Origin: Candidatus Curtissbacteria bacterium
GTDB taxonomy: Bacteria > Patescibacteriota > Microgenomatia > Curtissbacterales > GWA2-41-24
Assembly: GCA_030647775.1 (NCBI GenBank)
Contig: JAUSJC010000010.1
Location: 72,718-136,717 of the forward strand
DNA: 64,000 bases
Direction: 5' to 3'
Shown here: positions 1 through 64,000 of the stretch, one piece after another
Layout: the number at the start of each line of letters is the position of its first letter
Position numbering within the stretch: position 1 is the stretch's first letter
The notes under the pieces: model-generated
What the model saw: only the letters and a program-made list of their open reading frames with translations
The model's database searches: none
What the model was told of the DNA's origin: nothing
Made by a program: the position numbers and the translations under genes

Positions 1-450
1 TCAAAATTCCGCCGGACGGCAATGAGCATTGCCAGGGTTATAGGCAGGATCATAAAAATTTCCGTGAGCGCCAAATTACCCTCAATCAGGCGAAGCGATG
101 ACAATACTCCAAAAATAGCCATTGTCCAAAGCGCCCGTTTCTTGCCTAAAACTGCTAGAGCCACTTCATAAAGAACCGTTCCCGTTATTAAAACTACCGC
201 AAGGGTAACTAGCCTCAAACTGAACATTGAAACACCAAAAGCCTTAAAAATGCCCGCGTACGTCAAATAAATCATTGGCGGTTTGTTATCCCATGCCGTC
301 AGGTAAAGGGTTCCGCCAAGATTTAAATTGCGACCAACTGCCGCGAAAATTCCCTCGTCCCCGTACCAGAACGGCTCAAAAAGAGAAGGCAGCCTTAAAA
401 CAAAGATTCCAAAAAGAATCAAAGCGAAAATTATAAAATGTCTTTTCATT
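1..450 (-). CDS. Partial (N-terminal part; gene continues beyond window start) membrane glycosyltransferase, GT39/GT83 (PMT/ArnT-like) family
   Basis: Reverse strand reads MKRHFIIFALILFGIFVLRLPSLFEPFWYGDEGIFAAVGRNL... with multiple TM helices; typical N-terminus of ArnT/PMT-like lipid-carrier-dependent glycosyltransferases; ORF runs off window edge. Confidence 0.45.
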
Positions 451-532
451 AATGTTTGAATAAATACCAATACTACCAATGACAAATCAATGATTAATAA
501 TTTAATATTTAAATATTTTTCATTTCGAGCTT

Positions 533-633
533 GCGAGAAATAAGCTCTCTTATTGATTGGTACTTATTTCGAATATTTGAGAAACAAGCTCTCTTATTTC
601 AAGTTTACGAGAAACAAGCTCTCTTATTTGTTA
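533..633. repeat. Three tandem/interspersed copies of a 20-nt unit GAGAAAYAAGCTCTCTTATT plus two copies of TTGGTACTTATTT
   Basis: Copies at 535-555, 585-607, 611-633; related copies at 46006-46028 (inside nusA C-term) and 63965-63984. Confidence 0.8.
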
Positions 634-649
634 TTGGTACTTATTTTCG

Positions 650-1996
650 TCATTCCCTCACATTGAGGGAAGGCCCTGGTGTCATCTGGAAAATGCGTCC
701 TGACGGAGTTGCTTCGATTGTCACTGATTTATCCTGGGCCATTGTATCCAAAAGTGCCTTGCCGGAAAATTGGATTAAACCCTCCGGTAGAACTACTATG
801 TTATTGGTAATCCCGCTGCGGTTCCGGTAATAGGTAACCTCGGCAAACGATGGCAGAACCGTCACAATCGTGTCTCCCGGAGTAATCTGTGGGACAACTT
901 TATCTCGGTAGACTTCCCGGAACGAATAAGGGCTCGAGAAAAATGTCCGAAAATCGATTAAAAGGGCCAAAATCAAAACCGCACCGATTGAAATCTTAAA
1001 AAGCACGGGCGGCAATTTCTGGCCGCTATGGACAGCCACCATCGAAAGAGGTACCGAAGCCCCAATTAAATACCGCCAGAAAAAAAGCGGCCGCAAAGGG
1101 AATTTAAATTCGTCAACCTTAAGACCGGGAAGTGAAGCTAAAATAAAAGGCACGATTGCCCAAAGCCAAATTAACATGTAGGGTTTTTCGAACTTGCGCC
1201 TGACCAAATGTTGGTATATGCCAACCAGAAGTAAACCGGCCGAAAGCCAAAAAAGCGGGAATTGAAAAGCATTCTGTTCTTCTCCGGCTAAAATTCGCAG
1301 TAAGGCCTCATAGTGAGTGCTTATGTTAATTGCCCCGATCCAGAAGCTGGCACCGGCCGACATCACTTGCTTTGCCAAAAATGGAATCCAGGGCAAATAC
1401 AAAACACCGCAGGCAATTCCCAAGCCCAGAGTCTTTACTAAAATCTTCCGGTCAAACAGCAAAACATAAAGCCCCTCGGCGAGAATCGTAAAAAACATGT
1501 AGTAATGTGTATAAATTCCAAGCGTTGAAAAAAGTACGAAAAGTATTGCGGACTTTCTCGTAAACTTCTCCGAAAGCCTCAAAAGAAAATAGACAGAACC
1601 GGTTGCCGCAAATGCAAATAGCGTGTAGTTTCTTGCTTCAAATGCGTAGCGGAAAAAGATGGGGTTAACAAAAACGGCGACTGCCGATAAAATTCCAAAT
1701 AAATGCCTGCCCTCCGAAGCCTTGGCGAAGGAGGGCCCCTTGAATAGGGAGGCTAAAAGATAAACGAGATAAATGGTTGCCAGGAAAAAAAATATCGAAA
1801 TCGAACGGGTTACAATTTCAGTCGGCGGTAAAAACTTATAAACCGCTTCGACAATCGAATAATAAGCCGGCGGATGGAAATCGGCCGCCGTTGTTTTGAG
1901 CATCTGGGAGTAGGGAAGTTGGGAGATCAAAGAAGTCCAAGCTTCATCGCCCCAAAAACCGCGCGTCAAATATGTCTGGGCAAAAACTGAAAACAT
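650..1996 (-). CDS. Membrane glycosyltransferase, GT39/GT83 (ArnT/PMT-like) family
   Basis: 448 aa polytopic membrane protein; N-term ...WGDEAW... ; paralogous to partial upstream gene. Confidence 0.55.
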   Translation of the reverse strand: MFSVFAQTYLTRGFWGDEAWTSLISQLPYSQMLKTTAADFHPPAYYSIVEAVYKFLPPTEIVTRSISIFFFLATIYLVYLLASLFKGPSFAKASEGRHLFGILSAVAVFVNPIFFRYAFEARNYTLFAFAATGSVYFLLRLSEKFTRKSAILFVLFSTLGIYTHYYMFFTILAEGLYVLLFDRKILVKTLGLGIACGVLYLPWIPFLAKQVMSAGASFWIGAINISTHYEALLRILAGEEQNAFQFPLFWLSAGLLLVGIYQHLVRRKFEKPYMLIWLWAIVPFILASLPGLKVDEFKFPLRPLFFWRYLIGASVPLSMVAVHSGQKLPPVLFKISIGAVLILALLIDFRTFFSSPYSFREVYRDKVVPQITPGDTIVTVLPSFAEVTYYRNRSGITNNIVVLPEGLIQFSGKALLDTMAQDKSVTIEATPSGRIFQMTPGPSLNVRE

Positions 1997-2041
1997 CTAT
2001 CCTAGTATATTTGCAAAATCGGAAATTGACAAACAGATAGA

Positions 2042-3478
2042 CTAATTTTTTTTGAGAAGATAGACGTCGCCGGAGGCAGCAACCAGCTTATAGATATTTC
2101 CGTCAACTAGCTCCCGAAATTGCCTGGTTGCTGTTTGCAAATTTCCGTTATAGAAATTCCAATTGTTTTGGCCCGGATGGAGGTCAAAAACAATATAGTC
2201 TGCGCTATGGAAGTTTGGTAATAAATAAATAAATTTCCGGTGTGAAACATGCGGCAGCAAATTATTTTGGGAGGCGAGAGATGCGTCTTTTGGTACTAGG
2301 GATAAGATTTTTCGCGTATCGGCCGTCCATGGTTCGTCCTGATAAAAGTTTTTCTTGAGTAAATTCTTAAGTGGGGCGTGAAGCAGCCCAAAAGACATTG
2401 CCTGTCCGAAAATAATAAGGGCAATAATTATTGCCGCCGCACTGCGCTTTGGGAATCTTGCCAAAAGCATCCTGGCGCCAAATATTGCCGACACACTCAT
2501 CAAAACTCCAAGCTCCGCTCCGTAGTGGTAATAAAGGGTCCAGCGGATTGGATGCATCAGGTCTAAAAATCTTGACGCAAATTGAAATAAAATAGCCGGC
2601 GCAAGCGGCAAAAACGATAAAGGGATAAAACCAAATGATAAAAAAGACCAGAAGACCGTCGAAATTTTTTCTATAGGGAATAAAAAACTTCCAAGCGCTA
2701 AAAGGGGATTTTTAAGGTATTCAAAAATTGCACCCGGTAAAGTGTCATTAGTTTGGACAAAAGAGCCGTAATGAGATTGCCCAAGCGCCGGCATAACTAC
2801 TCCGATTGCGGTCATGGACCAGGCAAGTGGGATAATTACTGTCGCCAGCGCCGTCTTAATATTTTTCGTCCTTATCCAGACATAAATGCCAATAGTCGAA
2901 ATCAAAAAACCCACGTTTTCCCTAACCGTCAAACACAAAATTAATGCCGCGAGAAAGCTACGCCAGCGCCGTTTCTCCAAAAAGAAGAAAAGCCAGGCAA
3001 GGGCAAAAGGCAACATCGCCATCTCATGAAAGTCATAAACATTGACCGATTGGATGCCGACAAAATTAAGGTACGAAAAAGCGATAACCAAAGCCAAAAC
3101 GTTTGGCAAGACCCTCCTTGCCATGAGCCAGATTGGGAAAACCGCCGCCGACAAAATCACCGCCTGAAAAATTAAAATAACTCTTTCGTTGTCCGTGAAC
3201 CAGTAAAGAGTCGATAAAGGTATCATGATCGGCCGGAATCTGTCCGCCAGGTCAAAAAGGAAAGTGACGGTAGAAAATGGGCTTTGGAACTTGCTGTAAA
3301 GCCACAAAGCCTGGTCATAGATACTGAAATCAATTCCCTGGGATTGGAAGTGGTTGTGGCGGATAACAGCCAGTAAACTGTAAAGAGTGGAAAAAATAAG
3401 GAAAAACGCGACGATAACCCAGAAGTCGCGGCTGACCCCGCCAATTTTTTTTAAATCACTAGACCTTTTCTGTAACAC
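2042..3478 (-). CDS. DUF2079-like polytopic membrane protein (putative glycosyl/mannosyltransferase-like)
   Basis: 478 aa, many TM helices, N-terminal ...RHNHFQSQGIDFSIYDQALW... resembles DUF2079 family. Confidence 0.45.
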   Translation of the reverse strand: MLQKRSSDLKKIGGVSRDFWVIVAFFLIFSTLYSLLAVIRHNHFQSQGIDFSIYDQALWLYSKFQSPFSTVTFLFDLADRFRPIMIPLSTLYWFTDNERVILIFQAVILSAAVFPIWLMARRVLPNVLALVIAFSYLNFVGIQSVNVYDFHEMAMLPFALAWLFFFLEKRRWRSFLAALILCLTVRENVGFLISTIGIYVWIRTKNIKTALATVIIPLAWSMTAIGVVMPALGQSHYGSFVQTNDTLPGAIFEYLKNPLLALGSFLFPIEKISTVFWSFLSFGFIPLSFLPLAPAILFQFASRFLDLMHPIRWTLYYHYGAELGVLMSVSAIFGARMLLARFPKRSAAAIIIALIIFGQAMSFGLLHAPLKNLLKKNFYQDEPWTADTRKILSLVPKDASLASQNNLLPHVSHRKFIYLLPNFHSADYIVFDLHPGQNNWNFYNGNLQTATRQFRELVDGNIYKLVAASGDVYLLKKN

Positions 3479-3535
3479 ATTAGGCCCGCAGTCCCAAGTC
3501 TCGAAAGGACGAGGACCGCAGAGTTACTTCCTTAA

Positions 3536-3690
3536 AAAATTTATACCTTCTCTGTAACTCTATTCGCAGAAAGGGTAACCTCCCATAAAATTTTATACTT
3601 TTTCAGTCACCCTTATTTCTTGCGTAGCAAGAAGCAGAGTAACGTCCTCTGAAAATTATACTTTCTCCGTTACTCTATATTCTAAATATT
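3536..3690. repeat. Three imperfect direct repeats AAAWTTTATACYTTCTCYGTWACTCTAT in the GT2 upstream spacer
   Basis: Copies near 3537-3566, 3588-3612, 3652-3681; preceded by GGCCCGCAG...GAGGACCGCAG element (3484-3526). Confidence 0.7.
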
Positions 3691-5143
3691 TTCCAAGCAT
3701 TAACCGCGTATGGGCATCAATCCCCGGCAGTGCCGTAAAAACAAAAGTCACAACCGGCATTAAAATAAACTCTAGTGGCATTGTAATTTTACGGATTAAA
3801 CTAACATCTGCCCTCTTTGGTCTTTGTTTTAAATCCACGATTAAGATTACAAGCAGAAATCCCCAACATGCCGTCAAAATTCCAAAAGAAATTCTCGGCA
3901 AATTCTGGCCCATCACAGTTTGGGCAAAAAGCGGATTTATAAGAACTGGGATTGTCGCGCCAAGCGTTATAGCAAACCAGTTAACCGGCCAGAGGAAATG
4001 GTCCTCCAAAACCTTAGCAACCCGAACAGTCCTTCTCCAAAAAGGGATATGGGTATGGGTGAGCCACTTTTTAATAAAGTATGAATCATCCGAAACCCCC
4101 CACGCCCAGCGTTTTTCCTGCTCATACAAATTAACGAGCGATTTAAAGTAGCTAGTTGACTGGGCACAATCGGCATAAACCGGTAAAAATATCGGGTCGA
4201 CATCGACCTTACCCTCTTTAGCAAAAAAACTTTTGAAAAATATCCTGAAATCCTCTGGAATTACATCAACATCCCAATATCCAACATCATCGAGCAGCTT
4301 TAAAGAAAGTGAATACATCGAACAATTAACCAGCCGGTCAGTGCGGCTGTTTAAACCGGTTTGCCAAACAGAAGAAAGCGAACTCATAACCCGTATTGGC
4401 GCCGGAGTTTTCCAGATGTTGTTGTAAAAAAGCACAATCGGCTGCCAGAACGATAAATATCTGTGGTCGCTGGCCAAAAACTTATATGTAAGGCAAGAAA
4501 GATATTTTCCGTCAAAAATCCCGTCGGCATCTTTGGAAGTTACCGTAATGTAGTCAATGTTACGTCTCTGGCGATCTACCAAAATTTTCTTGGCAAGCTT
4601 CCCGGCGTATGCTTCGTTGGAAGATTTCCCTTTAACCTCGCCCTTGACGTCCGGATGGTATGTAACAATAAAATTGGCAAATTTGTTTTTATATTTGGAA
4701 GCTAAAACTTTTGCTTTATCACGAGCCTCTTTTCCCTCCCTGTCTTCAAATGCCAGACAAATCGAAATTTGTTTTTTCGGTATATCTTGGTTGGCTATCG
4801 AATCAACACCCTTTTCAATTGTATGTATTGGCTCTTTATAAGTCGGGATGACAACTAAATGGTGGACTTTGCCAAAATCAGGCAGTCGTTTAGCATCGGC
4901 GAGCCAGTCATATCTCTTGGCTGCGTTGAGTTTTACGTGGGATAGTACCGAAGTTACGGCCAAAGACCCGGATTTATAAAACCACAAAACGTCAAACAAA
5001 ATTATATAGTAGGCAACGTAATGGGGAATCCAAAAAGAACCCCAGACTGGAAAAAGGATCAGAGACCACGAAAAAGTCCCCGGCAAAATTTCCAGGAATC
5101 TATGGACTTGGCGGTCGTACCGTTCGACAAATTTTTTAATCAT
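3656..5143 (-). CDS. Family 2 glycosyltransferase, processive (cellulose/chitin/PNAG-synthase-like)
   Basis: 495 aa; N-terminal TM, GT2 core, QEKRW (QxxRW) motif, C-terminal TM helices. Confidence 0.6.
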   Translation of the reverse strand: MIKKFVERYDRQVHRFLEILPGTFSWSLILFPVWGSFWIPHYVAYYIILFDVLWFYKSGSLAVTSVLSHVKLNAAKRYDWLADAKRLPDFGKVHHLVVIPTYKEPIHTIEKGVDSIANQDIPKKQISICLAFEDREGKEARDKAKVLASKYKNKFANFIVTYHPDVKGEVKGKSSNEAYAGKLAKKILVDRQRRNIDYITVTSKDADGIFDGKYLSCLTYKFLASDHRYLSFWQPIVLFYNNIWKTPAPIRVMSSLSSVWQTGLNSRTDRLVNCSMYSLSLKLLDDVGYWDVDVIPEDFRIFFKSFFAKEGKVDVDPIFLPVYADCAQSTSYFKSLVNLYEQEKRWAWGVSDDSYFIKKWLTHTHIPFWRRTVRVAKVLEDHFLWPVNWFAITLGATIPVLINPLFAQTVMGQNLPRISFGILTACWGFLLVILIVDLKQRPKRADVSLIRKITMPLEFILMPVVTFVFTALPGIDAHTRLMLGKYLEYRVTEKV

Positions 5144-5967
5144 ATCCCAAACAGTTTCTTAGCATTATCACCAGTTATATCACTGATCCGGTCAAATGGA
5201 AGATTGCGAAGATCGGCCAAGAATTGAGCTGTTATTCTAACATTTTTCGGTTCATTAGTCTTGCCGCGCAGGGGAACGGGGGAAAGAAAGGGGGAATCGG
5301 TCTCCACCAAAATCCTATCCTCCGGTACCATCTTGGCAACTTGGGAAATCTGCCCGGCATTTTTGAAAGTCACAATTCCGGAAAAGGAAATGTAGAATCC
5401 TAAATCAAGCGCTTTCTTTGCTTGTTCCCAGTTGCCCGTCCAGGAATGGAATACCCCTTTTTTTGTCGATCGACCAAAAAATGGGAACAATAGCGCGAAG
5501 GTGTCATCCCAAGCATTGCGACAATGGACAATCAGAGGAAGGTCAAGCTCTTTTGCCAATTTTATTTGCGCTTCAAATAGTTCTCTCTGGGCTTTTTTCT
5601 GGTCCTCACTTGTTGCCGGACCTTGATCAGTCTTTTCTAAAAAATAATCCATCCCGCATTCACCAATCCCGACAACTTTTTTCGAAGACTGCGCGACTTT
5701 TTTTAATTCATCTATAAAATTAGGTCCGTACTTTTTAATATCTTTTGGACCTTCCTGCGCGTGTATCCCGCAAGTGGCGTAAACGTTAACAAGATCCGTC
5801 CCTTCGGCTATCTCAATCGACTTTCTACTCGCATCAATCGATGTTCCGACGTTAATGATTGTCGTCACCCCGGCCTCTTTCGCCCGAAGCAGCTCGATTT
5901 TTATATCTCGAATCATACCTGCCTTGCCGGCAGGCAGGTCCAAATGGCAATGGGTATCTGTGAGCAT
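5140..5967 (-). CDS. tatD: TatD family metal-dependent hydrolase/DNase
   Basis: MLTDTHCHLD..., GECGMDY motif; 21-nt palindrome CCTGCCTTGCCGGCAGGCAGG inserted in frame at 5918-5938 (encodes LPAGKAG). Confidence 0.85.
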   Translation of the reverse strand: MLTDTHCHLDLPAGKAGMIRDIKIELLRAKEAGVTTIINVGTSIDASRKSIEIAEGTDLVNVYATCGIHAQEGPKDIKKYGPNFIDELKKVAQSSKKVVGIGECGMDYFLEKTDQGPATSEDQKKAQRELFEAQIKLAKELDLPLIVHCRNAWDDTFALLFPFFGRSTKKGVFHSWTGNWEQAKKALDLGFYISFSGIVTFKNAGQISQVAKMVPEDRILVETDSPFLSPVPLRGKTNEPKNVRITAQFLADLRNLPFDRISDITGDNAKKLFGI

Positions 5968-5968
5968 T

Positions 5969-7430
5969 TTAAATTCTTGGAAATAGCGGTTTTTCTACGG
6001 AAATTTTCCCGGTGAATTGGGTCAAAATCACCTCACTGGTTTCCGGCAAAAACGGCCCTAGATTAAAAGCTATTTCGCGGATTTCTTGCGCTATCGGTGT
6101 AATTACTTTTTTCAATTTTGCCCCTTCCAATTCCCACGGCTTTTCTGCGTTGATCTTTTTATCAAGCACCGATATCTCTTCCCATAGACCGATCATTGCT
6201 TGATCAAACCGAAAGTTTTTAAGGTTCTCCAAAACCACTTTTTTAAAAGTAAAATTCTTTTTTTCGGGCAGAGCCAAGTTTGTGTCGCTTGCCAAACGTG
6301 CAACTCTTGCCACTAAATTCCCAATCCCATTTGCTAGTTCGCCGTTGTAAAGATCATGAAACCGGGTAAGCGAAAAATCCCCGTCACCCCAAGCGGGAAT
6401 TTCGCGAAGTAAATAAAACCTCACCGCCTCTTTCCCGAATTTTTCTACCAGTTCAAATGGGTCAATAACATTTCCAAGTGATTTGGAAATTTTTTGCCCT
6501 TCAACAGTTATATAACCATGGACAAATTCATCAGTTGGTAGTGGCAACCCGGCACTGGCCAACATCGCCGGCCAGTAAACGGCGTGGAAACGAATGATTC
6601 CCTTGCCAATAACGTGCAGGCGGTTTTTGTTATCGATCCAATATTTTTTATAAAGATCCTCATCTTTCCCCTCCGGGCCAGAGGCCCCTCCGGGCCGGCG
6701 GCCAAACCCAAGCGCCGTTAAATATGTAACCAGCGCATCAAACCAAACATACATAATCTGCGTTTCATCTCCCGGCACCGGTACACCCCACGAGTGTGCA
6801 CGCGCAACAGAACGGGAAATACTAAAATCTTCCAGTCCCTGGCGTATAAACGAAAGCACCTCGTGCTTTTTTGTTTGCGGGACAATTTTGAGTCTATCCG
6901 TCTGGATTAAATCGTCCAGATATTTTTGATAGTTGGAAAGTTTGAAAAAATAATTTTCTTCTTCAATCTCATCGATATTTGTATGTCCTTCCAGGCACTT
7001 GCCGTCGACGATTTCGCTGGGCGTATAAAACGCCTCACACCCCACACAATAAAGCCCCCGATAATTTTTCTTGTAAATATCTTCTTCCTTGCACAAGGAC
7101 CACAACTTTTGCGCTCCGGCAAAATGTTCTTTTGTCGCCGTTCGGTTGAAAACATCAAAGGTTAAATTTAAAGCGTCTTTTAGGCTTTCGAATCGATCCG
7201 CGTATTTTTTTACAAGAGCATCAGTCTTTACGCCCTCCGCTTCCGCCGCCTGTACATTCTTCAAAGAATTCTCATCACTCCCGGAAGAAAAGTAAACGTC
7301 ATACCCCGTCGCTCTATAAAATCTCGCCAGAGCATCCGTCTGCACAAACTCCAGTGCGTGTCCGACGTGCGGGTTGGCGTTAACATAAGGAATAGCGGTA
7401 GTAACATAAATTCGTTTCATTTTTTTCTCG
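5969..7430 (-). CDS. metG: Methionyl-tRNA synthetase
   Basis: TTAIPYVNANPHVGHA (HIGH region) and KISKSLGNV (KMSKS) motifs. ORF track extends to 7621 through two repeat elements; true start most likely MKRIY at 7430. Confidence 0.9.
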
Positions 7431-7438
7431 TCATCCCG

Positions 7439-7512
7439 AACTGACACTTGTGTCATCCCGAACTTGTTTCGGGATCTATTTTGATTCAGGATCTTTCCGA
7501 CAATTATATATT
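7439..7512. repeat. Palindromic MITE-like element, GTCATCCYGAAC...GTTCRGGATGAC family (hairpin GATCCCGAAACAAGTTCGGGATGAC)
   Basis: Nearly identical copies at 21639-21748 and 63624-63716; related copies at 17803-17858, 19381-19415, 8281-8372, 49161-49258, 52521-52608, 31332-31394, 25245-25309. Confidence 0.85.
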
Positions 7513-7600
7513 CTTCGAGTGAGTTCTGCATTGCAGAACGAATCGAGAAGTTTAGAAGTTTGAATAGTTCTCGACTTCGCTCGAACAATAAATCAATAGT
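7513..7600. repeat. MITE-like element with terminal inverted repeats CTTCGAGYGAG ... GCTCGAACAATA and internal palindrome GTTCTGCATTGCAGAAC
   Basis: Family copies at 8183-8240, 12926-12960, 18556-18660, 19246-19330, 26205-26240, 30888-30977, 35660-35754, 52497-52644, 63950-63990. Confidence 0.8.
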
Positions 7601-7615
7601 TGTACAATATAAGTA

Positions 7616-8182
7616 ATGCAAAAAGGTTTCATCGGTCCGACAATTGTCGTACTCATCGGCATTCTTGCCCTAGCTGGTCTAATTGGTCTTGCCTTTTACC
7701 TCGGCAAAAAATCCACCGGCCCAACAGCGACAACCCCTGTTGCCCAGCAAGATGAAACTACAAATTGGAAAACATACACAAGTCAAGTAACCCAGGTGGA
7801 ACTTAAATTGCCACAAGATTGGACAGAACGCCAAGAAGGCAAAACGCTTTTCTTGAAAGACAAGAAAAGCACGAGTGAGATTACAATTGTAAAAGATTTT
7901 GAAGGAGGTTTTGGGAGCAACTTGGAAGAGGCAAGGGATCCAAGGGAGATTACAATAGGCGGACAAAAAGCAACTATATATTATTATCACTCTGCCGACA
8001 ATTTTGCTGTTCTTCTTGGTGAATCCGGAACCCCAGTAGTAGATAGGGAGAACATATTTTCCAACATCTTTATCGAAAGAGGACAAGGAAACTATTTAAT
8101 TTTGGGAATGTGGAAGGCAACAGATCAGGATGCAGAAATATTACTTAACCAAATCCTCTCCACCTTCAAATTCACAAACTAG
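7616..8182 (+). CDS. Secreted/membrane-anchored protein, paralog A of a 3-member family (N-terminal signal anchor, ...GKKSTGPTATTPV..NWKTYT.. core, C-terminal QILSTFKFT)
   Basis: 188 aa; paralogs at 17882-18553 and 18698-19243 share N- and C-termini with divergent middle; -10-like element immediately upstream (leaderless-type start). Confidence 0.6.
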   Translation: MQKGFIGPTIVVLIGILALAGLIGLAFYLGKKSTGPTATTPVAQQDETTNWKTYTSQVTQVELKLPQDWTERQEGKTLFLKDKKSTSEITIVKDFEGGFGSNLEEARDPREITIGGQKATIYYYHSADNFAVLLGESGTPVVDRENIFSNIFIERGQGNYLILGMWKATDQDAEILLNQILSTFKFTN

Positions 8183-8280
8183 TTAGTTCTCGACTCATTC
8201 CGTCGAGCCAGACTCGACCCCATTCGCTCGAATAATAATCATATACCCGTTTTTTTGACGATCGCAAATTTTTTGGGTAT

Positions 8281-8372
8281 TTCAGATTCTAAAACAAGTC
8301 CAGAATGACACACTCTTAAGTCATCCTCGCGAAAGCGAGGACCTGGATTCTCGATCAGGTCGAGAATGACTA
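8281..8372. repeat. Composite palindromic repeat (AGATTCTAAAACAAGTCCAGAATGAC + GTCATCCTCGCGAAAGCGAGGAC + GTCGAGAATGAC)
   Basis: Multiple hairpins, member of GTCATYC...GAATGAC families. Confidence 0.7.
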
Positions 8373-8374
8373 TG

Positions 8375-10717
8375 CTAGTGCCCGGGGCTAGGTGAGGGTG
8401 ATGGCGAAGGTGAAGGCGGCGGCGCGCAAGATCCGCAGAAATTCTGCTTAGAATAAGGATCAACAATTACAAACTCTTCCCGCTCTTCGGCGTTTGGCGC
8501 GCCAGCCGCAACAATTTTGTTCGTTACTTTATCTACCCAAACTTTGGCTCGCACAGCAGTCGTTGTTGTCGGTTGGGTTCCGGTCAGGAAATATTCAAAA
8601 CGGCTTGGACATCCGCCGGTAACCGGGCCGCCCGTAAAAGTGCAAATTTGCGCTCCGACAACGCCGGAAGGTACCCTTAATGCTTCATTAACCTTATCTT
8701 TCAAAACAGATTTCATAATATCATTCCAAATCGGCGCGGCACCGGTTATTCCGGATGCCAGGTATTGGCTCATCGGGTGGTTATCGTTATTACCAACCCA
8801 CGTAACTACCAGAAAGCTTGGCGTGTAGCCGATTGTCCAGTTATCACGCTTGTCATCTGTCGTTCCGGTTTTAACGGCCACCGTTTTACCCGGAATTGTC
8901 AAACCGCTGAATGGCCCGAAGGCTGCCGACCTTGCGCCGTTATCCGAAAGTATTGAGGAGATTAAAAACGAAACTTCGCGCGAAAGGACTCTCTTGCCGG
9001 CCTTTGGCTTAAACTCTTCTAGAACTCGGCCATTGGAATCTTCAACTTTTAAAATCGGGGTTAAGTCTTGCCGTACGCCGTCATTGGCAAAAACCCCAAA
9101 GGCCGTTGCCATTTCTGTCATCTTTACTTCACCGCCGCCTAGTGTCAGTGAAAGTCCGTAGCGCGAGGGGTCAGTAAACGTTGTAATCCCCATTTCTCTT
9201 GCCATTTTGATCATATCCTCGACTCCCGAAATTGCCAGCACCTTAACGGCTGGAATGTTATACGAATTGGCAAGGGCAAACCGTACCTGTACCGGGCCGT
9301 GGTATTGCCCGTCGTAATTGACCGGAGTGTAGGGTTTTGTGCCGGCCACGCCAAATGTCGTCGATACATCCATAATCACCGTTGCCGGCGTTATCAACTT
9401 TTTGGAAAGTGCTGTTGCATAATTAATTGGCTTTATTGAAGAACCCGGTTGACGACTGGCAATCGTTACGTTCACATTTCCATCTATCTTCTCGTCAAAA
9501 AAATCTTTCGAACCGACCATTGCCAAAATCTCTCCGGTTGCCGGCCTTGTCACCAGTGCCGCGCCATTAGAAACATCCAGATATTTTACCGCCTCGATAT
9601 TTTTGGCAACCGCCGCTTCGGCTGAAGCCTCGATACCCAAATCTAAAGTTGTCGTTACCTTGAGTCCTCCGTGGGTTGCCACCGCGTCGCCATACTTTTG
9701 TGAAAGCCAGTCTCTTACATACATCACAAAATGCGGCGCTTTTATATCGACCGCCGAGCGTCTAAATTTCAACTCCTCGCCAGCCGCTTTTTCCTCATCC
9801 GCCTTCGTTATATAGTGCTCCTCATACATTCGCGCGAGGACAAACTTTTGCCTTTCAAGCGCCCGCTTTGGGTTTTGCCCGAAAGGTGAATAATAAGTCG
9901 GCGCCGCCGGAAGCCCCGCAAGAAGCGCCGATTCGGCCAAATCCAAATCCTTCAGATCTTTACCAAAATACTGTTGGGCCGCCGCCGATACTCCCCAGGC
10001 CGTTCCGCCATAAGGCACCTGGTTTAAGTACATCTCCAAAATCTTGTCCTTGGAAAACGCTGTTTCTACCCTAAATGCCAAATAAAGTTCCTTAATTTTT
10101 CTGGAAACTGTCCGCTCCGGTGAAAGGAACACACTCTTAACAAGTTGTTGGGTAATTGTCGATCCGCCTTGTACATTCCCCTGAAAAAGCGTTGCCCGCG
10201 CCGCGCGTATTATGCCGTAAACATCAAACCCGCGGTGTTTGTAGAAATCCTTGTCCTCCGTGGCAATCGTCGCCTTCTTTAAATTTTCGGGAACCGCCGA
10301 AAGCGAAACGATTGTCCGGTTCTGGTCCTCGTAAACGTTAAATAAAATCTTACCGTTCCTATCAAAGATTCTTGTCGTTTGCGGAATTTGTCGTGTTTCC
10401 AACTGTTTCGGACTTGGCAAATCACGTGTCAAAAACCAAACACCAAAGACAAGCAGTGCGATGGTCAAAATCCCGACTTTAAAGCTGCGGTCCTTGTAAA
10501 TAAGCGGATGGTGGCCGATCCGGACGAATATTTGCGCTTTCTTGGAAAGGTCGATGTGTACCTTTTCAAAAGCCAGCTCAATACTGTGGGAAATTGACCT
10601 GAAAATCCAAATGGTAACGTCTCCAAAAAAGCTGACCAGGAGAATAAACCAGGTCAGAAAAGAAATGACCGTACCAAAGATTAAGGAGATTAACTTGGCA
10701 AGGGGATTAAAATTCAT
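8375..10717 (-). CDS. Class A penicillin-binding protein (PBP1A; transglycosylase + transpeptidase)
   Basis: EDKDFYKHRGFD / TITQQLVK glycosyltransferase motifs; SSIKP (SxxK), KTGTT transpeptidase motifs; C-terminal (PS)5 repeat. Confidence 0.9.
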   Translation of the reverse strand: MNFNPLAKLISLIFGTVISFLTWFILLVSFFGDVTIWIFRSISHSIELAFEKVHIDLSKKAQIFVRIGHHPLIYKDRSFKVGILTIALLVFGVWFLTRDLPSPKQLETRQIPQTTRIFDRNGKILFNVYEDQNRTIVSLSAVPENLKKATIATEDKDFYKHRGFDVYGIIRAARATLFQGNVQGGSTITQQLVKSVFLSPERTVSRKIKELYLAFRVETAFSKDKILEMYLNQVPYGGTAWGVSAAAQQYFGKDLKDLDLAESALLAGLPAAPTYYSPFGQNPKRALERQKFVLARMYEEHYITKADEEKAAGEELKFRRSAVDIKAPHFVMYVRDWLSQKYGDAVATHGGLKVTTTLDLGIEASAEAAVAKNIEAVKYLDVSNGAALVTRPATGEILAMVGSKDFFDEKIDGNVNVTIASRQPGSSIKPINYATALSKKLITPATVIMDVSTTFGVAGTKPYTPVNYDGQYHGPVQVRFALANSYNIPAVKVLAISGVEDMIKMAREMGITTFTDPSRYGLSLTLGGGEVKMTEMATAFGVFANDGVRQDLTPILKVEDSNGRVLEEFKPKAGKRVLSREVSFLISSILSDNGARSAAFGPFSGLTIPGKTVAVKTGTTDDKRDNWTIGYTPSFLVVTWVGNNDNHPMSQYLASGITGAAPIWNDIMKSVLKDKVNEALRVPSGVVGAQICTFTGGPVTGGCPSRFEYFLTGTQPTTTTAVRAKVWVDKVTNKIVAAGAPNAEEREEFVIVDPYSKQNFCGSCAPPPSPSPSPSPSPGH

Positions 10718-10815
10718 TGAAGCAAGTATAAGCGAAATTCTACCTTAATAAAACCCTTTTTCAAGATGTAAAATTATTTGACAGCAGTATCCCGACGCCT
10801 TAAACTCGCATATAT

Positions 10816-11283
10816 ATGGCGGAAATTATTGAAAAGCGCGGGCCAATAGAAAAAACCCAAAAAGGCTGGCCCATTAACCCCCTCGGCGTTGTTGTCCTGA
10901 TAATTTTAGGGCTTATCATTGCTTTTTTAATCGCCAAACCATTGCTTTCGCGCAGTTTATCTGGCGCCAAACCTGCAGTCGTGGCCCAGATCGCTGCACC
11001 CCAAGCGGGACAAATTGTAAAAGGCGATAAATTGGGAGTAGAACTTTCTGTTGACAATGCTTCTAAAGTTGCCAAAATCCAGTTTTGGGCCAAAACTTAT
11101 GTCGATAACAAATGGGAAATAATCGGCGAGGTCTCCACTTTCCCGTTTAAAATCGAATGGGTAGTGCCTTCAAATTATCAAAATAAAGCCGTTGCCGTTA
11201 CCGCCCACATTTATCTCAAAGACGGCAACGTTATAAGCGACCCCGGCGGCTGGCGCGAGGGGATAATTATCCTCCAACCCTAA
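10816..11283 (+). CDS. Hypothetical membrane-anchored protein
   Basis: 155 aa, single N-terminal TM then beta-rich domain; no recognisable family. Confidence 0.4.
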   Translation: MAEIIEKRGPIEKTQKGWPINPLGVVVLIILGLIIAFLIAKPLLSRSLSGAKPAVVAQIAAPQAGQIVKGDKLGVELSVDNASKVAKIQFWAKTYVDNKWEIIGEVSTFPFKIEWVVPSNYQNKAVAVTAHIYLKDGNVISDPGGWREGIIILQP

Positions 11284-12401
11284 TGTACAACAAGGGATTC
11301 AGAAAACTTCTTGTCTTTTACTTCGCGTTTTTACTATTTGTTACTTTTAGTAAATCAACTCTGCCGACATATTATTTGGAGAACGGTTTTTCTTATCGGG
11401 AGATTATTTTTGGTATTTTCTTAATCTTCTGTTCCCAGATAATCGCTTTATTAACAGTCAAGAAGTTATCCTCGCGAACCTCTTGGTATTTGGCTCTGAT
11501 TACTTTCCTCACCTTTATTTTATTAATAATCAAAATTATGAACCCAGTTCAGTTCTACGTGGCCCTTTTTATTAGTGGTCTCTACCTGTTTTTCTTTTTC
11601 GTCTTTTACAATATTGCCCATTTTGAATACACCAAAAGGGAGAAAATAGGTGAGAGTTCCGCACTAATGTTTAGCTTCGGCCCTATCATTAGTATTCTTG
11701 CCCCGCTTCTTGCGGGCTTTTTTGCACGAGTTAATATTTCCCTTAACTGGTTATTCTCTGTTTGTCTTTTCCTAATCTGTATCCTTCTTGTTAAAAGCCA
11801 GAAGGATTTTTATTTAAAGTTCGAAACAAAAGCCTCTTTACAGTATATAAAACCAACGAGATCCTTTATTTTCATCGGAGGAATCTGGGAAGCTCTGGTT
11901 CTGGGGATTATTCCTGTTTATACCCTATTCTTCATTAAAACGCCTTTAAATTATGGTATTTTTCTTTCGTACCTCGGCGTGATTGCAGTTGTGTCCAATT
12001 TGCTTTTCGGCAGGTTTACCGACCGGATCCAAAAAAGATCAGTATTTCTTTATCCGATAACTCTAGCTATTGCTCTGGTGACCTTTTTATTTGTTCTTGC
12101 TGCAAAAAATATTTATCTCTGGATAATTTTAGCCGGAACTATCAGTTTTCTTCTGCCGTTTTTTTGGAACGTATCAACAGCAATGATTGTTGACGCTCAT
12201 GAAAATCTAAGGATGGCTATACCGGCTAGGGAATTAACCTTAGGGAGCGGTAGAGCCATTGGTTTATTGATCGTATTTTTGAGTTTTTTTGTAGAAAAAT
12301 CCCCCAAATATATTTTCATTTTCTTGGGATTTGTTATGCTACTTTACCCCCTGAATCTCTACTGGAACACCAAGATAAAAAAGAAGTATCAATATTTATA
12401 A
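11283..12401 (+). CDS. Polytopic membrane protein, MFS-like transporter (tentative)
   Basis: 372 aa, ~10-12 predicted TM helices; start overlaps upstream stop (TAATG). Confidence 0.4.
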   Translation: MYNKGFRKLLVFYFAFLLFVTFSKSTLPTYYLENGFSYREIIFGIFLIFCSQIIALLTVKKLSSRTSWYLALITFLTFILLIIKIMNPVQFYVALFISGLYLFFFFVFYNIAHFEYTKREKIGESSALMFSFGPIISILAPLLAGFFARVNISLNWLFSVCLFLICILLVKSQKDFYLKFETKASLQYIKPTRSFIFIGGIWEALVLGIIPVYTLFFIKTPLNYGIFLSYLGVIAVVSNLLFGRFTDRIQKRSVFLYPITLAIALVTFLFVLAAKNIYLWIILAGTISFLLPFFWNVSTAMIVDAHENLRMAIPARELTLGSGRAIGLLIVFLSFFVEKSPKYIFIFLGFVMLLYPLNLYWNTKIKKKYQYL

Positions 12402-12427
12402 AAAATATCGAAACTCTTAATTCTAAT

Positions 12428-12820
12428 CTATTTCTTCCCCAAATAGCTCCAAAAAGCAAAAAGCCCAACGGCTAAAATCACCCCAAATAAATTAAACAGA
12501 TTTAAAACCTGCGAGGCGGTGAGTTGGGCAACCGAAGCCACAAAAAGTGCCACGAAAAACGCCATTTTAAACGAAGTTTTAAAGTACCAACTCGGGTCAT
12601 AGCGCTTATAAAACTTTGTCCTTACAAAATAAAGCAAGCACCCAAGACCGCAAAATACAAAAGTAAATAAAAGTGCGTCAAAACCCGCGAAAATATACCA
12701 AGGCGCTTTTTGCGGGTCAAAAACCGTCACGATCCAGGCAATCCCAAAAAGCGAAGCGAATGCGGCGAGAAATGTAAAAGGCAAAAGTTGATGCATAAAT
12801 ATATTGTAACCCAGCTCCGT
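12428..12820 (-). CDS. Small hypothetical membrane protein
   Basis: 4 TM helices; ORF-track N-terminus (MPAGRSLA) is read-through of a palindromic repeat; likely start MTELGYN. Confidence 0.35.
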   Translation of the reverse strand, partial: TELGYNIFMHQLLPFTFLAAFASLFGIAWIVTVFDPQKAPWYIFAGFDALLFTFVFCGLGCLLYFVRTKFYKRYDPSWYFKTSFKMAFFVALFVASVAQLTASQVLNLFNLFGVILAVGLFAFWSYLGKK

Positions 12821-12925
12821 CATTGCGAGCGACCTGCCTGCCGGCAAGGCAGGAGCGAAGCAATCTCAAACAAGAAAGATTGCTTCGTCGCCCTGAGCGA
12901 AGTCGAAGGGCTCCTCGCAATGACA
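12821..12925. repeat. Composite palindromic element GTCATTGCGAG-[CCTGCCTGCCGGCAAGGCAGG]-GAGCGAAGCAATCTC...GATTGCTTCG-[CCCTGAGCGAAGTCGAAGGG]-CTCCTCGCAATGAC
   Basis: Outer inverted repeat GTCATTGCGAG/CTCGCAATGAC; related copies 17745-17800, 48601-48690, 19721-19803. Confidence 0.8.
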
Positions 12926-12979
12926 TCTGATAGGTTCTCGACTTCGCTCGAACGATATTCTTATGCTAAAATCCGCTAG

Positions 12980-13984
12980 ATGACTCCCCAAACAACCATC
13001 TTCATCATCGCTGCATTGGTTATTGTGTCTTTTGCAGCCTTGTATCTCCAAATTAAAAAACTCAGCGAGCCGAAACAAAAGGACGAGACAACCGACCTTT
13101 TGATGAAACTCATCAAACAAATTCAGGAATCTTCAGATAAAACCACCCAGATGACGCAAAAACAGCTGGCCGAAACGACCCGCTCACTCAATGAACGTTT
13201 AGATAAGGCCGCGCAGGTTATCTCCGGCGTTTCCAAATCCGTCGGCGAAATGACCGAACTCGGCCGCAGCATGAAAGACCTCCAGGAATTTTTGCGCTCG
13301 CCCAAAATGCGCGGACAAATGGGGGAGGCAGTCTTAAAAGATATGCTGGGTCAAGCCCTACCAAAGCAAAATTTCCACCTGCAATACGCTTTTAAATCCG
13401 GTGAAATTGTCGATGCCGCCCTAAAGCTCGAGCAGGGGATAATCCCGATCGACGCCAAATTCCCGATGGAAAATTTCCGCAAAATGGCCAAAACCGATGA
13501 CGAAAAAGAAAGGGAAGCAATAAGGAAACTTTTTATTGGCGACGTCAAAAAACATATCGACGCCATTTCCAGCAAGTACATTCGTCCCCAAGAAGGCACT
13601 TTGGATTTTGCGCTAATGTATATTCCGGCAGAACCCGTTTACTACGAAATCCTAACTAACTCGCCGGAGTTGGACGAATACGCTTACCAAAAACGCGTTC
13701 GTCCCGTATCACCCAATACTTTATACGCCTATCTGCGCGCCATCATCATGTCACTCGAAGGATCAAAGATAGAAGCCCAAGCGGGGCAAATCCTGGCGGC
13801 GCTTCGCGAAATCGGTGCCGAAACAAATAAGTTTGGAGAATCTTTGGCGCTTTTAACCAAACACATTAAAAACGCTTCCGCCACCACCGATGACGTCAAC
13901 ACCCGTTTTTCGCGCCTGTCTTCCCGTATTTCCTCTGTCCAGTCAATCGAAGCCAAGAAAGTAAAAGTATTAAAAGAAAAGTGA
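12980..13984 (+). CDS. rmuC: DNA recombination protein RmuC
   Basis: N-terminal TM, long coiled coil, conserved DFALMYIPAEPVYYE region typical of RmuC. Confidence 0.7.
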   Translation: MTPQTTIFIIAALVIVSFAALYLQIKKLSEPKQKDETTDLLMKLIKQIQESSDKTTQMTQKQLAETTRSLNERLDKAAQVISGVSKSVGEMTELGRSMKDLQEFLRSPKMRGQMGEAVLKDMLGQALPKQNFHLQYAFKSGEIVDAALKLEQGIIPIDAKFPMENFRKMAKTDDEKEREAIRKLFIGDVKKHIDAISSKYIRPQEGTLDFALMYIPAEPVYYEILTNSPELDEYAYQKRVRPVSPNTLYAYLRAIIMSLEGSKIEAQAGQILAALREIGAETNKFGESLALLTKHIKNASATTDDVNTRFSRLSSRISSVQSIEAKKVKVLKEK

Positions 13985-14667
13985 CAGACCTTTCCAATAT
14001 CCGCTACATAATCTCCGATTGGGACGGAACGCTTTCCGATTCATGGCCAGATTATTTGGCCGCCTTCTGTAAATTGATGGAAGAAAAATTCGGGGTCGAT
14101 CCTGATAAAAGCAAACAGTATTACAATTTTACTGCAGGCGCCGCCTTATCAAACCAAATCAAAGAAGCGGCCCAAAAATTTGCTAACACCACTGTCGAAG
14201 ATACTATTGAACTGGAAAATCTATTCTGGAAATATCAAAAAGATTTACCCGCGCCTCCCGTCATAAACGGTGCGTCTCAAGCGCTCCAAGAGCTTAAAAA
14301 CAAAGGTTATAAAATTGTTGTCTGGTCTGGAACCCGAAGCGATATATTGGTGGACAGATTAGTTAAAACTGACCTCGACAAATTCATAGATTTCTCTATC
14401 GGCAACGTTCCTGGTAGTAGCACCCAGGTTAAAGGGCAAGGACTTTTTGCGGAAATTGCCAAACATCTCAATATTTCAACAGATGAACTTCGTCAAAAAG
14501 CAGTAGTAATCGGTGACGGAACCGGCGATATAAAGGCAGGGAGAGAAGTAGGATGTCCTACAATTGGTATTCCCAAAAAGCCGGAAGACGGAAAAGTTCT
14601 AGAAACCGCCGGCGCAGATTTTGTTATCCAATCGATCAAAGATTTACCAAGTCTTCTAACAAAGTAG
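13981..14667 (+). CDS. HAD-superfamily hydrolase (phosphatase)
   Basis: DWDGTL (DxDGT) motif I, VIGDGTGDIKAG motif IV; GTG start overlapping rmuC stop. Confidence 0.75.
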   Translation: MTDLSNIRYIISDWDGTLSDSWPDYLAAFCKLMEEKFGVDPDKSKQYYNFTAGAALSNQIKEAAQKFANTTVEDTIELENLFWKYQKDLPAPPVINGASQALQELKNKGYKIVVWSGTRSDILVDRLVKTDLDKFIDFSIGNVPGSSTQVKGQGLFAEIAKHLNISTDELRQKAVVIGDGTGDIKAGREVGCPTIGIPKKPEDGKVLETAGADFVIQSIKDLPSLLTK

Positions 14668-14687
14668 TCTCGTGCTAAAATGTCGGC

Positions 14688-17600
14688 GTGTCCAGTGTTC
14701 TCAAAGATTTAAATCCCGAACAACTTAAAGCCGTAACCACGACCGTTGGCCCGCTACTTATAATCGCCGGGGCCGGAACCGGCAAAACCGCCGTCATCGC
14801 TCACAGGATCGCCGCGATTATCGAAAAAAAACTGGCCAAGCCCTCCGAAATTCTGGCGCTAACATTTACCGACAAAGCCGCCGGCGAAATGGAAGAGCGC
14901 GTCGACATTTTAGTCCCTTACGGTTTTATCGATACCTGGATTTCTACCTTCCACGCTTTTGGCGACAGGATCCTGCGCGACAACGCCCTGGATATTGGCC
15001 TGACCCCCGATTTCAAAGTCCTTTCCCGCCCCCAGCAGGTTTTATTTTTCCAGCAAAACCTCTTTCGTTTTCAACTCGATTATTTCCGCCCGCTTTCCAA
15101 CCCCACCAAATTTATCTCCTCCATTCTTTCTTTTTTCTCCCGCTTAAAAGACGAAAACGTCAGCCCTGAGGAATTTCGGAAGTACGCTAAACGACTAATG
15201 ACCAGCGCCAAAGATCAAGAATCGAAAATCGAGGCCAAGAAGTACCAAGAGCTTGCTCAAGCCTTTGAATCTTACGAACGTTTCAAAGAAGAAGCCGGTT
15301 TTTTGGATTTTGGCGATCAGGTTGTTAAAGCAATTGAGCTATTTAAAAAGCGCCCCAAAATTCTGGCAAATTACCAAGACCAGTTTAAATATATTTTGGT
15401 TGACGAATATCAGGACACCAACTTTGCCCAAAACGAATTGGTTAAACTATTGGCCGCCCGCCACAAAAACATTTGCGTCGTCGGCGACGATGACCAATCA
15501 ATTTACAAATTCCGCGGCGCGGCAATTTCCAATATTTTGGAATTTAAAAAAACTTTCCCAAAAGCCGTGCAGGTTGTCCTTACCCAAAACTACCGTTCCA
15601 CCCAGGCAATTTTGGACAGCGCTTATAAATTGATCCGCCACAACGACCCGGATCGCTTGGAAGTCCAAAATAAAATCGACAAAAAATTGAAATCAACTGG
15701 CGGCCAGGGTATTCCGCCGCAGGAAATTTTTGCCGACACTATTTCCGAAGAAGCCGACGCGGTCGCCGGCGAAATCGAAAAGTTAATGGCAAAAAGCGTT
15801 AGTCGTTCGCCTGCCTTGCCGGCCGGCAGGTCGTTAGTCGTTAGTCGATATTCATACCGCGACTTTGCCATTCTGGTCCGCGCCAACTCCCAGGCCGATC
15901 ATTTTCTGCGGGCCCTAAACATGAAAGGCATTCCCCATAAGTTTGTCGGTTCATCCGGTCTTTACCAGCAGCCCGAGGTCAATCTTCTGATTTCTTTTCT
16001 AACTGCCATTTCTAACTTTGAAGATAGTCTGAACCTTTTTAACCTCATGACTTCCGAAATTTACGAAATGCCGGCTATCGACGCCATCAAATTAACTTCC
16101 TGGGCCAAACGTAAAAACCGTTCGCTTTTTTATATCCTTAAGAGTTTAGGGTCCGACCCTCAACCAAAAAAAGATGAAGCGTTTGAAAAGGGTCGGACCC
16201 TTGACGGCTTGGATATTTCCGGCGAATCAAAAGCCGTTGTCGAAAAACTGATTGAAGACCTAAAAGAATCAATCGAACTTTCCAAATCCCAAACTGCCGG
16301 CCGTGTGCTCTACAAATTCCTGGAAGGTGCCGGTTATCTCAAAAAGCTGGAACGTCAAAATGGAGTAGATTCTCAAATCAAAATCCAAAACATCGCCAAG
16401 TTTTTCGATAAAGTCAAAGAATTTGAAAACGTCGCCAGCCCGACATCGCCTAACGGCTCAGCGTTTGGCGGGCGGGCCAAAGTCCACACCGTTTCCCAGT
16501 TTGTCGATTATCTGGAAGCAATCCGCGGTGCCGGCGACGACCCGGCGACAGTGGAATTTGACCCGGAGACGGATGCCGTCAATGTCATGACCGTTCACGG
16601 GGCCAAAGGTCTGGAATTTCCGGTAGTTTTTATGGTCAACCTTGTTGCCGACCGTTTTCCGGTCCGTTCCCGCTCCGACGCCATCGAGGTTCCCCAAGGT
16701 CTCATTCGCGAAACTTTGCCGCAAGGAGATTGGCACCTACAGGAAGAGCGCCGCCTTTTTTATGTCGGGGCCACCCGCGCCAAAAATCTTCTCTATTTTT
16801 CCTGGTCCCGTGATGTCGGCGGCTTGCGCGCCAAGAAAATCTCCCCGTTTGTTTTGGAAGTTCTCGACAAAGCCAAATCAACAGCCGACCTTATAAAACT
16901 TTCACCGCTTGAAAAAATCGAAAAATTCGCCCCCGCCCCTCCGCGTACGACTCAACAAGTCATGTTCGATGTCGATGTCCTAAAGCTCACCCAGGGGTCA
17001 ATCGATGATTACTTAACGTGCGCCTACAAATACCGCTATATCCACATCTTGCGCATTCCCATTCTCCGCCACCACGCCATTGCCTACGGCGCGGCTCTTC
17101 ACAGTGCCGTCGGTGCTTTTCTGACATCTAAGAAAAATGGCCGCATGCTGACCATTGCCCAAACTCTGGAAGTTTTTGAAAACGCTTGGGATAGCGAAGG
17201 ATTTTTGACAATCGAACATGAAGAAAAAAGAAAAGCCGCCGGTAAACTGGCGCTGGAAAGTTTATGGAAACGCGAATCAAAAGACCCTAAACTGCCGACT
17301 CTTATCGAATCAAAATTTAATTTTTCGTTAAAAGAAGTAACAATAGTTGGCCGTTTTGATCGGGTCGATATCGGGCCCGGATCCAAAGTTCACATCATTG
17401 ATTACAAATCCTCCGAAAATATGGATCAGGAAAAGGCAAACGCCCAAGCCAAGCAGTCAAATCAATTGGCAATCTACGCTCTTTATTACTGGAAGCGCCA
17501 CAAAATTATTCCCGAAAAGTTAACGCTCCACTTTTTAGAAAACGGGGTAGAGGGAAGTTACACACCAACCGAAAAGGATTTGGAAAAAGTTGAAAAATTA

Positions 17601-17741
17601 ATACTCGATACCGCCGAAAACATCCGCGCCGACAGCAAAAATAATGCTTTTGCCGCCAAACCCAAGTATTTCGGCCGCGAACCGGCTTGTGTCTACTGTG
17701 CATACAACACAATCTGTCCATTCTCTCTGGCCAAAGTCTAA
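14688..17741 (+). CDS. UvrD/PcrA-family SF1 helicase fused to C-terminal PD-(D/E)xK nuclease with Cys-cluster (AddA/AdnB-like helicase-nuclease)
   Basis: Walker A AGAGTGKT, motifs through VHGAKGLEFP...; C-terminal ...CAYKYRYIHIL...IIDYKSS...CVYCAYNTICPF; contains in-frame repeat-derived segments at 15810-15830 and 16147-16206. Confidence 0.8.
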   Translation: MSSVLKDLNPEQLKAVTTTVGPLLIIAGAGTGKTAVIAHRIAAIIEKKLAKPSEILALTFTDKAAGEMEERVDILVPYGFIDTWISTFHAFGDRILRDNALDIGLTPDFKVLSRPQQVLFFQQNLFRFQLDYFRPLSNPTKFISSILSFFSRLKDENVSPEEFRKYAKRLMTSAKDQESKIEAKKYQELAQAFESYERFKEEAGFLDFGDQVVKAIELFKKRPKILANYQDQFKYILVDEYQDTNFAQNELVKLLAARHKNICVVGDDDQSIYKFRGAAISNILEFKKTFPKAVQVVLTQNYRSTQAILDSAYKLIRHNDPDRLEVQNKIDKKLKSTGGQGIPPQEIFADTISEEADAVAGEIEKLMAKSVSRSPALPAGRSLVVSRYSYRDFAILVRANSQADHFLRALNMKGIPHKFVGSSGLYQQPEVNLLISFLTAISNFEDSLNLFNLMTSEIYEMPAIDAIKLTSWAKRKNRSLFYILKSLGSDPQPKKDEAFEKGRTLDGLDISGESKAVVEKLIEDLKESIELSKSQTAGRVLYKFLEGAGYLKKLERQNGVDSQIKIQNIAKFFDKVKEFENVASPTSPNGSAFGGRAKVHTVSQFVDYLEAIRGAGDDPATVEFDPETDAVNVMTVHGAKGLEFPVVFMVNLVADRFPVRSRSDAIEVPQGLIRETLPQGDWHLQEERRLFYVGATRAKNLLYFSWSRDVGGLRAKKISPFVLEVLDKAKSTADLIKLSPLEKIEKFAPAPPRTTQQVMFDVDVLKLTQGSIDDYLTCAYKYRYIHILRIPILRHHAIAYGAALHSAVGAFLTSKKNGRMLTIAQTLEVFENAWDSEGFLTIEHEEKRKAAGKLALESLWKRESKDPKLPTLIESKFNFSLKEVTIVGRFDRVDIGPGSKVHIIDYKSSENMDQEKANAQAKQSNQLAIYALYYWKRHKIIPEKLTLHFLENGVEGSYTPTEKDLEKVEKLILDTAENIRADSKNNAFAAKPKYFGREPACVYCAYNTICPFSLAKV

Positions 17742-17744
17742 CCC

Positions 17745-17858
17745 CCGCCTGTCATTGCGAGGAGTTCTGCATTGCAGAACGACGAAGCAATCTCTTCATA
17801 ACCGTCATTCCGAACTTGTTTCGGAATCTAGATCCTGAAATAAATTCAGGATGACAGT
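17745..17858. repeat. Two adjacent palindromic elements (GTCATTGCGAGGAGTTCTGCATTGCAGAACGACGAAGCAATCTC and GTCATTCCGAACTTGTTTCGGAATCTAGATCCTGAAATAAATTCAGGATGAC)
   Basis: Direct reading. Confidence 0.85.
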
Positions 17859-17881
17859 AACAGTTGTATAATCAATTCACA

Positions 17882-18553
17882 ATGCAAAAACGCGGAATTA
17901 TCCTCCCACTAATCCTTATCGCAATACTCGCCATTGCCGGTTTAATCGCCCTCGGAATCTCTATTGGCAAAAAATCCTCCGGCCCAACAGCGACAAATCC
18001 GGTTGTTACAGTTCAAGCCTCACCCGTTCCATCTCCATCTCCAGATGAAACTGCAAATTGGAAAACATACACCAATAATCTTGTAAAGTTCTCTCTCAAG
18101 CTTCCGACGGATATAGAAGTAGTAGGAATAGGTATAGGGCCACCAGCGGCAATTGATGCAAGCGAAGTCATAATTTGTAGAGGTTGCAATAATTCCGTAG
18201 ACCCAGCAAAGACGCCTCTAATCTATATCCGGACGACTGAACTAAAATACACAATTTTCAAAGACATGGCTTTTTCTGGTATCGTGAAACAAAATTATGA
18301 TGCCAACATTGCCAATAAAAATAGCACCAAATCCGTTATTAAGCCACTGCAACAAATTACTTTTGCAGGAGAGCCGGCCTTTACTTATACTTTGGATAGC
18401 TCAGGCTACAGTGGCAAATATGACGGCTTTACGACTTATTCAGGCATAAACAAAATCATTGAGGTTCAACGTAATGGAATCTTTTATGTTTTTATTTATG
18501 TGCAAGATTCGACTTTTGACCAAATCCTCTCCACCTTCAGGTTCACGCAATAG
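17882..18553 (+). CDS. Secreted/membrane-anchored protein, paralog B (contains SPSPSP linker)
   Basis: Starts MQKRGIILPL...; TTGTATAAT 10 nt upstream suggests leaderless start (ORF track start 17864 is TTG inside the -10 box); C-terminal QILSTFRFTQ. Confidence 0.6.
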   Translation: MQKRGIILPLILIAILAIAGLIALGISIGKKSSGPTATNPVVTVQASPVPSPSPDETANWKTYTNNLVKFSLKLPTDIEVVGIGIGPPAAIDASEVIICRGCNNSVDPAKTPLIYIRTTELKYTIFKDMAFSGIVKQNYDANIANKNSTKSVIKPLQQITFAGEPAFTYTLDSSGYSGKYDGFTTYSGINKIIEVQRNGIFYVFIYVQDSTFDQILSTFRFTQ

Positions 18554-18555
18554 AG

Positions 18556-18660
18556 ATTGCTTCGCTTAGAGTTTCCGACTTCGCTCGCAATGACATAATT
18601 AGTTAGTTCTCGACTCGTTCTGCAATGCAGAACTTGCTCGAACAATATTGTTCGACTTTA
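18556..18660. repeat. Composite repeat (GAGATTGCTTCGCTTAG..CTCGCAATGAC + TTAGTTCTCGACTCGTTCTGCAATGCAGAACTTGCTCGAACAATA)
   Basis: Near-identical copy at 19246-19330 (tandem duplication of gene+repeat). Confidence 0.85.
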
Positions 18661-18697
18661 TGGAGAACCTCCTCTATAAAAGTGCTATCATAAATCA

Positions 18698-19243
18698 ATG
18701 TCCAAACACGGCTTCGTTGGCCCTGCAGTTGTCATCTTAGTTGCTCTCATTTCAATCGCCGGTTTAATCGCTCTTGGAATCTACATAGGCAAAAAATCCT
18801 CCGGCCCAAAGGCAACAAATCCGGTTGTTACAGTTCAAACCTCACCCGTTCCATCTTCTGATGAAACCGAAAATTGGAAGACATACACTATGAAAGATGT
18901 AAAAATCACTTTCAAATATCCCCCAGATTGGAAAATGAGTGAATACCCGGTAAACCAAAGTGGCAATTATAGTGCTCAATTTAATGGTAAAGAAGGCCGC
19001 ATAGACCTTATCTGGGGTGGAGAAGGCTATGGAGGAGCATGTCCCGGGGGATATGAAAAAATAAATTTTCTTAGTAAGAATCAAGATGTTTGTCGCTCAA
19101 TTCAGCCAAACGGCTCAGAGATTATAGGAATACTTTCGGCAACACCTGATAACACACCATTCGATATAGGCCTTACGAGTAATTCTAAGGAAAACAATGA
19201 TTTAATGCAGCAAATCCTTTCCACCTTCAAATTCACAAAGTAG
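18698..19243 (+). CDS. Secreted/membrane-anchored protein, paralog C
   Basis: 181 aa; shares N-terminal anchor, GKKSSGPKATNPVVTVQTSPVPS and C-terminal QQILSTFKFTK with paralog B. Confidence 0.6.
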   Translation: MSKHGFVGPAVVILVALISIAGLIALGIYIGKKSSGPKATNPVVTVQTSPVPSSDETENWKTYTMKDVKITFKYPPDWKMSEYPVNQSGNYSAQFNGKEGRIDLIWGGEGYGGACPGGYEKINFLSKNQDVCRSIQPNGSEIIGILSATPDNTPFDIGLTSNSKENNDLMQQILSTFKFTK

Positions 19244-19418
19244 AGATTGCTTCGCTTAGCTCGCAATGACATAATTAGTTAGTTCTCGACTCGTTCTGCA
19301 ATGCAGAACTCGCTCGAACAATATAGTTCGACCTTGCCTGCCCGTCAAAACTTTAGTGTCGTCGGGTGGAGAACTTCCAATTGACTAGATTCTGAAACAA
19401 GTTCAGAATGACAGGAAT

Positions 19419-20018
19419 ATGGTTCAGCTTTTAGTTGCTATCCTTCTCCTGATCATCATGCTTTTGCTTTTGATGATCATTGTGGGATTTTTCTTTTTTC
19501 TATTTGATATCTTTCTGGAACTTCCGTACGTTGCTACCAAACGCCATAAGATCGATACGATCATTAAATTCGCCCAGATCAAACCTGGTCAAACTGTGGT
19601 TGATCTTGGGGCAGGCGACGGCAGATTACTCATCGCCTCCGCCCAAAAAGGCGCCAATGCCATTGGCTACGAGATTAACCCGTTTTTAATTTTAATAACG
19701 AGAATCAGAGCACACTTCTTGTCATTGCGATCCGCCAGCTGGCGGAGAAGCAGTCTCAAAAGAGGAGATCACCACGGTCATCAAGATGACCTCGCGATGA
19801 CAGGGAAGGTGATTGTTTATAAATCAAACCTCTGGCGCGCCGATCTGGCCGTCGCCGATGTCGTTTTTGTCTACGGCCGCCGCAAAACCATGCAAAAATT
19901 CCAGGATTTTGTTTATAAAAACGCCAGATCTGGCACAAGAGTTATTGTCAATACAAATCCTTTTCCAAATAAAAAGTACGTTAAATCAGAAAACGGAATT
20001 TTTCTATACAAAATATAA
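19419..20018 (+). CDS. Membrane-anchored class I SAM-dependent methyltransferase (small) with in-frame palindromic-element insertion
   Basis: VVDLGAGDGRLL motif I; 19721-19803 element GTCATTGCGA...TCGCGATGAC encodes HFLSLRSASWRRSSLKRGDHHGHQDDLAMTGK in frame. Confidence 0.55.
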   Translation: MVQLLVAILLLIIMLLLLMIIVGFFFFLFDIFLELPYVATKRHKIDTIIKFAQIKPGQTVVDLGAGDGRLLIASAQKGANAIGYEINPFLILITRIRAHFLSLRSASWRRSSLKRGDHHGHQDDLAMTGKVIVYKSNLWRADLAVADVVFVYGRRKTMQKFQDFVYKNARSGTRVIVNTNPFPNKKYVKSENGIFLYKI

Positions 20019-20300
20019 TACGCATTGTCGCCTGCCCCGTAGAATTGCAGCACGAGTCGTCTATGGATAATAGTGACCTGCCCGCAATGCTACGCATAGC
20101 GTTGCAGGCGGGAAAGGCGAGTGCTAAAATTCAGTGGGGTCAACACCAACCCGTTTCCAACAAAAAAGGCTATCAAAGAAGAAAACGGCATATTTTTGTA
20201 CATCCGTTAGCCTGCCCCGTAAAATTGCAGCACGAGCCGTGTTCGGATAGAACTAAAAAGGCGAGTGCTAAAATTCATCGGGGCGTTTTTCTTTATAAAG
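19985..20300. repeat. Imperfect tandem duplication (~185 bp unit) of the methyltransferase 3' end plus downstream hairpin region
   Basis: GCCTGCCCCGTARAATTGCAGCACGAG at 20027 and 20209; AAGGCGAGTGCTAAAATTCA at 20116 and 20256; AAAACGGMATWTTT at 19990 and 20179. Confidence 0.75.
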
Positions 20301-20510
20301 TTTAACCCTACAGGCCTAGCTAAAATTGTCTCCAAAAATTAGTCCAAAAAGCAAAAGTTATTTTTTAAAACTGACCACCCAGCCACAAATATGGAAAGGT
20401 GGCTTAGTCAAAAATTAATTAAATCGTTACTAAAACCCGGGATTTTGGCATTTTTTAAAGGAGTATTTGCCAAAAAACTGTCAAAAACGACTGAAATTGC
20501 CAAAATTGGC

Positions 20511-20541
20511 AATAAAAAAAGATTTCCGCTCGGAAATCTTT
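20511..20541 (-). terminator. Rho-independent terminator for FemAB-family gene
   Basis: On minus strand hairpin AAAGATTTCCGAGCGGAAATCTTT followed by T7; second hairpin ATTGCCAATTTTGGCAAT immediately after. Confidence 0.6.
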
Positions 20542-20611
20542 AAGAGTTATCTTTTCTAATTATAACAAACCATGTCAACCATCGGCAATACAGCAAAACT
20601 ACTAGGGGATA

Positions 20612-21643
20612 TTAAAATCTGGTCGCGCGAAGTAAAAACCATCTTAGCGTGTCGGCCGCACTAAGAAGCCTATATAAAGTAGGATCTAAGACCAAATCAT
20701 ATGTTCCCACGTACTCCACGTGCCTGGCCCCATAACCAGCCTTAAATCTATGGAACCCATACCACGGGTCATTGGTGTCTGGCTCCGGGCCAAGCGCCCC
20801 CCACATATCAAATGTTTTAAGCTCTAATTTTTTACCCAGTCTGATTGCCTCCCAAGCAAGCAGGTTCGAAGCCATTACATCTTTATACTTTGTCGACGAT
20901 CCGCCATACGGGTAATATAGTGTGTCGCCAAAGCTAAAAAGCATCCAAGCCACAAGCGGTTTTTTATTGTACTTGGCGATCATTACTCGTGCCATTCTGG
21001 AATCTTTTAAAGTTTTCCAAGCCAAACGGTGATAGGTGGGTGTATGGCCAAAATATTTCTGGCGTTTGGTCGTTTCAAAGTAAAGTTTTAGGTAAATCTC
21101 AAAGTCTTTATCCTCCACCGAGTCATAAACTTCCACGCCCTTTTTCTGCGCCACTTTTATGTTGTAACGTGTCTTTGGATGCATCCCGGCCAAAATTTGC
21201 TCTTCGGATCGGGTCAAATCCAGCACGAAATTGTATTTGGTGAACAGCGCCTTCTTGGCCTTTACCAATCCTAATTTTTCTATGTTTTGAGTTTGGAGTT
21301 TTGAGTTTGGAGTTTGAATCACGTCCGGTTCAATCTTAATAAACGCCGCATTTTTCTCCCGTCCAATAGCTTCGAGCGCGTCGACCATTCCCTTATCCGG
21401 CATCGGTCCTTTTGGGAAATAGCCGATTGTCCAGTTCAGTTTTGGTACTTTATGGAATGTTAGCTGGTAAGCTTTCTTCAGGGTCCGACCCTCGAAATGC
21501 CCGACCCGCACAACGTCTACTCCAGTTTTCTTCCTAAATTCCCCCCATTCCCACGACTGGATTATATGGGAAGCTTGTTTGTCGTAAGCAGTGCGGACTT
21601 TGTCAGTCAGTATTCTGTAGGACATATACTCTTCTTCCGTCAT
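20612..21643 (-). CDS. FemAB-family peptidoglycan interpeptide-bridge aminoacyltransferase (FemX-like)
   Basis: QSWEWGEF motif, 343 aa; contains GGGTCCGACCC repeat copy (21480-21507, encodes EGRTL). Confidence 0.8.
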   Translation of the reverse strand: MTEEEYMSYRILTDKVRTAYDKQASHIIQSWEWGEFRKKTGVDVVRVGHFEGRTLKKAYQLTFHKVPKLNWTIGYFPKGPMPDKGMVDALEAIGREKNAAFIKIEPDVIQTPNSKLQTQNIEKLGLVKAKKALFTKYNFVLDLTRSEEQILAGMHPKTRYNIKVAQKKGVEVYDSVEDKDFEIYLKLYFETTKRQKYFGHTPTYHRLAWKTLKDSRMARVMIAKYNKKPLVAWMLFSFGDTLYYPYGGSSTKYKDVMASNLLAWEAIRLGKKLELKTFDMWGALGPEPDTNDPWYGFHRFKAGYGARHVEYVGTYDLVLDPTLYRLLSAADTLRWFLLRATRF

Positions 21644-21748
21644 CCTGAACTGACACCTGTGTCATCCCGAACTCGTTTCGGGATCTGTCTTGTTTCAGGA
21701 TCTTTTTTGAGATGCTGAACTGAATTCAGCATGACATGGTACTGTTGA
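21639..21748. repeat. Palindromic MITE-like element (near-identical to 7439-7512) plus GATGCTGAACTGAATTCAGCATGAC hairpin
   Basis: Direct reading; abuts femAB start codon. Confidence 0.85.
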
Positions 21749-21799
21749 TTTTAACCGATTCAACTTGCTTTTGCAGTTTAGACATACTAATCTTAAATT

Positions 21800-22294
21800 A
21801 TGCCTGCCCTTCTTGCTAAACGTCTTGCCGCTCTTGCCAGCATTATTGTCTTCTCACTCTTTGCTGCCGGTGAAGTCCTCGCCGGGTCCGGCTTGGTTTC
21901 CACTGTCGGCGGAGCGACTTTTATCCAAGGCGCAAAACATTTTTGGGTAACGTCCGCTACTCCGACTTTTTCCGGAGTAACTACGGCAGGAGCTAAAGTT
22001 ACCGGGACCATCGGCACTCAAGCAGTTTCAGCAACAGCCGATTCTGCCGGCAACTGGTCCTGGACCGCAGCCGCTCTTTCCGGTGATACGGCAGTTTCAA
22101 TAACATCCGGCGCAACAACCGCCAGCTTTACGCTGACAATCGGGGCAGTTCCGGCCAGTATTGCCTCATCAAGCGCGTCATCTCTCGCCCCTGCCGGTTC
22201 AATCAGCCCGACGATTTTGTTCCTCGCCGGCGGTTCCAGCCTGATTTTACTTGGGAGTTTTGGTCTCGCCAAAAGCCTTCGCACGCAAAGCTAA
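21800..22294 (+). CDS. Secreted Ser/Thr/Ala/Gly-rich surface protein with cleavable signal peptide and C-terminal hydrophobic anchor (possible sortase/sorting-signal substrate)
   Basis: 164 aa; N-terminal signal peptide, low-complexity repeats, C-terminal ...LAPAGSISPTILFLAGGSSLILLGSFGLAKSLRTQS. Confidence 0.45.
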   Translation: MPALLAKRLAALASIIVFSLFAAGEVLAGSGLVSTVGGATFIQGAKHFWVTSATPTFSGVTTAGAKVTGTIGTQAVSATADSAGNWSWTAAALSGDTAVSITSGATTASFTLTIGAVPASIASSSASSLAPAGSISPTILFLAGGSSLILLGSFGLAKSLRTQS

Positions 22295-23029
22295 AAATCC
22301 AATTAAATTCCCGATTAAAAGCGCCGCCAAAAAAAACTCCACTGCCGGTGCAATTTTTGAAATTATTATCGCCAAAACCGCAACCAATACCCCAAACGGA
22401 TACTTAAAATACCCCCAGCTTGGTGAAGTAATCGGCTCCGGCAACATTACCAGCGCGAAAAGCATAAAAGACCCGTCAACTAGAGTTTTAAAAGCATAAG
22501 CAGGAGTCATTAGAAATGAAAGATAAACAAAATAAACAGCCAAAAATGTTATTGGAATCCAAAGACGCTTGAGCCGCCATAAAATCCAAGCCATCGCCGG
22601 CACAAGTATCAAAAGTTCTGACTTTCCCCAAGCCACGCCCCACCAGACAACACTAGTCCCCGCAACCAGATTTACCGCCATAATACCAAAAGCGGCCGGG
22701 TTAAAAATATGCCTGCGAATTCCTGCACCGATAAATTGTTTGGACAATGAAGCAAAGATCGCGGCAATCGCCACAACCCAAATTTTTTCGGTCGGGGCGA
22801 TAATCAAACCAATCAAAAATCCTGAAACGAAAGAAGAGGCGGGCAGGTAAAGCTTTCGAGATCGAAGATAGGTTATCGCTAAGTCACAAATAGTGACTAT
22901 CCCAACGGCAAGAATTGGATAAACGAATGAGTTAAGTATCCGAAAGTGCCAAACAGCGAGAAGCCAGACCGCCGTAAGAACTAAAACAACTTGTAATCGG
23001 CTATCCCTAAAAAGCTTTAGTAGACCCAC
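22247..23029 (-). CDS. RnfD/NqrB-like polytopic membrane protein (tentative)
   Basis: 260 aa; RRHIFNPAAFG resembles conserved FNPA motif of RnfD/NqrB. Confidence 0.35.
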   Translation of the reverse strand: MGLLKLFRDSRLQVVLVLTAVWLLAVWHFRILNSFVYPILAVGIVTICDLAITYLRSRKLYLPASSFVSGFLIGLIIAPTEKIWVVAIAAIFASLSKQFIGAGIRRHIFNPAAFGIMAVNLVAGTSVVWWGVAWGKSELLILVPAMAWILWRLKRLWIPITFLAVYFVYLSFLMTPAYAFKTLVDGSFMLFALVMLPEPITSPSWGYFKYPFGVLVAVLAIIISKIAPAVEFFLAALLIGNLIGFLALRAKAFGETKTPK

Positions 23030-23043
23030 GAATCAATTTTACA

Positions 23044-23622
23044 TTAAATCAACTTAAACAATTTCAGTATCAAATAAGGTTCCGCTAGTCCCACAATTGC
23101 CCCGGTCAAAACTTGTGCCAAAGTATGTTTTTTAAGATAAATCCGAGCATATGCAATCGGTAGAGTTAAAAGAAAAAACCAAAGGAATCTCCAATCGTAA
23201 AGAAAGTTTATTAAAAACAATGATCCAAAAGCCATAAACACGTGCCCGCTAATTTTAAAGAAAAAAGTTATTCCCAAAAGAGTCAGTCCCATCAGAAGAG
23301 CCGTTAAATGCAAAGTAAAAAACAATTGATTGCTAAATAAAAAAGAAATAATTGTACCAATCAAAAAAAGTACGTTTGCCAAGCCGAATAAGAGATACCT
23401 CTCATGTCTATTAGTTACATCTATGTCGCTTACCTTACCAGTTTTCATCAAAAACTTAAAACCGACAATCGGGCAAATCACGTCAATAAGGGCCAAAAGA
23501 GGCAAAAGAATTATTATTTGATTTTGCCAAAGACCAGTTTTAGCAATTGCCGTCAAGAGAAGTAAAGGAAACCAAAAATAAGAATCGAAAACGCGGGAAA
23601 TTATTTTCGCAAACTTTCTCAT
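23044..23622 (-). CDS. PAP2-family membrane phosphatase (tentative)
   Basis: 192 aa; ISGHV (PSGH) and RIYLKKHTLAQVLTG (SRx5Hx3D-like) motifs. Confidence 0.5.
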   Translation of the reverse strand: MRKFAKIISRVFDSYFWFPLLLLTAIAKTGLWQNQIIILLPLLALIDVICPIVGFKFLMKTGKVSDIDVTNRHERYLLFGLANVLFLIGTIISFLFSNQLFFTLHLTALLMGLTLLGITFFFKISGHVFMAFGSLFLINFLYDWRFLWFFLLTLPIAYARIYLKKHTLAQVLTGAIVGLAEPYLILKLFKLI

Positions 23623-25535
23623 ATCGCTGTTACTAGCTCTTCCGGTATATCGATAATAAACCTCGAAACCAAATTGGCGCTGGTTGTTCCAAAATAAAGC
23701 CGGTTGGCGGCATAAGAAAGATAAAGTTTTTTCCTGGCCCGCGTCAGCCCCACATAGGCCAGCCGTCTCTCCTCCTCAATTTGCCCCGGGTCCAGCATGC
23801 TCCTGGAATGCGGAAACAGCCCTTCTTCCATGCCCACAATAAACACGTTATCGAATTCCAGCCCTTTGGCGGCATGAATTGTCATTAGCGTCACAAAATC
23901 TTTTTCAATCGGCAGTTCATACGATTTTTCCGGTGCCACTTTTCCTTCCATTAAAGTTACGTTTTCCAGAAACTGCGGCAAGTTCTCAAAATCCGCCGCT
24001 ACTGATTTTAATTCCTTTACGTTTTCTACCCGCGACAAACCTTCTTCCGTCCCATCATCTATAACTTTCAAATAATCCGTAGCTTCCAAAACTTTATCAA
24101 TAAGCTCGATCGGCTTGGGTAGGGTCCGACCCTCACCCACGTCATCATCGTGTTTTTTGTGCCTAGGGTCGGACCCTATGCCGCGCAGAGTTAACTTCTC
24201 GCGAAGCTCGTCGAATTTCTCAAAGCGCCTTTTGCCAAGTTTAAATGTCCTGTTTTTAGAAACCGTGTCGCGCGGATTGGCGATCAGCCTCAAATAAGCC
24301 ATTACATCTTTAACTTCTTTTCGCGCGTAAAAGCTAACGCCGCCGTAAAGTTTATAGGGAATGTTAGAGTGGAGAAACGCTTCTTCGACAGTCCTTGATT
24401 GTGCGTTTGTCCGGTACAAAATGGCAAAAGAAGAAAGCGGCAATCGCGAGCCAAAAATCCTGTCGACGATAAAGTTAGCTTCATCCACCTCGTTCATCGC
24501 GCCGTAGACGCTTATCTTTTCTCCGGTATCGTTTTGCGTCCACAGCTTTAAAACCGGATGGGAAGCATTTTGGGAAATTATTTTGTTGGCGGCCGACAAG
24601 ATATTACCCGTCGATCTGTAGTTTTGTTCAAGGTTAAAGACTTTTGCGCTCGGGAAATCGTTTTTGAAGTTTAAAATATTCCTAAAATCGGCTCCGCGGA
24701 AAGAATAAATTGCCTGCGAAGCGTCGCCGACGACCGTCAAATTTCCATGTGTCGATGCCAAAAGTTTCGTCAGTTGGTACTGGGACGTATTAACATCCTG
24801 ATATTCGTCAACTAAAACATATTCAAACCTTCCGGCCCACTTTTCCAAAATTTGAGGACTCGTTTCAAAAAGCTTGACCGTCTGCATCAGTAAATCGTCA
24901 AAATCACAGGCGTTAATCTCGAGTAGCGTCTTTTGATAAAGGTTATAAACTTTGGAAACCGTCTCCCCAAAATAACCCCGCGCAAATTGGGCGTAGTCGG
25001 AAGGCAGCAGAAGTTCTCCTTTTGCCCCGGAAATCGCGTTTAAAATTGAACTTGGCTTGAAACTTTTTGGGGGGATATCCAAATCCTTCATAATACTTTT
25101 CACCAAACTCAAACTATCACTGCTGTCATAAATCAAATAGCCGCTGGGGATCCCGATGTGTTTTCCGTCAAATCTCAAAAGCTTGGCGCAAAAGGCATGG
25201 AAGGTGCCTACGTATGGGGAGTCGTTTATCGTTAATCGATTATTGTCATTCTGGAGCGAAGCGATAGAATCTCTAGATCCTATCGTGGTCGTTGCCACTC
25301 CAGGATGACGGTGAAGGAGCTGATACACCCTCTCTTTCATTTCATTGGCCGCTTTATTGGTGAACGTCACGGCTATAATGTTTGAAGGCTTTATTCCCTT
25401 GGAAATTAAATACGCCACTTTATACGTCAAGACTCTCGTCTTCCCACTACCGGCTCCGGCCATAATCAAAACCGGCCCTTCGGTAGCCAAAACCGCTTCC
25501 TTCTGTGCCGGGTCAAGGTCTTTCAAAATATCCAT
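23619..25535 (-). CDS. pcrA: UvrD/PcrA/Rep-family DNA helicase
   Basis: MAGAGSGKTRVLT Walker A, TFTNKAANEM, VDEYQD, canonical SF1 motifs; in-frame insertions at 25245-25309 and 24118-24178. Confidence 0.9.
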   Translation of the reverse strand: MDILKDLDPAQKEAVLATEGPVLIMAGAGSGKTRVLTYKVAYLISKGIKPSNIIAVTFTNKAANEMKERVYQLLHRHPGVATTTIGSRDSIASLQNDNNRLTINDSPYVGTFHAFCAKLLRFDGKHIGIPSGYLIYDSSDSLSLVKSIMKDLDIPPKSFKPSSILNAISGAKGELLLPSDYAQFARGYFGETVSKVYNLYQKTLLEINACDFDDLLMQTVKLFETSPQILEKWAGRFEYVLVDEYQDVNTSQYQLTKLLASTHGNLTVVGDASQAIYSFRGADFRNILNFKNDFPSAKVFNLEQNYRSTGNILSAANKIISQNASHPVLKLWTQNDTGEKISVYGAMNEVDEANFIVDRIFGSRLPLSSFAILYRTNAQSRTVEEAFLHSNIPYKLYGGVSFYARKEVKDVMAYLRLIANPRDTVSKNRTFKLGKRRFEKFDELREKLTLRGIGSDPRHKKHDDDVGEGRTLPKPIELIDKVLEATDYLKVIDDGTEEGLSRVENVKELKSVAADFENLPQFLENVTLMEGKVAPEKSYELPIEKDFVTLMTIHAAKGLEFDNVFIVGMEEGLFPHSRSMLDPGQIEEERRLAYVGLTRARKKLYLSYAANRLYFGTTSANLVSRFIIDIPEELVTAI

Positions 25536-25626
25536 AATTGCCTTGTGATTATAACAATATGAAGACTCCAGTTTTGCCGCAAAAATTTTTATTGCAAAAA
25601 AAAACCAACTGTGATCTAATTGAATT

Positions 25627-26208
25627 ATGGTAGGAGTCGGTGGAGAACCAATACCCGGAGCAAACGGAGATCAGGCCGAACCAGGAAATGAGGCTCCAGT
25701 CGCTTCAGAAAGAACCGAAGAACAGCAAAAGGTCGAAGCCCTGTTTGATAAAGTAAGTGAGGTAAATCAACAACTGGATGGAGGACTTGCGTATGATATT
25801 CAGGTAAGCGATGGCACATCTCTTCTTCTATTTAGGGCGGTTGGGAGCCAGGCTGGACACCTGTATGGTGCGCATTCAAATGAAGGCCCAGTTTGTCTTA
25901 CAGATACGGCAAAACATAAAAATGATTTCTTGGGTCCTGGTGCTTGGTATGCTCGCCTGCCTGAGGGTTTCAAAACAGGTGAGAAAAAGTTAGACCCCAC
26001 AGACTACTTTCCAGTTTCAGGTGACCATGAAGAGTGGCAGAAAGCGTTTACCAGTTCAAGAGACTCCATACTTAGAGATCGAGTGGAAATAGAAAGAATT
26101 AGAGCTAAAAGAACTAAGAGCTTAGACCAAGCGCTTGATATTGTCTCCAAGCCTGTTGATATTAACGCACCTCCCCCTGCAGTCGGTCCTGCTCCTCAAG
26201 GCAGTTAG
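25627..26208 (+). CDS. Hypothetical soluble protein (compositionally atypical)
   Basis: 193 aa, no TM, G/E/P-rich, no family recognised. Confidence 0.3.
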   Translation: MVGVGGEPIPGANGDQAEPGNEAPVASERTEEQQKVEALFDKVSEVNQQLDGGLAYDIQVSDGTSLLLFRAVGSQAGHLYGAHSNEGPVCLTDTAKHKNDFLGPGAWYARLPEGFKTGEKKLDPTDYFPVSGDHEEWQKAFTSSRDSILRDRVEIERIRAKRTKSLDQALDIVSKPVDINAPPPAVGPAPQGS

Positions 26209-26240
26209 TTAGTTCTCGACAAGCTCGAACAATAATTTTA

Positions 26241-26275
26241 GGCTAGTTTACTAGCCCCATGGCACTGTATATAAT
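26241..26275 (+). promoter_or_regulatory. Consensus-like sigma70 promoter module CTAGTTTACTAG-CCCATGGCACTGTA-TATAAT (palindrome over -35)
   Basis: -35 TTTACT, 17-nt spacer, -10 TATAAT at 26270-26275; ATG of trxA at 26283 (leaderless). Confidence 0.6.
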
Positions 26276-26282
26276 TACAGCT

Positions 26283-26540
26283 ATGGTCAAACTTTTGGAC
26301 TTCTGGGCTACCTGGTGCGGCCCTTGCAAATTTATGGAGCCAATTGTCGAAGAACTGGAAAAAGAACTAGCAGGTAAAGTCGAAATCGAAAAGATCAACG
26401 TCGACGAAAGACAGGAAATGGCCGCCAAATACGGCGTAATGTCTATCCCGACTTATGTTGTTATAAAAGACGACAAAGAAGTTGCAAGAATAATTGGCGC
26501 TACTTCCAAAGATAATCTCACTAAGGCGTTGGGAATTTAA
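26283..26540 (+). CDS. trxA: Thioredoxin
   Basis: WCGPCK active site; start MVKLLDFWATWCGPCK (ORF-track start 26259 lies inside the promoter). Confidence 0.85.
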   Translation: MVKLLDFWATWCGPCKFMEPIVEELEKELAGKVEIEKINVDERQEMAAKYGVMSIPTYVVIKDDKEVARIIGATSKDNLTKALGI

Positions 26541-26543
26541 TAT

Positions 26544-27200
26544 ATGGAAAATCTCCCTCTGGTTGTTGCTAACTTTAAGGCCAATAAAACGTGGGATGAA
26601 GTTTCAAGCTGGATCGATGAGATTGGTCCGGCCGCAGAAAAATTTGGCGGCACGATAGTTGTCTGCCCTCCCATGGCCTTTCTAGGCCAAACTGCCGAAA
26701 AAATTGCCAAAGAATCACCAAAAATTAAAATCGCGGTGCAGGACATCTCCCAATTTGCACAAGGACGCTACACAGGCGAAGTTGCCGCATCCCAAATCAA
26801 AGGGCTAGCAGCTTATGCAATAATTGGCCATTCGGAAAGACGCACAAATTTCGGCGAGGATGATAAAATACTGACACTCAAGGTTCAAATGGCCAAAGAG
26901 GCAGGCATTGAACCTATTTTTTGTATTCAAGATGAAAATACTATGATTCCCGAAGGTATCGAAATTGTGGCATATGAGCCGGTTTTTGCTGTTGGAACAG
27001 GCAATCCTGATAGTCCCCAAAATGTTAAAAAAATTGCGCAGGCGGTCAAACAGAAAAGAGATTTGACCGTACTTTACGGCGGCTCGGTGACAGCGGATAA
27101 TGCCAAAAGCTTTTTAGAAGAAGGCGCGGTTGACGGAGTTTTAATTGGTCAAAGAAGCACTGATGCCCAATTTTTCCTGGGAATTTTAAAGTCAATTTAG
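26544..27200 (+). CDS. tpiA: Triosephosphate isomerase
   Basis: ANFKAN, GHSERR, AYEPVFAVGTG, LYGGSV signature motifs. Confidence 0.9.
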   Translation: MENLPLVVANFKANKTWDEVSSWIDEIGPAAEKFGGTIVVCPPMAFLGQTAEKIAKESPKIKIAVQDISQFAQGRYTGEVAASQIKGLAAYAIIGHSERRTNFGEDDKILTLKVQMAKEAGIEPIFCIQDENTMIPEGIEIVAYEPVFAVGTGNPDSPQNVKKIAQAVKQKRDLTVLYGGSVTADNAKSFLEEGAVDGVLIGQRSTDAQFFLGILKSI

Positions 27201-27210
27201 AAAAATTTAT

Positions 27211-28347
27211 ATGTCTCCACAAAAAAGAAACGGTAATCGTTTTGTAAAAATTTTCGCCTTTGCCGCAGTTCTTTTTTTTGTGGCGCTTTTTGCCATAAAA
27301 TTTCTCCATCTTAGCCCTTTTGTCTTAAGCGGCCCAAAATCCGTTGTTCAGTTTCTAACCACGACAGGTCTCAAAAGCGATAATAACCGTACCAATATCC
27401 TGCTTCTCGGCGTCGGTGGAGAGGGTCATGACGGGCCATATCTAACGGATACAATGATGATCGCCTCCATCGATAAAGATGGCAAAGGTGTTGCCCTGAT
27501 TTCAATCCCGCGCGATATCTGGGTCCCGGACCAAAAAGAGAAGATTAACGCTGTTTATCCGAAGAACAATAACAATTTAAAAATAACCGAGCAGATAGTC
27601 ACCGGCCTTCTTGGTCTGCCGATCCACTACGGAGTGCGGATTGATTTTTCAGGTTTTGAAAGAGCAGTCGATTTGGTCGGCGGCCTCGATATTAATGTCG
27701 ATAACTCTTTTACGGACGCCAGATACCCAATCAACGGTAAAGAGAACGATACTTGCGGTATCCAGTTTGAGACAAAGCTGGAAAATGGAGTAGAGAATGT
27801 TTACTTTAAAGACGCTACCGGTTCGGCAACCCTTCTTATTCCAGAAGAAAATGATCCCTTCACCTGCCGCTACGAAACCCTTAAGTTCCAAAAAGGCCAA
27901 GCGCATATGGACGGCAAAACTGCTCTCAAGTATATCCGCTCCAGGCATGGTGACAACAATGAAGGGTCTGATTTTGCAAGAAGTACCCGCCAGGAAAAAG
28001 TCATCCTTGCTTTCCGCCAGAAAGTTCTGTCGGCAAGCACCCTCCTCAATCCAAAAAAGATCCTTAATCTGATAAACACTTTTGGCGGTTCTGTAGATAC
28101 TGACATTGGTTCTTCGGAAATTCCGTTTTTCCTAGAACTCTTTCCCAAGGTCGGCCAAAACGCGATCCGCAAAATTGCCTTGGATGCCGACAACGTCAAT
28201 TCGCGCTTAGAAGTTGGTGACTTTTCAATTTACGGTGGTTATGTCCTTCTGCCCAAAGGCGGCAGCTGGCAAGATCTGGCAGCTTACATTAAAGGGGAAA
28301 TTGAAAAAATCGCAACTCCATCGGCCACACCGGCAGCAAAAAATTAA
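27211..28347 (+). CDS. LytR-CpsA-Psr (LCP) family cell-envelope phosphotransferase
   Basis: N-terminal TM, DTMMIASID...SIPRD motifs. Confidence 0.8.
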   Translation: MSPQKRNGNRFVKIFAFAAVLFFVALFAIKFLHLSPFVLSGPKSVVQFLTTTGLKSDNNRTNILLLGVGGEGHDGPYLTDTMMIASIDKDGKGVALISIPRDIWVPDQKEKINAVYPKNNNNLKITEQIVTGLLGLPIHYGVRIDFSGFERAVDLVGGLDINVDNSFTDARYPINGKENDTCGIQFETKLENGVENVYFKDATGSATLLIPEENDPFTCRYETLKFQKGQAHMDGKTALKYIRSRHGDNNEGSDFARSTRQEKVILAFRQKVLSASTLLNPKKILNLINTFGGSVDTDIGSSEIPFFLELFPKVGQNAIRKIALDADNVNSRLEVGDFSIYGGYVLLPKGGSWQDLAAYIKGEIEKIATPSATPAAKN

Positions 28348-28350
28348 TAA

Positions 28351-28392
28351 CCTTCGGATAAATTCGGAGTAAAAATTAGGATGAATTAGGAT
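28351..28392. repeat. AATTCGGA direct repeats + AATTAGGAT motif (copy c)
   Basis: CCTTCGGATAAATTCGGAGTAAAAATTAGGATGAATTAGGATC; related to 34284-34328 and 59434-59520. Confidence 0.6.
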
Positions 28393-28634
28393 CTATAGCT
28401 CGAAATAAACTTCAGCGTTCCAACGACGAATAAAGTCAGTCCGACAACAAAAATTATATAAGTTAAACCCGTCGATCCGGCATTGGGCAAACTGGAAGTG
28501 GTTCCGCCGCCGACTGCTGAACTTGTAGAAGCGCCAAGCAGAAAATCGCTTTTACTCTGCGCCATTACATTACCGGCAAATGTCATTGCTATCGAAAACG
28601 GAGTAACAAAAGAAGCTACGCGTAAAATTTTCAT
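28386..28634 (-). CDS. Small secreted/membrane protein (signal peptide + C-terminal TM), hypothetical
   Basis: 82 aa; plausible but unsupported by homology. Confidence 0.3.
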   Translation of the reverse strand: MKILRVASFVTPFSIAMTFAGNVMAQSKSDFLLGASTSSAVGGGTTSSLPNAGSTGLTYIIFVVGLTLFVVGTLKFISSYRS

Positions 28635-28690
28635 CGCCTTAAACCAAGTTAATATTTTTCGCCTCTTTTGTCAATGGACAGAGGCGAAAT

Positions 28691-28960
28691 TTACTTTGTT
28701 TTAGCAAAAAGTGCGGGTTTGGTTTTTGGAGCAAGTTTTTTAGATAAACGTGACTTAAGTCGAGCGGCTTTGTTGCGATGGATTACGTTTGTCTTTGCTG
28801 CCTTATCCAAAGCGCTGTAAGCGGCCGTTAGCAGTGCCGCAGTCGGATTTTTGCGAAACGCGCCAACCGCCTTTTTGTATTTGCTCCTAACAACTAGGTT
28901 AATTTCAGCCTTTCGTCTGTCTTGTCGGACCTTTTTTATTGCTTGTTTTATAACCGGCAT
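28691..28960 (-). CDS. rpsT: 30S ribosomal protein S20
   Basis: MPVIKQAIKKVRQDRRKAEIN...; 89 aa basic. Confidence 0.85.
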   Translation of the reverse strand: MPVIKQAIKKVRQDRRKAEINLVVRSKYKKAVGAFRKNPTAALLTAAYSALDKAAKTNVIHRNKAARLKSRLSKKLAPKTKPALFAKTK

Positions 28961-29021
28961 ATCGTTTATATTGACCCTTGTTTAGGTTGCAGTCAATCCT
29001 TAAGAAAGCATTTTATCCGTA

Positions 29022-30689
29022 ATGTTAACTTTTATCAAGAACGGCGCTGGTATCTTCAAAAAAAAGCAGGAGGATATCCTTTCCGCCGCCTTCATTATTG
29101 CCTTTTCGGTTGCCCTTTCCCGGATCCTCGGTCTTGTCCGTTACCGCCTGCTTGCTTCTCATTTCGGTTACGATATTAAACAGCTTGACAGCTTTATTGC
29201 CGCCTCGGCTCTTCCGGATGCCATTTTTGAAGTTATGATTTTCGGTGCCATTGCCCTTGCCTTTATTCCCGTGTTTTCCCAATACATGTCCCGCGATAAA
29301 CTCCAAAGGGCTTGGGCCCTGTCTTCAACCATGATTACCCTGGGCCTGGTTATTTTCGCCGTTTTTACCACAATCATTATTCTACTTGCCAATTTTATTG
29401 CTCCGATTATCGCTCCCGGAGTTGTAGCCAAAGAACCAACGACCCAATTTTTAATAGCCAACCTCCTGCGGATTATGATATTTGCCCAGCTCTTTTTCGT
29501 AATTTCAATTTTCCTAACCGGCATTTTGCAGTCATTCCAGAGGTTTCTCGTTCCGGCCATTGCCTCAATCTTCTACAACCTTGGCATAATCGCGGCCATC
29601 ATTTTCCTGACTCCATATTTTGGCATTTATGCTCCGGCGATTGGCATGGTTATAGGCGCTTTTCTGCACCTTTTGATTCAGTTGCCTTTGGCATTGTCGC
29701 TTGGCTTCCGCTTTCATTTTAGTTTTGATTTCAAAAACAAAGATGTTATGGAAACCTTCCACCTCATGTGGCCGCGTTCAATCGTTTTGGCCCTAATTCG
29801 TCTTTCCGACCTTATCAATATCGCTATCGCCTCCGTTGCCGCTTTCGGTTCGATTGTCGCCTTTAATTTTGCCCAGACCCTCCAGCTTGTCCCGATATCT
29901 CTGTTTGCCGCCGCCATCGCCCAGGCCGCCCTGCCATCCCTTTCAATAGAATTTAATTCCAGGCGCTATGACCAGTTCAAAAAACTTTTCACCCAGTCGT
30001 TTAATCAAATAAACTTTCTCATTTTTCCCTCCGCCGCCATCATTGCCATTTTAAGGATCCCGCTTGTCCGCTTGGTGTTTGGCGCCAAAGAATTCCCATG
30101 GGATATTACGGTTTTGACCGGCCGGGTTTTGATTGCTTTTTCTATCGGCATCGCCGCGCAGGCCATCAGTCTTTTAGTTACTCGCAGTTTCTACGCAGTC
30201 AAAGACAGCGTTACTCCTGTCAAAGTTACCACAGTCACGACTATTTTAAATATCGCCGCCAGTGTTATTCTAATTGTCATTTTGAAGTTTCCGCTCTTTT
30301 ATCTGGCTCTTAATTTCAGCATCGCCAACATTTTAAACGCGGTTTTACTTATGTACTTTTTGGATAGGAAAGTCGGCTTTAACAAAAAAGAACTTGCCAT
30401 ACCGTTTTTTAAAATGCTTTTAATTAGCGCGATTACTGCCATTACCCTTTATGTTCCCATGAAACTTTTGGACCAGTTAGTTTTTGATACGACCAGGACT
30501 TTTGGCCTTCTCCTCTTAACCGGCACGGCCGTTGCCGCCGGTTTAATAGTCTATACCGGCCTTTCCTGGTTGTTTGGGGTTGGAGAGGTCAGCGTTTTTT
30601 GGGATCTTGCCAAAAGGGTCGCCAGTTTCCCTTCAAAACTTACAAAACCTCCGCCGACCTCAATCGACGCCCAGCAGCAAAACCCCTAA
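29022..30689 (+). CDS. murJ: Lipid II flippase MurJ (MviN)
   Basis: 555 aa, 14 TM; SRILGLVRYRLLASHFG...LPDAIFEVMIFGA conserved N-terminal region. Confidence 0.85.
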   Translation: MLTFIKNGAGIFKKKQEDILSAAFIIAFSVALSRILGLVRYRLLASHFGYDIKQLDSFIAASALPDAIFEVMIFGAIALAFIPVFSQYMSRDKLQRAWALSSTMITLGLVIFAVFTTIIILLANFIAPIIAPGVVAKEPTTQFLIANLLRIMIFAQLFFVISIFLTGILQSFQRFLVPAIASIFYNLGIIAAIIFLTPYFGIYAPAIGMVIGAFLHLLIQLPLALSLGFRFHFSFDFKNKDVMETFHLMWPRSIVLALIRLSDLINIAIASVAAFGSIVAFNFAQTLQLVPISLFAAAIAQAALPSLSIEFNSRRYDQFKKLFTQSFNQINFLIFPSAAIIAILRIPLVRLVFGAKEFPWDITVLTGRVLIAFSIGIAAQAISLLVTRSFYAVKDSVTPVKVTTVTTILNIAASVILIVILKFPLFYLALNFSIANILNAVLLMYFLDRKVGFNKKELAIPFFKMLLISAITAITLYVPMKLLDQLVFDTTRTFGLLLLTGTAVAAGLIVYTGLSWLFGVGEVSVFWDLAKRVASFPSKLTKPPPTSIDAQQQNP

Positions 30690-32585
30690 ATGAACATCCG
30701 AAACTTTGCTCTAATTGCCCATATTGACCATGGCAAATCAACTCTTGCCGATCGTATTATGGAAGCCTGCGGCGCAGTTGGTACTTCTCACCAAGCCCAG
30801 CTTTTGGATAGTCTGGAGCTGGAGCGCGAGCACGGCATTACCATCAAACTCAAGGCGATCCGATTAGTTTACAAACCGGAAAATATTCTTCGAGCGAGCG
30901 AAGCGAGTCGAGAAGTTTCCACTGAAAATATTAATAGTTCTAAAGGTAAGTTCTCGATAAACTCGAACAATAATGACGCATTCATCTTGAACTTACTTGA
31001 TACTCCCGGCCATGTCGATTTTTCTTACGAGGTTTCCCGTTCGCTGGCCTCTGTCGAAGGCGCGATCCTAATTGTTGATGCTACTCAAGGCGTCCAGGCC
31101 CAAACGCTTTCCAATTTCACCCTCGCCCTCGATGCTAACCTCACCCTAATTCCCGTCATCAATAAGATTGATTCACCCCAAGCCGAGGTTGAAAAAACCC
31201 AGGAAGAGCTGAAAAACCTTGGTTTTTCACAAGCGGAAATAATCAAAGTTTCTGCCAAAACAGGCGAAGGAGTGGATCATCTTCTCGAACAAATCGTCAG
31301 CCGCATCCCACCGCCCACAAACTTCTCCGCACGTCATTCTGAACTCGTTTCAGAATCTAAAGACAAGATCCCGAATCAAGTTCGGGATGACAAGTTGAGA
31401 GCCCTCATTTTCGATTCCAGTCTAGATCCCTACAAAGGCGTCATCGCGACAGTCCGCTTATTTGGCGGAGGCCTAAAAGTAGGGGACCAGATAAAATTTT
31501 TGGCAACCGGCGCGCAAGCAGAGGTATTGCAAATCGGCTACCTAACTCCGGTCGTCAAATATGTCAATGAAATTAAATCGGGTGAAGTCGGCTTTATCGT
31601 TACCAATCTTAAGGACTTATTCAAAGTCGAAGTCGGGGATACCATCACCAGTCCCAAGGATCCGGCCAAACCGCTTCTCGGTTATAAGCATGCCAAACCG
31701 GTTGTTTTCCTTTCCTTTTATCCAACCGATGTCGGCGATTTTCCAAAATTAAAAGAAGGCCTGGAAAAATTAAAGCTAAACGATGCGGCGCTTTCCTTTT
31801 CCCCGGAAACTTCCATCTCCCTGGGCCAGGGCCTTCGCGTCGGCTTCCTCGGCTTACTCCACGCTCAAATTACCCAGGAGCGTTTGGAGCGCGAACATAA
31901 TCTGGATATTATTGCCGTTTCGCCTTCTGTCAATTTCGAAGTTGACGGCAAGCTTATCAATAAACCGTCGGAATTTGATCCGGCCGCCCAAAACGTCAAA
32001 GAGCCTTATGCCAAAGTAACCATTTTTGCCCCTCAAAAATATTTCGGCACCGTCTCCAATCTTGTTCACGACAAAAGAGGGACTCTCGGCAACTCCGAAA
32101 ACATCGGAAATCTTTTGAAAATCGAATGCGAAATTCCGCTCTTAGAACTTCTAATTGGTTTTTACGACCAATTAAAGACGCAAACTTCCGGTTACGGATC
32201 GCTCGATTTTGAACTGTCGGAGTATAAACCGGCAAAACTGGCCAAACTCGATATTCTGGTCAATCACGAACCGATAGAAGCCCTAACCCAGATTGTTCCG
32301 TACCAAAGGGCTGAAGAAATTGGCCGCAAATTTGTGGAAAAACTAAAAGATGCCATCCCGCGCCAGCAAATCCCAGTTCCAATCCAGGCGGCCATCGGCG
32401 GCAAAATTATCGCCCGCGAAACAATCGCCTCCTTTAGAAAAGACGTTACTGCTAAACTCTACGGCGGCGATGTCACGCGCAAGATGAAGCTTTTGCAAAA
32501 GCAAAAGAAGGGGAAGAAACGAATGAGAAGATTTGGAAGTGTCGATATTCCACAAGAAGCTTTCCTGGCTGTCCTTAAAGTATAA
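30690..32585 (+). CDS. lepA: Elongation factor 4 (LepA) carrying two in-frame repeat-element insertions
   Basis: IAHIDHGKSTL, DTPGHVDF, NKID, C-terminal LepA-specific domain; 631 aa vs ~600 typical. Confidence 0.9.
   Translation: MNIRNFALIAHIDHGKSTLADRIMEACGAVGTSHQAQLLDSLELEREHGITIKLKAIRLVYKPENILRASEASREVSTENINSSKGKFSINSNNNDAFILNLLDTPGHVDFSYEVSRSLASVEGAILIVDATQGVQAQTLSNFTLALDANLTLIPVINKIDSPQAEVEKTQEELKNLGFSQAEIIKVSAKTGEGVDHLLEQIVSRIPPPTNFSARHSELVSESKDKIPNQVRDDKLRALIFDSSLDPYKGVIATVRLFGGGLKVGDQIKFLATGAQAEVLQIGYLTPVVKYVNEIKSGEVGFIVTNLKDLFKVEVGDTITSPKDPAKPLLGYKHAKPVVFLSFYPTDVGDFPKLKEGLEKLKLNDAALSFSPETSISLGQGLRVGFLGLLHAQITQERLEREHNLDIIAVSPSVNFEVDGKLINKPSEFDPAAQNVKEPYAKVTIFAPQKYFGTVSNLVHDKRGTLGNSENIGNLLKIECEIPLLELLIGFYDQLKTQTSGYGSLDFELSEYKPAKLAKLDILVNHEPIEALTQIVPYQRAEEIGRKFVEKLKDAIPRQQIPVPIQAAIGGKIIARETIASFRKDVTAKLYGGDVTRKMKLLQKQKKGKKRMRRFGSVDIPQEAFLAVLKV
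30888..30977. repeat. MITE-like element (TTCGAGCGAG...GTTCTCGATAAACTCGAACAATAATGAC) inserted in frame in lepA G domain
   Basis: Encodes ~ILRASEASREVSTENINSSKGKFSINSNNN between conserved KAIRLVYKP and LNLLDTPGH. Confidence 0.8.
31332..31394. repeat. Palindromic element CGTCATTCTGAACTCGTTTCAGAATC...CCGAATCAAGTTCGGGATGAC inserted in frame in lepA
   Basis: Encodes SARHSELVSESKDKIPNQVRDD in loop after PPP motif. Confidence 0.8.
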
Positions 32586-32586
32586 T

Positions 32587-33288
32587 TTGCTCGTGGCTTC
32601 ATATCAGCAAAAACAATACCAGCTCTTTAGAGAAATTGAAGAAAAATTCAAAAGAGGGGAATCACCATCAACGATAGTCGAGCCGATCCAGGACTACTCT
32701 CAAGATAATCAAATTTGCTTAACTGGTGTAGTTTTTCTCTCGGGGAGGCTACAGACATTAATTACAAAAAAAATCATTGAACCTTTAAGAAAAATAGATC
32801 CAGAACAATATTATTATCTACCAGATTCTCTTCATCTCACTATTCAAAACGTTCGGACTATTAACAACCCACCTCTCTTTAGTGATGAAGATGTCAAAAA
32901 AGTCCAAAACGTTTTCAAAAAAGTAATCCCGAAACATCAGCGATTTGAATTTGAGTTAAAAGGGCTTTTCGAATTACCTACAAGTTTAGGCATTTGTGCC
33001 TATTCCGACAAGAGCATAAAGGATTTATGTTTCGATTTAAGAGACGAACTTACAAAGACTGGTGTTCCAGATAATAAAACTTATGCTTCGAAAGAAATAA
33101 TTTTCGGTAATGTTACAGTTAGTCGCTACACAACCACCCCCAGCCCTGAATTTTTTAAGGAAATTAACCGGATGAAAGATATGGAAATAGGCAAACTAAA
33201 GGTTAAAACTGTCTCCTTAATCACAACAAATTCCGTTTGTCATCCAAAATTGACTAAATTTATTCAAACATTCGATCTAAAAGTCTAA
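32587..33288 (+). CDS. Hypothetical protein, possibly 2H-phosphoesterase-like (very tentative)
   Basis: LHLTIQ resembles an HxTx motif; ORF-track ATG 32533 overlaps lepA by 52 nt, TTG 32587/GTG 32593 alternative starts. Confidence 0.3.
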   Translation: MLVASYQQKQYQLFREIEEKFKRGESPSTIVEPIQDYSQDNQICLTGVVFLSGRLQTLITKKIIEPLRKIDPEQYYYLPDSLHLTIQNVRTINNPPLFSDEDVKKVQNVFKKVIPKHQRFEFELKGLFELPTSLGICAYSDKSIKDLCFDLRDELTKTGVPDNKTYASKEIIFGNVTVSRYTTTPSPEFFKEINRMKDMEIGKLKVKTVSLITTNSVCHPKLTKFIQTFDLKV

Positions 33289-33291
33289 ACC

Positions 33292-33831
33292 ATGCAAAAT
33301 AAACTAAATCTGGAACTTAAATATCATTGCAAAGATTTTGCCCCGATCAGGGAAATCTTAAAAAATGTCGGTGCCAAAAAAGTTGGGAAGTTTAGCCAAA
33401 AAGATTATTTTTTTAATCTTCCTCAAAATAAAAAAGTACCCCAGAGGTTAAAACTGCGCATTCAGGAAAATCAGTCAACGCTGGTCTATTACAAGCGAGG
33501 TGATTTCTCCAAGAAATCAGCAACCGTCGCTAAAGTTTCCTTATTAGAAGTCGCCGATAAAAAGTTTTTAGATTTTCTTAAAAAAGTTTTAGGAACTAAA
33601 GCGATTGTCATCAAAAGCCGGGAGCTATGGAAGAAGGACAACACCGTATTTAATCTGGACACTGTCAAAAACATCGGAAAGATTTTTGAGATTGAAGTAT
33701 CCGTCGCCGGCGATGTCGACAAGGCAAAGAAAGAATTTAATAAGTACAAAGAAAAATTCCAGCCCCACTTGGATAAAATTGTAAAAGGTTCGAATCTTGA
33801 TTTAATTTTAAAAACCCACCCCATAGTTTGA
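33292..33831 (+). CDS. CYTH-domain protein (class IV adenylate cyclase / triphosphatase fold)
   Basis: N-terminal LELKYHC (ExExK-like) and overall 179 aa size typical of CyaB/ThTPase CYTH. Confidence 0.55.
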   Translation: MQNKLNLELKYHCKDFAPIREILKNVGAKKVGKFSQKDYFFNLPQNKKVPQRLKLRIQENQSTLVYYKRGDFSKKSATVAKVSLLEVADKKFLDFLKKVLGTKAIVIKSRELWKKDNTVFNLDTVKNIGKIFEIEVSVAGDVDKAKKEFNKYKEKFQPHLDKIVKGSNLDLILKTHPIV

Positions 33832-33855
33832 CAAATATTATCAATATGCTATAAT
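33828..33855 (+). promoter_or_regulatory. Near-perfect sigma70 promoter TTGACA-16-TATAAT
   Basis: TTGACA 33828-33833, TATAAT 33850-33855; drives the 33.86-34.22 kb region. Confidence 0.65.
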
Positions 33856-33861
33856 CATTTG

Positions 33862-34228
33862 TAATAAGTGTCCGTCCCATTGGGGCGGTTTTCTTGTTTC
33901 TGGCCTAAGATCCAGAACCAATATGACATCCGAAATAGATCCTCTAGTTCATCGCCACCTAAGACAATCTGCCAATTACACTGTAGTGGAAGATGGACGA
34001 AAGCCTAGTGCTTCCGAAAGATCCCAGGCAATCTCTAACGCCCGCGATTACAGAAAACCAGTTTTCAGATTAAGATATGTGGAAGAGCAGAGACGGATCG
34101 ATCTCGTACCACCGGATATGACGATCAAAAGCGGTTCTACCGTTGTAGAACAAAAGCCATCCAGCTACCGACCTTTTTCTCTTATCCCTCCGACAAAGTA
34201 GGAGTCCTTCAAACTCCAAAAATTCGCT
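33862..34228 (+). ncRNA. Candidate structured non-coding RNA of unknown class (~360 nt)
   Basis: Strong promoter, no SD, the only ORF (33923-34201) has random-like R-rich composition; multiple local hairpins; weak RNase P-like strings (GGACGAAAGCC, TAACGCC, ACAGAAAAC) not sufficient for assignment. Confidence 0.25.
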
Positions 34229-34229
34229 C

Positions 34230-34266
34230 TTGACAACTTTTAGCACTCGGTGTATATTACTGCTAA
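34230..34266 (+). promoter_or_regulatory. hrcA promoter (TTGACA-17-TATATT) overlapped by CIRCE-like inverted repeat TTAGCACTC-N9-TACTGCTAA
   Basis: CIRCE consensus TTAGCACTC-N9-GAGTGCTAA; 15/18 match; directly upstream of hrcA. Confidence 0.55.
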
Positions 34267-34283
34267 CCTTGATCTTAGTTCAT

Positions 34284-34328
34284 ATTCGGATTAATTCGGA
34301 CTAAGAATTCGGATCAATTAGGGAAATT
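34284..34328. repeat. Three phased direct repeats AATTCGGA(T/C)TAA in hrcA 5'UTR ending in AATTAGGG
   Basis: ATTCGGATTAATTCGGACTAAGAATTCGGATCAATTAGGG. Confidence 0.7.
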
Positions 34329-35048
34329 ATGGACCTCACCGAACGCCAGAAAAAATTACTCCGCTCAATAATTGAAAAGTATATCGAGACGGCCGAACCA
34401 ATCGGTTCCGAGACTGTCGAGAAAGAGGCCGGGCTTGGAGTTTCGCCCGCAACCATCCGAAACGAAATGGTCAGGCTAACCGCTTTAGGCTACGTTCGCC
34501 AGCCTTACACCTCGGCCGGCCGCATTCCAACTTCCATGGGCATGAAGTTTTTTGTCGACCAGCTAATGGAAGAAAAAGCCCTTTCGCTGAAAGATGAAGT
34601 TGCTATCAAAGAAGAAATGAACCAGGGTGACCAGCGTTTTGAAAGGCATTTAAAGCACGCCGCCCAGGTTTTGGCGCAGCAGACAAAATCACTGGCCATT
34701 GCCAGTGATGAAGAGGGTGACATTTATGCTTCAGGTATGGCCAATATTTTGGATATGCCCGAATTTTATGATATCGATATCACCAAAACCGTCCTTTCCA
34801 TGCTCGATAAAGTCGAACTTCTAAACCAGGTTTTTGCCATGCTTCTTCCCCAGGACCAAATAAAAATCTTTTTCGGTGAAGAGCTTGGGGTTCCCTTTTT
34901 GGAACCATGCGGCTTTGTAATTGTCCGCTACGAAGCGCCAAGCCATAGAGGGGTCCTTGGGGTCATCGGCCCGTCGCGCCTAAACTATCCGGTGGTTATT
35001 CCGACCATGAAATACTTTGCCCATCTGCTCGGCGAATTTTCCAAATAA
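34329..35048 (+). CDS. hrcA: Heat-inducible transcription repressor HrcA (short form)
   Basis: MDLTERQKKLLRSIIEKYIETAEPIGSETV... winged-helix N-terminus typical of HrcA. Confidence 0.8.
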   Translation: MDLTERQKKLLRSIIEKYIETAEPIGSETVEKEAGLGVSPATIRNEMVRLTALGYVRQPYTSAGRIPTSMGMKFFVDQLMEEKALSLKDEVAIKEEMNQGDQRFERHLKHAAQVLAQQTKSLAIASDEEGDIYASGMANILDMPEFYDIDITKTVLSMLDKVELLNQVFAMLLPQDQIKIFFGEELGVPFLEPCGFVIVRYEAPSHRGVLGVIGPSRLNYPVVIPTMKYFAHLLGEFSK

Positions 35049-35051
35049 TCT

Positions 35052-35672
35052 ATGAAAAACGATATGCCCAAAACCAAATCTAACAAAACGGCCGAAGGCC
35101 CTGAGCAAAGTCGAAGGGACCAAAAACACGTCGAAGACCTTGAGCGCAGTCGAAGGGCCGAAGACCCTGAGCAAAGTCGAAGGGCCGCAGGTCATGAGAA
35201 TGATCGAATGGAGCTCGAAAACCGGCTCAAGCGTGCCCTTGCCGATTACCAGAATCTGGAGCGCCGTGTAGAAGAAGAGCGCAGGCTTTTGGGTCAACTT
35301 TCGTCAGCTCTTTTGATCGAGAAATTTTTGCCGGTTTTGGATAATCTGGAAAACGCCCAAAAACATTTGAACGACGAGGGCCTGGAAATTGTCATCCGTC
35401 AATTTAAAGATATTCTGTCTTCCGAAGGTGTTGAAGAAATCGAGTCCGTTGGTGCTGCTTTTGACCCTCATCAGCACGAAGCAGCCGAAGTCCAGGAAGG
35501 CGAAAACGACAATACAGTTGTCAAAGTCTTGCGTAAAGGTTATAAAATGAATGATAAGGTTCTTCGACCTGCCCAAGTTGTTGTCGAGAAAAAATCCGCC
35601 GGCGACAGCCAATCAGACAGTCTTGGTCAGGGAGTAAAAGAAGAGGAGGTTAATTATTCTTCGAGCGAGTGA
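35052..35672 (+). CDS. grpE: Nucleotide exchange factor GrpE with repeat-derived N-terminal extension
   Basis: LKRALADYQNLERRVEEERR core; N-terminus contains three tandem ~21-nt units (35099-35186) encoding PEQSRRD/LERSRRA/PEQSRRA. Confidence 0.85.
   Translation: MKNDMPKTKSNKTAEGPEQSRRDQKHVEDLERSRRAEDPEQSRRAAGHENDRMELENRLKRALADYQNLERRVEEERRLLGQLSSALLIEKFLPVLDNLENAQKHLNDEGLEIVIRQFKDILSSEGVEEIESVGAAFDPHQHEAAEVQEGENDNTVVKVLRKGYKMNDKVLRPAQVVVEKKSAGDSQSDSLGQGVKEEEVNYSSSE
35099..35186. repeat. Three tandem copies of CCYTGAGCRMAGTCGAAGGGMC inside grpE coding sequence
   Basis: Same unit at 12891-12911, 57298-57318, 48497-48518, 45839-45862, inverted at 35693-35712. Confidence 0.8.
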
Positions 35673-35754
35673 AACGAGTCGAGAAGTTTTAGTTCTCGAC
35701 AAGTCTTCGACCGTGAGGCTCAGACCGAATCGGCTCGAACAATAAAAAACTAAT
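35660..35754. repeat. MITE-like element (CTTCGAGCGAGTGAAACGAGTCGAGAAG...GGCTCGAACAATA) spanning grpE stop and dnaK start region
   Basis: Family TIRs; encodes grpE C-terminal NYSSSE. Confidence 0.75.
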
Positions 35755-37695
35755 ATGCCAAAAATTATTGGAATCGATCTAGGTACTACAAATAGCGCAG
35801 TTTCGGTTGTGGAAGCCGGCAAGCCAAAGGTTATCCACAGCGCCGAAGGCCGCAACATTATTCCGTCTGTTGTCGACCCGCAAAAACATATCGTCGGTGA
35901 CGTTGCCAAACGCCAGATGGTCGTTAACCCCAAAACCACGATCTTTTCCATCAAGCGTTTAATGGGCCGTAAGTTTAAAGATGCCGAAGTCCAGCGCGAT
36001 CTCAAATGGCTCCCCTACGAAGTTAAAGAAGGCAAAATCGGCATGGCGGTAGTTTCTGTCGACGGCCACGATTACACTCCGCAGGAAATCTCGGCCATGA
36101 TTATTGGCAAAATTAAAGCCGATGCCGAAGCCTATCTCGGCGGCAAGGTAGACCAGGCGGTCATTACCGTTCCGGCCTATTTTGACGATTCCCAACGGCA
36201 GGCTACCAAACAAGCCGGCGAAATTGCCGGTCTTAAAGTCGAGCGCATTATAAACGAACCGACAGCCGCGGCTCTTGCCTACGGTCTGGATAAATCCCAT
36301 GCCCACACCATTGCCGTTTACGACCTTGGCGGCGGCACTTTTGATATTTCCGTACTCGAGCTTGGCGAAGGCGTTTTTGAAGTCAAGGCCACCAACGGCG
36401 ATACCCATTTGGGCGGTGACGATTTTGACCAATTAATTGTCCAGTTCCTCATCGGCCAGTTCAAAGAAGAATCCGGCATGGATGTATCGCGCGACCGTCC
36501 GGCTCTCCAGCGTTTGCGCGACGCCGCCGAAAAAGCCAAGATCGAGCTTTCGACAACGCAGGAAACGGAAATCTCGATTCCCTATTTAACCGCCGACAAC
36601 ACCGGCCCGAAGCACCTGCAGCTTAAGCTTTCCCGCGCCAAGCTTGAACAAATCGTTGGCGAACTTGTCGAAAAGACTCTCGGCCCTGTTGCGGCCTGCT
36701 TAAAAGACGCCAAAATCGATCCTTCCAAAATTGACGAAGTTGTTTTGGTTGGCGGTATGACCAGAATGCCCCTGGTTACCGAAAAAGTAAAAAGCTTCTT
36801 TGGCAAAGAACCCAATAAAACCATCAACCCGGACGAAGTTGTCGCCATCGGTGCGGCCGTCCAGGGCGCGGTTTTAGGCGGCGAAATGAAAGAAATGGTA
36901 CTTCTCGATGTTACACCGCTAACTCTCGGAATCGAGACTTTAGGCGGTGTCTCAACGGCACTAATTTCCCGAAATACCACCGTCCCAACATCAAAGACCG
37001 AAGTTTTCTCAACGGCTTCGGATAACCAGACGTCTGTCGAAATTAACGTCCTTCAGGGTGAACGCCCGATGGCCAGCGATAACAAATCTTTAGGAAGATT
37101 TATTTTAGATGGTATTCCGCCCTCCCCCCGCGGCGTTCCGCAGGTAGAAGTTACTTTTGATCTTGACGCTTCCGGCATCCTGCACGTTAAAGCCAAGGAT
37201 AAGGCTACCGGCAAAGAGCAATCCATAAAAATCACCGGCTCAACCGGTCTTTCCGAAGAAGAAATTCAAAGGATGACCAAAGAGGCGGAGGAGCACGCCA
37301 AAGAAGACGAAACCAAAAAAGAAGAAATCGAAATTAGAAACCACGCCGACACTTTGGTCTATCAGGCCGAAAAGGCCTTAAAAGACGGCGGTGACAAAGT
37401 CCCGGCGGAAGTTAAGACCGAAGTTGAGGAAAAGATAAAAGCCCTGAAAGAAATCCAGTCTTCCGCCCCGATAGAAGAAGTCAAAGCCAAAACCGAAGAA
37501 CTTTCAACCTCACTTTCAAAAATCGGCTCGTCCATGTATAGCCAAGGTCAACCCGGAGGTGCTGACGCAGGAAGTACCGAAGGCACTGACGCAGGAAGTG
37601 CAGCCAATGGCGAGACTCCGCCCGAAAACGGACAACCAGGAGCAGACGACAAAGCAGCCGGCGACGTCCAAGAAGGAGAAGTTGTTAAGGAATAA
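35755..37695 (+). CDS. dnaK: Molecular chaperone DnaK (Hsp70)
   Basis: [18 protein letters not shown], canonical Hsp70 throughout; 646 aa. Confidence 0.95.
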
Positions 37696-37922
37696 ATTTC
37701 AATTATCAAGCACCAAATATCAAACAATTTCCAATCTCAAAATCCCAAAGTCTTCGTCTAAGTTTATAATTTAGAAATTGAAATTTTGAATTTGTTTGTG
37801 ATTTGGAATTTGGAGTTTGGAATTTAACCAAAGATGGCTACAAAACGCGACTTAGCCCCGCAGGGATTTAAATTTAGTTATAATTCACAAACGAAATTTA
37901 AAGCGCGAGGAGCGCAGACTTT

Positions 37923-38762
37923 TTGAATGAAATGAAAAAAGACTACTATGAAGTTTTAGGTGTCGGTAAAAACGCCGGCGCAGACGAGCTTAAAAAGGCT
38001 TACCGTACTATGGCGCGTAAACATCACCCCGATGTTGATAAATCCCCGGGCGCCAACGAAAAGTTTAAAGAAATAAACGAAGCCTACCAGGTGCTTTCCG
38101 ACCCAAACAAAAAGCAGGCCTACGACCAAATGGGTCACGCCGCTTTTGAACCCGGTGCCGGCGGCTTTGGCGGCGGCGCGGGCCAGGGTCCGTTCCAATA
38201 CCAGTGGTCTAGCCAGGGCGGCCAGGGATTCGAAGGATTTTCCGACCCTTTTGATATTTTTGAAATGTTTTTCGGCGGCCAGTCGCCTTTTGGCCGCGAA
38301 GCCCGTTTACCCCGTTACCAAATCCAGATCGATTTCACGGAAGCCGTCAATGGCGTAACCAAAGAAGTAGAAATAGAAGGCAAGCGCCAGAAAATAAAAA
38401 TCCCGCCGGGTGTCGACGACGGCTCCGAAATCCGCTTTGGCAATTTCATAATCATCACCTCTGTGCGCCAGTCGCCAAAATTTAAAAGAAGGGGATACGA
38501 CATTATCACCGAACACGAAATTACCTTTAGCCAAGCCGCGCTCGGCACCGAAGCGCGGATCGAAACCGTCTACGGCCCGGTAACCATAAGGATTCCCGCC
38601 GGCACCCAACCCGGCACGCAAATCCGCCTCAAAGGCAAAGGCGTCAAGCACCCCAGCGGCCGCGGCGTCGGCGACCACTACGTAATTATTAGATTAAACG
38701 TCCCAACGCGATTGTCCAAGGAGCAAAAAAAGTTACTGGAAGAATTAGAAAATCAATCATAA
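37923..38762 (+). CDS. dnaJ: DnaJ-class J-domain co-chaperone lacking zinc-finger (type II/CbpA-like)
   Basis: DYYEVLGV...HPD J domain, G/F-rich linker, C-terminal substrate-binding domains, no CxxCxGxG repeats. Confidence 0.8.
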   Translation: MNEMKKDYYEVLGVGKNAGADELKKAYRTMARKHHPDVDKSPGANEKFKEINEAYQVLSDPNKKQAYDQMGHAAFEPGAGGFGGGAGQGPFQYQWSSQGGQGFEGFSDPFDIFEMFFGGQSPFGREARLPRYQIQIDFTEAVNGVTKEVEIEGKRQKIKIPPGVDDGSEIRFGNFIIITSVRQSPKFKRRGYDIITEHEITFSQAALGTEARIETVYGPVTIRIPAGTQPGTQIRLKGKGVKHPSGRGVGDHYVIIRLNVPTRLSKEQKKLLEELENQS

Positions 38763-38793
38763 CAGAATCAAGCAAAATAATCGAAGAACTAAT

Positions 38794-39285
38794 ATGACCG
38801 TAAAACTTGATTATATCCGCACTGCTGAACGGTGGCAGAGATATGGGGAAGAGTATTCAAAAGAGGGAAGAGAACATTGGAGCGACTTTATAAAGGCCTG
38901 TCTAAGTGTAACCACCTTTTTAATCGGTTTTAATGGTATTTGGCTTCAGATTAGAAAAGCACCACTCACGGACTTGGATAAAGCCTTATTTTTTTCAGCG
39001 TTTATTTACTTATGCCTTTCTTTAATATTCGGGCTTTGGGCAATTTTGGAAATGAATGCTTTTATGAATAAAATGGGTCGGTATTACGAAGAGAAATCAG
39101 AAGCCTTGTTCAAATTTATGCTCGATACTAGTACCGATAGAGGCGAGTCGTATCCTAATCACCTGCCCAAGAAAAACAACAAAGAATTCGAATTAATACC
39201 CTGGCCCTTTAAATATCAATTAGTCTGTTTGGGATTTGGGATCATTGCATCTACGTCACTGGGAATGCTATTTATTTTTAAGTAA
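38794..39285 (+). CDS. Hypothetical membrane protein
   Basis: 163 aa, 3-4 TM helices. Confidence 0.4.
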   Translation: MTVKLDYIRTAERWQRYGEEYSKEGREHWSDFIKACLSVTTFLIGFNGIWLQIRKAPLTDLDKALFFSAFIYLCLSLIFGLWAILEMNAFMNKMGRYYEEKSEALFKFMLDTSTDRGESYPNHLPKKNNKEFELIPWPFKYQLVCLGFGIIASTSLGMLFIFK

Positions 39286-39329
39286 CCCCAATTTTCCCGC
39301 CCGAATTTTTTTGGCTTTGATATAATTGC
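39286..39329 (+). promoter_or_regulatory. Cassette boundary/promoter motif copy 1 (degenerate): CCCCAATTTTCCCGCCCGAATTTTTTTGGCTTTGATATAAT
   Basis: Extended -10 TGATATAAT 39318-39326, 6 nt before ATG 39333. Confidence 0.6.
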
Positions 39330-39332
39330 TTG

Positions 39333-39659
39333 ATGCAAACAAAAATTATTTTGACAACCTCTACACTTATCATCGTATCTTTGCTTGTCGGTGCATTTTA
39401 TTGGTTTGTATCGAGACCTCAAGAGATTAGAAAAAGATGTTACAGTGAAATGTCCAGTTTAAGTGTTGATATTACTAAGCCCCCTAACGAAGCTTCCAGC
39501 TCTGTTTTTACTAGTACTCTCCCGCCACTAAGTAATGTAGGTCAACAAATACTTGAAGGTAAAAAACTAATTACCGATAAAGATAAAAATAATTATTACA
39601 GATCTTGCCTCGTAAAAAATGGACTCAAGCCCGAATCGCTATATGTGAATGTAAATTGA
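39333..39659 (+). CDS. Small membrane-anchored hypothetical protein (cassette 1)
   Basis: ~108 aa, N-terminal TM. Confidence 0.4.
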   Translation: MQTKIILTTSTLIIVSLLVGAFYWFVSRPQEIRKRCYSEMSSLSVDITKPPNEASSSVFTSTLPPLSNVGQQILEGKKLITDKDKNNYYRSCLVKNGLKPESLYVNVN

Positions 39660-39694
39660 GATTCCAATAAGTAAGCACAATTAGAATTTTAGTT

Positions 39695-39720
39695 CCCCAA
39701 ATTCCCCGCTCGATTTTGCT
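39695..39720 (+). promoter_or_regulatory. Cassette boundary motif copy 2 (CCCCAAATTCCCCGCTCGATTTTGCT; -10 part degenerate)
   Basis: Direct reading. Confidence 0.6.
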
Positions 39721-39742
39721 TTGAGTTGTCCCAAAAAGAAGC

Positions 39743-40378
39743 TTAACTGACCAATTCTCTTAGGTCTGGTACTTCTAAAACTTTTCCAAGTTCCCACTCA
39801 TTGCCATTAAAATCAAATCTCGGTATTGAATAAACGCTTCTTTGTCTTGATATTCCCCTAATAATTGGGCCCAAGCGTTGCAAGCTATTAAGCCTATCTT
39901 CGTTTCGTTTTCTGATTTGACCTTCTATTCCAGTATGTGCCGCTCCAATTACCGTTACAAGGTGGTTCAGACCTTCTACGTTTTTCATCAGCCATTCCTC
40001 TTTATGCGCGGTGATAGTTTCCCTGAGTCTTGAAGTTGGTCGAAAGGGCAAAAGGTAAATTTCTGGGAAAGCAATAAAACTCCTAATGCCTAAGTCTGCA
40101 TGATATACAGGGATTCGATACCTTTCCGCGTAATCAAGAACGCTAGAAAATTGCGGAAGAAATAGTCTGCCTAGCCCACTAAAATATTCTGGAAGCTCCT
40201 GTCCATATCTATCGGATGGCCACTCTATAACAAACGCGTCTAAATCGGGGGGAACAAAATCTAAATTTGTCCTTCGGTTGTGAGCACCATACACGATTGT
40301 GTAGACCCCTTCGGGCTTTTCGATTCGAGTAACTTTACTAGGGTCTTCTTGTCTTAAACGTTCATTCATAGCAAAAGT
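39743..40378 (-). CDS. TraB/GumN-like family protein (tentative; cassette 2, inverted)
   Basis: VYGAHN and VIGAAHTGIEG GxxH-type motifs; ORF-track N-terminus (to 40549) is antisense of neighbouring EamA TM region and boundary motif, so start placed at MNERLRQ. Confidence 0.35.
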   Translation of the reverse strand, partial: TFAMNERLRQEDPSKVTRIEKPEGVYTIVYGAHNRRTNLDFVPPDLDAFVIEWPSDRYGQELPEYFSGLGRLFLPQFSSVLDYAERYRIPVYHADLGIRSFIAFPEIYLLPFRPTSRLRETITAHKEEWLMKNVEGLNHLVTVIGAAHTGIEGQIRKRNEDRLNSLQRLGPIIRGISRQRSVYSIPRFDFNGNEWELGKVLEVPDLRELVS

Positions 40379-40417
40379 GGAGTATAACAGGAATAGTGAG
40401 CCAATTTCAACTATAGG

Positions 40418-40456
40418 CCCAAATTCCCCGCTCGATTTCCGTAACTTCTGATATAC
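40418..40456 (+). promoter_or_regulatory. Cassette boundary/promoter motif copy 3 (CCCAAATTCCCCGCTCGATTTCC...TGATATACT)
   Basis: -10-like TGATATACT 40448-40456, ATG 40464. Confidence 0.6.
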
Positions 40457-40463
40457 TTTTCTC

Positions 40464-41312
40464 ATGTCTTGGATCGTATTGGCACTAGCTAGCGTTATAT
40501 TTTTCTCTATTTCCGCGCTGCTCCAAAAAGTCTTGATGAAAAACGACAAAAGCGACCCGTACGCCTATTCCATAATGTTTCAATTCTTAATCTGGGCTGT
40601 GGCGGCAACCGTTGTTCTTTGGACTGGCTTTGTTATGCCCCCCATTAAGACATACCCACTCAATTTCTTGTTTTCGTCTGTTATGTACGGCCTTGGAACC
40701 ATTTGTGCTTTTAAGGCGCTTAAATATATAGAAGCTTCGGAATTCACAATAATAAGCTCTGTAAAAGCTATCGTTACGATTATTTCTGCTGTTTTAATTT
40801 TGGGTGAAGTTTTTGATTACAAAAAGGCACTTGGTACCGCATTGGTTTTAATTTCTGCATATTTAGTTACCCAAAAATCCAGAAAAATAAAGTTCAACAA
40901 AGGCACCCTTTATGCTTTAGGGACTGCGCTGACGTATGGACTCGCTATTACAAACGACACATTTCTACTAAAATATTCTGAAGTATTTTCGTATCTGACA
41001 GTTGGTAATCTAATCACAGTACTTTTTGTGATTGCAATAAAACCCACAGCGGTTAAAAATTTAAACCATTTTTTCGATCTCGCGATTCTTTCCAAAATGC
41101 TTATACTCGGCATCTTATATTCTTTTGGAGCAGTCGCCTTTTATTTGGCAATTCAAAGTGGTGCAGCAGCTTCTCAAATCTCGCCGATTTTGCAGACCTC
41201 TGTAATTGTCACGGTTCTACTCGCAGCCATATTTTTGGGCGAAAGAGACAATTTGGTTAAAAAAATCGCAAGCGCTATATTGGTAACAATTGGAGTAATA
41301 CTAATTAAGTAG
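40464..41312 (+). CDS. EamA/DMT-superfamily transporter (cassette 3)
   Basis: 282 aa, 10 TM, duplicated EamA domains. Confidence 0.7.
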   Translation: MSWIVLALASVIFFSISALLQKVLMKNDKSDPYAYSIMFQFLIWAVAATVVLWTGFVMPPIKTYPLNFLFSSVMYGLGTICAFKALKYIEASEFTIISSVKAIVTIISAVLILGEVFDYKKALGTALVLISAYLVTQKSRKIKFNKGTLYALGTALTYGLAITNDTFLLKYSEVFSYLTVGNLITVLFVIAIKPTAVKNLNHFFDLAILSKMLILGILYSFGAVAFYLAIQSGAAASQISPILQTSVIVTVLLAAIFLGERDNLVKKIASAILVTIGVILIK

Positions 41313-41313
41313 A

Positions 41314-41349
41314 CCCAAATTCCCCGCTCGATTTTTGCCCTGATATAAT
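41314..41349 (+). promoter_or_regulatory. Cassette boundary/promoter motif copy 4 (CCCAAATTCCCCGCTCGATTTTTGCCCTGATATAAT)
   Basis: Extended -10 TGATATAAT 41341-41349; ATG 41356 (leaderless). Confidence 0.65.
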
Positions 41350-41355
41350 CACCTG

Positions 41356-41931
41356 ATGACAAAACTTATTTTTATCACGCATCCCGCCGTCGATGTTGAC
41401 CCCACGATTCCTATTAATCAGTGGCATGTTTCCAAAGATGGACAAAAGCAAATTGACAACCTTTTGACATTGCCCTTTTGGTCGGAAGTAGATGTGATTT
41501 ACTCAAGCCAAGAAGGGAAAGCGCTGAATACCGCGAATAAGATCAAAAGCCATTTTGACCATCTCAAATCTCCGGCACCAGAAGGAACGTTTGATCTGCA
41601 CGAAATAGACAGAAGCGCAACCGGAGTTCTTCCAAAAGACGTATACGATAAAGCGATCGAAGAATTTTACCTGTACCCCAATAAAAGTTATAAAGGATGG
41701 GAAACAGCAAACGCGGCAAAAGAGAGGATTTTTAAAGTTGTAAGCCAAATTATTGATGATAACCCCAATAAAACTGTTGCCATCGTTGGTCATGGGGCCA
41801 CCGGAACACTCTTAGCCTGCCAGATTAAAAAAATCGAACCCTCTTTTGCCGAGGATCCGCACACAAACGGCTGCATTATGGTTTACGATTGGGACGAAAA
41901 GACAATACTTTCGCCCTGGACCAAGTATTAA
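41356..41931 (+). CDS. Histidine-phosphatase superfamily (PGM-like) protein (cassette 4)
   Basis: LIFITHPAV (RHG-position His) and VAIVGHGATG second His motif. Confidence 0.5.
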   Translation: MTKLIFITHPAVDVDPTIPINQWHVSKDGQKQIDNLLTLPFWSEVDVIYSSQEGKALNTANKIKSHFDHLKSPAPEGTFDLHEIDRSATGVLPKDVYDKAIEEFYLYPNKSYKGWETANAAKERIFKVVSQIIDDNPNKTVAIVGHGATGTLLACQIKKIEPSFAEDPHTNGCIMVYDWDEKTILSPWTKY

Positions 41932-41976
41932 AATTCCCCGCTCGATTTTTGGTCCCTTGATGAATTAATGTATAAT
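41931..41976 (+). promoter_or_regulatory. Cassette boundary/promoter motif copy 5 (AAATTCCCCGCTCGATTTTTGGTCCCTTGATGAATTAATGTATAAT)
   Basis: TATAAT 41971-41976 followed by AGGAAAGGA SD-like and ATG 41996. Confidence 0.6.
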
Positions 41977-41995
41977 TTATAGGAAAGGATTTAAT

Positions 41996-42187
41996 ATGTC
42001 TGCAATTGACCTTCGGAAAATCTTAAAAGAGAACAAATCTGGGTGGGTAGCTTTAACTCAAGATAACAAAAAGAAAATAGCGCAAGGTAAAACCCTCAGC
42101 GAAGTACTTAAAAAAGCCAAAGAAAAGGGAATCGAAAAGCCCAGTGTGTTTAAAGTTCCTTCTCTGGGCACTTACTATGTCGGTTAA
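41996..42187 (+). CDS. Small lysine-rich protein (DUF5678-like/antitoxin-like, tentative), translationally coupled to downstream protease (cassette 5)
   Basis: 63 aa; stop overlaps next start (TAATG). Confidence 0.4.
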   Translation: MSAIDLRKILKENKSGWVALTQDNKKKIAQGKTLSEVLKKAKEKGIEKPSVFKVPSLGTYYVG

Positions 42188-42642
42188 TGGATTTCAGCTA
42201 CACAATTGTCACTGACTGGCCTAATCATCAAGTTCGTCAACGCTATCTCCCTTGGATAAATATCGGAATTAAAAAACCTGGCAAAGAAGACACAATTTGG
42301 CCATTGGGACTTGTAGATTCCGGTGCGGAAATAACTATTTTAGATAGAGAAATCGGAGAAGAACTGGGATTTAACTTTAAAAAAGCGGCGAGAGACATAA
42401 TCACCGGTTTTGGTGGGGGTAAAGTAGAAGTGTTTCTTCTGCAAGCGGAATTCGTCATCGATGATAATAGTGGGAAGGAACCTATTATATATAAAGATTT
42501 GTTAGGATTTACAAAAGGCCAATTCCCTCAAACCCATCCACAGCAAACTGCCATATTTGGAACCATAGGTTTATTTAGAAATGCTCAAGTTAATTTTCGG
42601 TATCCGACTAATATTCATATAGAACAATTCAAAGCGAAATAA
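42187..42642 (+). CDS. Retropepsin-like (clan AA) aspartic protease
   Basis: GLVDSGAEITILD contains D-S-G-A catalytic motif; 151 aa size typical of bacterial/archaeal retropepsin-like proteins. Confidence 0.6.
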   Translation: MDFSYTIVTDWPNHQVRQRYLPWINIGIKKPGKEDTIWPLGLVDSGAEITILDREIGEELGFNFKKAARDIITGFGGGKVEVFLLQAEFVIDDNSGKEPIIYKDLLGFTKGQFPQTHPQQTAIFGTIGLFRNAQVNFRYPTNIHIEQFKAK

Positions 42643-42645
42643 TTT

Positions 42646-42689
42646 CCCCCAAATTCCCCGCTCGCGATATTTGCTTTTGATATAATCTC
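42646..42689 (+). promoter_or_regulatory. Cassette boundary/promoter motif copy 6 (CCCCCAAATTCCCCGCTCGCGATATTTGCTTTTGATATAAT)
   Basis: Extended -10 TGATATAAT 42680-42688; ATG 42693. Confidence 0.65.
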
Positions 42690-42692
42690 TTC

Positions 42693-43418
42693 ATGCAAAG
42701 CTTCACTTTTAATAGCGATAATCTCAAATTAGATGGGGCGCTTTTTTATCCCCCGATTAAAAAGGTTAAACACCCTGCTATTCTTTTTGTTCATGGTTGG
42801 ACGAGCGCGAAAGAAAGAAGTTTTCAGTATGCAGAAGCGCTCGCTGATTTAGGTTACATCTGCTTATTGTTTGACATGAGGGGTCACGGAACAAGCGAAG
42901 GCGATATTAATGCTTCTACTTTCAAAGACTTTCTAGAGGATGTTATGAGCGCCTACGATTATCTTTTAGGGACGAGCGGCGTTAATCCGGAGAATATCAG
43001 CTCCGTGGGATCAAGTTTTGGTGGATATCTTGTGGCCCTTCTTTCCTCAAAAAGAAAAGTAAAGAATTTAGTATTACGTGTACCGGCAGATTACCCTAAC
43101 GAATCGTTTAATGATCTTAAAAAATTATATAGTGGCGATGATCCGGAAGCAGTGAACTGGCGAAATCAGTCAAGGAAATCAACCGAAACATACGCGCTTG
43201 AAGCACTGAATAATTTTAAAGGCGATATCTTGATTATTGAATCAGAAAAAGATGATACAGTTCCTCATCAAACAATTGTAAATTATATAAACGCAGTCAA
43301 AGACAAAAACAGATTAACTCATATCGTTATGAAAGATGCCCCACACAGTTTAAAAGAAGGTAAATTTAGAGATGAGGTTGGGCGAATACTTGCTAAGTGG
43401 TTTCAAAATAAATCCTGA
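42693..43418 (+). CDS. Alpha/beta hydrolase (dienelactone hydrolase/peptidase S9-like) (cassette 6)
   Basis: GSSFGG nucleophile elbow, HGW...., C-terminal D and H. Confidence 0.7.
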   Translation: MQSFTFNSDNLKLDGALFYPPIKKVKHPAILFVHGWTSAKERSFQYAEALADLGYICLLFDMRGHGTSEGDINASTFKDFLEDVMSAYDYLLGTSGVNPENISSVGSSFGGYLVALLSSKRKVKNLVLRVPADYPNESFNDLKKLYSGDDPEAVNWRNQSRKSTETYALEALNNFKGDILIIESEKDDTVPHQTIVNYINAVKDKNRLTHIVMKDAPHSLKEGKFRDEVGRILAKWFQNKS

Positions 43419-43434
43419 CGTTTTTCGTTAGGCG

Positions 43435-43450
43435 CCCCAAATTCCCCGCC
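43435..43450 (+). promoter_or_regulatory. Cassette boundary motif copy 7 (CCCCAAATTCCCCGCC, truncated)
   Basis: Direct reading; closes the array. Confidence 0.55.
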
Positions 43451-43452
43451 AT

Positions 43453-44406
43453 TTATATTTCCATTATCCAGTCTTTAAATTTATTCGCGTAAGAAAAGTC
43501 AGGCGAAGAAATCAAGGATTCGTCCAAAAATCCGCCGATTGCCCGCGCCGCAAAAATAACTTTCAATTTTTCAACCTTATAACCCTTCGCCAAAAGCATG
43601 GAGAATATCTTTTGGGCCAGTGGCGGATTTTGAACTACGCTAAAGACCCGCTGGATAAAATAACCGATATCATATCCCTCTACACCCCCTGCCATGGCGT
43701 GCTCGCCATCGATTAACCCCAGTTGCCCGGTTTTGAGTTTAAAAAGGTGCCATGGCGTAAAATCTCCATGCCGTGGTCTCATTTCTAATTTGTCAACACC
43801 ATCCGCGACAATTCTAAGTAGTCCCTCTAAGCCGTACTCGTTTCTTATATCCACCGGTACGTTTTCAAACCACGATTTGGTTTTATTAACAAACCTGGCT
43901 TTGTAATCTTGGTCCCCGTAGAATATTTCTGTTAAATTTTCAAACTTGAGCTCGCCAATAAACTCTGAAAAATCAATAATTTCCCGGAGGCTGTTTACTA
44001 AAACATCGGAAGTTTCTCCGGCTTTAGGCCTTTGCACTAAAAGTTCGCCTTCGAAATTATCTGTTATAAGATAAAAAAGTTTACTTTGCCAGATTCCGCT
44101 ATCGAAGTTCTGCGGTACCCAAAAGCCTGATTTTCGTCTTTCAACCTGCTTATTGAAAGCACTGTTCCAGTCTTTTTCAATCTTTGTAACCTCGCTTATT
44201 CCTTCTGTCGTTGCCAGCTTTAAAAATAAAACCTGTCCGGATTTTTCAAGTTCCCCAAGAACATGCCTGCCGCCTGCCCAAATCCTCCTGACTTTATATT
44301 TACTTTCAAAAAATTCCCGCGCCTTTTGTAAATCTAACTTGGCGCTTTGCCGATAATCCAGGGTTTTATCGTTTATTTTAATTTTGAAAGCGCTGATTTT
44401 TTGCAT
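43453..44406 (-). CDS. APH/choline-kinase-family phosphotransferase (protein-kinase-like fold) (cassette 7, inverted)
   Basis: HGDFTPWH (HGDxxxxN catalytic loop) and IDGEHA (IDxE/DFG-equivalent). Confidence 0.65.
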   Translation of the reverse strand: MQKISAFKIKINDKTLDYRQSAKLDLQKAREFFESKYKVRRIWAGGRHVLGELEKSGQVLFLKLATTEGISEVTKIEKDWNSAFNKQVERRKSGFWVPQNFDSGIWQSKLFYLITDNFEGELLVQRPKAGETSDVLVNSLREIIDFSEFIGELKFENLTEIFYGDQDYKARFVNKTKSWFENVPVDIRNEYGLEGLLRIVADGVDKLEMRPRHGDFTPWHLFKLKTGQLGLIDGEHAMAGGVEGYDIGYFIQRVFSVVQNPPLAQKIFSMLLAKGYKVEKLKVIFAARAIGGFLDESLISSPDFSYANKFKDWIMEI

Positions 44407-44445
44407 TCGGCTTCCTTAATTATATCTATGGTATAAAATATATTT

Positions 44446-44583
44446 ATGATCGTCAAAGTTAAAGAAGGTTGGCGCGTCGTTGCCGAAAGCGGCCGCAACA
44501 TGGGCACTTACAAGAAAAAAGAGGACGCCGAAAAACGGCTTAAACAAATTGAAATGTTTAAGCACATGAAGAAAAAATGGTAA
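44446..44583 (+). CDS. Small basic protein (45 aa), DUF2188-like (tentative)
   Basis: MIVKVKEGWRVVAESGRNMGTYKKKEDAEKRLKQIEMFKHMKKKW; below ORF-track size cut-off; followed by terminator. Confidence 0.35.
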   Translation: MIVKVKEGWRVVAESGRNMGTYKKKEDAEKRLKQIEMFKHMKKKW

Positions 44584-44641
44584 TTTGACTCACCGGCATT
44601 CTTTTGCTAGAATTCCCTTTAGATTTTAGGTACTCGGAATG

Positions 44642-44664
44642 AGGCGCGTATGCGCCTTTTTTTG
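44642..44664 (+). terminator. Rho-independent terminator
   Basis: AGGCGCGTATGCGCCT hairpin followed by T7. Confidence 0.7.
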
Positions 44665-44781
44665 AATAAGAATTATATCTAAACTTAATTTTAAATTTGG
44701 CTTTGCCAATTAAAAATTGTCCAATAAAGGAAAGAGGAATATTAAGGAGAAAACCGTAGGTTGTCTCCTTAAAGTGAAATC

Positions 44782-46137
44782 ATGGCAATACAACAAAGAA
44801 GTGAATTTGCGTCAGCTCTAAACCAGGTTTGTTCCGAGCGCGGAATCGAACCGGCAGTGGTTATCGACTCCATAAAACAGGCAATTCTGGCGGCCTACCG
44901 CAAAGATTACGGCGAACCCGAAGGTATTGAGGTCGAGATCAACGAGGTTAGCGGCGAGGTTACCCTCAAAAAGGATAAAGAAATTGTCACTCCTCCGGGC
45001 TTTGGCCGCATTGCCGCCCAAACCGCCAAACAGGTAATCTTACAAAGGATCAGGGAAGCGGAAAAAGAAGCCATCATGGGTGAATATTCTTCCAAAGTCG
45101 GCACCGTAGTTTCCGGAGTAATCCAGCGCATTTCCGGCCCGATTGTCACTATCAGTCTTGGTAAAGCCGAAAGTATTATGCCCCCGCCGGAACAGGCTCG
45201 CGGCGAAAAATATTATGTCAACCAACGCCTGAAATTTTATATTGTCGGTATCAAAGAAGGTATGCATGGCGAAGAAATCATCGTTTCCCGTTCGGCAAAC
45301 GGTCTTCTGGAAGGTTTATTCAAACAGGAAGTACCGGAAATGGCTTCTGGCGCAGTCGAGGTTAAGGCTATGGCCCGTGAAGCCGGATCGCGTTCTAAAA
45401 TTGCCGTTGCTTCCGGGCAGCTTGGTGTCGACCCGGTCGGTTCTTGTGTCGGCCAAAAAGGCGTCCGCGTGCAGGCAGTAATCAACGAACTCGGCGACGA
45501 AAAAATCGACGTTATTGCTTATCAGGAAGACTTGGCGCAGTTTATACAAGCCGCGCTTTCTCCGGCTAAAGACCTGCAGGTTAAAATCGACGAAAAAACA
45601 AAAGTCGCCGAAGTGACGGCGCCCGACGACCAGCTTTCTTTGGCTATCGGTAAAGAAGGCCAAAACGTGCGCTTGGCGGCCAAACTGACCGGTTACAAAA
45701 TTGACATTCGCGGCAAAAGTGGTACACCTAGAGAAGTAGAAGCCAAAGGGAAAGCCGCGCAGGAAGAAGCCAGAAAAGCCTTTGGAGTTACAGAAGAGTC
45801 GAGGGAGCCAAAGGTCGAAAACACTGAGCAAGCTACAGCCCTGAGCTCGTCGAAGGTCGAAGACCATGAGCGTAGTCGAATGGGTCGAAGTGCAGACGAT
45901 CAGGCTAAGATAGCGCAAGTCCCGTCAGGCGATGGTCAACCAAAAACTGACGAGGTTCCGGTAGGAGACACAGAGCCATTAATTTCGAGTAAACGAGAAA
46001 TAAGCTCTCTTATCGCCGATGCCGAAGAGAAAAAAGAAGAGGAAGAGGCAGAAAAAGTAGCAGAAGAAATCAAAGTTAAGCCGGAAAAAGCAGAAGAAAA
46101 TGAATCAAAACCAGATTCATCAGACGATCAACCGTAA
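44782..46137 (+). CDS. nusA: Transcription termination/antitermination factor NusA with repeat-derived acidic C-terminal extension
   Basis: N-terminal domain, S1 and two KH domains (GQLGVDPVGSCVGQKGVRVQAV, LAIGKEGQNVRLAAKLTGYKIDI); C-terminus contains repeat units at 45839-45862 and 46006-46028. Confidence 0.9.
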   Translation: MAIQQRSEFASALNQVCSERGIEPAVVIDSIKQAILAAYRKDYGEPEGIEVEINEVSGEVTLKKDKEIVTPPGFGRIAAQTAKQVILQRIREAEKEAIMGEYSSKVGTVVSGVIQRISGPIVTISLGKAESIMPPPEQARGEKYYVNQRLKFYIVGIKEGMHGEEIIVSRSANGLLEGLFKQEVPEMASGAVEVKAMAREAGSRSKIAVASGQLGVDPVGSCVGQKGVRVQAVINELGDEKIDVIAYQEDLAQFIQAALSPAKDLQVKIDEKTKVAEVTAPDDQLSLAIGKEGQNVRLAAKLTGYKIDIRGKSGTPREVEAKGKAAQEEARKAFGVTEESREPKVENTEQATALSSSKVEDHERSRMGRSADDQAKIAQVPSGDGQPKTDEVPVGDTEPLISSKREISSLIADAEEKKEEEEAEKVAEEIKVKPEKAEENESKPDSSDDQP

Positions 46138-46168
46138 ATGAAACGCTTGTCGTCTCAAACAAAAAAAT

Positions 46169-47593
46169 ATGGACACAGACAAAAAAAACAATTTCAGGCC
46201 GCCGGTTGTATCGATTTTAGGTCACGTTGACCACGGTAAAACCACCCTCCTTGACGCAATCCGCAAAACCAACGTTGCCGCCGGCGAACACGGCGGTATT
46301 ACCCAGCATATTGGTGCTTATCAAATAGAGGCAAACGATCAACTCATCACGTTTGTAGATACTCCCGGCCACGCCGCGTTTGAAAAAATGCGCTCCCGCG
46401 GTGCCGAGGTCGCCGATATCGTTATTCTGGTTGTTGCCGCCGGCGACGGGGTTAAACCCCAGACGATTGAAGCCATTAAACATATCCAAAACGCCAAAAA
46501 GCCGGTGATTGTTGCTATTACCAAAGTCGATTTACCAGACGTCAATATAGACAAAGTCAAAAAAGAGCTCCAGACGGCCGGTATTACTGTTGAAGAATAC
46601 GGCGGTGAGGCGCCGGTTGTCCAGGTTGCCGCGCCAAAAGGCAAGGGGATAGCCGAGCTTCTGGAGGTAATCGGCCTTGTCTGGCAGTTAAATCCCCAGC
46701 AGTCCGAATCAAATGCGCCCCTTGAGGCAATAGTCGTCGAATCAAAAATGGACAAAAACCGCGGCCCTGTTGTTACGGTTATTGTTAAAAAAGGTACGCT
46801 TTCCATTGGGCAAAAAATCATCGTTAACGGCGAGACGATTTCGGTTAAAGCCTTAATTGACGATCACGGCAATAACGTCAAATTAGCCGAGCCCGGTATG
46901 CCGGTCGAGATTTTGGGATTCAAAAAAACCTTGGATGTCGGCAGTATTGTTTCAGATACCATCACCAAGGTATATGAAAGCGTGCTGCCTGCCTCTTATG
47001 CCGATATTATCGCCAAAGCCCAGCAGTCCAAAGATAAATTTAAGGTAATAATCAAAGCCGACGTCTTAGGGTCTCTCGAAGCGGTTCTTGCCAATCTGCC
47101 GGAAAATATCCTCGTTCTCTCGTCCTCTGTCGGTGAAATCAACGAAAGTGATATTGCTTTCGCCAAAACCGCCGGAGTACCGATAATCGCTTTCGGGTTT
47201 AAAGCAAACCCGAAAATCGTCTCCCAAGCCGGGAGGGATGGCGTTCTTGTTCGAAATTACAATGTAATTTACGAACTCTTAGACGATCTTACCGATGTTG
47301 CTCTTGGTTTCCAAGCCGCTAAAGAAGAGGCCAAAGTTAAGGGCCGGGCTAAAGTTGTGGCCACCTTTGATATCGAAGGCAAAAAAATTGCCGGTTGTAT
47401 GGTAACGTTTGGCCGCCTCAAAATTGGCGACGAAGTTTACCTAAAAGACAAAAATGAAAAAGTTGCCAAGATCGTTTCAATCAAAAGGTTTAAAAAAGAC
47501 GTAGAAACAATAGCAAATGGTCAGGATTGCGGAATTCTCTTTGCCCCGATTCTTGACTTTAAAGAAGGCGACATACTAGAATCATTGGGTTAA
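46169..47593 (+). CDS. infB: Translation initiation factor IF-2 (short form, G domain onward)
   Basis: [21 protein letters not shown] motifs; 474 aa lacking long N-terminal region. Confidence 0.9.
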
Positions 47594-47622
47594 AAAGTTA
47601 TCTGCACTGATTTTTTACTCAA

Positions 47623-48597
47623 ATGGATCAAAACTCTAAACAAAAAACCCTCGATAATTTAACAAAGGCCGAAATCATCCTAGTTGCCGTATCGGAAAAT
47701 GCCGGTTTTGACGGCATGGCAGCGGGCCTTGCCCTTTATCTTTCTTGTCTTAAGCTTGGCAAAAACACGGCTGTTCAAGCCAAAAACCCGTCTGTTGATG
47801 ATGCCCAAAGGCTTTACGGTGTAGATAAGATTGGCCGCATAGAAGGAAGCAAAAATCTCGTCATTGTTGTTAACGATGCAGTCGAAAACGTTGACAAGGT
47901 TACTTATTCACTTGAGGGTACAAAACTCAAAATAGTTGTCCATCCTTTCCCAGGCGCCAAAAATGTCAACCGCCACCAAATTTCTTTTGAGGAGACTTCT
48001 ACAAAACCCAATTTAGTTTTTGCAGTAGGTTTCCAAACACAAGAAGAATTGAATCAAGTTATTGCTCATGAGCAAAATTTAGACCCAACCATCTGGATTA
48101 TCAATATTAACAAGCAGGACGTAGGCCAATTGTCCGCTCAAGTTAGCGCCAATAATTCCCAAGCCGCTTCGATTTGTGAAGTTACGGCCCAAATTTTCCA
48201 ACAGCTTGCCCTGCCGCTGGACGAAGACATTGCTTACAACCTTTATGCCGGTGTTGCCCAAGCCACGAATTATTTTTCCCCAAGCCTGGCAAGCCCTTTA
48301 AGCTTTGAAACGGCTTCGTGGCTTTTGAAATTCGGCGCCGGCCGGGCAAGTTTTGCCAAGGGGCAAAGTTCCCAGTTATCTATGCCAAAACCGCAAATGC
48401 CTCCGCTGGAAGAATCGGATATTGCCGCAGGCGGACAGTTCCAAAATCCTAACCCCTTTGACCAGCCGCCGATTGAGCAAGTTGAAAGGTCAAAGACCCT
48501 GAGCCCAGTCGAAGGGCCGAAGGCTACTACGCAGGAAAATTGGCTAAAGCCGCCCAAAGTTTATAGAGGTTCCAAATCCTTTGACAGCGAGAAGTAA
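47623..48597 (+). CDS. DHH-family (NrnA-like) protein with degenerate catalytic motifs (tentative)
   Basis: EIILVAVSENAGFDGMAAGLAL at position of HxxPDGDAxGS; C-terminus contains repeat-derived KTLSPVEGPKA. Confidence 0.35.
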   Translation: MDQNSKQKTLDNLTKAEIILVAVSENAGFDGMAAGLALYLSCLKLGKNTAVQAKNPSVDDAQRLYGVDKIGRIEGSKNLVIVVNDAVENVDKVTYSLEGTKLKIVVHPFPGAKNVNRHQISFEETSTKPNLVFAVGFQTQEELNQVIAHEQNLDPTIWIININKQDVGQLSAQVSANNSQAASICEVTAQIFQQLALPLDEDIAYNLYAGVAQATNYFSPSLASPLSFETASWLLKFGAGRASFAKGQSSQLSMPKPQMPPLEESDIAAGGQFQNPNPFDQPPIEQVERSKTLSPVEGPKATTQENWLKPPKVYRGSKSFDSEK

Positions 48598-48600
48598 ATA

Positions 48601-48690
48601 CCGCTCGTCATTGCGAGGAGTTCTGCATTGCAGGGCGACGAAGCAATCTCAAAACAGATTGCCGCGCTCATTTCATTCGCTCGCAAGGAC
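48601..48690. repeat. Palindromic element CGTCATTGCGAGGAGTTCTGCATTGCAGGGCGACGAAGCAATCTC...
   Basis: Near-identical to 17745-17800. Confidence 0.8.
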
Positions 48691-48699
48691 AATAGTAGT

Positions 48700-48730
48700 T
48701 TTTGACAGGGAGAATTAACTTAGTGTATTA
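48700..48730 (+). promoter_or_regulatory. rpsO promoter TTGACA-17-TATTAT
   Basis: TTGACAGGGAGAATTAACTTAGTGTATTAT. Confidence 0.5.
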
Positions 48731-48752
48731 TCTAATCTCTAAACGTTAACCC

Positions 48753-49019
48753 ATGGCCCAAGCATCGGCAAAAAAACAAGTAATAGATAAATTCGCAACC
48801 CACGAAGGTGACACAGGCTCGCCGGAGGTCCAAGTCGCGCTTCTTAGTCAACGAATCGAAAACGTTTCGGGCCACCTGAAATCCCACGGCCACGACGACC
48901 ATTCCCGCCGCGGGCTTCTTTCCATGATCAACCATCGCCGTCGCCTTTTGCATTACCTAATGAGCAAAGCCCCTGATAGATACAAGGATATAATCGGCAA
49001 ACTCGGTCTTCCCAAGTAA
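48753..49019 (+). CDS. rpsO: 30S ribosomal protein S15
   Basis: 88 aa; ...HSRRGLLSMINHRRRLLHYL... signature. Confidence 0.9.
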   Translation: MAQASAKKQVIDKFATHEGDTGSPEVQVALLSQRIENVSGHLKSHGHDDHSRRGLLSMINHRRRLLHYLMSKAPDRYKDIIGKLGLPK

Positions 49020-49020
49020 T

Positions 49021-49090
49021 ATCCTTGCGCTCCTCGTCCTTCGGACTGCTGGGCTAAAAGATATGATCGGCAAACTTGGTTTGCCAAAAT
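49021..49090. repeat. Duplicated pseudo-3'-end of rpsO (AAGATATGATCGGCAAACTTGGTTTGCCAAAATAG, would encode DMIGKLGLPK*)
   Basis: Compare genuine end AGGATATAATCGGCAAACTCGGTCTTCCCAAGTAA at 48985-49019. Confidence 0.7.
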
Positions 49091-49160
49091 AGCTCTTGCA
49101 TCCTATAAGATAATAAGTTATAATAGCTAAAGTTAAGGTTAAGGGTTGTTGGAAGTTGAG

Positions 49161-49258
49161 TAGTTCGAATCATCCGCCAGCTGGCGGATTATGATTCTCA
49201 CTATCCGATTTCTAACTCCCCAAAACTTCAACACAGATCCTGAAGCGAGTATCAGGAT
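49161..49258. repeat. Palindromic MITE-like element (ATCATCCGCCAGCTGGCGGATTATGAT ... GATCCTGAAGCGAGTATCAGGATGAC)
   Basis: Direct reading; CCGCCAGCTGGCGG also present in 19731-19746. Confidence 0.75.
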
Positions 49259-49273
49259 GACAATCACAGAAGT

Positions 49274-51499
49274 ATGTCAAAAGTTATACATAAGGAAATA
49301 GAACTTGCCGGTAGAAAGCTTGTGCTCGAAACTGGTGAACTGGCAGGCCACGCTAATGGATCGGTTTTGGCTCAATATGGTGAAACCGTGGTTTTAGCAA
49401 CCGCCGTTTCCCAAAAAGCGCCGGCAGATATTGGTTATTTCCCGCTCGCTGTTGATTTCGAAGAAAAGCTTTTTGCCGCAGGCAGAATTTCAACCTCCCG
49501 TTTTATCAAACGTGAAGGCAGGCCTACCGAAACACAAATTTTAACAGGCAGGCTTATCGATAGGTCCATTCGTCCGCTTTTCCCTAAAGATTACCAGGCC
49601 GAAGTGCAGGTAATTATTACTGTGCTTTCTTTTGACGAGGAAAATGATCCTGACATTATTTCGCTAATAGCCGCCTCCGCCGCGCTTACTATTTCCGATA
49701 TTCCCTGGAATGGCCCAATTTCCGGCCTTAAAGTTGGCCTAAAAGACGGCAAGTTTATCCTTAACCCGACTATCAAAGAAACAGATGAAAGCGACCTTGA
49801 CCTTTTGGTGGCGTCATCAGAAGGCGAAATTGTCATGATCGAAGCGGCTGCCAAAGAAGTGGACGAGAAATTGGTTGCAGAAGGTTTAGCCTTTGCCCTA
49901 AAAAACGGCAAAGATGTCCTTAAACTAATCAACGACTTGGCTAAAGATGTGGGTCGCGAAAAACAAAAATACGAATCCCAAAAGCTGGCTCCCGAAGTTG
50001 AAAAAACCGTCAAAGATTATATCCAAACCGAAATTATGAAAGATTTTGATAAAAACAGCCTTGATGACGGCTGGTTCGGCGACTGTATGGATCAACTTGT
50101 GGCGAAATTCATTTCCGAAAATCAGCCGCAAGACCAAAAGGTTACAGATAAAACCTTGGTCGGTCTTTTGGAAGACGCAGTCACCCAAAAGTTGAGAGAC
50201 GATATTCTTGTTCACGGCAAACGTCCTGACGGTAGAAAACCCGAAGAGCTGCGTGAAATTACTATCAAAGTTCCCGTTTTGCCAAGAACCCACGGTTCGG
50301 CCATTTTCCAAAGAGGCGAAACCCAGGTTCTTTCAATCGCGACTCTAGCATCGCCGGCCCTTGCCCAGTTAGTCGAGGGTATGTACGGCGAAAGCAAAAA
50401 GCGTTATATGCATCACTATAATTTCCCGCCGTTTTCTTCCGGTGAAGTTAAAAGGCTTGGTTCACCGGGTCGTCGTGAAATTGGCCACGGTGCTCTCGCC
50501 GAAAAAGCATTAGTGCCGGTAATTCCCGCAACCGATGTTTTCCCTTACACCGTCAGAGTCGTTTCGGAATGTTTATCTTCTGCAGGATCAACATCCATGG
50601 CTTCAGTCTGCGGGTCGACTCTGGCGCTTATGGATGCCGGTGTTCCCCTAAAAGAACCGGTTGCCGGAATTTCAATAGGGCTTATTACAGATAGCACCGA
50701 TAAATCAAAATATGTTCTTCTGACCGATATCGCCTATCAGGAAGATGCCCAGGGAGATATGGATTTCAAAATTGCCGGTACCAAAAACGGCATTACCGCC
50801 ATTCAAATGGATATTAAACTGGATGGTATTTCCACCGAAATTGCCAAGGGTGCCTTAGACCGGGCCAAAATTGCCCGCGCGGCAATTCTCAAAATGATGG
50901 CAGATGCTATACCTGCTTCCCGTAAGGAAGTCAGCAAATACGCTCCGGTTGTCATCCTTGTCAAAATTGACCCGGCCAAAATCGGCGGAGTTATTGGTTC
51001 CGGCGGCCGAGTCATCAATAACATCATTGCAACAACCGGTGCCACAGTCGATGTTGAGGATGACGGTACAGTCATGATTTCAGCCAAAGATCCGGAAGCC
51101 GCGCAAAAAGCAGCCGTATGGGTAGAGGGTATTGTTAAAGAACCGCAGCCCGGTGAAATTTACGAAGGTCCGGTTACAAGGATTTTACCATTCGGGGCTA
51201 TGGTTGAAATGCTGCCGGGTAAAGAAGGTTTGGTTCATGTTTCCAAGCTTGCCGAAGGCCGCGTAGAAAACGTTGAAGACGTTGTTAAAGTCGGTGACAT
51301 TGTTAAAGTTCACGTCGCCGAAATAGACGATATGGGGAGGGTTAACCTTTCTATGGTTTTTGATAAAGATGGAAAACCGATGGCCAAAGCCTCATCCTCT
51401 GAAGGCAGACCCGAAAGAAGAGGATTTGGTTCAAGGGATGGCGGCGGCAGATTCGGCGGTCCAAGACGCGACTCGCGCCCACCGCGAAAAAGATATTAA
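49274..51499 (+). CDS. pnp: Polynucleotide phosphorylase
   Basis: Two RNase PH domains, KH and S1; 741 aa with G/R-rich tail. Confidence 0.95.
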   Translation: MSKVIHKEIELAGRKLVLETGELAGHANGSVLAQYGETVVLATAVSQKAPADIGYFPLAVDFEEKLFAAGRISTSRFIKREGRPTETQILTGRLIDRSIRPLFPKDYQAEVQVIITVLSFDEENDPDIISLIAASAALTISDIPWNGPISGLKVGLKDGKFILNPTIKETDESDLDLLVASSEGEIVMIEAAAKEVDEKLVAEGLAFALKNGKDVLKLINDLAKDVGREKQKYESQKLAPEVEKTVKDYIQTEIMKDFDKNSLDDGWFGDCMDQLVAKFISENQPQDQKVTDKTLVGLLEDAVTQKLRDDILVHGKRPDGRKPEELREITIKVPVLPRTHGSAIFQRGETQVLSIATLASPALAQLVEGMYGESKKRYMHHYNFPPFSSGEVKRLGSPGRREIGHGALAEKALVPVIPATDVFPYTVRVVSECLSSAGSTSMASVCGSTLALMDAGVPLKEPVAGISIGLITDSTDKSKYVLLTDIAYQEDAQGDMDFKIAGTKNGITAIQMDIKLDGISTEIAKGALDRAKIARAAILKMMADAIPASRKEVSKYAPVVILVKIDPAKIGGVIGSGGRVINNIIATTGATVDVEDDGTVMISAKDPEAAQKAAVWVEGIVKEPQPGEIYEGPVTRILPFGAMVEMLPGKEGLVHVSKLAEGRVENVEDVVKVGDIVKVHVAEIDDMGRVNLSMVFDKDGKPMAKASSSEGRPERRGFGSRDGGGRFGGPRRDSRPPRKRY

Positions 51500-51526
51500 G
51501 AGAGCTTGTTTTTTACGAAATAAAAG

Positions 51527-52495
51527 ATGTTTCTAATTCCCCGGTTACTCTCATATGACCGGACCAAGAAGGCATGCGGGCTTGTAGTTTTATTCCTTAT
51601 CGCATTTATTGTCGCTTTCTCTTATCGCGGACCGCAAAGCAGTGCGATTATCGCGTCTGACCAAAACAAATTCAAATTAAGTTTTCAGCTCCAAAAATCC
51701 GACGAAGCTAAATTTTCAAGCACCCTCGAAAAGTTAAACTTACCCCAAAGCGTCAAACAGGGCATCCAGTTTGAACTCGATTCGACATCTTCGGCCAAAC
51801 TGGCCTATGCCAGTCCCATCAAGGCCAAGATCACATTTGGCAAAGATACCATAAATTTTAAAGGTACACTTACAAGAAACCAAAATCCCTCCATAGCTTT
51901 CGAAAATATCAAAATCCCTGCTTCTTCAAGCGCCGCGCTTATGGAAAGCGACTTTAGGGGTTTTTTGAAAAAAAACTTAAACCCCGGGGAAAATCTTGCA
52001 TTTTGGATAGACAAAAACGTGACTTCAAATCTAGGAGAGTATCTTATTGTTTTTGGCCAGAATAATGATTACGCTGTCATTTTTAAAAACGGAAACATCA
52101 ATTTTGCTGATCTCAAAAACATTAAAAATGGACTAGGGGAATCAATTGCCAAAGAAGAAACAGCAGAAGGCATTACCCTTATTTTGTTAAAAATTGAAGG
52201 CATGGAAAAAACACCGGCGGTCTTTAGTCAAAATGGTTGGAATTATTTCGTTTCTTCCGCTCAAAGTGCTAAAGATTTGGTAAGTGCCTCCCAGTCCGGC
52301 GGCCAAGAAGTTGAGTTTCCGGCCTTGCCCCAAAAAGAAAATCTGTCAATGGTTATAAATTTTGTCAATAAAAATTCGGTTCTTCCTCCGTACTTCTTTT
52401 TGCCCGAGGAAAACTCAAAAATTTTGGGAAAAATTACCAATTTTAAATTTGTCCTTGCAGGAAGCTCCTTTTCCGGCTCATTTAGCGTAAAATAG
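51527..52495 (+). CDS. Hypothetical secreted/membrane-anchored protein
   Basis: 322 aa; N-terminal TM/signal, no family recognised. Confidence 0.4.
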   Translation: MFLIPRLLSYDRTKKACGLVVLFLIAFIVAFSYRGPQSSAIIASDQNKFKLSFQLQKSDEAKFSSTLEKLNLPQSVKQGIQFELDSTSSAKLAYASPIKAKITFGKDTINFKGTLTRNQNPSIAFENIKIPASSSAALMESDFRGFLKKNLNPGENLAFWIDKNVTSNLGEYLIVFGQNNDYAVIFKNGNINFADLKNIKNGLGESIAKEETAEGITLILLKIEGMEKTPAVFSQNGWNYFVSSAQSAKDLVSASQSGGQEVEFPALPQKENLSMVINFVNKNSVLPPYFFLPEENSKILGKITNFKFVLAGSSFSGSFSVK

Positions 52496-52496
52496 A

Positions 52497-52644
52497 AGTA
52501 TCCTTCGAGCGAAACAAGAAGTAATGTCATCCTGAACTAGATTCAGGATCTAGATTCCGAAAGATACAGGGCCATGCGACCTAAAGGTCTAAAGTTCGGA
52601 ATGACAATGAATGTAAGTTCTCGTTAACACTCGAACAATATAAA
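52497..52644. repeat. Nested repeat: CTTCGAGCGAAACAAGAAG + GTCATCCTGAACTAGATTCAGGATC...GTTCGGAATGAC + GTTCTCGTTAACACTCGAACAATA
   Basis: TIR family element containing palindromic family element. Confidence 0.8.
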
Positions 52645-53739
52645 ATGCCATCCTCAACTGCCCAATTTGAAGACATCACGCTTTTGGAAAATAAACTCAA
52701 AAGCGCCAGCCTACCCCCAGACCTAAAAGCAAAAGCCTTGGCGCAGTTAGAAAGGCTCGTCCGCTTAGCATCCGCCCAAGGATATTCCCAGGAATACGAT
52801 TCCATTTCCCGTTATATCGACTGGATAATTACGCTTCCATGGGGTAAAAGAAGCGTTGATACCCTTTCCATCGAAAACGCCAGAAAAATCATGGACGCCA
52901 ACCACTTTGGCCTGGAAAAAGTTAAAGAAAGAATTTTAGAATACATTGCCGTTGCCTGCCTTGCCGGCAGGCAGGCCAGCCTCGCCGAGTCTAGGCGGGC
53001 CAGTCTCAAAGAAAGCAATTCATCAGAAAAATCAAAGGCACCGACGTTTCTCCTTTTAGGTCTTGTTGGGACCGGCAAAACCACTCTTGGTTATTCCATT
53101 GCCCAGGCCCTCGGCCGCCAGTTCGGCCGCATTCCAATGGGCGGAATGGGGGATGCCCTGCAGCTTCGCGGCCGCTCCCGCGCTTATCCCGACGCCGAGC
53201 CGGGCCAAATCATGAAAGTGTTACGTCGCGTCCAGACCAAAAACCCGGTCATACTCTTGGATGAAATCGACCGCGTTACCGATGAAGCCAAAGCCGACAT
53301 CATGGGGGTATTGGTGGAGCTTTTAGACCCGGAGCAAAATGCCAGTTTCCTCGACCATTTCGTGGATTACCCATTTGACCTTTCCGAAGTGCTGTTTATC
53401 GCGACGGCCAACAATACCGGCGGCATCGCCACGGCAGTTCTCGACCGGCTCGAGGTTATCGAAATGCCAAGCTACACCGACGACCAAAAAATTAAAATCG
53501 GCAAGGATTATCTTTTGCTCAAGGCTCTTTCCGCAAACGGCCTGTCAGCCGGCGATATCGTCTTCCCCGAAAATATCTGGCATTTAATCGTCCGCCCTTT
53601 GGGTTTTGATGCCGGCATGAGAACGCTCGACAGGACCATCAGCGGCATTTGCCGCAAAGTTGCCAAGCTCAAAGTCGAGGGTAAAGCGACCAAAATAACT
53701 TTAACCGAAGAAAATCTCAAAGAATATATACCGAGCTAG
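52645..53739 (+). CDS. Lon-like AAA+ ATPase module only (no N-terminal substrate domain, no protease domain), with in-frame repeat insertion
   Basis: Aligns to Lon residues ~230-590: GLVGTGKTT Walker A, ILLDEID Walker B, TANN sensor, LDRLEVIEM; 52955-52975 palindrome inserted between ILEYIAV and LLLGLVG. Confidence 0.7.
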   Translation: MPSSTAQFEDITLLENKLKSASLPPDLKAKALAQLERLVRLASAQGYSQEYDSISRYIDWIITLPWGKRSVDTLSIENARKIMDANHFGLEKVKERILEYIAVACLAGRQASLAESRRASLKESNSSEKSKAPTFLLLGLVGTGKTTLGYSIAQALGRQFGRIPMGGMGDALQLRGRSRAYPDAEPGQIMKVLRRVQTKNPVILLDEIDRVTDEAKADIMGVLVELLDPEQNASFLDHFVDYPFDLSEVLFIATANNTGGIATAVLDRLEVIEMPSYTDDQKIKIGKDYLLLKALSANGLSAGDIVFPENIWHLIVRPLGFDAGMRTLDRTISGICRKVAKLKVEGKATKITLTEENLKEYIPS

Positions 53740-53769
53740 ACTACCGACGGTTTGCCCACGTAATATCCC

Positions 53770-53840
53770 TAGCCCGCAGCTCTTCGAGTCTGAGCCTGAG
53801 GGTTCATCCCTCAGAGTCGATGACGAAGTGAGGACCGCAG
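53770..53840. repeat. GCCCGCAG...GAGGACCGCAG family element with internal palindrome CTGAGGGTTCATCCCTCAG
   Basis: Related to 3484-3526 and 58352-58386. Confidence 0.7.
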
Positions 53841-53958
53841 GTCGCGAAGAAACCTATAGTAGAAAATCTTGATAATTTGTGCTATAGTCAATTCTTGACT
53901 GTCAGATTAGTCATCGAGTTGACACTCGACTCGCAGTGACAGGAAAAGTAAAATTAAA

Positions 53959-56100
53959 TTGCCCATGGGAAGAAGACGCAGAAGATATCAACTACTTGGT
54001 CCGCCAATAGGACTGGAAAGAAAAACAATAAAAAGTATTGTCGGTGTTGCCGGTCTTGGTATCTCGGCTATTCTCCTTCTATCAATCGTTACCAAATCAG
54101 GTTCCCTTTTTACCCTTAGAGAAAGATATTATGAAATTTTCGGTCTCGGCGTATACTTGGTCCCGTTGGTTATTGTGTTTGCCAGTATCCCGCTGCTTTC
54201 ACTGAACAGTCGCTTTACAAAGATAAATGTAATCTTTGGTTTCACGGCGACAGTACTTTCTCTTCTTGGTTTGGTTGCGCCGCTTTCGCCGGATTCTTCC
54301 GGAATGCTGGGCAACATCCTTTGGTCTGTCTTAAAGTCGACTGTTACCACCCCCGGCGCATTTCTGATATTACTCTTTACCTTTTTTGTTTCCGTGATTA
54401 TTACCGTCAACACCAGCCCGGACGTTGCCATCAAACTAATTATGGCGGCTTTTGGCAAAATCCTTGGTGTTCTTACCGCTATCAAAAAGAAAATTATTCC
54501 GTTAAGAAAACCTGACTTTATTACCAAATCACCGGATGATATTTATCGCCCAGGCAAAAAAATCATTCCGATCGGAAGAAGTAGAGAAAAGGAAGAAGGT
54601 GAGCCCGGCCTTTCGGCAAGTATCGTAGTCAACAGTCCCGGTCAGAGCCAGATTTGGGAATATCCGCCCTTGTCACTGCTTGGCGAAACTCACGGCGCGC
54701 AGGCTAACCGCGGCAATCCCAAACAAAATGCCCATACTATCGAAAAAACTCTGGAAAGCTTCGGCATTACAGCTAAAGTTATCGAAGTTAATAATGGCCC
54801 GACTATTACCCAATACGCCATCGAAATTCCCGCCGGCACCAAACTTTCTAAAATTATGGCGCTCCAAAACGACCTTGCCCTTGCCCTTGCCACTCCAACC
54901 GGCAATGTCAGAATCGAAGCCCCGATTCCCGGGAAATCTCTTGTCGGCATAGAAATTCCCAATATTTCACCCGAAGTTGTTAGTCTTAAAAACGTTCTCT
55001 CCGACGAAAGAATCAGGAGTGCCAAATCCAAACTTACCGTCGGCCTTGGCCTTGATGTTTCCGGTAACCCGGTTATTTCCGATATCGGCAAGATGCCTCA
55101 TGTTCTGGTTGCCGGTACTACCGGCTCCGGTAAATCGGTTCTAATAAATGCCATCATCGCCACTTTGCTTTTTCGCGCCAGCCCGCAGGAGGTCAAATTA
55201 ATTTTGGTTGATCCCAAACGAGTTGAACTCACCGATTACAATGATATCCCGCATCTTTTAACACCTGTTATTGTCGAACCGGATAAGATCCTTTCTGCCC
55301 TGCGGTGGGCTACCACGGAAATGGATAGGCGCTACAAGCTTTTCCATGAAGCGCAAGTTAGAAATATCCAGGGCTACAATGAACTTTCCGGCTTCCAGGT
55401 CCTTCCTTATATTGTGATTGTCATTGATGAGTTAAACGACTTAATGCAGTTTGCGCCTGTTGAAATAGAGGACGCAATTTGTAGGATTGCCCAGATGGCT
55501 CGTGCTACCGGTATCCATTTAGTCGTTGCCACCCAAAGGCCTTCCGTTGATGTCATCACCGGCCTTATTAAAGCCAATATCCCTTGCCGTATCGCCTTTA
55601 ATGTTTCTTCAATGGTTGATTCCCGTGTCATTATCGATACTCCCGGCGCCGAAAAACTTCTTGGCCGCGGTGATATGCTCTACGTTCCGCCGGAAGCCTC
55701 CAAGCCGATGCGTATCCAGGGCGTTTATGTTTCCGACACCGAAATCAGGAATCTTATTTCCTTCCTCAAAAAATCCGGCATGGCACCCGAATACACCGAA
55801 GAGGTTACCCAAATGCCCCTTGGTAGAATCTCCGGCCGTCACGGCAGCGCAGGTGGCGCAAGTGGTGACAAAGATGACCTTTTTGAAGAGGCAGTCCGCA
55901 CTATTTGCCAGTATGATAGGGCCTCGGCATCGCTTCTCCAAAGAAGGTTAAGGGTTGGTTATGCCAGGGCCGCCCGTCTCTTGGACGAACTGGAGATAGC
56001 CGGTATCGTTGGCCCCGGCGACGGCTCAAAGCCCCGGGACGTTTTAGTCAAAAATGCCGAAGAGTTTTTGCAAGACCAAAACCAGCCCCAAGCAAACTAA
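53959..56100 (+). CDS. ftsK: DNA translocase FtsK/SpoIIIE
   Basis: N-terminal TM helices, HVLVAGTTGSGKSV Walker A, C-terminal gamma domain. Confidence 0.9.
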   Translation: MPMGRRRRRYQLLGPPIGLERKTIKSIVGVAGLGISAILLLSIVTKSGSLFTLRERYYEIFGLGVYLVPLVIVFASIPLLSLNSRFTKINVIFGFTATVLSLLGLVAPLSPDSSGMLGNILWSVLKSTVTTPGAFLILLFTFFVSVIITVNTSPDVAIKLIMAAFGKILGVLTAIKKKIIPLRKPDFITKSPDDIYRPGKKIIPIGRSREKEEGEPGLSASIVVNSPGQSQIWEYPPLSLLGETHGAQANRGNPKQNAHTIEKTLESFGITAKVIEVNNGPTITQYAIEIPAGTKLSKIMALQNDLALALATPTGNVRIEAPIPGKSLVGIEIPNISPEVVSLKNVLSDERIRSAKSKLTVGLGLDVSGNPVISDIGKMPHVLVAGTTGSGKSVLINAIIATLLFRASPQEVKLILVDPKRVELTDYNDIPHLLTPVIVEPDKILSALRWATTEMDRRYKLFHEAQVRNIQGYNELSGFQVLPYIVIVIDELNDLMQFAPVEIEDAICRIAQMARATGIHLVVATQRPSVDVITGLIKANIPCRIAFNVSSMVDSRVIIDTPGAEKLLGRGDMLYVPPEASKPMRIQGVYVSDTEIRNLISFLKKSGMAPEYTEEVTQMPLGRISGRHGSAGGASGDKDDLFEEAVRTICQYDRASASLLQRRLRVGYARAARLLDELEIAGIVGPGDGSKPRDVLVKNAEEFLQDQNQPQAN

Positions 56101-56103
56101 ACT

Positions 56104-56733
56104 ATGCAAGAAGTACTAGGCCGTACTCTTTCGGAAAAAAGGGTGAAAAAAGGCATCCCCATTTCCCGCGCCTCCCGCGATCTATTAATTAAGAAAGAAC
56201 AGCTTGAAGCTTTAGAGACAGGTGACTGGGAAAGTTTGCCCGAACCGGCTTTTGTGCGCGGTTTTATCAAAAATTACGGAGATTATTTGAATTTGGATAC
56301 CGATCATCTGCTGGCCCTTTACCGTAGAGAATACGATGCCGCCAAACACCCTTCGGCCAACCTTAAGCGCTTAAAACTAAAACGCTTTGTCATTACCCCG
56401 ACTACCACAGTCACGGCAGCCTCGATTTTTGTCGTCGGACTTTTTGTTTTTTACCTTCTCGCTCAATATTTTTCGATCATTTCCAGCCCCAAACTGGATG
56501 TTTTTACGCCGCCCGCCGATACTACAACTGCCGCTCCCGTTATCAGAATTGATGGTAAGACAGAACCCGGCGCCACAGTTGCCGTCAATGGTGATTTTGC
56601 CCCAGTCGATCAAGAGGGTAACTTTCAATATCAATACACTTTAAAAGACGGCCAAAACATTATCGAAATCATAGCCGCCAAACACCTGTCTCCAAAATCA
56701 AAAGTTACCAGAATCGTGCGCCTTTCTCGCTGA
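56104..56733 (+). CDS. RodZ-like cytoskeleton protein (HTH + TM)
   Basis: N-terminal XRE-like HTH ...FVRGFIKNYGDYLNLD, single TM, C-terminal domain. Confidence 0.55.
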   Translation: MQEVLGRTLSEKRVKKGIPISRASRDLLIKKEQLEALETGDWESLPEPAFVRGFIKNYGDYLNLDTDHLLALYRREYDAAKHPSANLKRLKLKRFVITPTTTVTAASIFVVGLFVFYLLAQYFSIISSPKLDVFTPPADTTTAAPVIRIDGKTEPGATVAVNGDFAPVDQEGNFQYQYTLKDGQNIIEIIAAKHLSPKSKVTRIVRLSR

Positions 56734-56795
56734 TTGACAAAAGATAAACTTTAAAGTATACCTTTTGATACGACGAACGTCGAAAGACTAGACTA

Positions 56796-57095
56796 ATGCG
56801 TTTGTCGTTAGTCCCAAGTCTTAGTCGCCTGCCCAAAATGGATATAACGCAAATAACACTGCTTTCGGTAATCGTAGTTTTAACTATTTTTCTAGTGGTT
56901 ATCGGCTTTCAAGTATTCTTCTTAATCCGCGATCTTCGTAAAACCCTTTCCCGTACCAATCGCCTTTTGGACGATGCCGACAGCCTCGTTGCCGGTATCA
57001 AAAAACCCATCGAAGGCGCCGGCAATATTTTTACGGCCATGACCGCCGGAGTTGGTATTGCCCATCTTCTTAAGAGGCTTGAGAAGAAAAAATGA
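56796..57095 (+). CDS. DUF948-like small membrane protein
   Basis: 99 aa, N-terminal TM followed by helical region. Confidence 0.4.
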   Translation: MRLSLVPSLSRLPKMDITQITLLSVIVVLTIFLVVIGFQVFFLIRDLRKTLSRTNRLLDDADSLVAGIKKPIEGAGNIFTAMTAGVGIAHLLKRLEKKK

Positions 57096-57508
57096 ACGAC
57101 CACAACCACAATCCAAATCACAACAGCAACAATATTTCTTCACTTGTAGCAGGTGTAGTTTTAGGTGCCGCCCTAACTTATCTCTTTGGTACAAAAAGCG
57201 GCCAGAAATTAAAGGACGAACTTGTAAAAGAAGGCCAAAAGCTCCTTGAAGAAATGGGCAAGGAACTTGAAGAAACCAAGGATAAAATCGCCGAAGGTCC
57301 TGAGCGAAGTCGAAGGGAAGAAAGTGAAGTCGGCAAAAAATTAGAATCGGTCAAAGAAAAAGCCGAAGGCACTAAGTTGGTTCAAAATGCCATTGAAGCA
57401 AAAGAACAGTTGCAAGAGGTTATCGAAGACGTTCCAAAGCACATCGAAGAAATCCAGAAAAAAGGCCGCCGCTTTTTCTTCAAGCGCTCTGCCGCCCACG
57501 AGTCGTAA
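57092..57508 (+). CDS. YtxH-like small membrane protein with repeat-derived insert
   Basis: SLVAGVVLGAALTYLFGTKSGQKLKDEL YtxH-type N-terminus; contains GPERSRRE unit (57298-57318). Confidence 0.45.
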   Translation: MNDHNHNPNHNSNNISSLVAGVVLGAALTYLFGTKSGQKLKDELVKEGQKLLEEMGKELEETKDKIAEGPERSRREESEVGKKLESVKEKAEGTKLVQNAIEAKEQLQEVIEDVPKHIEEIQKKGRRFFFKRSAAHES

Positions 57509-57520
57509 TACATTAATCAG

Positions 57521-57599
57521 CTGATATTAGTCCAGTTTACTGGACGCATGGTGCTGTATTAGATTTGCTTTTGCAAATCGCATGGCGCTGTATATAATT
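57521..57599 (+). promoter_or_regulatory. alaS promoter region: conserved module CCAGTTTACTGG-ACGCATGGTGCTGTATTAGA, inserted hairpin GATTTGCTTTTGCAAATC, then GCATGGCGCTGTATATAAT
   Basis: -10 TATAAT 57593-57598, ATG 57605; hairpin creates TTGCAA at -35 spacing. Confidence 0.55.
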
Positions 57600-57604
57600 G
57601 CTTC

Positions 57605-59443
57605 ATGACCTCGCAAGAACTTCGCCAGAAGTATCTTAAGTTTTTTGAAGACAAGGGACACAAAATTATTCCCTCGGCATCTCTTGTGCCCAAAGAAGAT
57701 GTGGAGCTTGCCGGGACCCAGCGCGTTTTATTTACGACAGCCGGTATGCATCCACTGGTTCCCTATCTACTTGGCACGTCTCACCCCGAAGGCAAGCGCT
57801 TGGTAAACGTTCAAAAATGTCTTAGAACCGACGATATCGACCAAGTCGGGGACAGCGTCCATAACACATTTTTCGAAATGCTTGGCAACTGGTCGCTTGG
57901 CGACTACGGTAAAGTTGAGGCCATTTCCTGGTCATACGATTTCCTAATCAACCATTTAAAACTCGATGCCAAACGCCTTTATATTTCTGTTTTTGCCGGG
58001 GACGACGATGCGCCATTTGACCAAGAGTCTTTCGATATCTGGAGAAAACTCGGTATGCCCGAAGATCACATATTTCGCTACGGCAAAAAAGATAATTGGT
58101 GGGGTCCCGTTGGCCCGAGCGGTCCATGCGGCCCGGACACCGAAATGTTCTACGATATCAAACCTAACGATCCCGGATCGTTAGACCCGTCAAGCAATTC
58201 CCAACGCTTCGTCGAAATCTGGAACGACGTTTTTATGGAGTACGACAAACAAAAAGATGGATCGTTCAAACCTCTTGCTCAACGAAACGTCGACACCGGC
58301 ATGGGCTTGGAACGAATGCTTGCAGTTTTACAAAACGCGCCTTCAAGCTTAGGCCCGCAGTTCTGCATTGCAGAACGAGGACCGCATGCCATGGCCCTTG
58401 TAAGGGGCACTGTATACGAAACCGATGTTTTTCTTCCTCTTATGAAACAGATAGAGGAATTATCGGCAAACTTCCAGGATAAATCCGCCCGCATTGTAGC
58501 CGACCATCTGCGCGCATCGGTTTTCCTCATATCAGACGGAGTCATTCCGTCAAACGTCGAACGCGGCTATATCCTGCGCCGCCTGATCCGCCGCCTGATC
58601 CGCCACGCATCGCTTCTTAAAATCGAGCAGGATTTCTTAGAAGATTTAACAAAAGTTGTCGTTAAAACCTATAGCGATTTTTATCCAAAGCTAGAAGAGT
58701 TTCAGGAATCAATCATCACTGAACTTAAAAAAGAGGAAGCAAAGTTTAAAAAAGCCTTAGCCCAAGGCATCCATGAGTTTGAAAAGATAGGCGGCGACAT
58801 TTCCGGCCGCGACGCTTTTAATCTTTATCAAAACTACGGTTTCCCCATAGAGTTAACTGTCGAAATGGCCCTTGAATCAAATAAAGGAGTTGACGTCCCG
58901 GGTTTTGAAAAAGAATTCAAGGCCCATCAGGATTTATCCCGAAAAGCGGGGGAGAAAACCAAAGGGGGAATGACTACTCAAAGCGACCGCACCGCCAAGC
59001 TCCATACGGCAACCCATCTTCTGCACCAGGCACTCCGTGATGTATTGGGAGACCATGCTCACCAAACCGGTTCACACATTACGGACGTTAGGCTGCGTTT
59101 TGATTTCACTCACGACGCCAAAATGACGGAAGACCAGATTAAAAAAGTTGAAGATTTGGTCAACCAAAAAATAAAAGATAATCTGCCGGTCGAGAAAGTT
59201 ACCATGCCGAAAGCCGCGGCCGACGAAATCGGTGCCATTGGCCTGTTTGACGATAAATACGGCGATCTGGTCAACATTTACTTTATGGGTGCAGGTAATC
59301 CCAAAGATGCCTATTCCAAAGAATTTTGCGGCGGTCCGCACGCCGACTCGACAGGATCGCTTGGAAAGTTTAAGATAATTAAAGAGGAATCAGCAGGTTC
59401 TGGCGTGCGCCGAATCTATGCTACAATTAGTAATCCGAATTGA
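57605..59443 (+). CDS. alaS: Alanyl-tRNA synthetase (short form: catalytic + editing domains)
   Basis: Class II motifs, QKCLRTDDID...FFEMLGNWSLGDY, editing HTATHLLH / CGGPH; in-frame insertion at 58352-58386. Confidence 0.85.
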   Translation: MTSQELRQKYLKFFEDKGHKIIPSASLVPKEDVELAGTQRVLFTTAGMHPLVPYLLGTSHPEGKRLVNVQKCLRTDDIDQVGDSVHNTFFEMLGNWSLGDYGKVEAISWSYDFLINHLKLDAKRLYISVFAGDDDAPFDQESFDIWRKLGMPEDHIFRYGKKDNWWGPVGPSGPCGPDTEMFYDIKPNDPGSLDPSSNSQRFVEIWNDVFMEYDKQKDGSFKPLAQRNVDTGMGLERMLAVLQNAPSSLGPQFCIAERGPHAMALVRGTVYETDVFLPLMKQIEELSANFQDKSARIVADHLRASVFLISDGVIPSNVERGYILRRLIRRLIRHASLLKIEQDFLEDLTKVVVKTYSDFYPKLEEFQESIITELKKEEAKFKKALAQGIHEFEKIGGDISGRDAFNLYQNYGFPIELTVEMALESNKGVDVPGFEKEFKAHQDLSRKAGEKTKGGMTTQSDRTAKLHTATHLLHQALRDVLGDHAHQTGSHITDVRLRFDFTHDAKMTEDQIKKVEDLVNQKIKDNLPVEKVTMPKAAADEIGAIGLFDDKYGDLVNIYFMGAGNPKDAYSKEFCGGPHADSTGSLGKFKIIKEESAGSGVRRIYATISNPN

Positions 59444-59520
59444 CCCGAATTCTTAGTCCGAATTTATCCAAATAATTCGGGATTGATTCGGAGTAATAAT
59501 TCGTATAAATTAGGATATAT
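59434..59520. repeat. Inverted cluster of CCGAATT / AATTCGG units ending in AATTAGGAT (copy b)
   Basis: CCGAATTGACCCGAATTCTTAGTCCGAATTT...AATTCGGGATTGATTCGGAG...AATTAGGATAT. Confidence 0.7.
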
Positions 59521-60214
59521 GGACCCGACTGCCCCAAAAGATAATCCGCCCGAGTCACCTCAGGCAACACCGCCTGCCGGTACTGCGCCGCCAAACCCCT
59601 GGTCAACTCCAGCTGAACCTGCAGCAAGTCAGGCCCAACCATCATCAGGATCAATTGAACCCGGCCAATTTGTCGCCGTCGGTGGACAAGATTCTGTACC
59701 TCCTCCAAGCCCGGCAGCCCCGGTGATGCCGCCAACACCGCCGGCCGCTACTCTGCCGCCGCTGCCAGAAAAGCCTCCGGTAGAAAACAGTCCAATTCTA
59801 GGTGCAACATCCCCGCCGGCAGCGCCCGAGCCGACTATCCCGGATTTAAACCCGCAGCCGGCCCCGTCGTTTTCCGGCCAGCCGAATCCGACACCGTATA
59901 CCCCTCCGCCTTCAGGACCGCAGGTGCAAATGCCGTCGTCCGGTGGAATTTCAAAAATCAAACAACTAAGGGTTGTGATTATCATCGCCGGAGTTTTAGC
60001 TCTGGTTATAATTATCGCCGCCCTGATGTGGTTTTTTGTCCTTAAACCCAAATCTAATCAGGCTGTAAATGTCCAAGGTTCCGGCCAGACCGACGTTATC
60101 GAACCGTCACCGCTTCCCAAAGTAACACAGGGCGGTTTTGGCGATTTGCCCCAGTCAACGGCCTCTTCGCAAGCCACAAAATCAGCAACCCCTTCTGCTC
60201 CTTTGGGAAGATAA
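59519..60214 (+). CDS. Proline-rich membrane protein (single TM), hypothetical
   Basis: Starts MDPTAPKDNPP (ORF-track start 59483 reads through the repeat); P-rich ectodomain, TM, C-terminal S/T-rich. Confidence 0.4.
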   Translation: MDPTAPKDNPPESPQATPPAGTAPPNPWSTPAEPAASQAQPSSGSIEPGQFVAVGGQDSVPPPSPAAPVMPPTPPAATLPPLPEKPPVENSPILGATSPPAAPEPTIPDLNPQPAPSFSGQPNPTPYTPPPSGPQVQMPSSGGISKIKQLRVVIIIAGVLALVIIIAALMWFFVLKPKSNQAVNVQGSGQTDVIEPSPLPKVTQGGFGDLPQSTASSQATKSATPSAPLGR

Positions 60215-60231
60215 TCGTAATCAAAAATTAC

Positions 60232-60277
60232 CTGATATTAGACCCAGTTTACTGGGCGCATGGCACTGTATATAATT
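60232..60277 (+). promoter_or_regulatory. Conserved promoter module CTGATATTAGACCCAGTTTACTGGGCGCATGGCACTGTATATAAT
   Basis: -35 TTTACT 60248-60253, 17-nt spacer, -10 TATAAT 60271-60276; ATG 60288. Confidence 0.6.
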
Positions 60278-60287
60278 AGGTTCGCGA

Positions 60288-62480
60288 ATGAAACTTTTCA
60301 ATCCCTTTTCAAAGCACAAACAGGAACCACAGCTGGAGGATAGTTATCTGGCGCTCACGCTTACCCCGGATAAAATCATGGCTTGCGTTTGGGATTTCAA
60401 TCTTGAAGATATTGTAATAAAGGCCGTCGAAGAAAGGCCGTTTAAAGATTCCGAAAACCTGATTCACGAAACGGCAGTTGCTATTGATAGTGCCTGTCAG
60501 AAAGCCGATACCGACGTTGCCAAAGTTGTTTTTGGTCTCTCCCAGTCTTGGTTCGAAGGGGAAGATATTTCCGAAAAATCCGCCAAAGTTTTAAAAACCC
60601 TGTCAGAAGATATGGAACTTGTTGCCCAGGCTTTTGTTTCACTTGCCTCCTCAATAAACCATTTCTTTAAGGTTACCGAAGGCATTACGCCCCAGGCCGT
60701 TTTAGTTGGAATCTTCCAAAGTTCCGTCTCAACGTTTTGTGAAGTTCATAAGGTTTTTAACAGTAAAGTCACATCTTCTAAAACCTCCACCCAAATTTTA
60801 TCGGTCGAGAAAATCAATGCCCTCATCGGTCAGCTTAAAGAGGGAGATGAAACCCTGCCTTCTAGAATTATCATCTACGGTAATCCCGACAGTGAGCTTT
60901 TGGAAAAACTCCAAAACGCAAAATTCGAAGGCCTTTTTGTTCACCAGCCAAAGATTGATGTCGTCGAAAATGACAAGCTTGCCGCTTCTGTCGCTTATGC
61001 CCAAGCCGCCGATATTTTAGGCCACGACCCTCTGCCGGATGGCACAAAAAAAGCCAGCCTCGCCGAGACCGGCGAGTCGAGGCGCGAAGAAACCCAAACA
61101 AAACGTCAGGAACCATCCGGGGCTGACGAACTGGGTTTTATTTCCGGAGTCGATATCTTACAAAATATAGAACCGGAAGCCAAAGAGGAACAGACACCCC
61201 TTCCTCTGGCGGTACCCCAACACAAAGGGCCGATAAGGAAAGAGGACTATGCAGTCGAAATCGAACCCAGTGAATACGAAGATCAGGCCAGAGTCGGCGT
61301 GCCAAAATTACCCAAATTTAGGATCCCAAAGCTTTTTAAAATGCCTTCTCTTCCGAAGCCTTCAAAAAAGTTAGGAATAATTTTGGCGGCAGTATTGGTG
61401 CTGGTTGTAATCGGTATCTTCGCCGCCGGCCAAACTTTAACTTCGGCCGAGGTTAATATTAAAGTAGCCGCCAAGTCCCAAGACGGCACTTTCAAAGCAA
61501 CAGTTGTTCCGCAAGGGTCTTACGACAAAAGCCGGTCACAAATTCCGGGCAAACTTATTACGGGCAAAGCCTCCGGCAGTCAAAAAGCCACCGCCACCGG
61601 CAGCAAAAAAATCGGAAACAATGCCAAAGGCCCGGTTGATTTTAGAAATTGGACCAAAGTTATCCAAACTTTTCCGACCGGGACAGAAATAATTACAGAC
61701 GGATTAAAATTCACCCTTGACTCCGATATCAGCATTCCTGCCAGAAATGATGCTGATAGTACTCCGGGAATCACCCACGCTACAATTACCGCCGAAGAAG
61801 TTGGCCCAACGTACAATGTCGGTTCGAACAAAACCTTTTCCATTGTTGGGACCGAAGCTTCCCTTTATGACGCAAAGTCAATTGACCCCGGTATTTCCGG
61901 CGGTGACGAAAAACAGGCGACTGTTGTTTCCCAGGACGACCTTGATAAGATGGCCAAATCCCTGACCGATAGCCTTACTCAAAAAGCCAAAGACGATTTT
62001 AAGACTAAATCCCAGGGTGCCAATATTCCCGACGGCTCTTTGGTGGTCAGCATCCTCAAAAAAGATTTCGATAAAAAGGTGGACGACGAAGCTTCCATCA
62101 TCAACCTCGATATGGAAATCGAGGCCAGTGCCGTTAGCTTTGACCAAAACGACCTTCAAAAATTAATTAGCGAAACCCAGGAAAACCAGACGAATCTCGA
62201 GCTGCGTCCCCAGGATATCGAGGTCTTTGATACAAACGTCAAAAGGACAAAAGACACGTTGGCAATTTCCGGCGCTTTTCGCGCGAAATTAATCCCTAAA
62301 TTCAATGAAGACCAGCTGGCCGTCCAAATTGCCGGCAAAAACATCAAAGAAGCAAGAGCTATCATAAAACTTACTCCGGAAGTTTCCGACGTCCTGGTTT
62401 CATTTTCTCCGGCCATCCCTTTTATCGATACCGTTCCCCGCGCCAAATCCAAAATAAGCTTTATTATAGAAATCTCCTAA
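60288..62480 (+). CDS. Large bitopic membrane protein: ~340-aa cytoplasmic domain, TM (~aa 355-375), ~350-aa extracytoplasmic domain; possibly PilM/FtsA-like N-domain (speculative)
   Basis: 730 aa; immediately upstream of sortase. Confidence 0.45.
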   Translation: MKLFNPFSKHKQEPQLEDSYLALTLTPDKIMACVWDFNLEDIVIKAVEERPFKDSENLIHETAVAIDSACQKADTDVAKVVFGLSQSWFEGEDISEKSAKVLKTLSEDMELVAQAFVSLASSINHFFKVTEGITPQAVLVGIFQSSVSTFCEVHKVFNSKVTSSKTSTQILSVEKINALIGQLKEGDETLPSRIIIYGNPDSELLEKLQNAKFEGLFVHQPKIDVVENDKLAASVAYAQAADILGHDPLPDGTKKASLAETGESRREETQTKRQEPSGADELGFISGVDILQNIEPEAKEEQTPLPLAVPQHKGPIRKEDYAVEIEPSEYEDQARVGVPKLPKFRIPKLFKMPSLPKPSKKLGIILAAVLVLVVIGIFAAGQTLTSAEVNIKVAAKSQDGTFKATVVPQGSYDKSRSQIPGKLITGKASGSQKATATGSKKIGNNAKGPVDFRNWTKVIQTFPTGTEIITDGLKFTLDSDISIPARNDADSTPGITHATITAEEVGPTYNVGSNKTFSIVGTEASLYDAKSIDPGISGGDEKQATVVSQDDLDKMAKSLTDSLTQKAKDDFKTKSQGANIPDGSLVVSILKKDFDKKVDDEASIINLDMEIEASAVSFDQNDLQKLISETQENQTNLELRPQDIEVFDTNVKRTKDTLAISGAFRAKLIPKFNEDQLAVQIAGKNIKEARAIIKLTPEVSDVLVSFSPAIPFIDTVPRAKSKISFIIEIS

Positions 62481-62481
62481 A

Positions 62482-63198
62482 ATGGCTTTGGCAGTTTACA
62501 TAAAAGCTCCGCCCAAAGGGGTGAAGATAAGGCATAAAAATCGTGAACGGGCATTTTTCGGATTTATAACCGGCATCGGTATCCTCTCGATTATTTTTGC
62601 CGCCTGGCCGTTTATTGTCTGGGAGGTGAAAGTCCTGCCAAAACTCACCGCCAAATCGGCAAGCCTTGCTCCTGTTCCGAAGGCCCAAGTCCTGTCGGCG
62701 CAAATTATTGCCCAAAATGTTCAGGTTGTAAAAGACCCGGACGGTTTTTCGTACTTTACGACCGATTTTCGACCCGGCCAAAACCGTCCACAAGAATTTT
62801 CTCTTTCAGTGCCCAAACTAAAAATTAAAGACGCAAAAGTTTTAGTGGATAGTCTCAAATTTGATAATAATCTTGCCCATTTTCCAGGCACTGCCCTTCC
62901 GGGGCAAGTCGGAAACGGTTTTATAACCGGCCATTCGGTTCTGCCGCAATTTGCCGACCCCAAAAACTACAGAGCCATTTTTACTAATCTTTCCGATCTG
63001 GAAATTGGCGACGACATCGAAGTCAACTTAGATAACAGGATCTACCATTACATCGTCCAATACTCCAAAATCGTCGACCCCAAAGACACATCTGTTTTAG
63101 CTCCGATTTCTGCCGGCGGTCGTAATCTGACTTTAATGTCCTGTGTCCCGCCCGGCACCAGCATCAAACGCATCGTCGTCATCGCCTCATTACTTTAA
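62482..63198 (+). CDS. Sortase-family transpeptidase
   Basis: N-terminal TM, ...FPGTALPGQVGNGFITGHS (catalytic His), LTLMSCVPPG (TLxTC Cys). Confidence 0.75.
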   Translation: MALAVYIKAPPKGVKIRHKNRERAFFGFITGIGILSIIFAAWPFIVWEVKVLPKLTAKSASLAPVPKAQVLSAQIIAQNVQVVKDPDGFSYFTTDFRPGQNRPQEFSLSVPKLKIKDAKVLVDSLKFDNNLAHFPGTALPGQVGNGFITGHSVLPQFADPKNYRAIFTNLSDLEIGDDIEVNLDNRIYHYIVQYSKIVDPKDTSVLAPISAGGRNLTLMSCVPPGTSIKRIVVIASLL

Positions 63199-63234
63199 AT
63201 TGACTATTAACCATTTACCATTTACGATTGACAA

Positions 63235-63633
63235 ATGATTTTAGGGATTGATCTTGGCGCAAAAACTACCGGTCTGGCAATATCCGGTAGCAGTATCGCT
63301 ACGCCCTATAAAACCATTATCCACAAAACGCTTGATCAAGCTCTTACTTCAATTATTCGAATCATTGAAGTAGAAAAAATTGACACCGTGGTTATCGGTT
63401 TTGTCGAGGGCAAAATTAAAACAATGTTTACCGATTTTGCATCCTCTATTAAAAAAGAACGACCGGATATTGAGGTTGTTTTGTGGGACGAAACTTTGAC
63501 ATCTGGACAGGCGCGCGAAACTATGATTAAACTCGAGTTACCAAAATTTAAGCGCCGCCAAAAAGAGCATGAATACGCAGCTGCTATAATTTTGCAAAGC
63601 TATCTAGACGAGACCCGTCTCTCGTCATCCTGA
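63235..63633 (+). CDS. ruvX: Holliday-junction resolvase-like YqgF/RuvX
   Basis: MILGIDLGAKTTGLAIS... RNase H-like fold signature; C-terminal residues and stop lie inside palindromic repeat. Confidence 0.8.
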   Translation: MILGIDLGAKTTGLAISGSSIATPYKTIIHKTLDQALTSIIRIIEVEKIDTVVIGFVEGKIKTMFTDFASSIKKERPDIEVVLWDETLTSGQARETMIKLELPKFKRRQKEHEYAAAIILQSYLDETRLSSS

Positions 63634-63716
63634 ACTGGCACTTGTGTCATCCTGAACTTGTTTCAGGATCCGTGTTGTTTCAGGATCTAGATGCCGAAAC
63701 AAGTTCGGCATGACAC
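63624..63716. repeat. Palindromic MITE-like element (near-identical to 7439-7512 and 21639-21710) plus GATGCCGAAACAAGTTCGGCATGAC hairpin
   Basis: Direct reading. Confidence 0.85.
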
Positions 63717-63722
63717 ACAGCT

Positions 63723-63929
63723 ATGATCAAAAGAATGTTAGCACCGGTTCAAGCATGGATTTTGCTTCAGGGGAAGTGCGTCGGTTGCGGCCGAACTCTT
63801 TCAAGTGGCGCGAAACTCGAAAGGGGAGACAATTCCCAACAGGTAACCTGCCAGTGCGGCCGCATTTTTATTTTTGATAAGCGCCGCGGCAAATACAGAA
63901 GGGCCCAGCGTCAGGAGATTAAAAATTGA
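63723..63929 (+). CDS. Small zinc-ribbon protein (CxxC...CxC), hypothetical
   Basis: 68 aa; CVGCGR...CQCGRIF. Confidence 0.35.
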   Translation: MIKRMLAPVQAWILLQGKCVGCGRTLSSGAKLERGDNSQQVTCQCGRIFIFDKRRGKYRRAQRQEIKN

Positions 63930-64000
63930 AAATCTCCCCCCGGGTTCTTATTTTGAGTTCTCGAAAAACAAGCTCTCTTATTGCCATAGTCGCACTTTTA

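Follow-up and report, generated by a model that had tools for sequence, protein, structure and literature searches.

A 21-nt near-palindrome that recurs in the genome of a Candidatus Curtissbacteria bacterium is best explained as one copy of an insertion element that is minimal, palindromic, and non-autonomous, and that is read through in frame within genes and filtered by selection, a reading that we hold with a probability of roughly 75%. Copies are added as a discrete unit with exact ends, into spacers as well as into genes. Exact and near-exact searches of the 64-kb stretch of DNA that we analyzed (the window) recovered four copies in both orientations (+, -, + and +), in agreement with the original prediction, and a looser pattern recovered no others. 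None is expected by chance; the 21-mer was matched in 0 of 100 dinucleotide-preserving shuffles. The predicted coordinates held for the three copies that match the plus strand, whereas the minus-strand copy, placed at 12834-12854, lies at 12833-12853. All features are listed in Table 1.

Table 1. Positions of palindrome copies and of other hairpin modules in the window.
Feature	Positions	Strand	Description
Copy 1	5918..5938	listed as -; search match +	Exact; in TatD gene 5140-5967, minus strand
Copy 2	12833..12853	-	Exact; spacer between small membrane protein (start ~12796, minus) and rmuC (12980, plus)
Copy 3	15810..15830	+	One mismatch (A->C); in UvrD/PD-(D/E)XK helicase-nuclease 14688-17741, read PALPAGR
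Copy 4	52955..52975	+	Exact; in Lon-type AAA+ ATPase 52645-53739, read (A)CLAGRQ
Tandem heptamer array	15796..15847	+	(TCGTTAG)-like; ~2 units on each side of copy 3 (SVSRS...SLVVSR)
Second Lon module, 24 nt	52976..52999	+	Hairpin CGCCGAGTCTAGGCGGG plus 7-nt direct repeat CCAGCCT; abuts copy 4
Nested hairpin-module composite	12819..12924		Holds copy 2: GTCATTGCGAGCGA, 21-mer, AGCGAAGCAATCTC...GAGATTGCTTCG, CCCTGAGCGAAGTCGAAGGG, CTCCTCGCAATGAC
30-nt GC-rich hairpin insertion, another family	1705..1734	-	In ORF 650-1996; window-specific relative to L291
33-nt GC-rich insertion	6669..6701	-	In MetRS-like gene 5969-7621; window-specific relative to L291
30-nt insertion, CCCTGAGCnnAGTCGAAGGG family, D7	48489..48518	+	In ORF 47623-48597; window-specific relative to L122
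27-nt insertion, CCCTGAGCnnAGTCGAAGGG family	57290..57316	+	In YtxH-like ORF 57092-57508; window-specific relative to L122
66-nt insertion with hairpin GTTCTGCATTGCAGAAC, D12	58349..58414	+	In AlaRS-like gene 57605-59443; window-specific relative to L122
Predicted peptides spanning the insertions			HLDLPAGKAGMIR, SRSPALPAGRSLV, AVACLAGRQASL

The 21-mer starts with CCTGCC, finishes with GGCAGG and contains no stop codon in any frame on either strand. It is a +T derivative of a perfect 20-bp palindrome, CCTGCCTGCCGGCAGGCAGG, whose layout, (CCTG)2CC-GG(CAGG)2, is of low complexity. Several +1 variants of the 20-mer occur, with T, C or G at position 8 or A near the 3' end. The predicted DNA folding energies are -8.0 kcal/mol for the 20-mer and -6.0 kcal/mol for the 21-mer, with unremarkable folding z-scores.

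In TatD, the element encodes LPAGKAG directly behind the HxH motif that binds metal. Among the aligned full-length orthologues, the 10 closest read HCHLD-MI at this point, whereas the window protein reads HCHLD-LPAGKAG-MI. At the DNA level, the change from the empty site GGA|TATG in the syntenic relative L291 to the filled site GGA-(21 nt)-TATG is precise. The same site after HxHLD is occupied elsewhere. The TatD gene of L293 carries the 20-mer at the very phosphodiester that holds the window 21-mer, and that of L292 carries a different +1 variant 3 nt away, with most of the intervening aligned orthologues lacking an insert there. TsaD-like and LeuRS-like genes likewise show repeated hits at the same loops. 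An exact look-up of the 275-aa TatD returned no record, because gene callers start TatD after the element (P0241).

Orthologues of the helicase-nuclease read GTTAGTCGTTCG|TCGTTAGTCG, with the element absent, and the window copy is a precise 21-nt insertion relative to L127 and L128. The heptamer array around it is present without the palindrome in orthologues and is missing from the shortest of them. Here, the window exceeds L125 by 48 nt, made up of 27 nt of array and the 21-nt element.

The Lon copy occupies the linker that leads into the Walker A strand and is a precise 21-nt difference from L121 (P0002), a protein with 93% amino acid identity. It had been described as the start of a roughly 22-aa insert. 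The insert does begin with the 21-mer, but it comprises two adjacent insertions, the second being a different 24-nt module that is read as SLAESRRA. This loop occurs in three states, namely empty (L122 and L123), with the 24-nt module (L121 and L124), and with the 24-nt module plus the 21-mer (the window), and insertion was stepwise. An AlphaFold model of the Lon AAA+ protein was set aside, as its mean pLDDT of 60 is too low to use and the insert region scores lowest.

The orthologue comparison that the original prediction had proposed thus shows all three coding copies to be exact 21-nt indels, each of which lengthens its housekeeping gene by seven codons, and the translations that it gave (LPAGKAG for TatD, PALPAGR for the helicase, and ACLAGRQ for Lon) were correct on re-translation. 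All three sites fall in loops of variable length among orthologues and are alignment gaps relative to the solved Lon, TatD, and PcrA structures. Reading-frame continuity and the conserved flanking motifs suggest that the element is translated through. There is virtually no chance that these peptides are ordinary conserved protein motifs or that the repeat is an assembly artifact. The orthologue alignments refute this reading, since the residues are missing from most aligned orthologues, including all of the closest ones, and three genes use three different frames of the element. An assembly-specific error is unlikely because an independent assembly (SRR13727527) shows 100% identity across 4,823 nt, the TatD copy included, and the sequence also occurs in cultured isolates. 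In principle, the indels could instead be deletions, but many lineages would then have had to lose exactly these 21 nt, which is much less economical.

Copy 2 had been assigned to the N-terminal region of the small membrane protein, and at least four genes were accordingly said to be hit. We found only three of the four copies to be genic. Copy 2 enters an ORF only via a TTG start inside the repeat, and the orthologues of the small membrane protein in three relatives (L125, L127, and L291) are 123 aa long, in agreement with the ATG at ~12796, which places the copy in the spacer before rmuC. The spurious N-terminal extension made by this TTG, like the TatD start that one gene caller sets after the element, is an example of the annotation problems in metagenome-assembled genomes that the palindrome would explain. 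The spacer is 183 nt long in the window versus 37-76 nt in relatives, and the nested composite that it contains includes repeat families D7 and D13 and is absent from L125 and L127.

At least five further hairpin module families in the window behave like the 21-mer. Allowing up to two mismatches for modules of at least 17 nt, we counted 39 module copies in the 64-kb window; the closest relative (~80% nucleotide identity) had none in 40 kb of synteny. Relative to close orthologues, eight in-gene hairpin-module insertions range from 21 to 66 nt, and all are multiples of 3. From these sequence comparisons, at least six module families, the 21-mer included, appear to have invaded this genome together in a lineage-specific manner. 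The co-occurrence of five unrelated modules that are all absent from the relative points to a shared trans-acting cause.

The exact 21-mer is present in at least 120 GTDB species-representative genomes, where by our own calculation about one occurrence would be expected in 596 Gb. Its hosts include Patescibacteria, Bacteroidota isolates, Omnitrophota, Ignavibacteriota, Planctomycetota, and Nitrospirota; among the cultured carriers are Arenibacter, Marinoscillum furvescens DSM 4134, Aequorivita vladivostokensis, and Hyunsoonleella flava. Copies were also found in viral contigs. Flanks of the copies are unrelated. A 21-mer that is letter-identical in so many phyla behaves like an extremely small mobile element. 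None of the papers searched contains the 21-mer, the 20-mer, or the derived peptides; strings from the other modules matched only unrelated primers, and keyword searches of the literature returned only general papers on REPs, RPEs, and MITEs.

Empty and filled sites at the three dated loci show that the ends of the insertions are exact, with at most 1 nt of ambiguity and no target-site duplication, and that all three targets are purine^pyrimidine steps. Across ~300 copies, the flanks show a pyrimidine preference at +1 only, and no tag. The 7 nt to the left and right match each other in 13% of 21-mers and 7% of 20-mers. Copies in spacers often sit at the tip of other hairpin modules. About 10% of copies lie in register inside tandem heptamer arrays, which the insertion model does not predict. 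This last feature would suit a local and repeated origin, in which template switching, or synthesis primed by a hairpin, generates palindromes at CCTG/CAGG or heptamer repeats prone to slippage, with no common source; the low-complexity sequence and the existence of several +1 variants point in the same direction. However, the empty sites hold no CCTG/CAGG seed, the identical 20-mer or 21-mer occurs between unrelated flanks in more than 100 species against ~1 expected, and the five unrelated modules that co-occur in the window are all absent from the relative. We therefore consider a local origin highly improbable.

It is also improbable, if less so, that the palindrome is a functional cis-element under selection rather than selfish DNA, for example, the binding site of a dimeric protein, an mRNA hairpin acting in translation or stability, or a terminator. 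Such a role would fit its perfect conservation across phyla, its capacity to form a hairpin, and its over-representation in intergenic regions relative to random positions. Against it, presence of the element differs between genomes of 80-93% identity, its copies lie in genes and at positions that are unrelated to one another, and the 40 kb from the closest relative contains no copy. The window has no Rfam family match, and the folding z-scores cited above do not single the element out. A classical intrinsic terminator is ruled out because no T-run follows the element.

The original prediction held that the length of the element suits insertion into ORFs, and this gains support from the distribution of the two forms. 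Within one metagenome sample, the 21-nt forms were in long ORFs in 18 of 22 cases (82%) compared with 19 of 59 (32%) for the 20-mer (Fisher P = 1e-4). The contrast is modest when all sets are pooled, with 78 of 129 21-mers (60%) and 43 of 100 20-mers (43%) in ORFs (P = 0.011), an ORF being defined for these percentages as a stop-free frame of at least 150 codons. Random positions were in ORFs in 77% of cases, so intergenic copies are over-represented for both forms, which indicates that genes are tolerated rather than preferred as sites. Frame usage is skewed toward cysteine-free peptides; 43 of 80 copies are read in the frame encoding LPAGKAG (chi-square P = 3e-17). In contrast, 20-mers in ORFs show no frame bias (23/17/16).

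Under the insertion-element reading, selection would filter the insertions, and those that survive would be divisible by three in net length, lie in length-variable loops, and be read mostly in cysteine-free frames. Such filtering would account for ORFs showing the 21-nt form and not the 20-nt form, which is the commoner of the two. The multiple-of-three length may reflect either selection on the element or the mere survivorship of insertions, two possibilities that are indistinguishable here. We also considered a translational bypass or intron-like removal of the 20-mer. Its deletion brought back a long ORF at 12 of the 72 sites outside ORFs, which is not different from the 217 of 1,868 random controls, and the idea was dropped.

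The element has no room for any coding capacity of its own, and its movement or copying must therefore depend on a trans-acting factor. This factor would have a fixed sequence or structure specificity and would itself travel between phyla. No mobilizing gene was detected among 35 window ORFs scanned with Pfam, and we identified no parent IS. By association, we tentatively nominate a stand-alone GIY-YIG nuclease of 80-100 aa that would act on the extruded hairpin or cruciform. GIY-YIG is the only protein family that recurs beside the palindrome at independent loci, with 9 loci found by clustering the neighbors of ~290 loci and 15 by jackhmmer, and Pfam confirms the domain (PF01541). The two features lie within ~250 nt of each other at 8 of the 15 loci, an adjacency that is inflated because both favor spacers. 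A GIY-YIG neighbor accompanies only ~3% of palindrome copies; ~97% are without one, as are those in the window.

A more speculative extension is that the palindrome and its co-traveling modules are passengers of a new mobility system common to Patescibacteria, Bacteroidota, Omnitrophota, and others, in which the GIY-YIG nuclease recognizes the extruded hairpin or cruciform and cuts at its edges. The palindrome would then be copied or ligated into breaks elsewhere, and repeated staggered cleavage would have left the tandem heptamers as scars. In free-standing GIY-YIG homing-endonuclease cassettes, the ORF is adjacent to the element and a duplicated target lies on both sides.

The main alternative for the mobilizing enzyme, which we regard as unlikely, is a Y1/HUH single-strand transposase (RAYT or IS200/IS605 TnpA). 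Precise insertion without target-site duplication and a hairpin substrate are what such an enzyme would lead one to expect, and REPs, which measure 20-40 nt, have been described within genes, in particular those for replication and repair (PMC3733652). However, the GTAG or CGTC tag is absent from our element, REP families are species-specific whereas this sequence is common to many phyla, and no RAYT or HUH-type gene was found among the 35 scanned window ORFs or among the recurrent neighbors of the ~290 loci as grouped by clustering. IS200/IS605 elements also insert without duplication, by means of a Y1 transposase and 3' to a short specific target; the target here is a purine^pyrimidine step only.

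The element is of a known kind, REP- or RPE-like. The mobile G+C-rich clusters in the mitochondria of yeast and other fungi are likewise very short palindromes, rich in GC and dispersed through an AT-richer genome. They vary in presence from strain to strain, can stand alone or in arrays, and sometimes lie in coding sequence. We know of no mobilizing enzyme for these clusters, which coexist with homing-endonuclease genes. Unlike our element, they are organellar, lineage-specific in sequence, and usually flanked by short duplicated AT-rich targets. Rickettsia palindromic elements (RPEs) reportedly go back to work by Ogata et al. in 2000. RPEs have been reviewed (PMC2229807, PMC3184786) and resemble our element in being palindromic, located in frame in housekeeping genes, recognizable as indels relative to orthologues, and read through; both can be judged selfish DNA tolerated at permissive sites. 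However, RPEs are ~100-150 bp long, restricted to Rickettsia, and defined by a family consensus, whereas this element is 20-21 bp long and letter-identical across phyla, with no family-specific flanks.

REP/BIME repeats and their RAYT transposases (Di Nocera et al. 2013, PMC3733652) offer another close parallel. REPs are 20-40-nt hairpins that form mosaic spacer clusters with short modules, and copy 2 lies in such a mosaic. Some REPs lie wholly within ORFs, and these often belong to genes of replication or repair and occupy comparable positions from one species to another (PMC3733652). In contrast to our element, REPs carry an unpaired GTAG/CGTC terminal tag (PMC3733652), are mostly extragenic (three of the four window copies are genic, and by the pooled percentages given above ORFs hold about half or more of all copies), and are specific to a species or genus. 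REPs also flank an associated RAYT gene, of which none was found among the 35 scanned window ORFs or the recurrent neighbors of the ~290 loci. MITEs, such as QMITE1/2 of Coxiella (PMC5896051; reviewed in PMC10969869), are likewise non-autonomous and multi-copy, differ in presence from strain to strain, and may overlap ORFs. They measure from 50 bp to 400-500 bp, however, with IS-derived terminal inverted repeats and target-site duplication. Palindromic mobile repeats related to the G+C-rich clusters of fungal mitochondria have been reported from Fusarium mitochondrial DNA (PMC7218506).

If the insertion-element reading is right, 20-21 bp would suffice for mobile behavior across phylum boundaries. 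Within the streamlined Curtissbacteria genome, loops of essential proteins (TatD, the helicase-nuclease, Lon, and tRNA synthetases) would have been repeatedly lengthened, providing a natural experiment on which protein loops tolerate insertions, and selection would be seen shaping both the length of a parasite (20 versus 21 nt) and its reading frame. Small GIY-YIG proteins and the palindrome would form a testable enzyme-substrate pair for a family whose function is largely unknown. Were the GIY-YIG system real, the palindrome would be the smallest known horizontally spreading mobile DNA. It would also continually feed loop insertions of 7-22 aa into core proteins of reduced genomes, and would even add an arm to a tRNA.

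At five of the eight loci where a GIY-YIG gene is close by, the palindrome lies in the D-arm of a partial tRNA copy. Disruption of tRNAs was rejected as an explanation, as deleting the palindrome in silico gave no new tRNA predictions (63 before and 63 after). The D-arm cases are partial tRNA copies, whereas in one viral contig (L160) the palindrome acts as the variable arm of a tRNA.

The window belongs to a Candidatus Curtissbacteria (Patescibacteria) MAG. A search of it with the pattern CCTGCCTTGCCGGCAGGCAGG, allowing up to three mismatches, returned four matches (see table), and a looser pattern found no further copies of the 21-nt element (21-mer) there. A match to the 21-mer pattern was present in none of 100 dinucleotide-preserving shuffles of the window. 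The element is a perfect 20-bp palindrome, CCTGCCTGCCGGCAGGCAGG (20-mer), with one additional T, and only these 21 nt are common to the four copies, the flanking DNA being unrelated. None of its six reading frames contains a stop codon; they encode PALPAGR, LPCRQA, and CLAGRQ on the forward strand and PACRQGR, LPAGKAG, and CLPARQ on the reverse strand. The original prediction placed the repeat in at least four genes. All four copies are real, but only three lie inside genes, whose products were assigned by Pfam and PDB searches, and copy 2 is intergenic.

Features of the window and of stretches from other genomes (L-numbers)
Feature	Position	Strand	Details
21-mer copy 1	5918-5938	+	exact match; in TatD gene
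21-mer copy 2	12833-12853	-	exact match; intergenic
21-mer copy 3	15810-15830	+	one mismatch (A->C); in helicase-nuclease gene
21-mer copy 4	52955-52975	+	exact match; in Lon-type AAA+ gene
TatD hydrolase	5140-5967	-	host of copy 1
UvrD-type helicase fused to PD-(D/E)XK nuclease	14688-17741		host of copy 3
Lon-type AAA+ plus lid protein, no protease domain	52645-53739		host of copy 4
Window-specific module in gene	1705-1734		30 nt
Window-specific module in gene	6669-6701		33 nt
Window-specific module in gene	48489-48518		30 nt
Window-specific module in gene	52976-52999		24 nt
Window-specific module in gene	57290-57316		27 nt
Window-specific module in gene	58349-58414		66 nt
Hairpin-module cluster	17745-17860		at the place of the L125 GIY-YIG gene
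GIY-YIG gene	L125 9835-10215		87 aa
Partial tRNA/GIY-YIG/tRNA	L167 ~480-900
Partial tRNA/GIY-YIG/tRNA	L224 ~760-1200
Partial tRNA/GIY-YIG/tRNA	L258 640-1136
Partial tRNA/GIY-YIG/tRNA	L290 356-680
Partial tRNA/GIY-YIG/tRNA	L230 4400-4800
tRNA-Met with 20-bp palindrome	L160 2239-2330		viral contig
grpE	35052-35672	+	Pfam GrpE
Tandem modules in grpE	35085-35199		families D1/D7
Paralogous ORF 1	7616-8182		weak PsbP_2 match
Paralogous ORF 2	17864-18553		weak DUF5325 match only
Paralogous ORF 3	18698-19243		weak PsbP_2 match
D3 stretch	7652-7742		91 nt
D3 stretch	17915-18005		91 nt
D3 stretch	18737-18827		91 nt
Region with recurrent motif	39287-44306		families D8, D11, D20

The three coding copies are exact 21-nt indels relative to orthologues at Lon, the helicase, and TatD. 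This comparison had been proposed together with the idea that in-frame insertion is shaped by ORF compatibility, and its outcome supports that idea. At Lon, protein and DNA alignments revealed a single loop in three states: empty (GCCGTT/GTCAACCTC/AAAG, in the orthologous stretches L122 and L123), with a 24-nt module (the hairpin CGCCGAGTCTAGGCGGG plus the 7-nt direct repeat CCAGCCT, in L121 and L124), and, in the window, with the 24-nt module plus exactly the 21-mer. The Lon-like protein (364 aa) consists of AAA+ and lid domains only, the N-terminal and protease domains being absent; the Curtissbacteria orthologues (348-349 aa) share this conserved short form.

The helicase orthologue alignment reads KLMAKK-KYGYRDF in the shortest members, KSVSRS followed directly by SLVVKRYSYRDF in many members, and KSVSRS-PALPAGR-SLVVSRYSYRDF in the window. 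In the DNA, the 21 nt separate GTTAGTCGTTCG from TCGTTAGTCG, two sequences that adjoin directly in the helicase-region stretches L127 and L128. Across orthologues, this loop is occupied by at least four distinct heptamer arrays, which may or may not enclose differing hairpin modules at the center. Some of the Curtissbacteria orthologues of this protein (P0123, P0145, P0176, and P0220) are 1,345-1,410 aa long with intein or Hint domains (PF14890, PF01079).

Among the aligned full-length orthologues of TatD, the 10 closest have DTHCHLD-MI and the window has DTHCHLD-LPAGKAG-MI, corresponding to GGA^TATG in the orthologue versus GGA[21 nt]TATG in the window. Aligned blind against its syntenic relative, the window yielded copy 1 as the inserted block, and an independent assembly from another sequencing run was 100% identical over 4.8 kb, including this copy. 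The TatD gene of L293 carries the 20-mer after HxHLD, at the same phosphodiester as the 21-mer of the window, and that of L292 carries a different +1 variant (CCTGCCTGCCGGCAGGCAAGG) 3 nt away from this point. One gene caller set the TatD start at Met18, just past the palindrome (P0241, 258 aa; window 5918-5967, L294 1047-1823), which loses the conserved HxH metal-binding motif. From its sequence, the end of the TatD element, AAGGCAGG-T-ATG, resembles a ribosome-binding site.

Copy 2 was placed outside a gene because the ORF holding it requires a TTG start within the repeat itself and because the orthologous small membrane protein, 123 aa in three relatives, matches an ATG near 12796 in the window. 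The spacer between this gene and rmuC is 183 nt in the window versus 37-76 nt in relatives, and the surplus DNA consists of nested hairpin modules enclosing the 21-mer.

At least 120 stretches of GTDB species-representative genomes contained the exact 21-mer (one N at position 15), with unrelated flanks; by our own calculation, the chance expectation is about 1 in 596 Gb. The matches listed include, among titled records, about 30 Bacteroidota, some of them isolates (Arenibacter, Marinoscillum furvescens DSM 4134, Aequorivita vladivostokensis, and Hyunsoonleella flava), about 20 Patescibacteria of many classes, Omnitrophota, Ignavibacteriota, Planctomycetota (including Scalindua), Nitrospirota, one Spirochaetia MAG, and several gammaproteobacterial MAGs. 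Viral contigs contained the 20-mer in 35 stretches, more than the 21-mer (7), and no symmetric 22-mer. A metagenome scan accepting both forms yielded 101 20-mer and 28 21-mer sites, the additional base of the 21-nt forms being T, C, or G.

As a proxy for genes, we used stop-free frames of at least 150 codons reaching at least 15 codons to either side of a site, counting sites no closer than 500 nt to a contig end. In the metagenome sample, 18 of 22 21-mers, 19 of 59 20-mers, and 862 of 1,180 random positions (73%) lay in such ORFs; for all sets, the values were 78/129 (60%), 43/100 (43%), and 2,158/2,800 (77%), respectively. The two forms differed from each other in both comparisons (Fisher's test, P = 1e-4 and P = 0.011). 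Judged against random positions, both forms avoid genes relative to chance; of the two, it is the form with a length divisible by three that persists in genes. The +T 21-mer used its frames very unevenly (chi-square P = 3e-17), with LPAGKAG read in 43 copies, PALPAGR in 15, CLAGRQ in 10, PACRQGR in 5, CLPARQ in 4, and LPCRQA in 3, so that the two Cys-free frames account for 73%. The 20-mers in ORFs showed no frame bias (23/17/16). ORFs were restored by deletion of the 20-mer at no higher rate than by deletion of random 20-nt blocks, and there is thus no sign of bypassing or splicing.

Comparison of filled and empty sites revealed no target-site duplication at the three coding insertions, and all three insertion points are purine^pyrimidine steps. 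Identical protein loops have been struck repeatedly in different lineages, in TsaD-like and LeuRS-like genes as well as in TatD and the helicase. The left and right 7 nt were identical around 13% of 21-mers and 7% of 20-mers versus 0.2% of random positions. This match is specific to period 7, and the heptamer sequence varies between genomes. Such arrays may be favored as targets, or repeated staggered cleavage at the element edges may have left them as scars.

No transposase or homing-type nuclease was found among 35 scanned window ORFs. Clustering of every ORF lying 1 kb or less from the palindrome (about 290 loci) gave stand-alone GIY-YIG proteins of 80-100 aa (PF01541) as the sole family recurring across independent loci. 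Such a gene is present at 15 loci, and at 8 of these its distance from the palindrome is about 250 nt or less. Five of the eight (L167, L224, L258, L290, and L230) have the palindrome within the D-arm of a partial tRNA copy, followed closely by the GIY-YIG gene and, downstream of it, by an intact tRNA; L290 has two palindromes, one on either side of the D-loop. In the relatives L125 and L126, a GIY-YIG gene directly follows the helicase, between direct repeats of about 50 nt; the window has no such gene there but a cluster of hairpin modules. We regard the link between palindrome and GIY-YIG gene as no more than an association. About 97% of copies lack such a neighbor, and both features favor spacers. 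In L160, the 20-bp palindrome takes the place of the variable arm in a tRNA-Met still called by ARAGORN as a 92-nt tRNA; in this structured RNA, the arm seems to be a permissive site comparable to the protein loops.

The mechanism of mobility is one that we infer. The element itself is a 21-bp derivative of a 20-bp palindrome common to many phyla. Its insertions are precise and lack duplication, it is probably read through in frame, and selection presumably filters the insertions by length, by frame, and by how permissive the loop is. Elements of this kind are already known. In behavior it most resembles three groups: the selfish Rickettsia palindromic elements (RPEs), which are inserted in frame; REPs, a part of which are intragenic, particularly in repair genes, with comparable positions in different species (PMC3733652); and the mobile GC clusters found in fungal mitochondria. 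However, the 21-mer lacks the GTAG or CGTC tag and the species specificity that define REPs, the 100-150 bp length and Rickettsia host that define RPEs, and the target-site duplication and IS-derived ends that define MITEs. None of the papers searched by sequence contains the element. As far as can be told, its extreme smallness, cross-phylum identity, 20-nt versus 21-nt contrast, heptamer arrays, and GIY-YIG/tRNA association are undescribed.

The window carries several further short hairpin families. A pairwise comparison with 40 kb of syntenic sequence from GCA_041643115.1, the closest genome available (about 80% nucleotide identity), identified six window-specific module insertions in genes, all with lengths that are multiples of three, and larger module composites in spacers. 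Counting six module sequences (up to two mismatches for those of at least 17 nt) gave 39 copies in the 64-kb window versus 0 in the 40 kb of the relative. The entire set evidently invaded one lineage and spared its neighbor, which points to a common cause acting in trans. In several genomes of different phyla (L007, L045, L106, and L280), another module carries the palindrome at one and the same point (...CCTGAG^CTTGTCGAAGG...), and in the window, L092, and L191 the palindrome adjoins GTCATTGCGAG; thus, certain combinations of nested modules recur. Near its 5' end, grpE contains three tandem CCCTGAGCnAAGTCGAAGGG modules. Three paralogous small genes share 91-nt stretches that are 67-73% identical (family D3), the second and third being 90% identical over 102 nt (D10), and resemble each other at their 3' ends, beyond which lie hairpin modules (families D3, D10, D14, and D15). 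Elsewhere in the window, the motif CCCAAATTCCCCGCTCGATTT occurs 6-7 times, directly upstream of successive short genes, and may serve them as a common promoter or operator motif.

Follow-up and report, generated by a model that had tools for sequence, protein, structure and literature searches.

Nested CGTC-tagged hairpin modules in intergenic DNA and in housekeeping genes of a Candidatus Curtissbacteria chromosome

Knowledge of CGTC-tagged REPs, among them Rickettsia RPEs and Neisseria dRS3, goes back more than a decade. They are defined by an unpaired CGTC tag (or TGTC/CCTC), an 8-9 bp stem that opens with an A:T and a T:A pair, a 4-5 nt loop and a 3-nt tail, and comprise families CGTC-1 to CGTC-4, in which head-to-head dimers predominate, with heterodimers in CGTC-2; intragenic copies occur, and no associated transposase was reported (Di Nocera, De Gregorio and Rocco, 2013, BMC Genomics 14:522). 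RPE-4 and RPE-6 are CGTC-type, and dRS3 is a CGTC-1 unit (Di Nocera et al., 2013). RPE-1 is described as about 100-150 bp long and Rickettsia-specific (Ogata et al., 2000, as cited in PMC3733652). Strand bias is known for single-strand transposition of the IS200/IS605 type.

The window (the whole 64-kb stretch of DNA analyzed here) is part of a Candidatus Curtissbacteria (CPR/Patescibacteria) chromosome that was probably colonised, in recent times, by tiny, non-coding, hairpin-forming selfish DNA modules. Families 1 and 3 are the core modules and are CGTC-tagged REPs, and so belong with Rickettsia RPE-4/RPE-6 and Neisseria dRS3 in one superfamily; each has an unpaired (Y)GTC tag, A:T and T:A as the first stem pairs, a short conserved loop and a 3-nt tail, and head-to-head heterodimers are the usual form. 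The modules surrounding this core are lineage-specific: families 4 and 5, the E unit of 27 nt, three perfect palindromes (P, Q and X) and the family 2 dimers, whose inverted ends measure 11 bp. Family 1 thus belongs to an already described superfamily, and the window represents another host lineage of a known kind of repeat.

A census of the window gave 51 repeat elements with 2,576 bp in total, which occupy 4.0% of the window, 29% of its intergenic bases and 1.6% of its coding bases. All five families of the original prediction are present at or near the places given for them, far above chance, and six more (E, P, Q, X, Y and F6) were found. The claims of several distinct, interleaved and nested families, and of a load unusual for a small genome, are supported; the elements are real, but at 29% of intergenic bases to say that they "dominate" intergenic space goes too far. 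The modules are found between genes, at hairpin apices (those of other modules and of one native leader hairpin) and, within housekeeping proteins, as in-frame inserts in loops. Their ends lie about 6-30 nt from start codons, or supply or abut stop codons, so that the proposed exact ending of many elements at start codons was overstated. Nearly every copy is dispersed with unrelated flanks, the exception being one tandem-duplicated pair. The originally highlighted interval 7439-7600 consists of three elements (7419-7494, 7508-7552 and 7565-7592).

The family 1 unit is 25 nt long, with a GTC tag, an 8-bp stem starting with AT and a 5-nt loop, and occurs mostly as head-to-head heterodimers. The pattern GTCATBCYGAA-N5-TTCRGVATC has 11 exact matches in the window versus 0 in 100 shuffles, and GTC-anchored hairpins number about 20, against a shuffle mean of about 1.6. 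All 13 window units begin with GTC, the base before it being T (10 units), C (2) or A (1), and 12 of the 13 have the 8-bp AT-beginning stem and 5-nt loop, the exception at 49261 having 7 bp with an 8-nt loop. Tails are CTA in 6 window units, CTG in 2, and CCG, CTT, CTC and CCA in 1 each (the consensus is CCA); among 170 viral copies, CTC (52) and CCA (46) tails occur, and GTC is preceded by C in 87 and T in 61. The six stem variants in the window are all perfectly paired. Of 163 genome matches, 155 have complementary bases at both variable stem positions, as do 159 of 170 viral matches, against a chance expectation of 1 in 6; the structure has thus been kept through compensatory change. CGTC and family 2 loci folded against shuffles (7505-7595, 17749-17857 and 25243-25311) gave z-scores of -3.9 to -4.5. 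Head-to-head dimers with two differing stems lie at 17803-17857, 21661-21735, 31332-31392, 52526-52607 and 63646-63714. The near-identical copies predicted at 7439, 21639 and 63624 are three composites (7419-7494, 21628-21703 and 63613-63688) that are 86% alike, and the predicted diverged copies were recovered at 8284, 17804, 19388, 25245, 31333 and 52526, but 49161 turned out to be a different palindrome, Q. The family 1 features outside coding insertions are as follows (here and below, strand is given where one was assigned).

7419-7494, plus strand: composite CGTC element, outer unit GTCATCCCGAAC..TTCAGGATC with a complete inner unit (7452-7476) in its loop.
8284-8372: three diverged CGTC-type units (8284-8310, 8320-8343 and 8346-8370).
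17803-17857: minimal CGTC head-to-head heterodimer, 52 nt (z = -4.5 for 17749-17857).
19385-19414, minus strand: one isolated CGTC unit, 6 nt before the start codon at 19419.
21628-21737: composite nested CGTC element (21628-21703) with an inverted partner unit (21711-21735).
49236-49262, minus strand: one isolated CGTC unit, 11 nt before the start codon of pnp; the sister genome lacks it.
63613-63716: composite nested CGTC element with inverted partner; it gives ruvX its last 4 codons and stop codon, and compared with the sister genome about 112 nt are inserted here.

Family 2 dimers join a T2b and a T2a half into elements of 85-145 bp that begin and end with TA, and carry variable cargo, and whose 11-bp inverted ends (TATTCTTCGAG..CTCGAACAATA) are imperfect, with one mismatch among the 11 positions; families 1, 3, 4 and 5 have no TIR architecture. 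Predicted family 2 sites were found at 7508, 18598, 19274, 26205, 30879, 35652 and 52499, the one at 63950 belonging instead to F6. The predictions for family 3 (12818-12926, 17749, 48605 and 19720) and family 4 (3482, 53770 and 58349) held throughout, and family 5 pairs were found at 16149/16190 and 24122/24166, with a single copy also at 21481. E arrays and family 4 fold no better than shuffles (z = -0.4 for the E array at 35089-35205), so some modules are not hairpins. These elements are distributed as follows.

505-646, plus strand: F6, three copies of TTATTTCGAG..CGAGAAACAAGCTCTCTTAT, absent from the originally predicted set.
3482-3521, plus strand: family 4 unit GGCCCGCAG-[apex]-GAGGACCGCAG between two minus-strand genes, oriented as the other copies.
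7508-7552, plus strand: family 2 half T2b (TATTCTTCGAG..TCGAGAAGTT) with the 17-nt palindrome X (GTTCTGCATTGCAGAAC) at its apex (z = -3.9 for 7505-7595).
7565-7592, plus strand: family 2 half T2a (TAGTTCTCGAC..CTCGAACAATA), forming with 7508-7552 an element with 11-bp inverted ends.
8183-8243, plus strand: T2a and cargo, beginning directly after the stop codon of ORF 7616-8182.
12818-12926: family 3 head-to-head dimer, the left unit with P at its apex and the right with E.
12932-12959, plus strand: T2a unit.
17749-17796, plus strand: family 3 unit GTCATTGCGAGGAG-[X]-GACGAAGCAATCTC.
18554-18650: family 3 right half, then T2a with X; duplicated along with the neighbouring gene as 19244-19326.
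19244-19326: copy of 18554-18650, from tandem gene duplication.
19720-19757, plus strand: family 3-like unit with Q at its apex, within ORF 19419-20018.
26205-26236, plus strand: minimal T2a (TTAGTTAGTTCTCGACAAGCTCGAACAATAAT), overlapping the stop codon of ORF 25627-26208.
35652-35746, plus strand: T2b+T2a dimer between grpE and dnaK, its T2a loop holding Y as cargo.
48480-48692, plus strand: ORF 47623-48597 holds an E-like copy in its tail; next comes a family 3 unit whose apex is X-like and whose right half is degenerate.
49165-49197: Q palindrome (TCCGCCAGCTGGCGGA) at the apex of the native rpsO-pnp leader hairpin.
52499-52641, plus strand: family 2 element (T2b..T2a) around the CGTC head-to-head dimer 52526-52607, whose second loop holds more cargo.
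53770-53842, plus strand: family 4 unit with large apical cargo.
63933-63981, plus strand: F6 copy.

The element at 52499-52641 bears out the predicted nesting of a type-2 around a type-1 element at 52497-52644. Apices are recurrent sites of such nesting. X occurs at 5 sites, each at the apex of a family 2, 3 or 4 hairpin, family 3 apices hold P and E, and Y occupies a family 2 loop in the window and, in L124/L125, the loop of a CGTC unit. One native hairpin is used as well, the pnp leader of the sister genome having a plain hairpin GTGAATCAAC-ATT-TGGTTCAC where Q sits here. Furthermore, nesting of a unit within a unit of its own kind was seen in three phyla. Apical C-GAA-G triloops are recurrent, and in 59 of 177 viral copies the interior of family 3 reads CGNAGC; d(GCGNAGC) is a classic ultra-stable DNA mini-hairpin.

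At least 12 of the 60 window genes carry in-frame repeats, among them those for MetRS, TatD, two helicases, LepA, GrpE, a Lon-like AAA protein, YtxH and AlaRS. Overall, the inserts are not present in the sister orthologs and/or in solved homologs. The original prediction had missed the insertions in housekeeping genes, as it had the membership of family 1 in a known superfamily. The in-frame elements, together with the copies inside NusA, are listed below.

5915-5942: P palindrome CCTGCCTTGCCGGCAGGCAGG in TatD, encoding aa 11-17 (LPAGKAG); sister ortholog lacks it.
6671-6706: insert of two GGCCCGGAGGGGCC copies in MetRS, aa 240-250; sister ortholog lacks it.
15806-15836: P palindrome in the UvrD/PD-(D/E)XK helicase-nuclease, extra residues relative to PcrA 1pjr.
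16146-16203: family 5 pair (GGGTCCGACCC .. GGGTCGGACCC) in the UvrD/PD-(D/E)XK helicase-nuclease.
24119-24179: family 5 pair in UvrD, aa 452-469; sister ortholog lacks it.
25243-25311: CGTC/family-3-like head-to-head dimer in UvrD, about aa 74-106, one long hairpin (z = -4.3); in neither the sister ortholog nor PcrA.
30879-30975, plus strand: T2b+T2a dimer in LepA, aa 63-91, with pLDDT <50 for residues 66-95; T. thermophilus EF4 and the closest relatives lack it.
31332-31392: CGTC head-to-head heterodimer in LepA, aa 212-231, with pLDDT <50 for residues 211-228.
35089-35205, plus strand: three 27-nt E units (CCGAAGRCCCTGAGCRMAGTCGAAGGG) in the GrpE N-terminus; sister ortholog lacks them.
45850-46013, plus strand: E-like and F6 copies in the C-terminal tail of NusA, past the KH domains.
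52954-52998: P palindrome and extension in a Lon-like AAA protein, aa 104-118; sister ortholog lacks it.
57290-57316, plus strand: E unit in a YtxH-like protein, aa 67-75; sister ortholog lacks it.
58349-58414, plus strand: family 4 unit with X at its apex in AlaRS, aa 249-270; in neither the sister ortholog nor AlaRS 9jc7.

In the LepA model, the two inserts are predicted as the only long low-confidence coils and lie between well-predicted elements. In a LepA tree, the window protein nests within an insert-free clade, and the same LepA site holds different dimers in non-sister lineages, which could reflect recombination instead of repeated insertion. Separately, the start predicted in the NCBI MetRS model falls inside a repeat.

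Comparison with the sister assembly GCA_041643115.1, syntenic over 61 kb with 88-94% (about 90%) amino-acid identity, indicates the age of the expansion. In these 61 kb, 10 of the 12 counted module patterns are unmatched, and only one T4 and two F6 pattern matches occur. Furthermore, grpE and dnaK, which overlap in the sister genome, are kept apart here by the 35652-35746 dimer. Since a roughly 90%-identical sister has almost no repeats in these 61 kb, the expansion is recent, in agreement with the recent part of the predicted "active or recently active" system. A burst in one lineage and not in its sister suggests that an activity was gained.

Copies outside the window, the absence of which would have spoken against a mobile system, are abundant in other genomes and phages. 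The 25-nt family 1 unit, with compensatory stem changes, was found in over 120 viral contigs and at over 120 genome loci spread across many phyla, and family 3 is a second widespread CGTC-type unit, also in more than 120 viral contigs. The CGTC unit is nearly identical from Sphingomonas to CPR, DPANN (including Nanoarchaeota) and phages, and is found in Sphingomonadales, Bacteroidota and Spirochaetes, isolate genomes and a complete Sphingomonas chromosome among them. The family 2 pattern had no match in viral contigs and matched few other loci, and X had 10 viral matches, about the number estimated by chance; both are treated as lineage-specific on these grounds, and families 2, 4 and X look lineage-specific.

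Each asymmetric family in the window keeps to one orientation (T2a 9/0, E 6/0, F6 5/0, T4 3/0, T2b 3/0 and the nested composite 3/0), and GC skew has a single sign throughout. Most plus-oriented copies also lie in plus-strand transcription units, so that only T4 at 3485 and F6 at 505-646, which keep the plus orientation among minus-strand genes, separate a replication from a transcription bias. In some phage contigs, unit arrays are confined to one strand. Single units in other genomes show no preference relative to gene orientation (6 versus 8), and the one-strand phage arrays do not reflect a general transcription-linked rule.

The original prediction had looked to a cognate transposase, for example an IS200/IS605 TnpB-type partner, but the 60 window ORFs matched no transposase family, and neither a transposase nor an HUH gene was found in the 64-kb window. 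ORFs within 1.5 kb of units at 120 genome loci, when clustered, gave no recurrent (REPtron-like) family; the largest cluster spans four loci, and the start of one of its members resembles a glutamine amidotransferase. The expected target-site duplications were not clearly seen when five junctions (LepA, GrpE, grpE/dnaK, ruvX and pnp) were set against the sister genome, the only candidate being a 2-nt GG ambiguity at one GrpE site, and these junctions share no conserved target motif or tetranucleotide. No insertion or excision event was observed directly, and the suggested homing mechanism found no support. Rfam at gathering thresholds gave no match over the whole window, permissive searches of 7380-8400 and 19900-20700 gave only a chance U2 match, ARAGORN found neither tRNA nor tmRNA in the window, and a literature search with the raw repeat sequences returned primer coincidences only. 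Other candidates were considered as well and rejected, namely integron attC sites, CRISPR repeats, group II intron targets and intrinsic terminators; none agrees with the motif (GTC tag and AT stem), with the spacing or with the absence of T-runs.

We propose that the modules spread as single-stranded DNA hairpins, probably in a replication-linked manner, possibly helped by a trans-acting, hairpin-recognising nuclease/ligase encoded elsewhere, either HUH/Y1-like or of an undescribed type. Insertion would prefer exposed single-stranded spots such as hairpin loops, and selection would then retain only harmless copies, either intergenic or in frame in surface loops and protein tails, with regulatory effects on neighbouring genes presumably being secondary. 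We advance only tentatively, as a doubtful generalization, that CGTC hairpins and their satellite palindromes form one pan-prokaryotic, phage-borne system, in which modules of 17-60 nt are pasted into the single-stranded apices of hairpins (each other's and native regulatory ones), strand-specifically and linked to replication, by an enzyme not encoded beside the repeats.

Classical MITEs, that is, IS deletion derivatives moved via their TIRs by a DDE or TnpA/TnpB transposase, as originally envisaged, would account for the inverted ends, TA termini and variable cargo of the family 2 dimers, and the 85-145 bp size and dispersed copies fit as well. The window has no IS or transposase, however, the sister-compared junctions show no clear target-site duplication, and no parent element is visible, as the family 2 pattern is absent from viral contigs and present at few other loci. 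Moreover, the core units, hairpins of 25 nt bearing an unpaired tag, are not TIR elements and belong to a class with no reported dedicated transposase. The MITE label is thus not supported, and we regard this origin as unlikely.

The repeats may instead lack a dedicated enzyme, their copies being made and homogenised at hairpins by general replication and repair, through template switching, synthesis primed from hairpins and gene conversion between copies, and conservation reflecting a universal host-factor constraint. The class lacks a dedicated transposase in any genome according to the literature, and none lies beside the units here; the near-identity of the unit from Sphingomonas to phages, its homotypic nesting in three phyla and apices that appear exchanged more than simply inserted point the same way. 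Local template switching, however, does not account for identical copies of the 17-nt X and 16-nt Q in unrelated hosts and flanks, and a burst confined to one of two sister lineages speaks for an activity that was gained, which makes this explanation quite unlikely.

Host-selected regulatory hairpins (terminators, mRNA stabilisers or protein-binding sites), copied by recombination or arising by convergence, would explain why many copies lie right after stop codons or right before starts and why, in other genomes, units are far commoner in convergent (25) than in divergent (2) gene gaps; REPs in other systems are reported to influence mRNA stability and termination. Against this, the sister genome has the same operons nearly without the repeats, which here lie in frame within at least 12 coding sequences and also occupy divergent promoter regions (7421-7615 and 21644-21799). 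Furthermore, the hairpins have no following T-run and no Rfam family match, and their apical triloops are of a DNA-stable type. Primary selection for regulation is thus decidedly improbable.

An artefact, whether from a misassembled metagenome bin or from gene neighbourhoods duplicated as segments, is effectively refuted: the source is a metagenome-assembled genome, short-read contigs break at repeats and tandem gene duplication accounts for one pair (18554-18650/19244-19326), but independent Logan contigs of SRR13727527 reproduce the sequence, the inserts keep the reading frames of conserved genes, all remaining copies have unrelated flanks and the same units occur in isolate genomes.

CGTC REPs are thereby shown in the small-genome candidate phyla radiation, with about one in five window genes holding an in-frame copy. 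Such repeats break short-read assemblies, mislead start-codon calls and inflate apparent protein novelty in CPR genomes. The placement at hairpin apices and the single-strand orientation are testable regularities, and the repeat-rich genome and its near-clean sister (about 1 Mb each) form a natural experiment in which comparison of gene content could name the mobilising activity. If modules are indeed pasted into hairpin apices, the recent burst here and the near-clean sister would place the mobilising gene (or phage) among few lineage-specific genes, and the question of what mobilises CGTC REPs and RPEs would become directly answerable.

Among known systems, IS200/IS605 elements and their transposase-less derivatives (PATEs) resemble the modules in having hairpin ends instead of TIRs and no target duplication, and their strand-biased insertion into single-stranded DNA, 3' of a fixed tetra/pentanucleotide, may be paralleled by the strict orientation bias here. 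Neither TnpA/TnpB nor a conserved target tetranucleotide was found in the window, and its elements are smaller by a factor of 10-50. REP/REPIN-RAYT systems share short tagged hairpins, inverted doublets, suspected single-strand mobilisation and in-frame REPs in genes, but their tag is GTAG (GT[AG]G) instead of (Y)GTC, and no RAYT (Y1 HUH) gene lies in the window or beside units in the 120 loci. E. coli BIMEs and Neisseria NIME-dRS3 arrays similarly form mosaic intergenic clusters of hairpin units alternating with short motifs, whereas the window modules are nested in loops, not merely juxtaposed, and enter coding sequences. Rickettsia RPEs are likewise palindromic repeats of a small genome that entered housekeeping genes in frame and are tolerated where the protein forms loops; as with RPEs, functional genes (at least 12) have in-frame insertions here, and those in LepA are predicted to be low-confidence coils between ordered elements. 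A kinship with RPEs is suggested by the published statement that RPE-4 and RPE-6 are CGTC-type, and the window differs in its many module types of 17-60 nt and in the recent spread shown by a near-repeat-free sister. The closest match is with CGTC REPs, which share the tag, the 8-bp AT stem, the 5-nt loop, head-to-head heterodimers, the lack of a neighbouring transposase and copies in helicase and tRNA-synthetase genes. The five phyla reported for them do not include CPR/Patescibacteria, and the units also occur in Nanoarchaeota and phage contigs. A 3-nt tail is present in the window units, but its sequence is shifted from the consensus, being mostly CTA instead of CCA; the window further differs in its very dense in-frame copies and in the systematic nesting of lineage-specific palindromes at hairpin apices.

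The window is an ordinary stretch of housekeeping chromosome encoding MetRS, a class A PBP, RmuC, two UvrD-type helicases, LepA, HrcA-GrpE-DnaK-DnaJ, NusA-IF2, S15-PNPase, FtsK, AlaRS and RuvX, and no tRNA genes, Rfam families or transposase families were found in it. Dispersed through it is a repeat swarm that is real and richer than the original prediction described: all five predicted families are present at or near their predicted positions, although the copy placed at 49161 is a different palindrome and that at 63950 belongs to another family. Our census comprises 51 elements (2,576 bp), or 4.0% of the window; they take up 29% of the intergenic and 1.6% of the coding bases, a heavy load, but one for which the claim that repeats dominate intergenic space is too strong. 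Copies within the window are 86-100% alike, and a tandem gene duplication accounts for one repeat pair. The window has 11 matches to the pattern GTCATBCYGAA-N5-TTCRGVATC, compared with none in 100 shuffles, and hairpins anchored on GTC number ~20 compared with ~1.6 in shuffles. The swarm is built from the following modules.

Family 1: unpaired GTC preceded by T or C; 8-bp stem, first pairs always A:T then T:A; 5-nt loop (CTTGT, CTCGT, TTTAT and similar); short tail
Composite (7419-7494, 21628-21703, 63613-63688): three near-identical 76-nt copies of a complete family 1 unit within the loop of another unit
Family 2: paired related halves, T2b and T2a, with 11-bp inverted repeats at the outer ends; the halves differ by compensatory G/C changes
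Family 3: GTCATTGCGAG..GAAGCAATC, with tag and AT-opening stem as in family 1, stem short, apex variable
Family 4 (T4); family 5 (GGGTCCGACCC pairs); the 27-nt E unit; the F6 family
P, Q and X: perfect palindromes; Y: a segment

Six distinct family 1 stems occur in the window, each perfectly paired, mostly as head-to-head pairs of two different stems with ends GTCAT...ATGAC, and family 1 folds as single-stranded DNA far better than shuffles (z -3.9 to -4.5). By these features family 1 belongs to the CGTC-tagged REPs, agreeing point by point with their published description, although the commonest tail in the window is CTA where the consensus is CCA. In that description the tag is CGTC or TGTC, stems of 8-9 bp start with AT, loops have 4-5 nt and the tail has 3 nt; head-to-head dimers predominate, the 8-bp/5-nt family forms heterodimers, copies lie within helicase and tRNA-synthetase genes, and no transposase is associated (Di Nocera et al., 2013). 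This class takes in Rickettsia RPE-4/6 and Neisseria dRS3 and was reported from five phyla, CPR not being one of them (Di Nocera et al., 2013), and our literature search found no paper tying CPR to CGTC-type repeats. Scanning species-representative genomes for the family 1 unit gave at least 120 loci, with chance matches estimated at ~40 over the whole 596-Gb collection; hosts among the matches listed include Sphingomonadaceae, Bacteroidota, Treponema, Melainabacteria, Nitrospirota, Elusimicrobiota, several CPR groups and a Nanoarchaeota MAG. Both variable stem positions are complementary in 155 of the 163 genome matches listed, compared with 1 in 6 by chance, and in 159 of the 170 viral matches listed. 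Family 3 units are as widespread in viral contigs as family 1; X and family 2 were not widespread in scans beyond the window, viral contigs included.

The IMG/VR viral contigs L253 (a terminase-encoding phage contig with 17 units) and L261 hold CGTC-type hairpins with several kinds of stem, as many as 17 within 13 kb and all on one strand, and family 3 arrays in viral contigs L352 and L372 are one-stranded too; phages may be vehicles or major habitats of such units. In the Nanoarchaeota (DPANN) MAG contig L042, a CGTC unit of bacterial type lies beside dRS3-like units (2672-2800), which could reflect cross-domain spread or a binning error.

Across the modules, small ones are placed at the apex of larger hairpins. 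X is found at five sites, every one within a family 2, 3 or 4 element, and the family 3 dimer at 12818-12926 has P at the apex of one half and E at that of the other. Y lies in a family 2 loop in the window and in a CGTC-unit loop of LepA in another Curtissbacteria lineage, and unit-in-unit nesting recurs at Falkowbacteria and Zixibacteria loci. The most telling example is the rpsO-pnp leader, where a native hairpin that is plain in the sister genome (assembly GCA_041643115.1) carries the Q palindrome at its tip in the window.

Modules are also tolerated in protein loops. Copies in coding sequences are listed below, the in-frame insertions having been identified against solved homologs and the sister genome.

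MetRS, a Lon-like AAA protein, YtxH, AlaRS: one in-frame insertion each
TatD: in-frame insertion directly after the HxH motif
A helicase-nuclease, UvrD, LepA: two in-frame insertions each
GrpE: in-frame insertions of three units at two sites
RuvX: C-terminus encoded by a repeat
NusA and ORF 47623-48597: copies in the tails
ORF 19419-20018: copy in the interior

The two long coils of low confidence in an AlphaFold model of LepA (residues 66-95 and 211-228) coincide exactly with the inserts and are flanked by well-predicted strands and helices. Gene starts are affected as well: the NCBI model of MetRS (5969-7621, minus strand; 495 aa) starts inside a CGTC repeat, whereas orthologs have 472 aa and the conserved N-terminus begins at 7420, and ORF 12428-12847 also starts within a repeat. 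Here the repeats give rise to spurious N-terminal extensions.

Compared with three syntenic stretches of the sister genome (L325, L202 and L327; 61 kb in all), whose orthologs share 88-94% amino-acid identity with those of the window, the window has gained repeats, and their expansion is recent. Among 12 module patterns counted, the sister has one T4 and two F6 matches, compared with dozens in the corresponding window parts, and the other ten have no match in its 61 kb of synteny. In the LepA tree, the window protein falls within a clade whose other members carry neither insert, and different CGTC dimers occupy the identical LepA position in non-sister lineages, reflecting either an insertion hot spot or recombination. 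A LAGLIDADG_3 homing-endonuclease-like ORF adjoins uvrD in the sister (L202, 4229-5086); at this site the window has an unrelated 193-aa ORF and no LAGLIDADG_3 ORF.

Every asymmetric family keeps a strict single orientation (T2a 9/0, E 6/0, F6 5/0, T4 3/0, T2b 3/0, composite 3/0). Minus-strand genes surround both T4 at 3485 and the cluster of F6 copies at 505-646; orientation there tracks the DNA strand, not transcription. GC skew has one sign throughout the window. C-GAA-G triloops abound at apices, and CGNAGC is the most frequent interior of family 3; d(GCGNAGC) is the classic ultra-stable DNA mini-hairpin. These features suggest that the structure forms in single-stranded DNA and not in RNA. 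We propose that the mobile form of the modules is a single-stranded DNA hairpin, which enters exposed single-stranded positions in a strand-specific manner linked to replication, presumably with the aid of a trans-acting hairpin-recognising enzyme. A route of this type has been proposed for IS200/IS605 and REP/RAYT systems. No gene for such an enzyme was found in the window or beside units at 120 other loci, and no target duplication or target motif emerged at the junctions compared with the sister genome.

Classical MITEs are plausible only for family 2, and no parent IS supports that reading. An enzyme-free origin of copies through repair cannot explain the identical palindromes in unrelated contexts. 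Host-selected regulatory hairpins are contradicted by the near absence of the repeats from the sister genome and by the copies within coding sequences, although secondary regulatory effects are likely. An assembly artefact is refuted; Logan contigs of run SRR13727527 match parts of the window, their ends falling at repeats. One of these independent short-read contigs (L323; L324 is from the same run) ends 20 nt past ruvX, exactly at the start of the CGTC composite, and repeats like this are a probable cause of fragmented assemblies throughout CPR.

Further motifs and loci accompany the hairpin modules in the window.

39699, 40421, 41317, 41931, 42651, 43439, 44280: non-palindromic CCCAAATTCCCCGCTCGATTTT at boundaries of successive small genes
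26243-26281, 57532-57599, 60244-60282: small hairpin CCAGTTTACTGG then GCATGGCACTGTATATAAT, upstream of trx, alaS and ORF 60288
28356-28396, 34283-34320, 59433-59520: AATTCGGA-like octamers as direct repeats
About 34236: CIRCE-like inverted repeat TTAGCACTC-N9-TACTGCTAA, upstream of the octamers in the hrcA leader
7616-8182, 17864-18553, 18698-19243: three PsbP_2-like lipoprotein paralogs, each with repeat modules on both sides
20030-20140 and 20210-20280: direct repeat of ~100 nt, GCCTGCCCCGTARAATTGCAGCACGAG...AAAGGCGAGTGCTAAAATTCA, in a 593-nt gene-free stretch

The clearest copies of CCCAAATTCCCCGCTCGATTTT (41317 and 42651) are closely followed by boxes resembling extended -10 promoter elements (TGATATAAT), and the motif resembles an operator or UP-like element shared by a local regulon. 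The CCAGTTTACTGG/GCATGGCACTGTATATAAT unit is conserved in the sister genome (L202, about 5440-5505). It has no relation to the palindromic swarm and is probably a cassette of terminator plus promoter. The octamers of the hrcA leader, downstream of the CIRCE-like repeat and kept in the sister genome, may form a protein-binding array. One PsbP_2-like gene separates the halves of a head-to-head dimer of family 3, and the sister has an abhydrolase gene in place of that at 7616; whole genes may be shuffled or carried by repeats. The ~100-nt direct repeat matches no Rfam family; it could be a remnant or represent a small RNA that was duplicated.

The main value of the swarm is as a tractable route towards the mobilising activity of these repeats. 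Its core is a member of a described superfamily, with precedents for nesting in BIME/NIME mosaics and for in-frame insertion in RPEs. What is new is the host phylum, how densely essential proteins are decorated, the clear contrast to the sister genome, and the rules of apex placement and of strand.

Follow-up and report, generated by a model that had tools for sequence, protein, structure and literature searches.

Three Candidatus Curtissbacteria paralogs with shared ends and diverged middles: probable members of a Patescibacteria-wide family of membrane-anchored PsbP/Mog1-fold proteins

Introduction

How do three proteins of one genome come to share both their ends and no recognisable similarity in between? 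The question is raised by three genes in a 64-kb stretch of DNA from a Candidatus Curtissbacteria contig, referred to here as the window. A first-pass annotation described them as secreted proteins with conserved termini and a hypervariable core, and suggested a surface or antigen-like family under diversifying selection, or modular shuffling of domains by flanking repeats. The explanation that we consider probable is that the genes are diverged paralogs of a family of transmembrane (TM)-anchored PsbP/Mog1-fold proteins found throughout the Patescibacteria, the conserved ends being fold boundaries plus an exchanged anchor, the middle being under purifying selection and the mRNAs probably being leaderless. 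Each protein would then consist of one N-terminal TM signal-anchor, a Pro/Thr/Ser-rich stalk and an extracytoplasmic domain of ~140-170 aa with a Mog1/PsbP alpha/beta-sandwich (PsbP_2-like).

Results and Discussion

Three paralogs with common ends

A six-frame motif scan of the window finds exactly three copies of the gene (Table 1). The open reading frames, their coordinates and the alignment all bear out a paralogous family with an N-terminal signal-anchor and shared ends, and the gene 1 protein matches a Candidatus Curtissbacteria MAG protein at 100%. On the N-terminal side the three proteins have in common M-x-K-x-G, the TM helix, GKKS(S/T)GP(T/K)AT(T/N)PV and DET(T/A/E)NWKTYT, and at the C-terminus QILSTF(K/R)FT. 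Their middles (107-149 aa) do differ as strongly as had been claimed: BLASTP finds no significant similarity between any two of them (best E 0.06). Genes 2 and 3 stand in tandem, and the downstream repeat is duplicated as well (81 nt at 95% identity), as the annotation had it; gene 1 lies 10 kb away and has lower DNA identity. The mechanical open reading frame of gene 2 runs from TTG 17864. However, ATG 17882 is preferred as the start, since it lines up with the other two starts, whereas the TTG and the -10 box overlap.

Table 1. The three genes and associated features, in positions of the window.
Feature	Positions	Strand	Remarks
Gene 1 (Q7S45_02850)	7616-8182	+	188 aa (ORF list); TM anchor at residues 8-30, then Pro/Thr linker, then predicted PsbP/Mog1-fold domain at residues ~51-188
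Gene 1, -10-like hexamer TACAAT	7603-7608	+	7 nt before ATG, no Shine-Dalgarno (SD) sequence; putative leaderless promoter
Gene 1, TM signal-anchor helix	7637-7705	+	Residues 8-30, GKKS next; from AF2 helix and alignment
Gene 1, 3' flank repeat unit TTAGTTCTCGACTC...TTCGCTCGAATAATAA	8183-8238	+	Related units follow genes 2 and 3
Gene 2 (Q7S45_02890)	17882-18553	+	223 aa; architecture as gene 1
Gene 2, -10 hexamer TATAAT	17867-17872	+	9 nt before ATG; overlaps the alternative TTG start 17864
Gene 2, shared 5' tract	17933-18034	+	TM end and linker; 102 nt, 90% DNA identity to the gene 3 copy
Gene 2, 3' flank (gene 3 upstream region)	18554-18659	+	Composite of small palindromes including GTTCTGCAATGCAGAAC and TCGAACAATATTGTTCGA
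Gene 3 (Q7S45_02895)	18698-19243	+	181 aa; architecture as gene 1, domain shorter, 2 Cys
Gene 3, extended -10-like TGcTATCAT	18683-18691	+	6 nt before ATG
Gene 3, shared 5' tract	18755-18856	+	Counterpart of the gene 2 tract
Gene 3, 3' flank	19244-19335	+	Duplicate of the gene 2 flank

Membership of a large Patescibacteria family

The three proteins are new members of a known but uncharacterised family of Patescibacteria (CPR), on which no literature was found. Their own matches to Pfam PsbP_2 (PF18933) are marginal: 22.7 bits (E 1.1e-4) for gene 1 and 20.4 bits (E 5.5e-4) for gene 3, both under the gathering score of 27, and no match for gene 2. The gene 1 match begins inside the TM helix (residues 15-78, profile positions 3-71). 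Relatives make the connection at full length. PF18933 is matched by 41 of 64 aligned relatives at E<=0.01 (best E 5.5e-10), and alignments covering 99-100% of gene 1 link it to five bona fide members that carry precomputed PF18933 matches (P0003, P0009, P0011, P0013 and P0016); such matches are on record for many homologs. The gene 2 family includes P0060 (98% coverage, PF18933), and 7 of 18 gene 2 relatives match PsbP_2. Compared with each other, the family profiles give hhalign probabilities of 99.9-100%. The gene 2 middle by itself is related to the gene 1 family (hhalign E 8e-5), while the gene 3 middle has no profile similarity to the middles of the other genes and no close sequence relative among 5.8 billion proteins. 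Genes 1-3 have the same architecture as PF18933 proteins but are sub-threshold or unmatched, and they belong to more divergent Microgenomates subgroups. The PsbP profile proper (PF01789) is matched by none of the three at E<=1 and weakly by 4 of the 64 relatives, and NCBIfam gave no meaningful matches for the three proteins.

The family is not peculiar to this genome. A profile search returned 53,122 cluster representatives at E<=1e-3 (25,902 at E<=1e-10), many of which carry 2-6 matched stretches, and with more than 50,000 such representatives the PsbP/Mog1-fold domain ranks with the most expanded extracytoplasmic domains in Patescibacteria. At least 600 stretches of the form [DN][QKL]ILSTFKF are present in GTDB species genomes of Microgenomates and Parcubacteria lineages, and clustering is common, with two or more motif-bearing ORFs at 34 of 80 loci.

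The conserved ends as boundaries of a fold

The AF2 model of gene 1 (mean pLDDT 83.6) has the N-terminal hairpin, antiparallel sheet and C-terminal helix of a Mog1/PsbP-like fold. Its best Foldseek match in the PDB is PsbP (1v2b, E 4.7e-6), with Mog1, Tsi3, Apa, LpqN, DcrB and EagT6 also among the matches, and all 29 PDB chains at E<=1e-3 have this fold (PsbP, Mog1, Tsi3, Apa, BT_1490; target-normalised TM-scores 0.35-0.67). The gene 3 model is of moderate confidence (pLDDT 75), and as it was built from the pooled family alignment it may be biased towards the family fold; its strands and helices come in the same order as in gene 1, and its best matches are PsbP (6kac_P) and CyanoP (2lnj), with a weak E of 2e-3. 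As modelled, the cores of genes 1 and 3 probably share one PsbP/Mog1 fold. Structure prediction had been proposed by the annotation as a check, and the result fits ordinary diverged paralogs, the outcome that it had named as a refutation.

In this fold the domain opens with NWKTYT as its first beta-strand, and (D/N)QILSTFKF makes up the C-terminal helix plus the last strand. Across 22 diverse homologs with an overall identity of only 25-37% both motifs are invariant, and in the alignment of 64 relatives they are nearly so. In multi-domain relatives, which carry 2-6 domains in tandem, every domain opens with xWKTY and closes with ILSTFKF. The motifs are thus the domain's own first and last elements, recurring at every internal domain boundary, rather than a scaffold that presents a variable domain, and the apparent pattern of conserved ends around a hypervariable core is explained by the ends being boundary elements of the domain. 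One of two origins of the conserved ends would accordingly be these family-wide hallmarks, which bracket every domain copy, and the middle would be the remainder of an old fold, diverged from paralog to paralog but not hypervariable. A role of ILSTFKF as a C-terminal sorting signal was considered and rejected, as it also occurs internally, closing each domain of the multi-domain relatives, and C-terminal extensions follow it in some relatives.

Purifying selection on the gene 2 middle

A surface-antigen-like family, whose conserved termini scaffold a hypervariable core under diversifying selection, would be in keeping with middles that cannot be aligned pairwise, with an isolated gene 3 domain, with probable surface exposure and with the expansion and clustering of the family in many genomes. 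However, the supposedly variable domain of gene 2 is 55-71% identical to those of its orthologs P0036-P0039, and the dN/dS comparison with P0037 (72% identical) gave dN 0.18, dS ~1.9 and omega ~0.10. This value indicates that the gene 2 middle is under purifying selection within its orthologous lineage. For gene 2 the claim of a hypervariable core is largely refuted, and for genes 1 and 3 it is opposed by the probable single fold of the modelled cores. The hallmark motifs, moreover, are integral to that fold and recur inside multi-domain proteins. A diversifying or contingency surface antigen would be expected to have a nonsynonymous excess or donor cassettes; omega as measured on the gene 2 domain gives no such excess, and no second copy of any middle that could serve as a template or cassette is present in the 64-kb window. 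We regard diversifying selection on a surface antigen as very unlikely. The locus of one gene 2 ortholog (L081) has different neighbours, an ABC ATPase and a DUF5667 protein.

Separate histories of anchor and domain

The unusual feature of these genes is their mosaicism. The idea that recombination has shaped them holds up, as the identities of anchor and domain are incongruent. Against P0036-39, the gene 2 domain is 55-71% identical and the anchor 31-39%; against gene 3, P0040, P0043 and P0095, the anchor is 68-75% identical and the domain 24-29%. The same incongruence is visible in the DNA comparison. In the 5' tract shared by genes 2 and 3 (Table 1), 30 of 33 codons agree in the amino acid and no more than 4 differ synonymously; dS is 0.25 as against ~1.9 between orthologs. 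Given the incongruent relatives, the 90% identity and the low dS, the tract is probably the product of a recent gene conversion between the two neighbours. The second origin of the conserved ends would thus be a TM/linker module swapped between paralogs by recombination or gene conversion. Exchange of this kind makes the TM and linker look conserved within a genome, although they diverge freely between orthologs. As a by-product of the analysis, anchor and domain emerge as modules with clearly separate histories, brought about by gene conversion or recombination.

A stronger version holds that shuffling is programmed or recurrent, the coding blocks for NWKTYT and ILSTFKF, the palindromic repeats, or both, acting as recombination sites at which domain bodies are swapped for surface variation, between a promoter-plus-anchor module and a 3' end that both stay fixed. 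Besides the incongruence, it can draw on the 30-nt WKTYT block, which is 83-97% identical between copies, on DNA identity that falls abruptly past this block and resumes at the ILSTFKF codons and 3' flank, and on P0043, which combines a promoter and anchor like those of gene 2 with a different domain. However, no more than ordinary gene conversion between tandem paralogs is needed to account for these data, and amino-acid constraint plus codon preference may account for the identity of the block, the same codons being common in other genomes. Gene 1, with its distance and lower DNA identity, fits recurrent shuffling poorly, and no recombinase, silent cassette array or inverted-repeat switch adjoins the genes.

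The repeats themselves also argue against such a role. Genes 2 and 3 share 81 nt at 95% in their duplicated 3' flanks (18579-18659 and 19255-19335) and a further 49 nt at 88% across the stop codon. The flanking repeats are members of repeat families that are dispersed, mostly between genes, and occur at unrelated loci as well. A family-specific nature of the repeats was rejected, as GTTCTGCATTGCAGAAC and GTCATYCYGAAC...GRATC recur at, for example, 48620, 58360, 21661, 31333, 52526 and 63646. The three 3' flanks fold no better than shuffled sequences (z -0.06 to -1.6, the gene 1 flank having -1.6), and no intrinsic terminators were found in the 3' repeats on the + strand at the gene ends. A census of perfect hairpins in the window was uninformative. 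Programmed cassette shuffling is unlikely. An equally doubtful proposal is a recombination-driven surface-binding repertoire of CPR bacteria, in which a promoter-plus-anchor module, possibly with a Glu-less class III signal processed by prepilin peptidase, is re-joined to PsbP-fold bodies through the WKTYT and ILSTFKF blocks. If true, it would provide episymbionts with a variable array of proteins that bind the host or the envelope.

Anchor and topology

Under the preferred reading, diverged paralogs with an exchanged anchor, the domain would be extracytoplasmic. The hydrophobic helix of ~23 aa (AF2 residues 8-30) is directly followed by Lys-Lys, and no AxA-type site can be read from the sequence, which favours an uncleaved signal-anchor. 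With balanced charges on the two sides of the TM helix (K+R 1.57 before, 1.61 after), the positive-inside rule favours neither orientation. A reversed orientation, with the short N-terminus outside and the PsbP-like domain tethered to the cytoplasmic side of the membrane, where it would work, like Mog1 or EagT6, as a chaperone or adaptor, would agree with these charges, with the Lys-Lys and with the two named proteins, both cytoplasmic, being among the fold matches. The number of Cys after the TM helix, with its strong even parity, speaks in the other direction: of 223 family proteins, 160 have an even number, 11 an odd one and 52 none. The family also has features typical of surface proteins, namely Pro/Thr/Ser stalks, Cys-rich C-terminal extensions and strings of domains, and most fold matches are extracytoplasmic (PsbP, Apa, LpqN, DcrB, Tsi3, MTC28). 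The reversed orientation is thus highly improbable, and the family proteins are likely on the cell surface.

The N-terminus could also be read as a class III (prepilin-type) signal, M-x-K-G-F being cut by prepilin peptidase after the Gly, with display on or association with the type IV pilus machinery. In 55 of 64 members [KRQ]-[GA]-[FILQYVM] occurs within the first 45 residues, typically as M-Q-K-G-F at 2-6 residues from the start and followed by ~20 hydrophobic residues, and conservation of Gly4 reaches at least 90%. Class III signals also occur in archaeal sugar-binding proteins, which are not pilins. However, the sequence M-Q-K-G-F-I-G-P-T lacks a Glu at +5, there is no Pfam N_methyl match at E<=1, and the helix ends at GKKS and gives way to a Pro/Thr linker instead of continuing as a pilin alpha1 helix. 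The proteins accordingly have none of the type IV pilin-like features (G|F-T-L-I-E N-methylation motif, Glu+5, continuous alpha1), and no pilin or peptidase gene was seen adjoining them. A class III signal has as slim a chance as the reversed orientation.

Comparison with known proteins of the fold

PsbP and CyanoP (PF01789), known as an extrinsic photosystem II subunit and the best Foldseek matches of both models, have the same alpha/beta-sandwich with an N-terminal hairpin, a central antiparallel sheet and a C-terminal helix, and as lumenal proteins they too are extracytoplasmic binding proteins. However, sequence identity to them is only 9-14%, and they are soluble whereas the proteins of genes 1-3 have a TM helix and a stalk. 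Neither PF01789 nor the photosystem II context of PsbP proper is found here: the host is a Curtissbacteria MAG, and the ORFs at 6.5-20.5 kb include no recognisable photosystem genes. To our knowledge, CPR bacteria are non-photosynthetic.

The actinobacterial envelope proteins LpqN, Apa and MTC28 also have the fold (5zx9, E 5.6e-5; 6e5d, E 1.5e-3; 4ol4, E 7e-2) and Pro-rich segments, and in monoderm-type envelopes they act as non-enzymatic proteins, either secreted or tethered to the membrane. They differ in having a lipobox or a cleaved signal peptide in place of a signal-anchor, and have no sequence similarity to the family and no WKTY or ILSTFKF. The proteobacterial DUF1795 proteins DcrB, Tsi3 and EagT6/SciW share this fold class and do their work by binding to partner proteins. 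However, the similarity is at the level of the fold only, and their compartment or setting is another one, that of T6SS immunity proteins and chaperones or of a periplasmic lipoprotein; at 6.5-20.5 kb no ORF is recognisable as a T6SS gene. By analogy with the characterised proteins PsbP, LpqN, Apa, DcrB and Tsi3, the domains may serve for binding or as adaptors, with no enzymatic activity. A stalk would hold them on the outer side of the membrane, and their ligands, in the envelope or on partners, would differ from paralog to paralog. The likely position on the surface of host-attached organisms makes the family a reasonable target for structural and interaction studies.

Translation starts and leaderless promoters

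The annotation also proposed a leaderless promoter derived from a repeat, and the two parts of this claim fared differently. A leaderless start is plausible, as each of the three genes has a -10-like box 6-9 nt before its ATG and no SD sequence. A repeat origin is not borne out: the -10 boxes lie outside the palindromic units, the flanking repeats are dispersed, and the same arrangement occurs across the genome, a -10-like box being present 4-9 nt before the first ATG in 11 of 48 genes, genes 1-3 among them, as against 2.9% of all ATGs. AGTTGTAYAAT has only two occurrences in the window, upstream of genes 1 and 2, and AATGCAAAAA, the other part of the upstream homology, amounts to the start codon plus Gln-Lys codons. 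GGAG or GAGG is present at -18 to -5 in none of the 48 genes, and a scan of gene starts found no canonical -35/-10 promoters, all boxes being of the -10 or extended -10 type. In other genomes, too, members of the family have similar TGnTAnnnT boxes, 6-8 nt before the ATG.

With a -10 box of their own this close to the ATG and no SD sequence, genes 1-3 are probably transcribed as leaderless mRNAs, as are many genes of this genome. The counts in the window suggest that this Curtissbacterium starts translation largely without Shine-Dalgarno sequences, often from leaderless transcripts; no literature on initiation signals in these lineages was found. Starts of this kind matter for gene calling in CPR bacteria. 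The relative P0043 has its box and start arranged as in gene 2, and its called ORF opens with MYNQVTMQKRG; like TTG 17864 of gene 2, this start has seemingly been over-extended through the -10 box.

Three paralogs with common ends and differing middles

Three paralogous genes (see table) encode proteins that, in the protein alignment, share an M-x-K-x-G start followed by a hydrophobic helix, the linker GKKS(S/T)GP(T/K)AT(T/N)PV, a DET(T/A/E)NWKTYT block and a C-terminal QILSTF(K/R)FT. In a six-frame scan of the 64 kb, the motifs occur in these genes only. The mechanical ORF of gene 2 begins at TTG 17864, which is overlapped by a TATAAT box, and ATG 17882 aligns with the starts of genes 1 and 3. 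BLASTP finds no significant match between any two of the intervening segments (107-149 aa; best E-value 0.06). Genes 2 and 3 are adjacent and carry duplicated sequence at their 3' ends, 81 nt at 95% in the flank and a second stretch of 49 nt at 88% that crosses the stop codon. Thus, ORFs, alignment, motif scan and flank duplication confirm what the first-pass annotation had described: paralogs with shared ends and strongly differing middles, two in tandem with a duplicated downstream repeat. The products are 100% identical to the hypothetical proteins Q7S45_02850, Q7S45_02890 and Q7S45_02895, respectively, encoded on a 526,960-bp contig of a Candidatus Curtissbacteria MAG (Microgenomates, Patescibacteria/CPR).

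Coordinates of the three genes and of the -10-like boxes preceding them
Feature	Position	Strand	Remark
Gene 1	7616-8182	+	ORF, 188 aa
Gene 1 box, TACAAT	7603-7608	+	7 nt to ATG
Gene 2	17882-18553	+	ORF, 223 aa
Gene 2 box, TATAAT	17867-17872	+	9 nt to ATG
Gene 3	18698-19243	+	ORF, 181 aa
Gene 3 box, TGcTATCAT	18683-18691	+	6 nt to ATG

Judged by their translations rather than by annotation hits, the neighbours of gene 1 are a Met-tRNA-synthetase-like and a penicillin-binding-protein-like ORF, and genes 2 and 3 are flanked by a UvrD-like helicase ORF and a small methyltransferase-looking ORF. An ortholog of gene 2 has neighbours unlike these, and genomic context gives no functional clue. In a relative's locus, L081 (1331-2128), the gene 2 ortholog P0037 is immediately preceded by genes for a DUF5667 (PF18915) protein and an ABC ATPase, a context that is absent from the window.

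The conserved motifs bound a predicted Mog1/PsbP-type domain

Homologs covering the full length of gene 1 are numerous, at 25-34% identity. When 22 of these are aligned, only T48, N50, W51, T53, Y54, T55, P66 and L181-F186 are invariant; T48-T55 form the T-x-NW-x-TYT core of the ETxNWKTYT block, where K52 is near-invariant, and L181-F186 is LSTFKF, preceded by a near-invariant I180. In the gene 2 family alignment, W, K, S and T of both motifs are invariant, and T57, P75 and both Phe of STFxF near-invariant. In a pooled alignment of 64 sequences, W51 is invariant and N50, K52, T53, Y54 and I180-F186 (except K185) are near-invariant. A profile of the pooled alignment matched 53,122 of 1.84 billion cluster representatives at E<=1e-3 (25,902 at E<=1e-10, 2,041 at E<=1e-30), the best matches being mostly longer proteins with two to six matched stretches, each covering approximately profile positions 62-217. 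In multi-domain relatives (e.g. P0096, P0101 and P0103), every domain opens with xWKTY and closes with ILSTFKF, which makes the motifs part of the domain itself. This recurrence rules them out as N- and C-terminal signals, and it runs against the earlier suggestion that the termini are a scaffold around a variable insert.

In GTDB species genomes, the pattern [DN][QKL]ILSTFKF occurs in at least 600 stretches. Among the matches listed are 80 loci (~4.5 kb each) from Daviesbacteria, Woesebacteria, Levybacteria, Roizmanbacteria, Gottesmanbacteria, Blackburnbacteria and several Parcubacteria lineages, and as 34 of these carry two or more motif-bearing ORFs, clustering of the family is common.

With Pfam, PsbP_2 (PF18933) is matched below its gathering score of 27 by gene 1 (22.7 bits) and gene 3 (20.4 bits) and is not matched by gene 2; it is matched by 41 of the 64 relatives (best E 5.5e-10), including 7 of the 18 that make up the gene 2 alignment. 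From the pooled alignment, AlphaFold2 gives gene 1 (mean pLDDT 83.6) a TM helix (residues 8-30), a disordered linker, and a domain of nine strands with one short helix, a C-terminal helix (171-182) and a last short strand. Foldseek matches this model to 29 PDB chains at E<=1e-3, every one a Mog1/PsbP fold, including PsbP (1v2b, E 4.7e-6), CyanoP, Mog1, Tsi3, Apa and BT_1490, with LpqN, DcrB, EagT6 and MTC28 next in the list. The gene 3 model (pLDDT 75) has the same order of elements, although it also rests on the pooled alignment, which may pull it towards the family fold; its best matches, PsbP and CyanoP, reach only E 2e-3. The models show genes 1 and 3 with a predicted Mog1/PsbP fold. Middle-only profiles link the gene 1 and gene 2 families (hhalign, E 8e-5 over 46 columns surrounding an 'I-t-i-x-G-x-x-A' strand pair), and in the same comparison the gene 3 middle is linked to neither. 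With membership established at the superfamily level, genes 1-3 join, as new members, a PsbP_2-like family of Mog1/PsbP fold that is known but uncharacterised.

Anchor and domain have different histories

Gene 2 and its orthologs from other metagenomes (P0036-P0039) are 55-71% identical in the domain and 31-39% in the anchor and linker, whereas gene 2 versus gene 3, P0040, P0043 and P0095 gives 24-29% and 68-75%, respectively. At the DNA level, gene 2 matches L081 in the domain only (73% over 512 nt), and gene 3 and the relatives' loci L083-L086 in the anchor only (72-84%). The tracts 17933-18034 (gene 2) and 18755-18856 (gene 3) are 90% identical, with the same residue in 30 of 33 codons and only four synonymous differences (dS 0.25); the two genes differ in the first 17 codons and everywhere past WKTYT. 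Gene 1 has the same kind of pattern, with 66-74% identity to P0003 and P0002 in the anchor and 25-30% in the domain. The simplest reading of these sequences is gene conversion or recombination between paralogs, which would homogenise the 5' module and possibly also the short 3' block and flank. The incongruence in genes 1 and 2 thus gives a kernel of support to the proposed modular shuffling, but the exchange shows no link with the flanking repeats and no sign of a dedicated mechanism. Domain-boundary motifs together with intragenomic exchange of the anchor module account for the conserved-ends pattern.

A hypervariable core under diversifying selection, also proposed earlier, is not what gene 2 presents: divergence from one ortholog (dN 0.18, dS ~1.9, omega ~0.10 against the L081 DNA) indicates strong purifying selection on its domain. 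A repeat search of the window found no second copy of any middle segment that could be a donor cassette or template.

Predicted topology

The hydrophobic helix (~23 residues), followed by Lys-Lys, looks like an uncleaved signal-anchor. Charges flanking it are balanced, and the positive-inside rule therefore gives no orientation. Of 223 family proteins with an N-terminal TM, 160 have an even number of cysteines past the TM, 11 an odd number and 52 none, a strong sequence signature of disulfides. Genes 2 and 3 have two cysteines each and gene 1 none. The even parity in the family, Pro/Thr/Ser stalks and the Cys-rich C-terminal extensions of some relatives together place the domain, by prediction, outside the cell. 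By analogy with PsbP, LpqN, Apa, DcrB and Tsi3, the proteins may act on the membrane's outer face as binding modules held on stalks, without enzymatic activity, each paralog having its own partners.

The family N-terminus, M-Q-K-G-F-A-P-I-L-I-L-V-G-I-L, is strongly conserved (Gly >=90%, family alignment A5), its counterparts here being encoded at 7616-7640, 17882-17905 and 18698-18725. It resembles a class III (prepilin) signal in M-Q-K-G-F but is without Glu+5, and the window has no gene for a GFTLIE-type pilin.

Gene starts and dispersed repeats

No SD precedes genes 1-3, and none of the 48 long ORFs in the window has GGAG or GAGG at -18 to -5. A TATAAT-like box, often TGnTATAAT, lies 4-9 nt before the first ATG in 11 of the 48, against 2.9% of all ATGs, with a peak at 6-7 nt. 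Genes whose starts look SD-free, and often leaderless, are for example those at 12980, 14688, 39321, 40452, 41344, 42681 and 57563 (+) and 650-1996 and 8375-10744 (-). Family members in other genomes have a TGnTAnnnT box 6-8 nt before the ATG. Box-near-ATG, SD-free starts are thus the rule of this genome, not a family trait. Of the repeat-derived leaderless promoters proposed earlier, leaderless transcription is plausible from the close boxes and missing SD; the repeat derivation is unsupported, since the boxes lie outside the palindromic units, which belong to dispersed families present at many unrelated sites (e.g. GTTCTGCATTGCAGAAC, GTCATYCYGAACTTGTTTCRGRATC and TTAGTTCTCGAC...GCTCGAACAATA). 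No intrinsic terminators were found at genes 1-3, whose 3' flanks fold no better than shuffled sequence. What remains new is the recombination signal, the class III-like N-terminus without Glu+5, and genes that appear to start without an SD and, often, without a leader.

In this family, gene prediction seems to place starts too far upstream, so that the -10 box is taken in as coding sequence: P0043 (locus L084) starts MYNQVTMQKRG and the window ORF from TTG 17864 starts LYNQFTMQKRG, where, for the window ORF, 'YN' is the TATAAT box itself read as codons.

The window holds at least 60 short dispersed repeat families, mostly intergenic hairpin units, among them GTCATYCYGAACTTGTTTCRGRATC and its partner CTAGATYCTGAAACAAGTTCAGRATGACA (families D4-D6), with sites at 7452, 17804, 21661, 31333, 52526, 63646 and many others. 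The intergenic palindromic unit CTTGCCGGCMGGCAGGTCG also occurs in frame at 15815-15835 (cf. 12828-12848) inside the UvrD-like ORF (14688-17741), where it encodes ...SPALPAGRSLVV... and leaves the ORF open. Three overlapping copies of a GC-rich 49-nt repeat (..GAAGGGCCGAAGACCCTGAGCAAAGTCGAAGG.., D1) occupy 35085-35199 in the ORF 35049-35672, and others lie at 45850, 48483 and 57284. CCCAAATTCCCCGCTCGATTTT (D7, D10, D18) lies upstream of successive genes (six copies in 39287-42669, plus 43435 and 44276). For at least three of the genes (39321, 41344, 42681), a TTTGATATAAT-type box comes next, 6 nt from the ATG. The motif may be an operator or promoter module that these genes share. A conserved 30-nt module ending in a -10 box, TTTACTGGGCGCATGGCACTGTATATAATT (D14, D15), is found at 26247-26276, 57536-57565, 57570-57599 and 60248-60277, upstream of at least two large genes (57563 and 60276).
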